Below are positions 1 to 32,000 of a stretch of DNA of 32,000 bases, piece after piece. The stretch lies in NCBI RefSeq assembly GCF_000025925.1, contig NC_014033.1, positions 930,001 to 962,000 on the forward strand. The letters are read 5' to 3'. Numbering within the stretch: position 1 is the stretch's first letter; every line of letters begins with the position of its first letter. The notes below the pieces were generated by a model. That model was not told the origin of the DNA and ran no database searches. It saw nothing but the letters and a program-made list of their open reading frames with translations. Source of the stretch: Xylanibacter ruminicola 23 (lineage in GTDB: Bacteria; Bacteroidota; Bacteroidia; Bacteroidales; Bacteroidaceae). Position numbers and translations under genes: made by a program.

Positions 1-161
1 TCGAGATTGAGTCGGAAGCTCACTACCCAATTCTCCATCCCAAGTTGAGTCGCGACCTTGCCTTCCACTTTGCAGTAGGTATGCCATTCTAATTACTGTT
101 AAAAAAGTAAAATAGTACGGCATCTCTAAATTTTAAATTCTCATTTCTCGATTATTTGTGC

Positions 162-169
162 TACCTTTG
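162..169 (+). promoter_or_regulatory. Bacteroidetes-type -7 promoter box (TACCTTTG)
   Basis: Exact TAnnTTTG match 19 nt upstream of the ATG at 189. It lies downstream of the track's 156 start, which argues for the 189 start. Confidence 0.55.
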
Positions 170-188
170 CACGAAAATTATATTTGAG

Positions 189-1001
189 ATGTTGAAGTTT
201 ATATCCTTTGGAAGCGGTAGCAGCGGTAATTGCTATTATCTGGGCACAGCGACCGACGGGCTGATTATAGATATTGGTATAGGAATACGCACACTGAAGA
301 AGTATTGTAGAGAGTATGGTATTCAGCTTAATTCCGTGAAGCGTATCTTGATAACGCACGATCATGCCGACCACATTAAAAGTGTGGGTGCCCTGAGTCA
401 CGACTGCAACCTGCCTGTTTATGCCACACATAAAGTACACCAGGGCATAGACCAGAATTATTGTGTAACGAAGAAAGTATCGCAAGATCATAAACACGAG
501 TTGGTAATTGGCGAGCAAGTACAGCTTGGCGACTTTAAGGTGCGCCCTTTTGCTGTGCCTCACGATGCCAGCGAGAATGTGGGCTACGAGCTGGAGGTTG
601 AAGGTATTGTGTTTGTGGTGCTTACCGATGTGGGTAGCATTACCGACGATATCAAGCAGGCCATTAATCGTGCCAACTACCTGGTGATCGAGGCCAACCA
701 CGATGTGGAGATGCTGAAGAATGGTCCTTATCCCGCTTATCTGCAGCAGCGCATTCTGAGTGGTAGCGGACACCTGTCGAACGTATCGTGTGGTGAGGCG
801 CTGGTTGAGAATATGAGCGAGGGCCTGAAGCACGTTTGGCTGTGCCACCTGAGCGAGGAGAACAATCATCCTGAGTTGGCACGTAAGACGGTAGAGACCA
901 TCCTGCGCAGTCATGGTGTGATTCCTGGCAAGGATGTGGAGCTGGAAGTGCTGAAGCGCAAGACACCAACAGGAGTCTACGAGATTAAAGATAAACATTA
1001 A
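189..1001 (+). CDS. MBL-fold metallo-hydrolase
   Basis: Contains the HDHADH metal-binding motif (ITHDHADHI) and an N-terminal FGSGSSGN motif. The ORF is long and codon-biased. Start trimmed from 156 to the ATG at 189 (MLKFISFGSGSSGN). Confidence 0.85.
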   Translation: MLKFISFGSGSSGNCYYLGTATDGLIIDIGIGIRTLKKYCREYGIQLNSVKRILITHDHADHIKSVGALSHDCNLPVYATHKVHQGIDQNYCVTKKVSQDHKHELVIGEQVQLGDFKVRPFAVPHDASENVGYELEVEGIVFVVLTDVGSITDDIKQAINRANYLVIEANHDVEMLKNGPYPAYLQQRILSGSGHLSNVSCGEALVENMSEGLKHVWLCHLSEENNHPELARKTVETILRSHGVIPGKDVELEVLKRKTPTGVYEIKDKH

Positions 1002-1013
1002 ACATTAACGTTT

Positions 1014-1517
1014 ATGGTGGAGGTAATTGTAAAAGACGAGGATTTGCAGCAGGCTGCACTCGAGGGAATGGATGAGTTCCTGGATGTGTTTGTAAAGGCT
1101 ATCTACGATGCTATCGGTGGCGAACTGACTGCCGAGAGCATGGCCAAGTTGAATGCCGACCAGCTGACATTGCTGGCCTGGAACATTCTGCACGAAGAGG
1201 TGATGGATGGCGGATTTGTACAGCTGATTTACAACGGCTACGGTCCCTTCATCTTTAAGAATCCCCTGGCCAAAGCACTGCGCCAGTGGGATATGCGTGC
1301 CCCCTCAAAGTTGATTTACGATGCCCACACCCTGTGGCTGAAATATCGCGAAGAGATTGAAACCGAGAAGAGCGACGAGGATTTCATGGCTATGTTCGAG
1401 CAGTATCCGGAGTTCGAGAATCTGGATGATATCTTTATCGAGAACGAGGAAGAGTGGACCGAGGATATCGCCCATTATGTGGACGATCACCTGGACAACT
1501 TCGCGAAGATCATTTAA
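1014..1517 (+). CDS. DUF4375 / DMP19-like domain protein (hypothetical)
   Basis: 167-aa acidic ORF with local codon bias. The DGGFVQLIYNGYG segment resembles the NGGF core I recall for DUF4375 (DMP19 C-terminal domain). Family assignment is unverified. Confidence 0.65.
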   Translation: MVEVIVKDEDLQQAALEGMDEFLDVFVKAIYDAIGGELTAESMAKLNADQLTLLAWNILHEEVMDGGFVQLIYNGYGPFIFKNPLAKALRQWDMRAPSKLIYDAHTLWLKYREEIETEKSDEDFMAMFEQYPEFENLDDIFIENEEEWTEDIAHYVDDHLDNFAKII

Positions 1518-1526
1518 TAGTAAGAG

Positions 1527-2009
1527 ATGAACAAGACAGAAGAACAGTTACGCAAAAAGAGTCCTGTACAGATTCGCAACAAGAAGGCCTCGTTCGAGTA
1601 CTTCTTTGTTGAAACCTATACTGCAGGCATCGTGCTTACCGGTACGGAGATTAAGAGCATCCGACTGGGTAAGGCGAGCTTGGTGGATACCTATTGCGTG
1701 GTGCTTAACGGCGAACTGTGGGTGAAGGGCATGAACGTAAGTCCTTACTTCTACGGTTCGTACAACAACCACGAAGCCAAACGCGACAGAAAGCTGTTGC
1801 TAACCAAGAAAGAAATACGCGCCCTTGAGAGTGCCACCAAACAAACGGGGTTTACCATCGTGCCCACCTTGGTGTTTATCGATGACAAAGGCCGGGCCAA
1901 GGTAGATGTGGCGCTGTGTAAGGGTAAGAAGGAATTCGACAAGCGCCAGACGCTGAAGGAAAAGGAGGATCGCCGTGAGATGGACCGTGCGATGAAAGTC
2001 TGGAAATGA
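1527..2009 (+). CDS. smpB: SsrA-binding protein SmpB
   Basis: 160 aa. Contains [12 protein letters not shown]...[13 protein letters not shown]...LLLTKKEI, the typical SmpB sequence and length. Confidence 0.95.
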
Positions 2010-2036
2010 TCGAAGATTAAACATTAAACATTAAGG

Positions 2037-4745
2037 GTGAAGAAACTAAACGAGATCATAAAACAGCGTATTCTCATACTCGATGGCGGTATGGGAACCA
2101 TGATAGGTGCCGTGATGGGTAAGGTGGGTAACAGCGACGAGCTGAACCTGACACACCCCGAGATAGTTTCGGATATTTATCGCAAATACCTCGAAGCCGG
2201 TGCCGATATCATCACCACCAACACGTTCAGCAGTCAGCGCATTTCGCAGGCTGAATATCATCTTGAAGACCGTGCGCATGAGATGGCCTGCGAGTCGGCA
2301 CGCTTAGCCCGACAGTTGGCCAATGAGTATAGTACCGACGACAAACCCCGCTTTGTGGCAGGCTCGATCGGTCCTACCAACAAAACCCTTTCGATGTCGC
2401 CCGATGTAAGCAATCCAGCTTTCCGCGATGTGACTTACGACGAGATGCTGGAGGCTTATCAGGAACAGGCCGACGGACTGATTGAGGGTGGGGTAGATAC
2501 GCTGCTGATAGAGACCATTTTCGACTCGCTGAATGCCAAATGTGCCATCGATGCCTGTATGCGCGCGATGGAAGCACGCGGGGTAGAATTGCCCATTATG
2601 GTGTCGGTAACGGTGAGCGATCTGGCTGGTCGTACGTTATCGGGTCAGACGCTTGAGGCGTTCCTGGCCAGCGTCAGCACTTATCCTATTTTCTCTATCG
2701 GACTGAACTGCTCGTTTGGTGCCACGCAGATGAAACCTTTTATCCGCGAGTTGGCCCAGAAAGCACCTTATTATATCAGCTGTCACCCCAATGCCGGATT
2801 GCCCAACGCCCTTGGACTTTACGATGAGACCGCAGAGAGTATGGCTCCCAAGATGGGCGAGTTGGTGGATGAGGGCATCGTAAATATCATCGGTGGCTGC
2901 TGCGGTACTACCGATGAGTTTATCCGTTTATACGGTCCGCTGGTGGTTGGCAAGAAACCCCATGTGCCCGCTCCTAAGCCACACTCAATGTGGCTTTCTG
3001 GACTAGAACTACTAGAAGTTCTAGAAAATCTAGAAGCTAGATTTACCAATGTGGGTGAGCGATGCAATGTGGCGGGTTCGCGAAAGTTCCTGCGACTGAT
3101 TAAGGAAAAGAAATACAACGAGGCTATCTCTATCGCCCGCAAACAGGTGGCCGATGGAGCCTTGGTAATTGATATCAATATGGACGATGGCTTGCTGGAT
3201 GCCAAGCAGGAGATGACAACCTTCCTGAATATGATTGCAGCCGAGCCTGATATCGCTAAAGTGCCCGTGATGATCGACTCGTCGAACTGGGAGGTGATCA
3301 AAGCCGGACTGAAGTGCGTGCAGGGCAAGAGCATCGTCAACTCAATCTCGCTCAAAGAGGGCGAGCAGAAGTTTATCGAGCACGCTCAGGATGTGATGCG
3401 TTATGGTGCTGCTGTGGTGGTGATGTGTTTCGACGAAGAGGGACAGGCCACTACCTACGAGCGTCGTATCGAGATAGCCTCACGTGCCTATAAGATTCTT
3501 ACCGAGCAGGTGGGTATGAACCCGCTCGACATCATCTTCGACCCCAATATCCTGGCCATTGCTACGGGTATGGAGGAGCATGATGCCTATGCTATCGACT
3601 TTATCCGCGCTACCGAATGGATTAAGCAGAATCTGCCCGGTGCACACGTCAGCGGTGGTGTGAGTAACCTGAGTTTTTCGTTCCGCGGTAACAACTATAT
3701 CCGCGAGGCCATGCATGCCGTATTCCTGTATCACGCCATTCAAGTAGGAATGGATTTTGGTATCGTAAATCCTTCAACCAAAGTTACTTATGCTGATATT
3801 CCTCAGGATCAGCTTGAAGTAATCGAGGATGTGGTGCTGAACCGCAAGAAGGGTGCATCGGAGGTTCTGATTGAGTTGGCCGGTAAGATACTCGAGGAAG
3901 AATTAGCCAAGAAAGAAGCGGGTGGCGCCACGAGCGAAAACACCCCTTTTCAGGACCGCGCCCAGACGCCAGTTGAAGAGCGATTAGCCCAGGCGTTGAT
4001 TAAGGGCGACGGCACATTCTTGGAGGAAGATTTGAAAGAGGCCCTGCCTAAGTTTACCCATGCGGTACAGATTATCGAGGGGCCGCTGATGGCAGGTATG
4101 AATACCGTAGGTACGCTGTTTGGTGAAGGAAAAATGTTCCTGCCGCAGGTGGTGAAAACAGCCCGCACCATGAAGCAGGCCGTTGATATCCTGCAGCCCT
4201 ACATCGAAGCTGAGAAAAACGAGAGCACCACTTCGGCAGGTAAAGTGCTGTTGGCTACCGTTAAGGGCGACGTGCACGATATCGGTAAGAACATTGTGAA
4301 TGTGGTGATGGCCTGCAACGGCTACGAGGTATTGGATATGGGTGTGATGGTGCCTGCCGAGCAGATTGTGAAAAAGGCTCAGGAGGAGCACGTGGATATG
4401 ATTGGTTTGAGCGGCTTGATAACCCCCAGCTTAGAGGAGATGGTGAACGTGGCCGAAGAGCTGAAGAAAGCTGGTTTGGATATCCCCATTATGATTGGTG
4501 GCGCTACCACCAGCGAGCTGCATGTCGCTTTAAAAATTGCCCCCGTTTATGGCGGTCCGGTAGTATGGATGAAGGATGCCTCGCAGAATGCACTGGTTGC
4601 CCAGAAGCTGTTGACCGACAAGCAGGCGGTGGAGCATGAACTCGACCAGAAGTACGAAACCCTGCGCGAGGAATATCACCAGGAGCAGGCTCAGATTGTG
4701 TCACTCGAAGAAGCAAGAAAGAACAAATACAAATATGAAGAATAA
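2037..4745 (+). CDS. metH: Methionine synthase, cobalamin-dependent, short form without the AdoMet reactivation domain
   Basis: Has an Hcy-binding N-terminus ([15 protein letters not shown]), a pterin-binding segment ([14 protein letters not shown]) and the B12-binding DxHxxG motif (GDVHDIGKN). GTG start at 2037. The protein ends about 155 aa after the B12 motif. Confidence 0.93.
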
Positions 4746-6219
4746 ATACCTATTGATGGCTCTCGCCCTGATGCTGGCGATGACAACTTGGGCTCAGAAG
4801 CGCGAAATGCGCGGAGCCTGGATACAGTGTGTAAACGGACAGTTCCAGAATCTTGGTACCAAGAAGATGCAGCAAACGCTTACCTATCAGCTGGACGAGT
4901 TGAAGAAGGATGGCGTAAACGTGATTATCTTCCAGGTGCGCCCCGAGTGCGATGCGCTCTACGAGAGTAAGATTGAGCCTTGGAGCCGATTCCTGACCGG
5001 CACACAGGGTAAGGCCCCCAATCCTTATTGGGACCCCCTGCAGTGGATGATCGACGAGTGCCACAAGCGCGGTATGGAGTTGCACGCATGGATTAACCCC
5101 TTCCGTGCAAAGACCAAGACCACCCATCAGTTGGCCAATAACCATATTGCCGTTCGCAAGCCCTATAGCTGTTTTGCTTACGACGATTTGTTTATCCTGA
5201 ATCCTGGTATGCAGGAAAACCGCGATTATATCTGTATGGTTGCCAAGGATATCGTAGCCCGTTACGATGTGGATGGTATCCATATGGACGATTATTTCTA
5301 TCCTTACCCCGTGAAGGGACTGAGCATTCCCGACGATGAGCTGTTCCACGATCACTCTAATGGTATCAAGGACCAGAACGACTGGCGCCGTTATAACGTA
5401 AACCTGTTTATCGAGCAGTTCTATCAGGCCATCCACGAGGTTAAGCCATGGGTAAAGGTGGGCATCTCGCCATTCGGTATCTATCGTAACAAAAAGAGCT
5501 CGCCTGTTGGCAGTAACACCAACGGCACCCAGAATTACGATGATTTGTATGCCGACATTCTGTTGTGGGTAAACAATGGTTGGTTGGATTATTGCGTGCC
5601 CCAGTTGTACTGGGAGATTGGCAATAAGGCTGCCGATTATGCAACCCTGATTAAGTGGTGGAATCAGCATGCCGCCAACCGACCGCTGGTGATTGGTGAG
5701 GATGTTGAGCGCACCGTGAAATATCCCGATTTGCAGAACCCCAACAAGCACCAGATGGATGCCAAGATGAATCTGCACCGTGCTAACCCAGCTGTGAAGG
5801 GTACCGTACTGTGGTATGCCAAGGCTGCTGTTGATAATGTAGGTAATTACGGCACCTTGCTGCGCACCAAGTACTGGCAGAATCCTGCCTTGCAGCCCGA
5901 GATGCCTTTCCTTAGCGATAAGGCTCCTAAGAAGGTAAAGAAGCTGGCACCCGTTTGGACCGAGGATGGTTACATCCTGTTCTGGACGCCCACCCACAGC
6001 AAGCACTGGGATCAGCACCCCAACAAGTTTGTGGTGTATCGTTTTGCCAAGGGCGAGAAGGTGAATGTAAATGATGCCTCGAAGATTGTGGCCATCACCG
6101 ATAATCCCTTCTACAAGCTGCCTTACGATGAGGGTAAGGAGAAGTTTACTTACGTGGTAACTGCTCTGAACCGTATTCAGAACGAGAGCAAACCTGCTTC
6201 GAAGAAGATAAAATTATAA
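4735..6219 (+). CDS. Secreted glycoside-hydrolase-like family 10 (DUF187/YngK-like) protein
   Basis: Start trimmed to the ATG at 4735, giving the signal peptide [21 protein letters not shown]. The REMRGAWI and HAWINPF segments resemble the GHL10 family from memory. Overlaps the metH 3' end by 11 nt. Confidence 0.75.
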
Positions 6220-6224
6220 GAACA

Positions 6225-6860
6225 ATGAAAGGGTTGATAGGAGGAATTTTTGCTGTGATGCTGATGGCTGCCTGTGGCGGCAGGAGCATGAGTGCTGAGG
6301 AGATGCAGCACAAGTTAGACAGTATTCAGAAGATAGAAGCTGCCGAGCGATTGGCGGCTCAGGGTATCAACTTGGCTGATGCCGATAACCCGCTGAAGCA
6401 GTTCTACGACAGCTTGAACCTCCTGCCATTACCCATTACCTATAGCGATGAGCTGGTGCGTTACCTGCCCGATTTCAAACCCGTGCCTCAGGATATTGCC
6501 AAGGCATTGGAGCTGGAGGGTAACAACAAGCAGAAAGCCATCTCGCTATCCGAGTCATTAGGTGCACGCCTGATGATTCTGGCTGCCGATGAGGAAGACG
6601 ACAGATACTCTTTGTGGCTGTATTCTTTAGACAACGATTATATGCCTGTAGATAAACTCTGTTTGTACGCGATTGATGAGGAGGCCGATCTCGACGATTT
6701 CGGTGCCGAAGACATCCTGCAGTACTTCACCATCACGAGTGATTACGAAATTCATTTGATGGACTACTCGAAGGATGCCCACAAAACACGCACAGAGGAA
6801 GTGTTTACGCTAGATGCCCAGCGTAATTTCCAGTTGCAAAAAAGTGAGGAGTTAGATTAG
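6225..6860 (+). CDS. Hypothetical lipoprotein
   Basis: Lipobox-like N-terminus (MKGLIGGIFAVMLMAACGG). Acidic 211-aa ORF with local codon bias. No family recognised. Confidence 0.7.
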   Translation: MKGLIGGIFAVMLMAACGGRSMSAEEMQHKLDSIQKIEAAERLAAQGINLADADNPLKQFYDSLNLLPLPITYSDELVRYLPDFKPVPQDIAKALELEGNNKQKAISLSESLGARLMILAADEEDDRYSLWLYSLDNDYMPVDKLCLYAIDEEADLDDFGAEDILQYFTITSDYEIHLMDYSKDAHKTRTEEVFTLDAQRNFQLQKSEELD

Positions 6861-7297
6861 TCGGCCAGCAGCTGCTTCAGGAACGCATCCAGATCTTCGT
6901 CCAAACCCTTCATCAGTTCGGGATCGAAAATCACGGTCTCGTCGTCAACCAGATACAACTCGGCTACCGACTCCTTGTCTTCATTCTCCAGTACAAACGA
7001 GAATGGTTTCAGAATCGACATATTCTCGATGGTATCCTTCATCTTATCCAGACACTTGCGGAACACGGCAGGTATCTCTTCAAAGAAATTGTCGGATGTA
7101 TCGCCAATCCAGTCTTCGATGATGCAACGGTTAATCTCTTCGTCGTTATCGTCGAACGCCATCAGCTCGCCGGTATCCTGCGTTACGCGGAAGTGGATAT
7201 CGGTCATTACATTAGCCTCCTGTGTAGGAGGAAACTTGTCGGCTATCTTACGGATAGCACGCTCAATCTGCTGCTGAGCTAGTTCGGTTGCTTTCAT
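6857..7297 (-). CDS. Hypothetical acidic protein
   Basis: 146-aa ORF with local codon bias and its own -7 box upstream. Its stop codon overlaps the stop of the convergent lipoprotein gene. No family recognised. Confidence 0.7.
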   Translation of the reverse strand: MKATELAQQQIERAIRKIADKFPPTQEANVMTDIHFRVTQDTGELMAFDDNDEEINRCIIEDWIGDTSDNFFEEIPAVFRKCLDKMKDTIENMSILKPFSFVLENEDKESVAELYLVDDETVIFDPELMKGLDEDLDAFLKQLLAD

Positions 7298-7322
7298 CTT
7301 TCTTTTTGTATTAATTCTGCGA

Positions 7323-7330
7323 CAAAAGTA
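7323..7330 (-). promoter_or_regulatory. -7 promoter box (TACTTTTG on the minus strand)
   Basis: TAnnTTTG match 25 nt upstream of the minus-strand ATG at 7297. Confidence 0.5.
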
Positions 7331-7415
7331 TAAAAAAACTTTTGTAATTGCAAACGATTACGATTATTTTTGCTAAAAAACCGCATTTTCGCTTGTTTTA
7401 TTCAGCAGATTGTCG

Positions 7416-7423
7416 TACCTTTG
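7416..7423 (+). promoter_or_regulatory. -7 promoter box (TACCTTTG) for the rseC-rnf operon
   Basis: Exact TAnnTTTG match 28 nt upstream of the ATG at 7452. Confidence 0.6.
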
Positions 7424-7451
7424 CAAAATGTAATGTCTACTTAGCAAATTA

Positions 7452-7865
7452 ATGAGTAATAAGATAACACATTCGGGAACCGTTAAAAGTATTATGGATG
7501 GATGCATCAAGGTGCAGATTGTCCAGACCTCGGCGTGTGCTGCCTGTAAGGTAGCTTCGCACTGTAACGCTGCCGAATCGAAAATAAAGATTGTGGATGT
7601 GTTTACCACCGATACCGCAAGCTACCAAGTAGGGCAGGAGGTTACCGTGTGGGCATCGAATGATGTGGCCAACCGCGCCCTGCTGTTGGGCTTTGGCGCA
7701 CCTTTCTTATTATTAATATGTGTACTGATGATAGCCCTGAAGCTTACAAGCGATGAGGGGCTTGCTGCGTTGGTGGCTTTAGCGTCGTTGGTACCTTACT
7801 ATCTGGCGCTGTGGGCGATGAAGAACCGCATCCAGCAGCAGATAGCCTTCAATATCGAGAAATAA
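7452..7865 (+). CDS. RseC/MucC-family protein (SoxR-reducing system component), first gene of the rnf operon
   Basis: Cys-rich N-terminal domain (SACAACKVASHCNAAES) followed by two TM helices. Sits directly upstream of rnfB, as is usual in Bacteroidales. Confidence 0.8.
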   Translation: MSNKITHSGTVKSIMDGCIKVQIVQTSACAACKVASHCNAAESKIKIVDVFTTDTASYQVGQEVTVWASNDVANRALLLGFGAPFLLLICVLMIALKLTSDEGLAALVALASLVPYYLALWAMKNRIQQQIAFNIEK

Positions 7866-7890
7866 TTATAGTAACTAAAACAAATAGATT

Positions 7891-8772
7891 ATGAATTTCA
7901 TCTTGATTGCAGTAATTGTACTTGGAGCTATCGCCTTGATAGCTGCTATTGTGCTTTTTGCAGCCTCCAAGAAGTTCGCTGTCTATGAGGATCCCCGTAT
8001 TGCGCAGGTGGGCGAGTTGTTGCCCGGAGCCAATTGCGGTGGATGCGGATTCCCTGGTTGTAGCGGTATGGCCGATGCCCTTGTGAAGGGTGCCGATGCC
8101 GGAAGCCTCGACGGACTGATGTGTCCTGTTGGTGGCGCTGAGACCATGGGAAAGGTAGCCGACTTGTTGGGGATGGCCATCGCCAATTCCGAGCCGATGG
8201 TTGCCGTAGTGCGTTGTAACGGTACTTGCGAGCATCGTGCCAAGATTGCCGAGTATTCGGGTTTGCGTACCTGTGCCGCTATGCATGCTTGTGGTGCAGG
8301 CGAAACAGCTTGCGGTTTTGGCTGTCTGGGTTGTGGCGATTGTGTGGCTGCCTGCCAGTTTGGCGCTATCAGTCTGAATCCTGAGACAGGAATCCCCGAG
8401 GTCGACGACGAGAAGTGTACCTCGTGTGGTGCTTGTGTAAAGGCTTGTCCGCGTAACATCATCGAGCTGCGCAAAAAAGGTCCAAAGAACCGTCGCGTGT
8501 TCGTTTCGTGTGTGAACAAGGACAAGGGCCCTGTTGCCATGAAGGCTTGTGCCGTTAGCTGTATTGGTTGCGGCAAGTGCGAGAAGGAGTGTAACTTTGG
8601 TGCTATCACCGTCGAGAACAATCTGGCTTACATCGACCACACCAAGTGCCGTTTGTGCCGCAAGTGTGTCACCGTTTGTCCTAAGCATGCTATCGTGGAT
8701 GTTAACTTCCCAACGCCTGCACCTGCACCAAAGCCCAAAGAACCTAAAAAAGAAGAGGAGGCAAAAGCATGA
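7891..8772 (+). CDS. rnfB: Rnf electron transport complex subunit B
   Basis: N-terminal TM helix and a CGGCGFPGC motif. Multiple CxxCxxCxxxCP ferredoxin motifs (CTSCGACVKACP, CIGCGKCEKEC, CRLCRKCVTVCP). Confidence 0.92.
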   Translation: MNFILIAVIVLGAIALIAAIVLFAASKKFAVYEDPRIAQVGELLPGANCGGCGFPGCSGMADALVKGADAGSLDGLMCPVGGAETMGKVADLLGMAIANSEPMVAVVRCNGTCEHRAKIAEYSGLRTCAAMHACGAGETACGFGCLGCGDCVAACQFGAISLNPETGIPEVDDEKCTSCGACVKACPRNIIELRKKGPKNRRVFVSCVNKDKGPVAMKACAVSCIGCGKCEKECNFGAITVENNLAYIDHTKCRLCRKCVTVCPKHAIVDVNFPTPAPAPKPKEPKKEEEAKA

Positions 8773-10139
8773 AGATAAAAACATTTAGTATGGGTGGTAT
8801 CCACCCTGCAGAGAATAAGCTTACCCACGAGGTGGCCACCAAGGTAGCAGCACTGCCTAAGCAGGCCATTTTCCCATTGGGGCAGCATATCGGTGCGCCT
8901 GCCAAACCCGTGGTCCAGAAGGGCGACAAGGTAAAGGTAGGAACCATGATTGCCGAAGCTGGCGGTTTTGTGTCGGCACCTATTTTCTCGTCGGTCAGCG
9001 GTACCGTATTCAAGATTGATACGGCTATCGATGCTACCGGTTATCGCAAGCCCGTGATTATCATCAATGTCGAGGGCGATGAGTGGGAAGAGAGTATCGA
9101 CCGTTCAGATAAACTTGAACTGGTGGCTGCTCATCCCGAGCTCACTCCCGAGGAGATTGTAAAGCGTGTACAGAACGCCGGTGTAGTAGGTATGGGTGGT
9201 GCTTGTTTCCCCACCTTTATCAAGTTGACACCTCCACCAACAGCTAAGGCCGAGTGCGTGATTATCAACGCTGTAGAGTGCGAGCCTTACATCACAGCCG
9301 ACTATCGCCTGATGATGGAGCATGCCGATGAGATCTTGGTTGGACTTGAGCTCCTGATGATGGGCGCCAAGGTAACCAAGGGTTATATCGGTATCGAGAC
9401 CAACAAGCCTGCTGCTATCGAACTGCTCACTGCAAAGTGCAATGAAAAGTTCAATGGCACCCAGTATCAGGTTGAGGTTGTGCCTTTGAAGCTGCGCTAC
9501 CCACAGGGTGGTGAGAAGCAGTTGGTTGATGCCGTGATTAATCGTCAGGTACCCGCACCTCCTGCCATCCCTGTAAATGTGGGTGCTATCGTGCAGAATG
9601 TGGGTACAGCCTTTGCCGTTTACGAGGCTGTGATGAAGAACAAACCCCTGTTTGAGCGTTATACTACTGTTACCGGTAAGAAACTGCAGAACCCAGGCAA
9701 CTTCCTGGTGCGTATGGGTACACCGATGAAGGATTTGATCGACGCTTGTGGCGGTATGCCCGAGGGCGATAACAAACTGCTGGCTGGCGGACCTATGATG
9801 GGTAAGGCCCTTACTTCGGTAGAGGTGCCCATCTGCAAGGGAACCAACTCGGTAACCATTATCTCTGATGATGAGGCTCGCCGTAAGGATGCCCAGCCTT
9901 GTATCCGTTGCGCCAAGTGCGTAGGTGTTTGTCCGATGGGCTTGGAGCCTTACCTGCTGGCAAAACTCTCAGAGGTAAAGAACTGGGAGCGTGCCGAGAG
10001 CGAGGATATCACCAGTTGTATCGAGTGCGGCTCGTGTCAGTACACTTGTCCGGCTTATCGTCCGCTGTTGGATAACATCCGCTTGGGTAAGAGCACGGTG
10101 ATGGGTATTATCCGTGCCCGTGCTGCTGCAAAAAAATAA
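8769..10139 (+). CDS. rnfC: Rnf electron transport complex subunit C
   Basis: GMGGACFPT motif and two 4Fe-4S motifs (CIRCAKCVGVCP, CIECGSCQYTCP). ATGA overlap with the rnfB stop. Confidence 0.93.
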   Translation: MKIKTFSMGGIHPAENKLTHEVATKVAALPKQAIFPLGQHIGAPAKPVVQKGDKVKVGTMIAEAGGFVSAPIFSSVSGTVFKIDTAIDATGYRKPVIIINVEGDEWEESIDRSDKLELVAAHPELTPEEIVKRVQNAGVVGMGGACFPTFIKLTPPPTAKAECVIINAVECEPYITADYRLMMEHADEILVGLELLMMGAKVTKGYIGIETNKPAAIELLTAKCNEKFNGTQYQVEVVPLKLRYPQGGEKQLVDAVINRQVPAPPAIPVNVGAIVQNVGTAFAVYEAVMKNKPLFERYTTVTGKKLQNPGNFLVRMGTPMKDLIDACGGMPEGDNKLLAGGPMMGKALTSVEVPICKGTNSVTIISDDEARRKDAQPCIRCAKCVGVCPMGLEPYLLAKLSEVKNWERAESEDITSCIECGSCQYTCPAYRPLLDNIRLGKSTVMGIIRARAAAKK

Positions 10140-10168
10140 AATGTTTAATCTTTAATGTTTAACGTTTA

Positions 10169-11161
10169 ATGTCTAAGTTAATAGTTTCATTATCGCCACA
10201 CGCTCACAGCCGCGATTCGATCGAGCGCAACATGTACGGTGTTATCATCGCCATGATGCCTGCGCTGCTCGCTTCATTCTATTTCTTTGGCTTGGGTGCG
10301 GTTATCGTTACCGCCACCAGTGTGGCTGCCTGCTGCTTCTTTGAGTGGGCTATCTGCAAATATATTCTGAAGAGACAACAGAACACCTTGGTCGACGGAT
10401 CGGCTGTGATCACCGGTCTGCTGCTGGCGTTCAACGTGCCTTCGAACCTGCCCATCTGGATTATCCTGATTGGTGCGCTGTTTGCCATCGGCGTAGCTAA
10501 GTTTACGTTCGGTGGTTTAGGTAACAATATCTTTAACCCTGCGTTGGTGGGTCGTGCTGCCTTGCTGGTAGCTTTCCCTGCCCAGATGACCACTTGGCCT
10601 AAGATTGGACAGTGGGATACCTATCTCGATGCCGAGACAGGTGCCACACCGCTGTCGATTATCAATTCGGCCATCCGTACTGGCGATGCCTCGTTGCTCG
10701 AGCAGTTACCCTCATCATTCGACCTGTTCTTAGGTTCAAGTTCGGGTGGTGCTGGTGCCATGGGCGAGATTTGTGCCTTGGCCCTGCTGCTGGGTCTGGC
10801 CTTTATGCTCTATAACCGCATTATCACTTGGCACATTCCTGTATCCATCCTTGGTACTGCGTTTGTGTTCTCAGGTTTGTTGCATCTGGCTAATCCTGTT
10901 TATCCTGATCCATTTACCGTGCTGCTTACCGGTGGTATGATGCTGGGTGCCATCTTTATGGCAACCGATTATGTTACCAGTCCTATGACACCAAAGGGTC
11001 AGTTGATTTATGGTGTTGCCATCGGATTCCTTACTGTGGTTATCCGTAACTGGGGTGCTTATCCCGAGGGTATGTCGTTCGCCATTCTTATTATGAATGC
11101 GTTCACACCGCTCATCAACAATTATGTTAAACCAAAACGTTTCGGGGAAGTTTCGAAATAA
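10169..11161 (+). CDS. rnfD: Rnf electron transport complex subunit D
   Basis: Polytopic membrane protein with a TGAT FMN-attachment-like motif and an ATDYVTSP motif. Position in the operon fits. Confidence 0.92.
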   Translation: MSKLIVSLSPHAHSRDSIERNMYGVIIAMMPALLASFYFFGLGAVIVTATSVAACCFFEWAICKYILKRQQNTLVDGSAVITGLLLAFNVPSNLPIWIILIGALFAIGVAKFTFGGLGNNIFNPALVGRAALLVAFPAQMTTWPKIGQWDTYLDAETGATPLSIINSAIRTGDASLLEQLPSSFDLFLGSSSGGAGAMGEICALALLLGLAFMLYNRIITWHIPVSILGTAFVFSGLLHLANPVYPDPFTVLLTGGMMLGAIFMATDYVTSPMTPKGQLIYGVAIGFLTVVIRNWGAYPEGMSFAILIMNAFTPLINNYVKPKRFGEVSK

Positions 11162-11187
11162 TGTAAAAATTTAAAAATGAAAAGATT

Positions 11188-11808
11188 ATGAAGAAACTCG
11201 AATCGTCATTATTAAATATGGTGCTGGTGCTCACCGGAGTAGCAGTTATCATGGGTGGTATCCTGGCTTTTGTGAACCACCTTACCGAGGGTCCTATTGC
11301 CGATCAGAAAGCCAAGGCGCTGGCCGATGGTATCAAGTCGGTGATGTGTGTCGACGACCTGCAGGTAGCTAACACCGATACCGTAAAGCAGACCGATGCC
11401 AAGGGCAAGGAGCTGGTTTATGTGATTTACGAAACTAAGGATGCCCAGGGCAAAGATTTGGGTGCTGCTGTTGAATCTACCACTGGTGGATTTGGTGGCA
11501 ACCTGAAGGTGCTGGTAGGTTTTAATACCGAGGGCCAGATTCTGGGTTACACGCTGTTGGAACATGCCGAAACACCAGGTCTTGGTGCTAAGGCCGATAA
11601 GTGGTTCCAGAAGGGCGAGAAGGGCGATATTATCGGTCTTACTCCCGCTCAGCCTCTCACCGTATCGAAGGATGGCGGTAAGGTAGATGCCATTACTGCA
11701 TCAACTATTACCAGTCGTGCTTTCCTGTTGGCTGTAAACAATGCTTATAACGCTTATAAGGCTGCCCCCATGGATGCAGCTACAGGCGCAACTAAAAAAA
11801 GTGAATAG
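11188..11808 (+). CDS. rnfG: Rnf electron transport complex subunit G
   Basis: Single N-terminal TM helix and an FMN-binding domain with AETPGLG and DAITASTITS motifs. Position in the operon fits. Confidence 0.9.
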   Translation: MKKLESSLLNMVLVLTGVAVIMGGILAFVNHLTEGPIADQKAKALADGIKSVMCVDDLQVANTDTVKQTDAKGKELVYVIYETKDAQGKDLGAAVESTTGGFGGNLKVLVGFNTEGQILGYTLLEHAETPGLGAKADKWFQKGEKGDIIGLTPAQPLTVSKDGGKVDAITASTITSRAFLLAVNNAYNAYKAAPMDAATGATKKSE

Positions 11809-11811
11809 TTT

Positions 11812-12399
11812 ATGAATGCAATACAGATTATAAAAAACGGCATTGTTAAGGAGAACCCCACGTTCGTCCTCATGCTGGGTATGTGTCCTACACTGGCCAC
11901 TACCACCTCTGCTGCCAACGGTATGTCGATGGGTCTCGCCACAATGGCGGTACTCATCTGTACCAATGTGGTTATCTCGTGCTTAAAATCGGTTACTCCC
12001 GATAAGGTACGTATTCCTGTGTTCATTGTAGTGATTGCTGCGTTTGTTACGCTGCTGCAGATGGTTATCAAGGCTTATCTGCCCGATGTCGATGCCTCGT
12101 TAGGTTTGTTTATCCCACTGATTGTGGTTAACTGTATCATCCTGGGTCGTGCTGAGGCTTTTGCCGCAAAGAACTCACCCGTAGCTTCGCTGTTCGATGG
12201 TATCGGTATTGGTCTTGGTTTTACACTCGGTCTTACCCTGCTGGGTATGTGTCGCGAGCTGTTAGGCTCAGGTTCAATCTTCGGATTCACCCTGATTCCC
12301 GAGACTTATAACATCCTGCTCTTTGTGTTGCCTCCAGGTGCATTTATCACCCTCGGCTTCCTCATCGCGATTGTTAACAAACTCAGAAGCAATGATTAA
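11812..12399 (+). CDS. rnfE: Rnf electron transport complex subunit E
   Basis: About 195-aa polytopic membrane protein (NPTFVLMLGMCPTLA, LIVVNCIILGRAEAFA), typical of RnfE/NqrD. Confidence 0.92.
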   Translation: MNAIQIIKNGIVKENPTFVLMLGMCPTLATTTSAANGMSMGLATMAVLICTNVVISCLKSVTPDKVRIPVFIVVIAAFVTLLQMVIKAYLPDVDASLGLFIPLIVVNCIILGRAEAFAAKNSPVASLFDGIGIGLGFTLGLTLLGMCRELLGSGSIFGFTLIPETYNILLFVLPPGAFITLGFLIAIVNKLRSND

Positions 12400-12405
12400 T
12401 TATTA

Positions 12406-12496
12406 GGCACGGATTAACACGGCTTTATAAATAAAGACACGGCCTGCTTCATACAAAAGCTGTGTTTCTCTAAAAGAGAGCCGTGTAATCCGTGCC
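12406..12496. repeat. Long inverted repeat / hairpin in the rnfE-rnfA spacer
   Basis: GGCACGGATTAACACGGC (12406-12423) pairs with GCCGTGTAATCCGTGCC (12480-12496): 17 bp with one bulged A and a 56-nt loop. Each arm is built from two CACGG pentamers. Confidence 0.8.
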
Positions 12497-12514
12497 AAGA
12501 AAAAAAATAAGATT

Positions 12515-13117
12515 ATGGAGTATTTGTTGATTTTCATTAGCGCCATCTTTGTCAACAACATCGTGTTGTCGCAGTTCCTGGGCATCTGTCCGTTCCTTGG
12601 CGTTTCAAAAAAGATTGATACCTCGCTGGGTATGTCAGCAGCTGTAGCCTTTGTGCTTACGCTGGCCACCATCGTTACCTGGTTGGTTCAGAAATATGTG
12701 CTCGATGCCTTTGGCCTGCAGTATCTGCAGACGATTGCCTTTATCCTGGTGATTGCCTCGCTGGTGCAGATGGTAGAGATTGTGCTCAAAAAGGTGTCGC
12801 CAGCCCTATATCAGGCATTAGGTATTTTCCTGCCCCTGATTACCACCAACTGTGCTGTGCTGGGTGTGGCCATTCTGGTTATCCAGAAGGATTACAACCT
12901 GCTGCAGTCGGTAGTCTACGCCTTCTCAACAGCCATCGGCTTTGGTGTAGCTCTTACCGTGTTTGCTGGTATGCGCGAGCAGCTTGAGTTGGTAAAGATT
13001 CCTAAGGGCATGCAGGGTATGGCCATCGTCATGCTCTCGGCAGGTTTGCTTAGCCTGGCCTTTATGGGCTTCTCGGGTGTGGATGGCGGACTGAAGATTC
13101 TCTTTGGTCTCGACTAA
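12515..13117 (+). CDS. rnfA: Rnf electron transport complex subunit A
   Basis: 200-aa polytopic membrane protein (NNIVLSQFLGICPFLGVS, LPLITTNCAVLG), typical of RnfA/NqrE. Confidence 0.92.
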   Translation: MEYLLIFISAIFVNNIVLSQFLGICPFLGVSKKIDTSLGMSAAVAFVLTLATIVTWLVQKYVLDAFGLQYLQTIAFILVIASLVQMVEIVLKKVSPALYQALGIFLPLITTNCAVLGVAILVIQKDYNLLQSVVYAFSTAIGFGVALTVFAGMREQLELVKIPKGMQGMAIVMLSAGLLSLAFMGFSGVDGGLKILFGLD

Positions 13118-13140
13118 ATAGCCGCCTATTGGTAAAAAGA

Positions 13141-13175
13141 GTCCGAACTATTTTGTAGTTCGGGCTTTTTTTTTT
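13141..13175 (+). terminator. Rho-independent terminator of the rnf operon
   Basis: 10-bp stem (GTCCGAACTA / TAGTTCGGGC), 5-nt loop, then a T10 run. Confidence 0.85.
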
Positions 13176-13182
13176 AACTTTG
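13175..13182 (+). promoter_or_regulatory. -7 promoter box (TAACTTTG)
   Basis: TAnnTTTG match 24 nt upstream of the ATG at 13207. Confidence 0.5.
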
Positions 13183-13206
13183 CCCCAAATTTACAGTATT
13201 TTAAAG

Positions 13207-13905
13207 ATGAAGATTGGAGATAAAGTAAGATTCCTGAGCGAAGTTGGCGGCGGAAAGGTGGCTGGCTTCCAGGGCAAGAATATAGTGCTTGTTGAGGATG
13301 AGGACGGCTTCCAGATGCCGATGCTCATCAACGAGGTGGTAGTGGTAGGCGAGGAGAGCTACGAAACTACCCGTATGGTTGAACAGAAGGCCAAGGCCCG
13401 TATGGCTGCCGACGATGACGAGGAGCCCGAGATTGAGCCTGCCGACCGTCCCATTACCTTTAAGCCAAAACCCGAGGAGCGCAAGGGTGGCGACAAGCTG
13501 AGTGCATTCCTGGCCTTTGTGCCTATGGATGTAAAGGAACTCTCGCAAACCCGTTTTGAGAGCTATCTGGTTAACGACTCGAACTATTATCTGCGCTATG
13601 TGCTGATGACTGCCGAGGGTACAGCCTGGAAGCTGAGAGCCGAGGGCGAGATTGAACCTAACTGCAAGGAGTTTATCGAGGAGTTCGGTCGTGAGGACCT
13701 GAACGATCTTGAGCATCTGTGTGTACAGCTGGTGGCTTACAAGCGCGAAAAACATTTCCTGCTTAAGTCGCCCGTTAATGCCCAGGTGCGTGTAGATACC
13801 GTTAAGTTCTACAAGCTGCATGCCTTCCGCGAGAACGACTTCTTCGAGCAGCCCGCACTTATTTACACACTCATTGAGAACGACGTACAAAAAGTAAAAC
13901 TATGA
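13207..13905 (+). CDS. Conserved hypothetical protein (DUF2027-like, recalled)
   Basis: Start trimmed to the ATG at 13207 (MKIGDKVRFLSEVGGGKV), because the 13180 start overlaps the promoter box and terminator. Local codon bias. ATGA overlap with the nadE start. Family name is from memory and unverified. Confidence 0.65.
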   Translation: MKIGDKVRFLSEVGGGKVAGFQGKNIVLVEDEDGFQMPMLINEVVVVGEESYETTRMVEQKAKARMAADDDEEPEIEPADRPITFKPKPEERKGGDKLSAFLAFVPMDVKELSQTRFESYLVNDSNYYLRYVLMTAEGTAWKLRAEGEIEPNCKEFIEEFGREDLNDLEHLCVQLVAYKREKHFLLKSPVNAQVRVDTVKFYKLHAFRENDFFEQPALIYTLIENDVQKVKL

Positions 13906-15842
13906 AATACGGATTTGTAAACGTAGCAGCTGCTGTGCCCACCGTAAAAGTGGCCGATGTAGAGTATAACGTGCAGCAGATTGAGAGCCTGATAGCTCAG
14001 GCCGAGGATCGTGGTGTCGAGGTGATGGTGTTCCCCGAGCTTTGCATCACGGGCTATTCGTGTCAGGATCTGTTTAAAGAGCAACTCCTGTTGGATCATG
14101 CCGAGGATGGTGTGGTAAAACTGCTTGATTTCACCCGCAAGCTCAACGTCATCGTGATTGTTGGTTTGCCAGTGGTAGTCAACGGTTTGCTGTACAACTG
14201 TGCAGCAGTGCTGCAGGGTGGACAGCTGTTGGGCATTGTGCCAAAGGTTTACCTGCCCAACTACGGCGAGTTTTACGAGAAGCGCTGGTTTGCATCGGCT
14301 CAGGACCTGAATGCTACCGATATTTATTTTGCAGGCAGTCCTGTTCATGTTTCAGCCGAGCCGCAGGTGTTTGTTACTGCCGATGGCGTGAAGTTCGGTG
14401 TCGAGATCTGCGAGGACGTATGGGCACCCACACCACCCAGCAACAACTTGGCTTTGGCTGGTGCCGATGTGATCTTCAACCTCTCGGCCAGCGACGAACT
14501 GATTGGTAAGCATGCTTATCTTAAGTCGCTGCTTGCCCAGCAGAGTGCCCGTATGATTAGCGGTTACGTTTATGCCAGCTGCGGTTTTGGCGAGTCTACC
14601 CAGGATGTGGTTTATGGCGGTAATGCTATTATTTTTGAGAATGGCCGACTGCTCGAAGAGGGCGACCGATTCTCGTTGCTGCCACAAATCAAGATGTGTC
14701 AGATTGATGTGCAGGCGCTGCATGTTGAGCGTCGCACCAATACCACTTTCATTAATGCACAGCGTAATGCCCACGCTCGCGAAATCGCTTGCAAGGCTAC
14801 CTGCCAGCGTCCGTTCGAGCTCTTCCGCAATATCGATCCGTATCCCTTCATCCCCAAGAGTGAGGATATGCAGGCATCGTGCGAGGAGATTCTCAATATC
14901 CAGGTGATGGGTTTGGTAAAGCGTCTGCACCATATCAATGGTAAAAAGGCTGTTATCGGTATCAGCGGTGGTCTGGATTCTACCTTGGCACTGCTCGTAA
15001 CCGTCAAGGCTTTCGATAAGTTAGGTCTCGACCGTCAGGGCATCGTGGGTATCACCATGCCTGGTTTCGGTACCACCGACCGTACCTATAACAATGCCCT
15101 GAAGCTGATGGAAACCTTGGGTGTTACCATTCGCGAAATCAGTATTGCCGCAGCTGTAACCCAGCACTTCAGTGATATCAATCACGATGCTTCGGTTCAC
15201 GATATCACCTACGAGAACTCGCAGGCCCGCGAGCGCACACAGATTCTGATGGATGTGGCCAACAAGGAGAACGCCATCGTGGTAGGTACAGGCGACCTGT
15301 CGGAGCTGGCACTTGGTTGGGCTACCTATAATGGCGACCACATGTCGATGTATGGTGTGAATGCCGGTGTGCCCAAGACTTTGATTCGTTACTTGGTAGG
15401 CTACGTAGCAGGAGAGATGGCTACGGATACATTAATGGATATCATCGATACCCCCATTTCGCCCGAGCTGATTCCAGCCGACGAAAACGGCAATATCAAG
15501 CAGAAGACCGAGGATCTGGTTGGTCCTTACGAGCTGCACGATTTCTTTATCTATTACTTCCTGCGTTACGGCTTCAGTCCTAAGAAGATTTTCCTGTTGG
15601 CCAAGCGTGCCTTCTGCACCGCTACCAGCGAGAAACCAGCCCTTTACGACGAGGAGACCATCAAGAAATGGCTTACCACCTTCTGCCGCCGATTCTTTAA
15701 TCAGCAGTTCAAGCGTTCGTGCTTGCCCGATGGTCCAAAGGTGGGTAGTGTCAGCTTGTCGCCTCGAGGCGATTGGCGTATGCCAAGCGATGCATCATCC
15801 GCCCTTTGGTTGAAAGAATGCGAGGCACTGGCGTGCAATTGA
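13902..15842 (+). CDS. nadE: Glutamine-dependent NAD+ synthetase
   Basis: N-terminal CN-hydrolase domain (FPELCITGY, VEICEDVW) plus a C-terminal PP-loop ATPase domain (GISGGLDS). 646 aa. Confidence 0.93.
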   Translation: MKYGFVNVAAAVPTVKVADVEYNVQQIESLIAQAEDRGVEVMVFPELCITGYSCQDLFKEQLLLDHAEDGVVKLLDFTRKLNVIVIVGLPVVVNGLLYNCAAVLQGGQLLGIVPKVYLPNYGEFYEKRWFASAQDLNATDIYFAGSPVHVSAEPQVFVTADGVKFGVEICEDVWAPTPPSNNLALAGADVIFNLSASDELIGKHAYLKSLLAQQSARMISGYVYASCGFGESTQDVVYGGNAIIFENGRLLEEGDRFSLLPQIKMCQIDVQALHVERRTNTTFINAQRNAHAREIACKATCQRPFELFRNIDPYPFIPKSEDMQASCEEILNIQVMGLVKRLHHINGKKAVIGISGGLDSTLALLVTVKAFDKLGLDRQGIVGITMPGFGTTDRTYNNALKLMETLGVTIREISIAAAVTQHFSDINHDASVHDITYENSQARERTQILMDVANKENAIVVGTGDLSELALGWATYNGDHMSMYGVNAGVPKTLIRYLVGYVAGEMATDTLMDIIDTPISPELIPADENGNIKQKTEDLVGPYELHDFFIYYFLRYGFSPKKIFLLAKRAFCTATSEKPALYDEETIKKWLTTFCRRFFNQQFKRSCLPDGPKVGSVSLSPRGDWRMPSDASSALWLKECEALACN

Positions 15843-15865
15843 TAATTGACAATTGATAATTAAGA

Positions 15866-15896
15866 AAAATGAGTTAGCTAAACGCTAACTCATTTT
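15866..15896. terminator. Bidirectional terminator hairpin between nadE and clpC
   Basis: Perfect 13-bp stem AAAATGAGTTAGC / GCTAACTCATTTT with a 5-nt loop and T-rich flanks on both strands. It overlaps the last codons of clpC. Confidence 0.75.
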
Positions 15897-18408
15897 CTTT
15901 AAGTGTGATATGGATGGTGGCTCCCGGTTCAAGGTCGCCATTCACTATCAGGTCGCTAATGCCATCCTCCAGATAGTTCTGTATAGCGCGCTTTAGCGGA
16001 CGGGCACCAAACTGCACATCGTAACCTTTGGTGGCCACAAACTCCTTGGCCTCGTCGCTCAGGTCGATGTGATAGCCTATCTGCTCAATACGGTTGTACA
16101 GGCTCTTCAGCTCTACATCGATAATGCGCTTGATGGCATCCAGATCCAGCTGGTCGAAGGTGATAATCTCATCCAGTCGGTTCAGGAACTCAGGCGAGAA
16201 CTGCTTCGACAGTGCCTTCTGTACAATGTCGCGTGCATACTGCTTGTCCTTGTCGCTCTTCATCAGTCCCGTCTGTGCCGATGCACCGAAACCTACGCCA
16301 CGGCCAAAGTCCTTCAGCTGGCGAGTACCTGCATTCGATGTCATGATAATCACCGTGTTGCGGAAATCCACCAGTCGTCCGTTACCGTCTGTCATGCGTC
16401 CCTCGTCAAGCACCTGCAGCAACAGGTTGAACACGTTGCTGTGAGCTTTCTCAATCTCGTCCAACAGAACAATCGAGTAGGGGTGACGGCGCACGCGCTC
16501 TGTCAGCTGTCCGCCCTCGCCGTAACCTACGTATCCCGGAGGTGCACCAATCAGTCGCGAGGTGTTAAAGCTCTCGGTATATTCACTCATGTCGATACGA
16601 ATCAGCGCCTCGCTGCTGCCAAACATAAACTCTGCCAGCTTCTTGGCCAGGTAGGTTTTTCCCACACCTGTAGGACCTAAGAACATAAACACGCCGATAG
16701 GGTGGTTGGGCTCCTTCAGTCCTACACGGTTGCGCTGGATGGCCTTTACCATCTTGTCGATAGCGGCATCCTGGGCTATCACGGCGTTCTTCAGCTCTAC
16801 GGCCATACCCTTCAGGCGTACACCCTCCTGTTCGGCCATGCGCTGTACGGGCACACCCGTCATCATCGAAACCACCTCGGCCACCTGGTCGGCATCTACC
16901 ACCAGTCGCTCTTCGCCCTCGCCGTTGCTCCAGCGGTCGTTCAGCTCCTTCAACTCCTTGGTAAGGGTTGTCTCGCGGTCGCGATAACCGGCTGCCAGCT
17001 CGTAGTTCTGGTTCTTTACCGCCTTCTGCTTCTTTTCGCGGGCATCGGCCAGCTCCTTCTCCTTCTCAATAATCTCGGGTGGAATCTGTGCGTTGCCTAA
17101 GTGTACCTTCGAACCAGTCTCGTCCAGCGCGTCGATGGCCTTATCTGGCATAAAGCGGTCGGTAATGTATCGGTCTGTCAATTTGACACAGGCCTCGAGT
17201 GCCGCGTCGGTATATGTCACGTGGTGGTGCTGCTCGTAGCGATCCTTGATGTTACGCAGAATCTGCAGCGTCTCCTCGTTGGTGGTAGCCTCTACCTGCA
17301 CCTTCTGGAATCGACGCTCCAAGGCACCATCCTTCTCAATGCTCTCGCGATACTCATCCAGCGTGGTAGCACCAATGCACTGTATGGTGCCGCGTGCCAA
17401 GGCAGGTTTCATAATGTTGGCAGCATCCATACTGCCAGGGGTAGAACCTGCACCGATGATGGTGTGTATCTCGTCGATGAATACAATCACGTCGGGGTTA
17501 GCCTCCAGCTCCTTCATCAGGGCTTTCAGGCGCTCCTCAAACTGTCCGCGATACTTGGTGCCTGCCACAACGCCTGTCATATCCAGCGTAAAAATGCGCT
17601 TTCCAAACAGCATTGGACTGCAGTGGTGGGCCTCAATCATCTGGGCCAGTCCCTCTACAATGGCGCTCTTACCTACACCAGGCTCGCCAATCAGTATGGG
17701 GTTGTTCTTCTTGCGGCGACCCAGAATCTCTACAATACGCTGTATCTCGCGCTCGCGACCCACACAGGGATCCAGCTTACCATCAGCAGCGGCCTTTGTC
17801 AGGTCGGTACCAAAGCTGTCGAGTACAGGTGTCTTCGAGGCGGGCTTCTTCTGGGCGGTGTTATTAATCTTGCTCACCGGAATGCCCTTGTCGCCATTCA
17901 TCTCAAACTCCTCTTCCTCCTCGTCGGGCAGTCCTATGCCGTTGCTCACGTTATTACTTACGTTTGTGTTCTTCGGCGCAAACAGTATGGCTGCAGCGTC
18001 GTCGTATGTCACATCGTTCATTTCTAAAACTTGTTTTGCCCCGTTGTTAGCCAAGTCGTGCAGTATGGCCAGCAGCAGGTGTTGCTCGTCTATCTTATTG
18101 GCTCTCTGTATGCGTGCCTCCAGTACAGCCAGTCGCAGTACGTTGCTGGCCTTCTCGTTCAGCACCAGGTCGGTAGTGTGTATAGGCTGACCGATTTCGT
18201 CCTCCCTTACGCGCATTTCCAGTTCAGTCTTTACCGCCTGCATATTCAGGTTCAGCCTGTTAAACAGGTCGATAACCGGACCCTCGTTACTGCGCAGAAT
18301 GCCAAGCAGTAGGTGTTCGGGACCCACCGATCGGCTAGCCAGTCGAGCTGCCTCTTCACGCGAGAAAGCCAGTATTTCTGATAGTTTTGGCGAAAATTGT
18401 GTCGTCAT
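15874..18408 (-). CDS. clpC: ATP-dependent Clp protease ATP-binding subunit ClpC-type AAA+ chaperone
   Basis: Double Clp_N repeat at the N-terminus and two Walker A motifs (GEPGVGKS, GPTGVGKT). Short UVR-like linker (NQNYELAAGYRDRE). 844 aa. Confidence 0.92.
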   Translation of the reverse strand: MTTQFSPKLSEILAFSREEAARLASRSVGPEHLLLGILRSNEGPVIDLFNRLNLNMQAVKTELEMRVREDEIGQPIHTTDLVLNEKASNVLRLAVLEARIQRANKIDEQHLLLAILHDLANNGAKQVLEMNDVTYDDAAAILFAPKNTNVSNNVSNGIGLPDEEEEEFEMNGDKGIPVSKINNTAQKKPASKTPVLDSFGTDLTKAAADGKLDPCVGREREIQRIVEILGRRKKNNPILIGEPGVGKSAIVEGLAQMIEAHHCSPMLFGKRIFTLDMTGVVAGTKYRGQFEERLKALMKELEANPDVIVFIDEIHTIIGAGSTPGSMDAANIMKPALARGTIQCIGATTLDEYRESIEKDGALERRFQKVQVEATTNEETLQILRNIKDRYEQHHHVTYTDAALEACVKLTDRYITDRFMPDKAIDALDETGSKVHLGNAQIPPEIIEKEKELADAREKKQKAVKNQNYELAAGYRDRETTLTKELKELNDRWSNGEGEERLVVDADQVAEVVSMMTGVPVQRMAEQEGVRLKGMAVELKNAVIAQDAAIDKMVKAIQRNRVGLKEPNHPIGVFMFLGPTGVGKTYLAKKLAEFMFGSSEALIRIDMSEYTESFNTSRLIGAPPGYVGYGEGGQLTERVRRHPYSIVLLDEIEKAHSNVFNLLLQVLDEGRMTDGNGRLVDFRNTVIIMTSNAGTRQLKDFGRGVGFGASAQTGLMKSDKDKQYARDIVQKALSKQFSPEFLNRLDEIITFDQLDLDAIKRIIDVELKSLYNRIEQIGYHIDLSDEAKEFVATKGYDVQFGARPLKRAIQNYLEDGISDLIVNGDLEPGATIHITLKENELAFS

Positions 18409-18459
18409 CTATGTCTGTTTCTAATTGTTATTAATATACCTTATATTATATATCTTCTG

Positions 18460-18467
18460 CAAAGATA
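18460..18467 (-). promoter_or_regulatory. -7 promoter box (TATCTTTG on the minus strand) for clpC
   Basis: TAnnTTTG match 51 nt upstream of the minus-strand ATG at 18408. Confidence 0.5.
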
Positions 18468-18555
18468 CAACAAATCTTGCAAACATCGTGCCATAAAAAG
18501 CTAATTTTTTACCATAAAATAGCTTAAAAGGTTTGGTGGGTCGCAAAAAAATAAT

Positions 18556-18563
18556 TACCTTTG
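18556..18563 (+). promoter_or_regulatory. -7 promoter box (TACCTTTG) for gyrA
   Basis: Exact TAnnTTTG match 88 nt upstream of the ATG at 18652. Confidence 0.55.
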
Positions 18564-18651
18564 CACGGTTAAAAACGCGTCAGAGGGCTTAAAAATGCCC
18601 TTAAACGCAAAAATGGTAAAATTGTATATAGTCAAATAGTAAAATAAAAAG

Positions 18652-21183
18652 ATGGATCAAACATTCGACAACGACAGAATTATTAAGATCAACATCGAAG
18701 AAGAGATGAAATCGAGCTATATCGATTACTCTATGTCAGTAATCGTGGCCCGTGCCCTTCCCGATGTTCGTGATGGCTTCAAGCCTGTTCATCGTCGTAT
18801 CCTTTACGGTATGATGAACATTAATAACGTTTCTACCCAGCCTTATAAGAAGTGTGCCCGCGTAGTAGGTGAGGTGCTTGGTAAGTACCACCCACACGGC
18901 GACTCTTCAGTATATGGTGCCCTGGTACGTATGGCCCAGGATTGGAACATGCGTTACACCTTGGTTGATGGTCAGGGTAACTTCGGTTCGGTGGATGGCG
19001 ACTCACCTGCTGCCATGCGTTACACCGAGTGCCGCCTCTCAAAGATGGGTGAGCACATTATGGACGACCTGGATAAGGAAACCGTAGATATGGCGCCTAA
19101 CTTCGACGACTCGCTCGAGGAGCCAACCGTTATGCCTACCAAGATTCCTAATCTGCTGGTTAACGGTGGTAACGGTATTGCCGTAGGTATGGCTACCAAT
19201 ATGCCTACCCACAACCTGGGCGAGGTAATCGATGGTTGCTGCGCTTATATCGACAATCCTGATATCGATACCGAAGGCCTGATGCAGTATATCCCAGGTC
19301 CCGACTTCCCAACAGGTGCTTATATCTATGGCCTGCAGGGCGTGAAGGATGCCTACGAAACAGGTCGCGGACGTATCGTAATGCGTGCCAAGGCCGAGAT
19401 TGAGAGCGGCGACACTCACGATAAGATTGTGGTAACCGAGATTCCTTACGGTGTAAACAAGGCCGACCTGGTAGCTTATATCGCCGATCTGGCTAACCAG
19501 CACAAGATCGAGGGTGTAGCTAATGTTAACGATGAGTCGGGCCGTCAGGGTATGCGTATCGTTGTGGATTGCAAGCGCGATGCCAACGCCAATGTGCTGC
19601 TCAACAAGCTGTTTAAGATGACAGCCCTTCAGAGCTCATTCTCAGTTAATAACATCGCTCTGGTAAAGGGTCGCCCACGCCTGCTTTCGCTCAAGGAGTG
19701 TGTGAAGTATTTCGTTGAGCATCGTCACGACGTAACCATCCGTCGTACCAAGTACGATCTGCGCAAGGCACAGGAGCGTGCCCACATCTTGGAGGGCTTG
19801 ATTATTGCCGTTAACAATATCGACGAGGTTGTACATATTATCCGTAACAGTAAGACTCCTACCGATGCTCAGCGTAACTTGGAGGCCCGTTTCGAACTCG
19901 ACGAGCTGCAGAGTAAGGCTATCGTCGACATGCGTCTGGCTCAGCTCACTGGTCTGCGTGTTGATCAGCTCCACCAGGAGTTCGACGACTTGCAGAAGCT
20001 TATTGCCGAGTTGCAGGAGATTCTGGATAACCCCGAGCGTTGTAAGGAGGTGATGAAGGCCGACCTGCAGGAGGTGAAGGAGAAGTATGGCGACGAGCGT
20101 CGTACCGAGATTATTCCTTTCGACCACGAGTTCAATGCCGAGGACTTCTATCCCGACGATCCAGTGGTTATCACTATCTCGCACATGGGTTACATCAAGC
20201 GCACCCCACTGTCAGAGTTCCACGAGCAGGGTCGTGGCGGTATGGGATCAAAGGCTGCCCGTCATCGCGACAACGACTTTACCGAGTATATCTATCCTGC
20301 CACCATGCACAACACGCTGCTGTTCTTCACACAGAAGGGTCGTTGCTACTGGCAGAAGTGTTACGAGATTCCTGAGGGCGATAAGAACTCAAAGGGTCGC
20401 GCTATCCAGAATATGCTGAATATCGAGCCCGATGATGCCATCAACGCCGTTCTGCGTATCAAGAACTTCAACGATACCGAGTTCCTCAACTCACACTACG
20501 TGGTATTCGCTACCAAGCAGGGTATCATCAAGAAGACCTGTCTCGAGGCTTACTCACGTCCACGTGCCAACGGTGTGATTGCTATCAACATCAACGAGGG
20601 CGACCAGGTAGTAGGCGTTCGCCTCACCAACGGTCACAACGAGCTGTTGCTGGCTAACCGTAACGGTCGTGCCGTACGTTTCGACGAGAACGATGTACGC
20701 GTCATGGGTCGTGTATCTACCGGTGTAATCGGTATGCGTCTCGACGGTGGCGACGACGAGGTTGTAGGTATGGTTTGCGTCAACGATCCTAACACCGAGA
20801 CTATCATGGTAGTTTCTGAGAACGGTTATGGTAAGCGTTCTGAGGTTGAGGATTACCGTAAGACCTCACGTGGTGCCAAGGGTGTTAAGACCCTCTCAAT
20901 CACCGAGAAGACCGGTCGCCTGGTAGCCATCAAGGTGGTAACCGACGAGAACGACCTGATGATTATTAATAAGAGTGGTGTACTGATTCGCCTGAAGGTG
21001 GCCGATGTTCGTGTCATGGGCCGTGCCACACAGGGTGTTCGTCTCATCAACCTCACCAAGAAGAACGATAGCATCGCTTCGGTATGTAAGGTAATGCACT
21101 CGCAGGCCGAGGACGAGGATATCGAGGAGGCAGAGATCGACGCTGAGGCAGCTCAGGCTCCTGAAGCTGAGAATAAGGATTAA
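18652..21183 (+). CDS. gyrA: DNA gyrase subunit A
   Basis: AAMRYTE active-site motif, QRDR segment [10 protein letters not shown]-terminal beta-pinwheel repeats and an acidic tail. 843 aa. Confidence 0.97.
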
Positions 21184-21253
21184 ACTATCCGCTCAAGTAA
21201 ACGTCAAAAAATAAATTTTAAGTAACAATAAGTTCAACCAATTTTAAAAGCTT

Positions 21254-22468
21254 ATGAAAAAATTAATCATGATGGCATGTGTGCTGGTAGCTAGCTCTAC
21301 CGCATTTGCCGGCGACAGTGACGCTTTGAAGGCTATCCTCAAGGCAAAGACTTATGCAGAAGCTGAGACACTCGTAAAGAGCAGCCTTGGTTCTCTGGCT
21401 AACGATGCCGAGAAGGCAAAGGCCTACAACAAGCTTGTTGACCTTGCCCTGAACGACTTTAATGCTCAGAGCGCTATCCAGACCGAGAATCAGGTAAACA
21501 AGCAGATGGGTAAGGAAGAGAAGCCCGTTGATATGAAACTGATGAACGAGATGGCCTTTGCCGCTCTCGTAGCAGGTATCGAGTGCGACAAGTTCGACCA
21601 GATGCCTAACGAGAAGGGTAAGGTAGCTCCTAAGTTTGCTGCTAAGAATGCTCAGCGCCTGTGGACTGCTCCACGTAACACTCTGGTTAACGCTGGTCAG
21701 GACGCTCTTACCGCTAAGGATAACGCCTCAGCTCGTAAGTACTGGCAGCTGTTCACCGAGAGCGACGCCGCTCCTATGTTCAAGGATTGCGACCGCGAGC
21801 AGCAGAAGCCTTTCTTCGGTCAGGTAGCCCGTTTCGCTTCAATCTTCGCTTATCAGGACAAGGATATGGCTAAGGCTCTTGAGTTGGCTGATGTAGCTAT
21901 GAAGGATCCCGAGGAGTACGAGAATGCTCTCAACCTCAAGCTCGAGATTCTGGGCGACGGTCTGAAGACTAAGGACGACTCTGTTAAGTATGCTGCCAAC
22001 CTGAAGGGCATCTATGCCGAGCACAAGGTCGACGGTGTAATGGAGAAGCTGTACAACACCCTGCTGGGTCTCGGTCAGACCGACGAGGCTAACAAGATCC
22101 TCGACGACGCTCTTGCCGCTAATCCTAACAACTTTGTAGCCCTCGCCGATAAGGGTCTGGCTCTGCTCCAGGCTAACAAGGCCGAGGAGGCTGTTCCTTA
22201 CCTCCAGAAGGCATTCGAGGTTAAGCCCGACAACGCTATCATCGCTACCTACGCAGGTACAGGTTACAGCGTACAGGCTCAGAACATCGAGGATCCTGCT
22301 AAGAAGAAGGAGCTGTACAAGAAGGCTATCGAGCTGTTCGACAAGGCTAAGGAGCTCGACCCCGACATGCTGCAGGCTAAGTGGGGTTACAACCGCTACA
22401 ACGCATACTACAACTACTATGGTGCTGACGCTCCTGAGACCAAGAAGGCCGAGGAAGAGTCACGCTAA
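21254..22468 (+). CDS. Secreted tetratricopeptide-repeat protein
   Basis: Signal peptide MKKLIMMACVLVASSTAFA. Helical Ala/Lys/Glu-rich repeats with TPR-like A..Y..A..L patterns in the C-terminal half. Confidence 0.8.
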   Translation: MKKLIMMACVLVASSTAFAGDSDALKAILKAKTYAEAETLVKSSLGSLANDAEKAKAYNKLVDLALNDFNAQSAIQTENQVNKQMGKEEKPVDMKLMNEMAFAALVAGIECDKFDQMPNEKGKVAPKFAAKNAQRLWTAPRNTLVNAGQDALTAKDNASARKYWQLFTESDAAPMFKDCDREQQKPFFGQVARFASIFAYQDKDMAKALELADVAMKDPEEYENALNLKLEILGDGLKTKDDSVKYAANLKGIYAEHKVDGVMEKLYNTLLGLGQTDEANKILDDALAANPNNFVALADKGLALLQANKAEEAVPYLQKAFEVKPDNAIIATYAGTGYSVQAQNIEDPAKKKELYKKAIELFDKAKELDPDMLQAKWGYNRYNAYYNYYGADAPETKKAEEESR

Positions 22469-22491
22469 TCTGCAATCAAGTATATAAACCC

Positions 22492-22529
22492 AATCAGCCG
22501 AGGAAAAACTCCTCGGCTGATTTCTTTTT
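22492..22529 (+). terminator. Rho-independent terminator after the TPR gene
   Basis: 12-bp stem AATCAGCCGAGG / CCTCGGCTGATT with a 7-nt loop, followed by TCTTTTT. Confidence 0.85.
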
Positions 22530-22578
22530 ATATATGCAATCTTTTCCAATATAATTTGGATAATAACAAATTGTGTTG

Positions 22579-22586
22579 TACCTTTG
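22579..22586 (+). promoter_or_regulatory. -7 promoter box (TACCTTTG)
   Basis: Exact TAnnTTTG match 34 nt upstream of the ATG at 22621. Confidence 0.55.
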
Positions 22587-22620
22587 CAACAGAAACAATT
22601 TATAAGCAGAAAAAGAGTTT

Positions 22621-23091
22621 ATGGAGAACGAGAAAGGTACCAGAGATTTGTTTTTAGAGACGCTCACAAATATTGGGTGTCAGTATGAGCTTGCAGACGA
22701 AGAGGGCGATGATCGCATCTTCTTTGCCTATCAGGGCGAGCATTTCTTTGTGGAAGCCCGAAACAATTTGCGTTTTATCCAGATATACGATACGCATTGG
22801 GGACATGTAGAACTATACGATGTTGAAGAGTTTGCACGATTAAAGAAAGCTATCAATGGTGCAAACCTTAACAATACCGTTACAACGGTTTATACCATCG
22901 ACGAGGAGGCCAAGACCGTGGATGTGCATAGCAAATCTACCATTCTCTTCATTCCCCAGATTCCCGATATCGGCGACTATTTGCGCTTGGAGTTAAACGA
23001 GTTTTTTGGCGCCCATCGCTTTGTGGGTAACGAGATGGCTAAGCTGAGAGAACAAGAAGGTACCGAAAAAATCCCTCAGGCTTCGTGTTGA
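22621..23091 (+). CDS. Hypothetical protein, possibly YbjN-like
   Basis: 156-aa ORF with its own promoter box. The pattern ELADEEGDDRIFFAYQGEHFFVEA resembles YbjN-type proteins from memory; weak assignment. GC3 is lower than in the neighbouring core genes. Confidence 0.6.
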   Translation: MENEKGTRDLFLETLTNIGCQYELADEEGDDRIFFAYQGEHFFVEARNNLRFIQIYDTHWGHVELYDVEEFARLKKAINGANLNNTVTTVYTIDEEAKTVDVHSKSTILFIPQIPDIGDYLRLELNEFFGAHRFVGNEMAKLREQEGTEKIPQASC

Positions 23092-23224
23092 AACCTGAGG
23101 GTAATTGAGCCTGCTGCAGTATGCGTGGCGGGCCGCGCAAGTGCAGGTCCTTGGCTATCTACATGGCGCCCATGCCGCTCGGCTATGCCGCTTGGCTTGT
23201 CCAAGAACTTGTGGCGCTTCGGGG

Positions 23225-23326
23225 CTAAGCCCCGATGCACGATGTCGCGCCAAGGGCAGTTACAATCGCAGTTGCGATACTGGCAATCATCTGTACGATA
23301 AACTTTAATGTCTCTTTCTTTGTCAT
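23225..23326 (-). CDS. 33-aa small membrane peptide ('smalltalk'-like)
   Basis: Hand translation of the minus strand gives ATG(23326)...TAG(23225): MTKKETLKFIVQMIASIATAIVTALGATSCIGA. It has a charged N-terminus, one hydrophobic helix and a C-terminal TSC motif. It lies co-directional and just downstream of the HU-like gene. Below the ORF-track size cut-off. Confidence 0.6.
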   Translation of the reverse strand: MTKKETLKFIVQMIASIATAIVTALGATSCIGA

Positions 23327-23345
23327 AATTGTTAATGGTTATAGG

Positions 23346-23392
23346 TTAATGTTTCATGTTTAATGTTTCATGTTTAATGTTTCATGTTTAAT
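23346..23392. repeat. 14-nt tandem repeat (TTAATGTTTCATGT x 3.4)
   Basis: Exact copies at 23346-23359, 23360-23373 and 23374-23387, plus a partial copy. Located between the HU-like stop and the small ORF start. Confidence 0.9.
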
Positions 23393-23398
23393 AGGATA

Positions 23399-23422
23399 GG
23401 GTGGGGCTTGCGCCCCCAACCC
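23399..23422 (-). terminator. GC-rich hairpin immediately after the HU-like stop (possible attenuator or terminator)
   Basis: The minus strand reads GGGTTGGGGGC-GCAA-GCCCCACCC directly after the TAA stop. There is no clear U-run, so function is uncertain. Confidence 0.4.
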
Positions 23423-24022
23423 TTAGTCTCCGATAGGCTCGTGGCTTCCACCACCGCTATTGCCACCGCCGCTATTACCGCCGCCTCCGGTGTTTCCACC
23501 GCTATTGCCACCGCCGCTATTACCGCCGCCTCCGGTGTTTCCACCGGTATTGCCGCCCTGGCTGCTACCACCGCCGTTGGTGGTCTTCTCACCATCGCCG
23601 CTCAGCAGACTCTCGGCATTCACAAACTCGGCCTTCTTCAGGAACTCACGGCTCGAAATATTCATCTCCTGCTCCTGCTCAGGCATGAATCGGATGTGGA
23701 GAGCCTTCAGGTTCTTACCCACATTAAACTCCTCCTTCTTGGGAGCACCGCCGGGCTCATTTTCCAGGGTAGTGAAGAAGGTACCCAGACCGTCGATCTT
23801 CACTCGCTTGCTCTCCAGCAGCATCTCCACCAGGCAGCTACGGAACTTCTCCAGCACACCAAATACTACATCCTGCGTATAAACGCTACCGTGCTCGCTG
23901 ATGTGCTTTGCCAGCTTGCGGGTGTTCAGGGTTTCAATACTCTTGCTGTGGGCGAACCACTTGCCAAATACCTGCGACTTGTTGTTCTTGTTCTGTCGCA
24001 ACTCATAAAAAATCTTTGCCAT
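23423..24022 (-). CDS. Bacteroidales-type HU-related DNA-binding protein with a Gly/Asn/Ser-rich C-terminal tail
   Basis: The N-terminal 130 aa (MAKIFYELRQNKNNKS...GKWFAH...VKIDGLGTFF) resemble the HU-like DNA-binding proteins common in Bacteroides/Prevotella. The C-terminal 55 aa is low complexity and repeat-encoded. Confidence 0.8.
   Translation of the reverse strand: MAKIFYELRQNKNNKSQVFGKWFAHSKSIETLNTRKLAKHISEHGSVYTQDVVFGVLEKFRSCLVEMLLESKRVKIDGLGTFFTTLENEPGGAPKKEEFNVGKNLKALHIRFMPEQEQEMNISSREFLKKAEFVNAESLLSGDGEKTTNGGGSSQGGNTGGNTGGGGNSGGGNSGGNTGGGGNSGGGNSGGGSHEPIGD
23451..23557. repeat. 45-nt in-frame tandem repeat (about 2.4 copies) encoding the HU-like tail
   Basis: 23451-23495 and 23496-23540 are identical (CCACCGCTATTGCCACCGCCGCTATTACCGCCGCCTCCGGTGTTT). 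A diverged partial third copy lies at 23541-23557. Confidence 0.9.
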
Positions 24023-24117
24023 ACTCTAATACTTTTAATTTTAATGGTTAATACTAATGTTACTTAATCTCTTGTGTGTCTCAATCCACGTGTGCACTTT
24101 GTTTCTTTTTGACGATG

Positions 24118-24125
24118 CAAAGGTA
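24118..24125 (-). promoter_or_regulatory. -7 promoter box (TACCTTTG on the minus strand) for the HU-like gene
   Basis: Exact TAnnTTTG match 95 nt upstream of the minus-strand ATG at 24022. Confidence 0.55.
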
Positions 24126-24348
24126 CAAAAAAAATCGATGCAAAAAGAGTTTTTTCTCGTCTATTCTCTGATTTTTCTTGAAATGTTAAAATGTAAAGAA
24201 ATAATACAAGTGGTGAGAGGCCTTATATATACTATTAAAATAATACAGCCTTACTATCTAAGAGAAAGTTCGGCAGGATTTACAGAAATCTCGTAAACTA
24301 TCCACCAGATTCTGACGTACCACTCAAAATGCCCAGTTGGCGAGTAGG

Positions 24349-24376
24349 AATGGTACATTAGTTCATTAGTTCATTT
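24349..24376 (+). repeat. Repeat copy 1 (AATGGTACATTAGTTCATTAGTTCATTT)
   Basis: Perfect 28-nt reverse complement of 24530-24557. Also a perfect 26-nt direct match to 24742-24767. Confidence 0.95.
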
Positions 24377-24420
24377 TGTAAAGTTTAGTAGAGCATCCTT
24401 GGTCGCTTATTACCTTATAT

Positions 24421-24450
24421 AATTTATATATATTATAATATATATAAATT
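24421..24450. repeat. Perfect 30-bp A/T-only palindrome
   Basis: AATTTATATATATTATAATATATATAAATT equals its own reverse complement. It lies inside the segment bounded by repeat copies 1 and 2. Confidence 0.95.
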
Positions 24451-24529
24451 TAATATATAATATAGAATTAATAAAATCTCTACATCTTAACTTTTCTCTC
24501 GCCCTCCTGCTTATATTTCTTCGAATTGG

Positions 24530-24557
24530 AAATGAACTAATGAACTAATGTACCATT
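24530..24557 (-). repeat. Repeat copy 2 (inverted)
   Basis: AAATGAACTAATGAACTAATGTACCATT is the exact reverse complement of copy 1. Confidence 0.95.
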
Positions 24558-24741
24558 GTGGAGAGATATGTACTTTGTACTTCCCTAAAATAAGTTGAAT
24601 GGTTTTTAACTTAACCCTGCCATTGGTTGAATGCCTATTGGGTACCTAAATTCTTATCCCTGACAGAAGTTGAACAATTCTCTTTTAACCCTTGTTTTTG
24701 TTGAATAGGCTCCACGGAAAGCCGTGCTTGTATTCTAAGAG

Positions 24742-24767
24742 TGGTACATTAGTTCATTAGTTCATTT
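24742..24767 (+). repeat. Repeat copy 3 (direct relative to copy 1)
   Basis: TGGTACATTAGTTCATTAGTTCATTT is identical to 24351-24376. It is followed by a 9-nt inverted partial copy, CAAATGAAC, at 24771-24779. Confidence 0.95.
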
Positions 24768-24819
24768 GCTCAAATGAACAATGTAAAAATGAGAAAATGT
24801 AATAATTAAAAATTAGAGT

Positions 24820-25272
24820 ATGGAACAGATAGTACAGTTGAACAGTAAAGCAAACCTCTCCGAGCATTTTGTGCTCGGGGAGTTCACCAGGAGCAAGTAT
24901 CCTGAAGTGTATAACATTCCTAGTCATGAGGCGATTGCGATCCTTGCCAACCTCTGTACTTGGTTGGAGGTTTTGAGGGAAAGGGCTTCGCAACCTATCA
25001 TCATTAACTCGGGTTATCGATCACCGCAGTTAAATCGTAAGGTTGGGGGAGCACCCACCAGTAATCACTTAACGGGCTGTGCCGTAGATATACGCACCAA
25101 TGGTATGGAACAGTCAATAGAATATGCAGCCATATTGATAGCCTATGCCAATGAATCGGCACAGGACTATGACGAGCTGCTGATAGAGAAGAACCGATAT
25201 GGTGCGGTGTGGGTACACTTTGCTGTGCGACCTAAAGATAACAGAAGAAAGGTAGCATTTATACAAGCGTAG
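24820..25272 (+). CDS. Peptidase M15 (LAS-type zinc D-Ala-D-Ala carboxypeptidase / endolysin-like), no signal peptide
   Basis: SGYRSP...NHLTGCAVD gives the Hx6D zinc motif, with a distal VWVHF histidine. 150 aa. GC3 is lower than in the core genes. Confidence 0.8.
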   Translation: MEQIVQLNSKANLSEHFVLGEFTRSKYPEVYNIPSHEAIAILANLCTWLEVLRERASQPIIINSGYRSPQLNRKVGGAPTSNHLTGCAVDIRTNGMEQSIEYAAILIAYANESAQDYDELLIEKNRYGAVWVHFAVRPKDNRRKVAFIQA

Positions 25273-25285
25273 ATAAGTAACGTTA

Positions 25286-26476
25286 TCAGCACCATTCTTT
25301 TAGGGTGCTGATGACGTTGAGGATGTGATCGCGGTGGGGGATGACGCGCTCGTTGAAGAGCTGCTGGCACTGCTGGATAACAGCCTCGGGGAAGGAGTCG
25401 CTGAGGGCAAGCCAACTGTAGTTGCGGACGTTTGCCACAGCGGCTATCTGCTGCTTGCGAAGGGCAATGATGTCAGCAGACTGGCCCTCGAAATAATAGT
25501 CGATAGTCAGATCGAACAACTGTTCGCCTAACTTGCGTGGCATGCCGATGACGGCCTCGTAATCGCCAACAAACAGAATCAGCGACGAATAGGCGTGTGC
25601 CAGGTCGAGCACAGGATGGCCGTAGCCTACTTCGCCCATATCGATGAGCATAAGTTCGTCGCCCTGTACCATGGCATTCTTGGCCTGCAGGTCGAGATGC
25701 AGCAAGCGATTGCCAGCGGGAACGGCGTCGAGAATCTGGAGTAACAGGTCGATGTTTTCTTGTGAAAAATACCGACGGATATGTAAAACTTGTTTGCGTT
25801 CGTGCTCGAGGGCATTGGGCACACAGCTATCGGCTGGCATCTGGATGGCGTGCAGTTGGCGGAACAGGTTGGCATACATGCGGGCATACTCGTGGATACG
25901 CTCGGGATGGTGCATAATGAGCGAACTGAGGGTGTCGGCATGGAGCAGCTCGTAAACCAGACCGTACTGCGCGCCCACCTTGACAATATCGAACGAAATG
26001 GCGGTAGGCATACCCATCACAAAGGCCTCTTTCGACATGGTAATCTCGTTGCGCACCTCGTCGATGGTGGTGCCATCGCGGAACACCTTGATGATGGTGT
26101 CGTCGTTGTAACGATAAACGGTGCCTACACCGCCCACACCGAGGATCTCACAACCCTCGATACTCATCTGGCGCAGGGCGCGTTCTACGCACATTATCTT
26201 TACAAAACCAGTCATGTTAAGCACGTCGTAAACGTCGGCATTAACCTCAACGAGTTTGAAATTCTTATATTGTTTGGTTAGCGAAAGCAGGATGCGCAAG
26301 CCCGAACTCGACACGTATTCGAGCTCTGCGGCATTAACTGTAACACTAAGGATGGGGCTTTGGGCTGATAAAAACTGATTGATTTCGGCTTGTGTCTGCA
26401 TGGCACTCGAGGTGTCGAGTCGTTCACAAAGTGTAATGATGGCGTGACCTTCGTTATTGGTAAATTGTAGCGTCAT
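25286..26476 (-). CDS. STAS domain fused to an APH/ChoK-type (eukaryotic-like fold) kinase domain
   Basis: Start trimmed to the ATG at 26476 (MTLQFTNNEGHAII), which lies 28 nt downstream of a -7 box. The N-terminal ~110 aa is STAS-like with a VSSSGLRILL motif. The C-terminal domain has a G-rich loop (GVGGVGTVY), a catalytic loop (HLDLQAKN) and IDMGE. Confidence 0.8.
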   Translation of the reverse strand: MTLQFTNNEGHAIITLCERLDTSSAMQTQAEINQFLSAQSPILSVTVNAAELEYVSSSGLRILLSLTKQYKNFKLVEVNADVYDVLNMTGFVKIMCVERALRQMSIEGCEILGVGGVGTVYRYNDDTIIKVFRDGTTIDEVRNEITMSKEAFVMGMPTAISFDIVKVGAQYGLVYELLHADTLSSLIMHHPERIHEYARMYANLFRQLHAIQMPADSCVPNALEHERKQVLHIRRYFSQENIDLLLQILDAVPAGNRLLHLDLQAKNAMVQGDELMLIDMGEVGYGHPVLDLAHAYSSLILFVGDYEAVIGMPRKLGEQLFDLTIDYYFEGQSADIIALRKQQIAAVANVRNYSWLALSDSFPEAVIQQCQQLFNERVIPHRDHILNVISTLKEWC

Positions 26477-26504
26477 ATTGCTTGTGTTTTTAGTTATCAC
26501 TTTG

Positions 26505-26512
26505 CAAAGATA
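26505..26512 (-). promoter_or_regulatory. -7 promoter box (TATCTTTG on the minus strand) for the STAS-kinase gene
   Basis: TAnnTTTG match 28 nt upstream of the minus-strand ATG at 26476. Confidence 0.55.
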
Positions 26513-26555
26513 GAAAAAAAAGTATAAACATCCAAGCATTTTCGAAAAAAGTGAG

Positions 26556-26563
26556 TACCTTTG
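26556..26563 (+). promoter_or_regulatory. -7 promoter box (TACCTTTG) for the FAD oxidoreductase gene
   Basis: Exact TAnnTTTG match 19 nt upstream of the ATG at 26583. Confidence 0.55.
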
Positions 26564-26582
26564 CACCCAAATACATTATATA

Positions 26583-28202
26583 ATGATTAACGAATATCAG
26601 ATTAGAGTAAAGCCGGAGGTAGCGGCGCAGGAGGATAGACTGAAAGCGTATCTGGGCGATGAGTATGGACTGAACCCAGGCGATATTAAGGGTGTACGCA
26701 TACTGAAACGCAGCATTGATGCGCGCCAGCGACAGATATACGTGAACCTGAAGGTGCGCACATATGTGAACGAACTGCCTACCGACGACGAATACCAGCA
26801 CACGGAATATCCAAACGTTGAGGGTAAGCCACAGGTAATAGTGGTTGGAGCAGGTCCTGGAGGACTGTTTGCTGCCCTGCGCCTGATAGAGTTGGGTTTG
26901 CGCCCGATTGTATTGGAGCGCGGTAAGAACGTGCACGACCGTAAGAAGGATTTGGCCAACATCAGCCGCACGCAGCAGGTTGACGGTGAGAGTAACTACT
27001 GCTTTGGTGAGGGTGGCGCCGGTGCCTATAGCGACGGTAAACTGTACACACGCAGCAAAAAGCGTGGTAATATCGAGAAAATTCTGAATGTGTTCTGTCA
27101 GCATGGTGCCTCGACGGCTATCCTGGCCGATGCGCATCCGCATATTGGTACCGACCGCTTGCCAAAGGTGATTGAGGCGATGCGAAATACCATCATTAAC
27201 TGCGGTGGCGAAGTGCACTTTCAGACCAAGATGACGCGACTGATTCTAGGTGACGACAATCAGGTGATAGGTGTTGAAGCTATTAGCCAACACCCAACAC
27301 CCAACACCCAACACCAATACAACGGTCCTGTCATACTTGCTACGGGACACTCGGCACGTGATGTTTACCGCTATCTGGCTGAAGCTAAGATTGAGATTGA
27401 GGCCAAGGGTATTGCGGTAGGCGTGCGACTGGAGCACCCCAGTCAGCTGATTGACCAGATACAGTATCATAATAAACAAGGTAGGGGCCGATGGTTGCCT
27501 GCTGCCGAGTACTCGATGGTGACACAGGTGGATGGGCGAGGTGTTTACTCGTTCTGCATGTGTCCCGGTGGATTCGTGATTCCTGCGGCTACCGATAAGG
27601 AGCAGATTGTGGTGAACGGTATGAGTCCTGCCAACCGAGGAACAGCCTGGAGTAACTCTGGTATGGTAGTGGAAGTGCGTCCGGAAGATCTGGAAAATGT
27701 AAAAATGGAAGAATTTAACAATGTAAAAATTGAAAATAAGGCATTACAGGTGATGGCGTTTCAGGAGCAGCTGGAGAAGATGTGCTGGCAGCAGGGCAAT
27801 ATGAAGCAGACGGCACCGGCACAGCGTATGGCCGACTTTGTGAACGGCAAGCTGAGCTACGATCTGCCAAAATCGTCGTACGCGCCAGGATTGATATCGA
27901 GTCCGCTGCACTTCTGGTTGCCTAAGATGATTTCGCACCGACTGCAGCAGGGCTTTAAGGCATTCGGAAAGAGTGCGCACGGATTCCTGACCAACGAGGC
28001 GGTGATGATTGCTGTTGAGACACGTACATCGAGTCCGGTGCGAATTGTTCGCGATAAGGAAACGCTGCAACATGTTCAGATTCAGGGACTTTTCCCATGT
28101 GGCGAAGGTGCCGGTTATGCAGGCGGTATTGTGAGCGCCGGTGTGGATGGCGAGCGCTGCGCCGAAGCTGCTGCTCAATATATTTCTAGCAACGGACAAT
28201 AG
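26583..28202 (+). CDS. NAD(P)/FAD-dependent oxidoreductase (COG2509-like uncharacterised FAD dehydrogenase)
   Basis: Rossmann dinucleotide motif VVGAGPGGLFAALRL, plus ILATGHSARD and CGEGAGYAGGIVSA motifs. 539 aa. Confidence 0.85.
   Translation: MINEYQIRVKPEVAAQEDRLKAYLGDEYGLNPGDIKGVRILKRSIDARQRQIYVNLKVRTYVNELPTDDEYQHTEYPNVEGKPQVIVVGAGPGGLFAALRLIELGLRPIVLERGKNVHDRKKDLANISRTQQVDGESNYCFGEGGAGAYSDGKLYTRSKKRGNIEKILNVFCQHGASTAILADAHPHIGTDRLPKVIEAMRNTIINCGGEVHFQTKMTRLILGDDNQVIGVEAISQHPTPNTQHQYNGPVILATGHSARDVYRYLAEAKIEIEAKGIAVGVRLEHPSQLIDQIQYHNKQGRGRWLPAAEYSMVTQVDGRGVYSFCMCPGGFVIPAATDKEQIVVNGMSPANRGTAWSNSGMVVEVRPEDLENVKMEEFNNVKIENKALQVMAFQEQLEKMCWQQGNMKQTAPAQRMADFVNGKLSYDLPKSSYAPGLISSPLHFWLPKMISHRLQQGFKAFGKSAHGFLTNEAVMIAVETRTSSPVRIVRDKETLQHVQIQGLFPCGEGAGYAGGIVSAGVDGERCAEAAAQYISSNGQ
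27287..27314. repeat. Heptanucleotide tandem repeat (CCAACAC x 4) inside the CDS
   Basis: Four exact consecutive copies, encoding part of SQHPTPNTQHQ. Confidence 0.95.
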
Positions 28203-28270
28203 GACTGAAGGAGATGATTGAGGGAAAACATCCTTAAGTCGTGTAATCCGTTGCAAAAAAAACGTAAAAA

Positions 28271-28297
28271 GGTTTGGAACTTCCAAATCTTTTTTTT
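28271..28297 (+). terminator. Rho-independent terminator after the FAD oxidoreductase gene
   Basis: 7-bp stem GGTTTGG / CCAAATC with a 5-nt loop, followed by T-rich CTTTTTTTT. Confidence 0.7.
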
Positions 28298-28304
28298 ATA
28301 TTTG
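28297..28304 (+). promoter_or_regulatory. -7 promoter box (TATATTTG)
   Basis: TAnnTTTG match 46 nt upstream of the ATG at 28351. Confidence 0.5.
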
Positions 28305-28350
28305 CAGCATAAAATAAGAATGAATCTATTAACTAAAAATTTGGAACGAT

Positions 28351-28971
28351 ATGAATAAGGATGAGAAATTTGTGATTACGATCAGTCGCCAGTTTGGTAC
28401 CGGCGGACACGAGATCGGAGCTGAGATTGCCCGTAGGTTAGGTGTTAAGCTGCTCGATAAGCAGATTTTGAACGAGGTGGCTAAACGCATACCTGTAGTA
28501 GAGGATGCCATGGAAAAGATTGAGGCACGCAATCCCTTGTGGCGCGACGATTTTACCAATTTTTATCGCAACTACATGGCTAAGGCCGAGTACGACGGAG
28601 CTGAGCAGGATCAGACCAGTCATGAGCTGTTTGATGCCCAGTGCGCCGCCATTAAGCAGATAGCCCAGAAAGAGAGTTGTGTGATTGTGGGTCGCTGCGG
28701 ATTCTACATCTTCAAGGATCACCCCAATGCACTCAAGATTTTTGTGCACAGCTCGGAGGATTGTCGTAAGCGCCGCATAGCCGAAAAATACGGACTTGAC
28801 CTGCGCGATGCTGCCGCCATGGTGGTGGATAACGACTATAGTCGTGAGTTATATACTAAGACATATACAGGCTGCGAATGGTTCGACGCGCGCAACTACG
28901 ACATCAGCCTGGATGTGCGAAAATTCGGTATAAACGGCGCTGTAGATTTTTTAATGAAGTGTATTGAGTAG
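28351..28971 (+). CDS. Cytidylate kinase-like family protein
   Basis: ITISRQFGTGGHEIG N-terminal motif and about 200 aa length, typical of the cytidylate-kinase-like (Cytidylate_kin2) family. From memory. Confidence 0.75.
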   Translation: MNKDEKFVITISRQFGTGGHEIGAEIARRLGVKLLDKQILNEVAKRIPVVEDAMEKIEARNPLWRDDFTNFYRNYMAKAEYDGAEQDQTSHELFDAQCAAIKQIAQKESCVIVGRCGFYIFKDHPNALKIFVHSSEDCRKRRIAEKYGLDLRDAAAMVVDNDYSRELYTKTYTGCEWFDARNYDISLDVRKFGINGAVDFLMKCIE

Positions 28972-29010
28972 ATTTTGCAGGAAAAATTTGTGTAAATACC
29001 AATTTTTTAC

Positions 29011-29018
29011 TACCTTTG
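29011..29018 (+). promoter_or_regulatory. -7 promoter box (TACCTTTG) for pheT
   Basis: Exact TAnnTTTG match 44 nt upstream of the ATG at 29063. Confidence 0.55.
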
Positions 29019-29062
29019 CACCTTGAAATTTCGAAGATAGTAATTACTAAAGAATTGGTATA

Positions 29063-31525
29063 ATGAATATTTCCTACAAATGGTTGAAGGAATACGTTGA
29101 TTTCGACCTGACTGCACAGCAGGTGGCCGATGCTCTGACATCGACAGGTTTGGAAGTCGACGCATTGGAAGAAGTACAGAGTATTAAAGGCGGTCTGAAG
29201 GGCCTGTACGTGGGTAAGGTGCTTACCTGCGAGGCTCATCCTAACTCAGACCATCTGCATGTAACAACGGTTGACCTGGGCAAGGGTGAGCCATCGCAGA
29301 TTGTGTGCGGTGCGCCTAACGTAGCCGCTGGTCAGAAGGTGATTGTGGCCGATTTGGGCTGCGTGCTTTACGATGGCGACAAGGAGTTTGTGATTAAGAA
29401 GAGCAAGCTGCGCGGCGTAGAGAGCAACGGTATGATCTGTGCCGAGGACGAGATTGGCGTAGGTACCAGTCACGACGGTATTATCGTATTGCCCGAGGAT
29501 GCTGTAGTGGGCACACCTGCTGCAGAGTACTACAACCTGGAGAGCGACTGGCTGATTGAGGTTGATATCACCGCCAACCGCGCTGATGGACTGAGCCACT
29601 GGGGTGTGGCACGCGACTTGTATGCCTGGCTGAAGAGCAATGGCTACGAGACCAAGATGCACCGTCCCGACTGCTCGAAGTTTACTGTTGACAATCACGA
29701 CCTGCCCATCGAGGTAAAAATTGAGAACACTGAGGCCTGCAAGCGCTATGCCTGCGTAAGCATCAGCGACTGTGAGGTAAAGGAGAGCCCCGACTGGCTG
29801 AAGAACAAGCTGAACACCATCGGACTGCGCCCCATCAACAATATCGTGGATATCACCAACTACGTGATGATGGCTTACGGACAGCCTCTGCACACCTTTG
29901 ATGCCGACATGGTAAAGGGTCATCAGATAGTAGTAAAGACCATGCCCGAGGGCACTCCATTCCAGACACTGGATGGCGAGGAGCACAAGCTGAGCGACCG
30001 CGATCTGGCTATCTGCAATGCCGAGGACCCCATGTGTATTGCCGGTGTATTCGGCGGTAAGGGTAGCGGTACTTACGAGACCACCAAGAACGTAGTGCTT
30101 GAGAGTGCCTACTTCCACCCAACATGGATCCGTAAGAGCGCACGCCGCCACGGACTGAGCACCGATGCCAGCTTCCGTTTTGAGCGTGGTGTTGATCCCA
30201 ATGGTACCATCTACGCCCTGCAGCAGGCTGCTATCCTGTGTAAGGAGCTGGCTGGCGGTAAGGTGAGCATGGAGATTGTGGACGTATATCCCGAGAAGAT
30301 GGAGAACGCCGTAGTAGATCTCTCATATCAGTATGTTCACGGCCTGGTTGGTAAGGAGATTCCTACCGATAAGATCAAGGCTATCTGTGAGAGTCTGGAG
30401 ATGAAGGTGCTCGAGGAGACTGCCGAGGGCCTGAAGCTGGAGATTCCTGCTTACCGTGTGGACGTTACCCGTCCTTGCGATGTAGTAGAGGATATCCTGC
30501 GTATCTACGGATATAATAATGTAGAGATTCCAACCCAGCTGAAGGGAAGCCTCGTGATTAAGGGCGATGAGGACCAGAAGCATAAGCTGGCTAACATCGT
30601 AAGCGAGCAGCTGGTAGGCGAGGGATTCAACGAAATCCTGAACAACTCGCTCACCAAGGGTGCTTACTACGAGGGGCATAATGCCTACGCTGCCGAGAAC
30701 TGCGTAAAGATTATGAATCCACTGAGTACCGACCTGAACGTGATGCGCCAGACACTGCTGTTCGGTGGACTTGAGAGCGTACAGCACAATGTGAACCGCA
30801 AGCGTGCTAACCTGCGTTTCTTCGAGTTCGGTAACGTATATACATTTGATCCCGAGAAGGCTAACCTCGACGATCCTATGCAGGCTTACAAGGAGCAGTA
30901 TCATGCTGCACTGTGGATTACAGGTAAGCGCGTAGAGGGCAGCTGGGCTCACGCTAACGAGGAGAGCAGCTTCTACGAGTTGAGCGCCTACGTTGAGAAT
31001 ATTCTGCGCCGTATCGGTGTTAAGCCCGGTATGATTGTTCGCAAGAAGAGCGAGAACGATATCTTCTCTGCCGGTCTCACCATCGAGAACCGTGGTGGTA
31101 AGAAGCTCATCGAGATGGGTATCATTACCAAGAAGCTGCTGAAGCAGTTCGGACTGGATGCACCTGTATTCTATGCCGAGCTGAACTGGACCGCGCTGAT
31201 GAAGGTGATTAAGAAGAACGAGGTACTTTACACTGAGGTGCCCAAGTTCCCAGCCGTTAGTCGCGACCTGGCCCTGTTGGTTGACAACAGCGTAGAGTTT
31301 GCCCAGATTGAGCAGATTGCCCGCGCAACAGAGAAGAAGCTGCTGAAGAAGGTTGAGTTGTTTGACGTTTACGAGGGCGACAAGCTGCCTGCTGGCAAGA
31401 AGAGCTACGCCGTGAACTTTATCCTTCAGGATGAGGAGAAGACCATGGGCGACAAACAGATCGAGGCCATCATGAACAAGCTCATCGCACAGCTGAAAAA
31501 GCAGCTGAATGCAGAACTGCGCTAA
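29063..31525 (+). CDS. pheT: Phenylalanine--tRNA ligase beta subunit
   Basis: MNISYKWLKEY N-terminus with an OB tRNA-binding domain (HPNSDHLHV...CGAPN). B3/4 and B5 domains and a C-terminal FDX-ACB domain. 820 aa. Confidence 0.95.
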   Translation: MNISYKWLKEYVDFDLTAQQVADALTSTGLEVDALEEVQSIKGGLKGLYVGKVLTCEAHPNSDHLHVTTVDLGKGEPSQIVCGAPNVAAGQKVIVADLGCVLYDGDKEFVIKKSKLRGVESNGMICAEDEIGVGTSHDGIIVLPEDAVVGTPAAEYYNLESDWLIEVDITANRADGLSHWGVARDLYAWLKSNGYETKMHRPDCSKFTVDNHDLPIEVKIENTEACKRYACVSISDCEVKESPDWLKNKLNTIGLRPINNIVDITNYVMMAYGQPLHTFDADMVKGHQIVVKTMPEGTPFQTLDGEEHKLSDRDLAICNAEDPMCIAGVFGGKGSGTYETTKNVVLESAYFHPTWIRKSARRHGLSTDASFRFERGVDPNGTIYALQQAAILCKELAGGKVSMEIVDVYPEKMENAVVDLSYQYVHGLVGKEIPTDKIKAICESLEMKVLEETAEGLKLEIPAYRVDVTRPCDVVEDILRIYGYNNVEIPTQLKGSLVIKGDEDQKHKLANIVSEQLVGEGFNEILNNSLTKGAYYEGHNAYAAENCVKIMNPLSTDLNVMRQTLLFGGLESVQHNVNRKRANLRFFEFGNVYTFDPEKANLDDPMQAYKEQYHAALWITGKRVEGSWAHANEESSFYELSAYVENILRRIGVKPGMIVRKKSENDIFSAGLTIENRGGKKLIEMGIITKKLLKQFGLDAPVFYAELNWTALMKVIKKNEVLYTEVPKFPAVSRDLALLVDNSVEFAQIEQIARATEKKLLKKVELFDVYEGDKLPAGKKSYAVNFILQDEEKTMGDKQIEAIMNKLIAQLKKQLNAELR

Positions 31526-31558
31526 TTTGACTATTTGACCATTTACTATTTGACTATT
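31524..31558. repeat. Left imperfect inverted repeat flanking the four-helix-bundle gene
   Basis: AATTTGACTATTTGACCATTTACTATTTGACTATT matches about 80% of the reverse complement of 31923-31958, by hand alignment with one indel. Confidence 0.6.
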
Positions 31559-31561
31559 GGT

Positions 31562-31927
31562 ATGACAGAGCTCGAGTTGAAAGAAAGATTCAAGAAATTC
31601 TCGATAAGGATTATCAAAATGGTCGATAGTATGCCCGATACAATTTCAGGAAGGGCAATTGGTTCGCAAGTGGTCAGATCAGGCACTTCGCCTGCAGCAA
31701 ATTATCGTGCTGCATGTTTGGGAAAGTCTGAGAAAGACTTCCTGAATAAGTTGAAGATGGTTGAGGAAGAACTTGACGAGACGAGTCATTGGTTAGAGGT
31801 GATCATGGAAACTGGAATGCTACCAGAGAATAGGGTGAAACCTCTATATACAGAATGCCTGGAACTGCTTAAGATAATTATCAGTTCAATTGTGAGTACT
31901 CGCAAGCATCTTGATTGTATTAAATAG
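31562..31927 (+). CDS. Four-helix-bundle protein (23S rRNA intervening-sequence-protein family)
   Basis: Start trimmed to the ATG at 31562 (MTELELKERFKKFSIRIIKM). The Q..RSGTS..ANYRAA and EE.DET.HWL patterns are typical of this family (TIGR02436, from memory). Low GC3. Confidence 0.8.
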   Translation: MTELELKERFKKFSIRIIKMVDSMPDTISGRAIGSQVVRSGTSPAANYRAACLGKSEKDFLNKLKMVEEELDETSHWLEVIMETGMLPENRVKPLYTECLELLKIIISSIVSTRKHLDCIK

Positions 31928-31958
31928 TAAAATTGTGAAATAGTAAAATAGTAAAATT
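31923..31958. repeat. Right imperfect inverted repeat flanking the four-helix-bundle gene
   Basis: AATAGTAAAATTGTGAAATAGTAAAATAGTAAAATT. Its reverse complement aligns to 31524-31558. Confidence 0.6.
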
Positions 31959-31963
31959 AAACA

Positions 31964-32000
31964 ATGGGAAGAGCATTTGAATATCGTAAAGCTACAAAGC
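31964..32000 (+). CDS. YebC/PmpR-family transcriptional regulator (5' fragment, runs off the window)
   Basis: MGRAFEYRKATK is the characteristic N-terminus of YebC-family proteins. Only 12 codons are visible. Confidence 0.6.
   Translation, partial: MGRAFEYRKATK

Follow-up and report, generated by a model that had tools for sequence, protein, structure and literature searches.

A cut-down HU, smalltalk and peptidase gene module in Xylanibacter ruminicola 23 with repeat arrays that may be orphaned, origin-like sequences

The window is the whole stretch of DNA analyzed here, 32,000 nucleotides from Xylanibacter ruminicola 23 (NC_014033.1, positions 930,001 to 962,000). Between window positions 22579 and 25272, the original prediction described a low-GC islet holding an HU-like gene, a 33-amino-acid peptide gene, and an M15 peptidase gene, and every feature that it described lies within these coordinates. 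The three gene identities are correct (matches to PF18291, NF033879/DUF6486, and PF08291), and the GC hairpin, the 14-nucleotide tandem repeat, and the GC-rich block are all present. The low GC content applies to the 797-bp spacer between the HU and M15 genes (24023-24819), which is 30–32% GC compared with 51–55% in the flanking genes. It is not uniform across the islet, as the HU gene is 52–59% GC. ORF156, a fourth gene inside the islet, had not been mentioned. The features are listed below by window position.

22579-22586, plus strand: Bacteroidetes-type -7 promoter box (TACCTTTG) of ORF156, from a motif scan
22621-23091, plus strand: ORF156, 156 aa, conserved gene
23073-23101, minus strand: intrinsic terminator of the putative HU-smalltalk transcript, a 12-bp stem followed by ATTTTTT
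about 23102-23224, minus strand: GC-rich block
23109-23155, minus strand: conserved core of the GC-rich 3' region (GCCAAGGACCUGCAC, hairpin, AUACUGCAGCAGGC)
23170-23207, minus strand: REP-like double-hairpin element (TTCTTGGnnnnnCCAAGCGGCAnAGCCGAGCG)
23225-23326, minus strand: smalltalk (DUF6486) gene, 33 aa, MTKKETLKFIVQMIASIATAIVTALGATSC followed by IGA (NF033879, Pfam DUF6486)
23332-23392, minus strand: 7/14-nucleotide tandem-repeat leader (TAAACAT/GAAACAT), directly upstream of the smalltalk ATG
23398-23421, minus strand: GC hairpin lacking a U-tract, directly 3' of the HU stop codon
23423-24022, minus strand: HU-HIG gene of the glycine-rich-tail subclade (PF18291)
23451-23554, minus strand: 45-nucleotide tandem repeat encoding the HU tail
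24108-24132, minus strand: HU promoter block, nearly invariant in 11 aligned loci
24119-24126, minus strand: -7 box TACCTTTG of the HU promoter, from a motif scan
24351-24376, plus strand: HU-proximal array, cores GTACA, GTTCA, and GTTCA with an 8-bp period
24415-24478, no strand: AT-only tract with a palindrome, candidate DNA-unwinding element
24530-24555, minus strand: distal array, inverted relative to the proximal array
24712-24738, plus strand: remnant of an AEP primase-helicase 3' end (PRKAVLVF and stop), matching locus L003
24742-24767, plus strand: third array, 52 nucleotides upstream of the M15 start codon
24820-25272, plus strand: signal-less LAS/M15_3 peptidoglycan peptidase (PF08291; phrog_894)

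The HU ORF matches the HU-HIG model PF18291 with 54 bits (cut-off 26.2). The number of tail repeats varies among HU orthologues of 174–199 aa. The HU-HIG clade is described as having an HU fold and many diverging paralogues per genome, with conserved operonic linkages almost entirely absent (Burroughs et al. 2017, PMC5499826). The window protein resembles this clade in its HU fold and glycine-rich C-terminal tail. Unlike the clade at large, the glycine-rich subclade seen here is tightly linked to smalltalk, which lies 3' of HU in 10 of 10 loci of differing context found by searching for the exact peptide, and in about 69 of 80 loci selected by HU.

The HU-HIG and smalltalk genes form what is probably a tight operon, which has a canonical Bacteroidetes promoter and closes with the GC-rich 3' region followed by a terminator. 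The promoter box TACCTTTGCA is common to gyrA, HU, the STAS kinase, ORF156, and other window genes, upstream of which it lies. The transcript would start at its own promoter and continue through the hairpin, the heptamer-repeat leader, smalltalk, and the GC-rich 3' region to the terminator (23101-23073). The hairpin following HU is kept in nearly all related loci read (it is missing in L002), and its loops vary. The 14-nucleotide repeat of the leader (23346-23392) has 3.4 copies that are 100% identical, and the copy number of the leader repeat varies among loci. Similar A/T-rich repeats of 7–8 nucleotides also precede other genes of the window.

The 33-aa ORF matches the NCBIfam model smalltalk (NF033879) with 48.3 bits (cut-off 24.7). 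The gene is under purifying selection, with a dN/dS of about 0.10 across 43 unique coding sequences from HU-selected loci. The motif TALG[AT]TSC toward the C-terminus is almost invariant, and S29 and C30 are invariant among the 43 genes of 33 codons. All 50 unique smalltalk peptides satisfy the PS51257-type lipobox rule, with 1–8 residues after the cysteine. Judged from this pattern, the peptide resembles a lipoprotein signal peptide in which just three residues come after the lipobox cysteine, so it would yield either a lipidated tetrapeptide or a freed signal peptide.

The core of the GC-rich 3' region is a candidate structured RNA. It is represented by 17 sequence variants drawn from many loci, and its inner hairpin is either GCGYGG/CCACGC or GAGGGG/CCCCTC, which amounts to two compensatory pairs. 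In three loci (L159, L166, and L215), a REP-like element is inserted in the loop of this core. The folding z-score of the GC-rich block is −4.7, and a search of Rfam with the block gave no match. The REP-like element of the window is also found in the 5' leaders of HU (L133, L137, and L166) and M15 (L166), and elsewhere in related loci. The terminator 3' of the block is kept in L132, L133, L135, and L137.

The last codons of ORF156 (about six) overlap this terminator. ORF156 has no match in Pfam, NCBIfam, or PHROG. It has 933 homologues, most of which are about 205–211 aa in length with a hydrophobic, TM-like segment at the N-terminus. The AF2 model (pLDDT 83) matches YbjN/AmyR in Foldseek with TM values of 0.56–0.63. 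On this model, ORF156 is a short form of an uncharacterized family with a predicted YbjN-like fold.

The M15 protein matches the phrog_894 endolysins (E = 3.5e-32) and PF08291. Its putative zinc ligands are H83, D90, and H133 (SxHxxGxAxD aligned to 1LBU), and a hydrophobic N-terminus is absent, as judged by eye. It resembles LAS/M15 endolysins of Microviridae and Bacteroides phages (PHROG 894) in being signal-less, in its length of about 150 aa, in its SxHxxGxAxD...H zinc motif, and in being the last gene of a replication-gene cluster. Unlike these, it shares no more than 39% identity with phage records (35–39% with Microviridae and Bacteroides phage peptidases), is chromosomal at a fixed site beside the STAS-kinase gene in several strains, and has neither holin nor virion genes nearby. 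The gene is intact and beside the STAS kinase in at least five strains. No TAnnTTTG box was found in the 800 nucleotides scanned upstream of it.

The original prediction described a co-occurrence of HU, a small peptide, and a hydrolase, and this is real. Sberro et al. (bioRxiv 10.1101/494179) reported family #350024, a 33-aa TM peptide with an HU-like DNA-binding protein and a cell-wall hydrolase, with no assigned function; this family was later named smalltalk (NF033879/DUF6486). RefSeq records agree, with HU, smalltalk, and an amidase in Bacteroides finegoldii, and HU, smalltalk, and M15 in Prevotella nigrescens. In Parabacteroides distasonis, the record shows HU together with a glucosaminidase and annotates no smalltalk gene. 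The islet shares with the Sberro neighbourhood the peptide beside an HU-like protein and a hydrolase, its setting in gut Bacteroidota, and a VirE/DUF3987 primase-like gene that is often nearby. It differs in having, instead of an amidase in the same operon, an M15 peptidase encoded on the other strand, and in that the primase-helicase is deleted. A limited literature search returned no published account of the smalltalk lipobox, the structured 3' region, or an iteron-flanked AT tract.

In fuller copies of the module, an AEP primase-helicase of about 800 aa ends a gene cluster lying between the arrays, and the hydrolase gene follows directly 3'. Depending on the copy, the N-terminal domain is BT4734-like or a DUF3987 domain. 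The last 60 or so residues have an HTH-like pattern that is different for every array type seen, and this tail looks like a winged helix. At the same chromosomal site in other strains, an intact primase-helicase is followed by M15. In the window, the cluster has been deleted, leaving the last eight codons of the primase-helicase: the 825-aa protein of L003 ends in KKAVLVF and a stop, matching the PRKAVLVF and stop found just before the third array, and the remnant DNA is 84% identical to L003 3915-3964. Other loci retain longer remnants, of 154 aa in L179, 107 aa in L002, and 63 aa in L168. The hydrolase is left without a recognizable promoter. This primase-helicase was found on a single IMG/VR contig, and an integrase was not seen, so mobility of the module is at most a candidate property.

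As had been described, the spacer between HU and M15 contains perfect repeats and a palindrome. The repeats are three perfect 26-nucleotide copies of TGGTACATTAGTTCATTAGTTCATTT in the order (+), (−), (+), a result obtained in 0 of 100 shuffles. The palindrome (24416-24455) is AT-only and has 20-nucleotide arms that are 90% complementary. The perfect repeats are arrays of a 5-nucleotide core every 8 bp. Arms hold 3–4 copies, and more than 15 core types exist, which co-vary within loci. Between arms the 3-nucleotide spacers differ, which favors protein sites over a base-paired stem. Inverted arms of at least 16 nucleotides are present in 53 of 61 unique HU upstream regions, and of at least 20 nucleotides in 45; in shuffled controls, arms reached at most 11–18 nucleotides. 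The arms enclose segments of 100–170 nucleotides with 14–36% GC. Almost all related loci have an AT tract of 28–66 nucleotides, located 240–620 nucleotides upstream of HU, and the pair and tract of the window lie 330–530 bp upstream. In the orthologous locus L220, whose spacer is 85.6% identical, arms 1 and 2 show no change (the proximal arm 100%), and arm 3 has gained one unit, making four.

A third array usually has the same core as the inverted pair and lies upstream of the hydrolase gene (14–52 nucleotides from its start codon across loci) or after the primase-helicase stop. This holds for the window, L135, L132, L166, L168/177, L153, L188/191, L189, and L218; it does not hold for L002 or L147/148/161. 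In L003, L153, L188, L189, L218, L219, and L221, arrays of the same core come after the primase-helicase stop codon, and others mark further module boundaries, such as the one past the smalltalk terminator (L180, L188, and L192). Primase-helicase and M15 modules with no nearby HU (L221-224, L138, L003, and L219) have a single downstream array only, and neither an AT tract nor an inverted pair was seen in the sequence examined. This places the two-sided structure with the HU unit and not with the primase unit. The array and AT-tract architecture was not found at the HU loci examined in Bacteroides, Parabacteroides, and P. nigrescens, three in all. Upstream sequence of 4 kb or more is available for 35 HU-smalltalk loci, and 22 of these have well-kept arrays and no primase-helicase nearby, so arrays are kept without an initiator encoded next to them.

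We give a probability of about 0.5 to the reading that the islet is a reduced Bacteroidales module carrying orphaned arrays like those of a SaPI-type origin, and not a phase switch. The arrays would be iteron-like sites to which the primase-helicase binds through its C-terminal domain, and the array, AT tract, and array together would act as a replication origin or initiator landing pad. An array unit orphaned in this way would not be a phase switch. In SaPIs, iterons of 5–6 nucleotides lie on both sides of an AT-rich center in opposite orientation. Rep binds them through its C-terminal winged-helix domain, and fusions of pri and rep occur (PMC9371898). The likeness to SaPI/PICI origins (PMC9371898) lies in the short opposing repeats flanking an AT-rich center, the element-specific repeat sequences, and the associated primase-helicase gene with one repeat set right after its stop codon. 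The differences are that the primase is of the AEP type (BT4734-like or DUF3987) and not SaPI Pri/Rep, the period here is 8 bp with a 5-nucleotide core, the two-sided structure is beside the HU gene and not after rep, and it persists in most loci without any primase-helicase. Neither integrase nor packaging genes are present, and any replication here is putative. Speaking against the origin reading, the whole origin of SaPIs lies directly after rep, and here only one array is so placed. The arrays kept without a neighboring primase-helicase, the single array of modules lacking a nearby HU, the absence of the architecture at the three other HU loci, and the lack of an integrase count against it too.

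It is unlikely that the islet is a working lysis, wall-remodeling, or "cross-talk" cassette, an idea shared by the original prediction and Sberro et al., in which smalltalk would give the hydrolase access to the wall and HU-HIG would be a regulator or architectural factor. Such a cassette fits the order-wide linkage of HU-HIG to interchangeable hydrolases (amidase, M15, or glucosaminidase), the amidase gene starting 4 nucleotides after smalltalk in B. finegoldii as in a holin-endolysin pair, the earlier report of the neighborhood (10.1101/494179), the selection on smalltalk, and the intact M15 with its retained ligands and site. However, M15 is nearby (upstream) in only 6 of the 35 loci, and 22 have neither hydrolase nor primase-helicase. 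M15 is also on the other strand, 1.5 kb away and lacking a canonical promoter, and it follows the primase-helicase in loci with no HU within 10 kb. The suggestion that smalltalk is the membrane partner of M15 finds no support in this lineage, as smalltalk tracks HU and M15 does not. Smalltalk itself has one TM-length segment in 33 aa, ending in a lipobox, and in this it differs from known holins.

Equally doubtful is the possibility that the arrays are transcriptional operators, stoperator-like and with no origin function, at which a DNA-binding protein specific to the module, perhaps the tail of the primase-helicase or a small cargo protein, would set HU-smalltalk expression and block read-through into the hydrolase gene. 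The third array, right after the primase-helicase stop and just before the hydrolase start, could be such a roadblock, and the same-core arrays at several boundaries and the co-variation of cores agree with it. Against it, the proximal array is about 230 bp from the HU promoter box, which is far for an operator, most array loci have no candidate regulator nearby, and the AT-only tract always enclosed by inverted arrays is left unexplained.

HU-family proteins prefer distorted DNA, and the inverted arrays might form a cruciform or hairpin, in DNA or RNA, recognized by its shape by HU-HIG for autoregulation. The AT-rich center would favor extrusion, and arm sequence varies freely among loci while inverted symmetry is kept. 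This is nevertheless very unlikely, because the 5-nucleotide cores are conserved and the 3-nucleotide spacers are often non-complementary (L128, L132, L183, L189, and L218), the opposite of a stem, and the third array of full-length modules stands without a partner.

Invertible promoters are common in Bacteroidales, and the islet resembles their invertons in its perfect inverted repeats of 26–28 nucleotides, arranged > < > and enclosing AT-rich segments of 150–190 bp between divergent genes. The phase-variable switch first suggested, with a recombinase flipping the 153-nucleotide and/or 186-nucleotide segments to toggle M15 or HU, is the least probable reading: in 12 of 12 informative loci, the conserved motif TTTGTAAA(A/G)T lies on the side nearer HU and points away from that gene, with no mirror form seen (assemblies report only the majority orientation); the window is colinear with three orthologous strains (L135, L220, and L137); no TAnnTTTG box lies within either segment and no recombinase gene within 10 kb; the third array is several kb from the arms in full-length modules; the 3-nucleotide spacers are not mirrored; and the repeats are tandem-core arrays that are also found singly.

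The islet represents a reduced form of a module that is common in Bacteroidales and comprises an HU-like protein, the predicted lipopeptide precursor smalltalk, and a cell-wall hydrolase; the origin-like reading of its arrays has the probability given above.

The islet at 22579-25272 contains all of the elements listed for it in the original prediction, and the gene identities are given by PF18291, smalltalk/DUF6486, PF08291 and PHROG 894 'endolysin'. The 14-nt tandem repeat, the GC hairpin 3' of the HU stop, the 26-nt repeats and the AT palindrome are all present. Two features had been missed, ORF156 and an intrinsic terminator. The low GC content ascribed to the islet applies to the spacer (30-32% GC) but not to the HU gene (52-59% GC). 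The features are listed below.

18652-21183, plus strand, gyrA
21254-22468, plus strand, TPR protein
22621-23091, plus strand, ORF156
23101-23073, minus strand, intrinsic terminator, overlooked previously
23225-23326, minus strand, smalltalk (33-aa peptide gene)
23423-24022, minus strand, HU-HIG (HU-like gene)
797 bp, spacer between HU-HIG and M15
24820-25272, plus strand, M15_3 peptidase
minus strand, after the M15_3 peptidase, STAS-APH kinase

The spacer contains three perfect 26-nt repeats in the order > < > (24351-24376, 24530-24555 and 24742-24767), referred to here as arrays 1, 2 and 3. The 26-mer occurs three times in the window and is not found in 100 shuffles. Each array is composed of 3-4 copies of a 5-nt core with an 8-bp period. 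In 11 aligned HU upstream regions, an AT-only tract lies between inverted arrays of tandem 7-9-mers, and the array sequence is locus-specific. Inverted arms of at least 16 nt, defined with at most 2 mismatches, are present in 53 of 61 unique HU upstream regions, and arms of at least 20 nt in 45 of the 61. The arms enclose 100-170 nt of 14-36% GC, while those of shuffled controls reach 11-18 nt at most. More than 15 cores were identified, among them GTWCA, GTTGC, CTAAC, GTAAC, ATGAC, GCCAC, CCGTT and GTGCA. The 3-nt spacers between cores are frequently unlike between the two arms. This combination of conserved cores and free spacers therefore fits protein-binding sites and not a stem.

The third array is located directly 5' of the hydrolase start codon. 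It has the same core as the arms in the window and in the related loci L135, L132, L166, L168/177, L153, L188/191, L189 and L218. It differs from the arms in L002 and L147/148/161, loci that look recombinant. In the orthologous locus L220 the spacer is colinear and 85.6% identical, with arms 1 and 2 unchanged and arm 3 of four units instead of three. The proposed conservation of linkage and repeat architecture holds in part: HU-smalltalk linkage and arrays recur in related loci, but the array/AT-tract architecture is absent from the B. finegoldii, P. distasonis and P. nigrescens loci examined. The 8-mer tandem CATTAGTTCATTAGTTCATT is too simple as a contig-search query and matched unrelated Sphingobacteriia and others, and the resulting loci (L008-L127) were left out.

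A fourth array, built on the locus's own core (GTGCA/GTGCG), lies directly 3' of the smalltalk terminator in three loci (L180, L188 at 8697-8720, and L192), so that inverted arrays stand on both sides of the HU-smalltalk unit there. In the window, three imperfect 22-nt direct repeats of the TTAACCCTGCCATTGGTTGAAT type (24611-24706) lie within the 186 nt that separate arrays 2 and 3. These are 73-77% identical and are kept in L220.

The M15 protein scores 65.9 bits against PF08291 (cut-off 23.2). Its SNHLTGCAVD aligns to SRHMYGHAAD of 1LBU with the LAS zinc motif kept, and H83, D90 and H133 are putative Zn ligands (H-x6-D...H, from sequence). Identity of the M15 protein to peptidases from Microviridae and Bacteroides phages is 35-39%. 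No canonical promoter box was found in the 800 nt 5' of the gene. In L003 (a paralogous locus of the same genome), L138, L219 and L221-224, M15 lies directly 3' of a gene for a protein of about 800 aa. This protein has a BT4734-like N-domain, or a DUF3987 domain in divergent versions, and joins an AEP primase and a helicase-like ATPase in one chain (PMC5862659). A viral-contig search with the primase-helicase returned one contig.

At the chromosomal site occupied here, with the STAS-kinase on its right, strains have one of two states. The first has the order gyrA-TPR-ORF156-smalltalk-HU-arrays-M15. The second has a primase-helicase cluster followed by M15, with HU absent within 10 kb. Window positions 24712-24738, just 5' of the third array, encode PRKAVLVF*, and the L003 protein ends in ...KKAVLVF*. 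This 8-codon remnant was detected by frame translation only; tblastn of cargo proteins against the spacer gave no coding remnant. Primase-helicase remnants of 154, 107 and 63 residues exist elsewhere. The PRKAVLVF* remnant and the longer ones in other loci mark the window as derived by deletion from a primase-helicase/array/M15 unit.

The hydrolase position after the primase-helicase and array is occupied by DUF5675 proteins in L189 (2002-2505) and L218 (72-518), and by a 141-aa protein without a family in L153 (1413-1838). They may stand in for the hydrolase as non-orthologous replacements. A Pfam search of the cargo ORFs of L153 and L188 returned almost nothing, with a WYL-WCX regulator in L188 only. 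Between the M15 stop and the convergent 3' end of the STAS-kinase is a 15-bp hairpin (AACGTTATCAGCACC...GGTGCTGATGACGTT, 25279-25318), which is conserved in L007/L138.

The closest working analogue of the array/AT-tract unit is the SaPI origin. That origin has 5-6-nt iterons in opposite directions on either side of an AT-rich centre, and Rep, which may be fused to a primase, reads the iterons through its C-terminal winged helix (PMC9371898). The likeness lies in the short opposed repeats flanking an AT-rich centre in 53 of 61 related loci. In placement the likeness is partial: the SaPI origin is directly 3' of rep, and here only the third array follows the primase-helicase stop and the two-sided structure adjoins HU. 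Unlike the SaPI element, the window encodes no matching initiator; 8 codons are left, and fuller relatives keep the protein. The last ~60 residues of the primase-helicase contain an HTH-like pattern, LPEEFTxDD...AR...RL.KD..EK.GE, which differs in every array type seen. Judged from its residues, this tail may be a winged helix. Given the SaPI analogy and an HTH-like tail that differs with every array type, the arrays would be binding sites of the primase-helicase C-terminal tail, and the AT tract would be the unwinding element. We infer by this analogy that the array/AT-tract unit may work as a SaPI-type origin.

Three observations make an origin less likely. Most HU units keep perfect arrays with no primase-helicase nearby, primase-helicase/M15 units without HU have a single array and no AT tract, and the loci examined in three other genera lack the architecture. 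The main alternative is that the arrays are operators. A role based on shape, as a cruciform, is unlikely, and an RNA/DNA stem model of the arms was rejected on account of the unmirrored spacers.

An inversion switch at the arrays, as in the possibly phase-variable cassette of the original prediction, is also unlikely. The inverted repeats are perfect, 28 nt and 26 nt long, with spacers of 153 nt and 186 nt. Against a switch, 12 of 12 informative loci have the motif TTTGTAAA(A/G)T by the HU-proximal arm, pointing away from HU, and none has it in the mirrored position; assemblies record the majority state only, and a rare inversion would escape this count. The window, L135, L220 and L137 are colinear. 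No TAnnTTTG box exists on either strand of 24126-24820, and the genes called in the 10 kb to each side of the L220 locus include no recombinase, a search that a trans-acting recombinase would escape.

As for the lysis side of that cassette, the holin and endolysin genes of phages are adjacent and co-transcribed; smalltalk is 1.5 kb from M15, on the other strand, and follows HU. In this lineage smalltalk travels with HU, and a partnership with M15 is not supported. Adjacency of smalltalk and a hydrolase was seen in B. finegoldii only. No virion or packaging genes were found within 10 kb.

The co-occurrence of HU, smalltalk and a hydrolase, given in the original prediction with an amidase, is real, conserved and already published. 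Sberro et al. (10.1101/494179) reported the neighbourhood and suggested that it serves in cross-talk. Elsewhere in the order Bacteroidales the link is found again with other enzymes. The gene order is BT4734, DUF3987, DUF4248, HU, smalltalk, amidase in B. finegoldii; M15, HU, smalltalk in P. nigrescens; and BT4734, DUF4248, HU, glucosaminidase in P. distasonis. Linkage was counted in 35 non-redundant HU-smalltalk loci, each with 4 kb or more of sequence upstream. A primase-helicase and/or hydrolase is present in 13 of the 35 (six with M15, two with DUF5675 in the hydrolase position, one with an unknown protein and four with the primase-helicase only), and neither is present in the other 22. 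The link of HU-smalltalk to the hydrolase and primase-helicase is thus real and, in this lineage, optional. To our knowledge, what is new here is the reading of smalltalk by its lipobox, the conservation of the 3' element, the AT tract between iterons together with a third array that co-varies, and the account of how deletion shaped the locus.

The neighbors of HU-smalltalk or primase-M15 units (L130, L133, L134, L138 and L222) are often defence-like or accessory. They include Cas12a, an SLFN/AlbA_2 ATPase, RhuM, a PLD nuclease, T5orf172, a ResIII helicase, an SMC-like AAA_15 and an ANT/pRha antirepressor. The modules appear to be located at variable hot spots.

The HU protein scores 54.3 bits against PF18291 HU-HIG (gathering score 26.2), and its TIGR01201 HU_rel score of 54.6 is under the cut-off of 68.6. 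It has a C-terminal extension, a Gly/Asn-rich tail of residues ~145-190. The glycine-rich tail is encoded by a 45-nt tandem repeat (23451-23554, 2.3 copies, 98% identical), and its length varies among close relatives and orthologues of 174-199 aa, such as the 184-aa P0121. The block TTTTTGTACCTTTGCA 5' of HU, which includes the -7 box of Bacteroidetes, TAnnTTTG, hardly varies; this box is also 5' of gyrA, ORF156, the kinase and further window genes. The hairpin 3' of the HU stop is kept in nearly all related loci read and is missing in L002. Only one phage record matches HU. According to Burroughs et al. (PMC5499826), HU-HIG genes lack conserved operonic linkages almost throughout. HU was rejected as the reader of the arrays: the HU proteins of the window and L133 are 97% identical with different cores, and HU proteins 60-99% identical to that of the window pair with more than 15 core types.

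The smalltalk peptide scores 48.3 bits against NF033879 (cut-off 24.7) and 41.7 against DUF6486 (PF20096, cut-off 22.7). In the assembly collection, 384 blocks contain the exact 33-aa peptide. In 10 of the 10 matches listed, in differing chromosomal contexts, it is 60-100 nt 3' of an HU-HIG-type gene on the same strand. By tblastn, it is 3' of HU in about 69 of 80 rumen loci chosen by HU similarity alone, most misses being contig ends. The RefSeq annotation of L227 and L228 agrees, with smalltalk directly 3' of an HU-like gene. No match to smalltalk was found in plasmids. The heptamer-repeat leader 5' of smalltalk varies in copy number between loci.

Among 43 unique 33-codon smalltalk sequences dN/dS is ~0.10, and the peptide is therefore translated and constrained. 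The sequence ...TALG[AT]TSC is near-invariant, and S29 and C30 are invariant across the 43 genes. We take the PS51257-type lipoprotein rule to be K/R within the first 7 residues, an uncharged stretch, and [LIVMFWSTAG]2-[LIVMFYSTAGCQ]-[AGS]-C with the Cys at position 15-35. The window smalltalk and all 50 unique relatives conform to this rule, with the Cys at position 29-30 followed by 1-8 residues. Because of this fit and the few residues past the Cys, we read smalltalk as a putative lipoprotein signal peptide with nearly no mature part. This reading predicts cleavage and lipidation at Cys30.

The region 3' of smalltalk is a mosaic conserved across contexts. In transcript order, it is composed of a hairpin containing the stop codon; a REP-like double hairpin (TTCTTGGnnnnnCCAAGCGGCAnAGCCGAGCG, 23170-23207) found elsewhere in HU and M15 5' leaders; a 45-nt core, in the element at 23109-23155, whose inner hairpin has a pair of compensatory versions and in some loci holds the REP-like element in its loop; and a terminator. 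The GC-rich block has a folding z of -4.7 against shuffled sequence. Rfam gave no match, whether gathering thresholds were applied or E values up to 1 were allowed. From its sequence, the block is a candidate structured 3' RNA, with thin covariation of two compensatory pairs. Further copies of the double hairpin are present in L133 (4299-4324, 8822-8846), L137 (4343-4368), L138 (7103-7128) and L166 (100-125, 565-590, 1115-1140, 1893-1918). They lie in 5' leaders, in 3' regions, in the conserved 3' hairpin loop and once apparently within an M15 coding region.

ORF156 has 933 relatives, none with a Pfam domain, and a profile search of Pfam and NCBIfam at E up to 0.01 gave no match. Most relatives are ~205-211 aa with an N-terminal hydrophobic TM-like segment, and the copy in the window is shorter. 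The final six codons of this copy overlap the HU-smalltalk terminator. The AlphaFold model (pLDDT 83) matches YbjN/AmyR (6VU7, 5FR7) in Foldseek with TM 0.56-0.63, E = 2e-4 and probability 1.0. ORF156 is syntenic in five strains, and we find nothing that ties its function to the module. A 156-aa ORF 3' of smalltalk in L133 is unrelated. Tandem arrays of ORF156-family paralogues, 30-65% identical, lie 3' of other HU-smalltalk units (L161 at 9597-10929 and 14845-15267, L166 at 4977-5417, L156 at 1-294), which hints at a loose association with the variable regions around these units.

Other repeats occur in the window. A/T-rich intergenic tandem repeats of 7-8 nt are located at 984-1008, 2016-2034, 10140-10176, 18610-18646, 31525-31558 and 31922-31957, with 3-5 copies of ATTAAAC, AATGTTT, AAAATAGT, ATTTGACT or AAATAGTA. 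Several are directly 5' of the start codons of ordinary genes, gyrA included. The leaders of smalltalk and several M15 genes contain TAAACAT-type repeats of the same kind, and such leader repeats look like a genome-wide feature of the species. A perfect 7-nt CCAACAC repeat of 4.1 copies (27287-27315) lies inside the gene for a DUF8436/FAD-dependent protein (26583-28202), whose orthologues are 535-558 aa. A change in its copy number would shift the frame unless in threes.

One further reading of the HU-smalltalk unit is given roughly one chance in ten. The unit would carry a non-autonomous, origin-like landing pad whose 5-nt core matches one among many AEP primase-helicase specificities. It could act either as a satellite of primase-helicase elements, replicated or mobilised in trans, or as a decoy or sensor for an invader's initiator. 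In the decoy or sensor version, HU-HIG, the lipidated micro-peptide and the cytoplasmic hydrolase would be the output (exclusion or altruistic lysis). A landing pad would explain the perfect arrays in most loci without their own primase-helicase, the coexistence of more than 15 core types, and the position of loci beside defence-rich variable regions (Cas12a, SLFN/AlbA, PLD and T5orf172 neighbors).

Few uncharacterised gene sets in gut and rumen Bacteroidota are as widespread as the HU/smalltalk/hydrolase/primase set, which frequently adjoins capsule loci or other variable regions. The more than 15 short-core arrays predict that each core is recognised by its own version of a diversifying primase-helicase tail. 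If the arrays are not origins, the strict conservation of orphan arrays calls for a different explanation. If they are, they would represent a new class of Bacteroidota replicons and possible vector parts.
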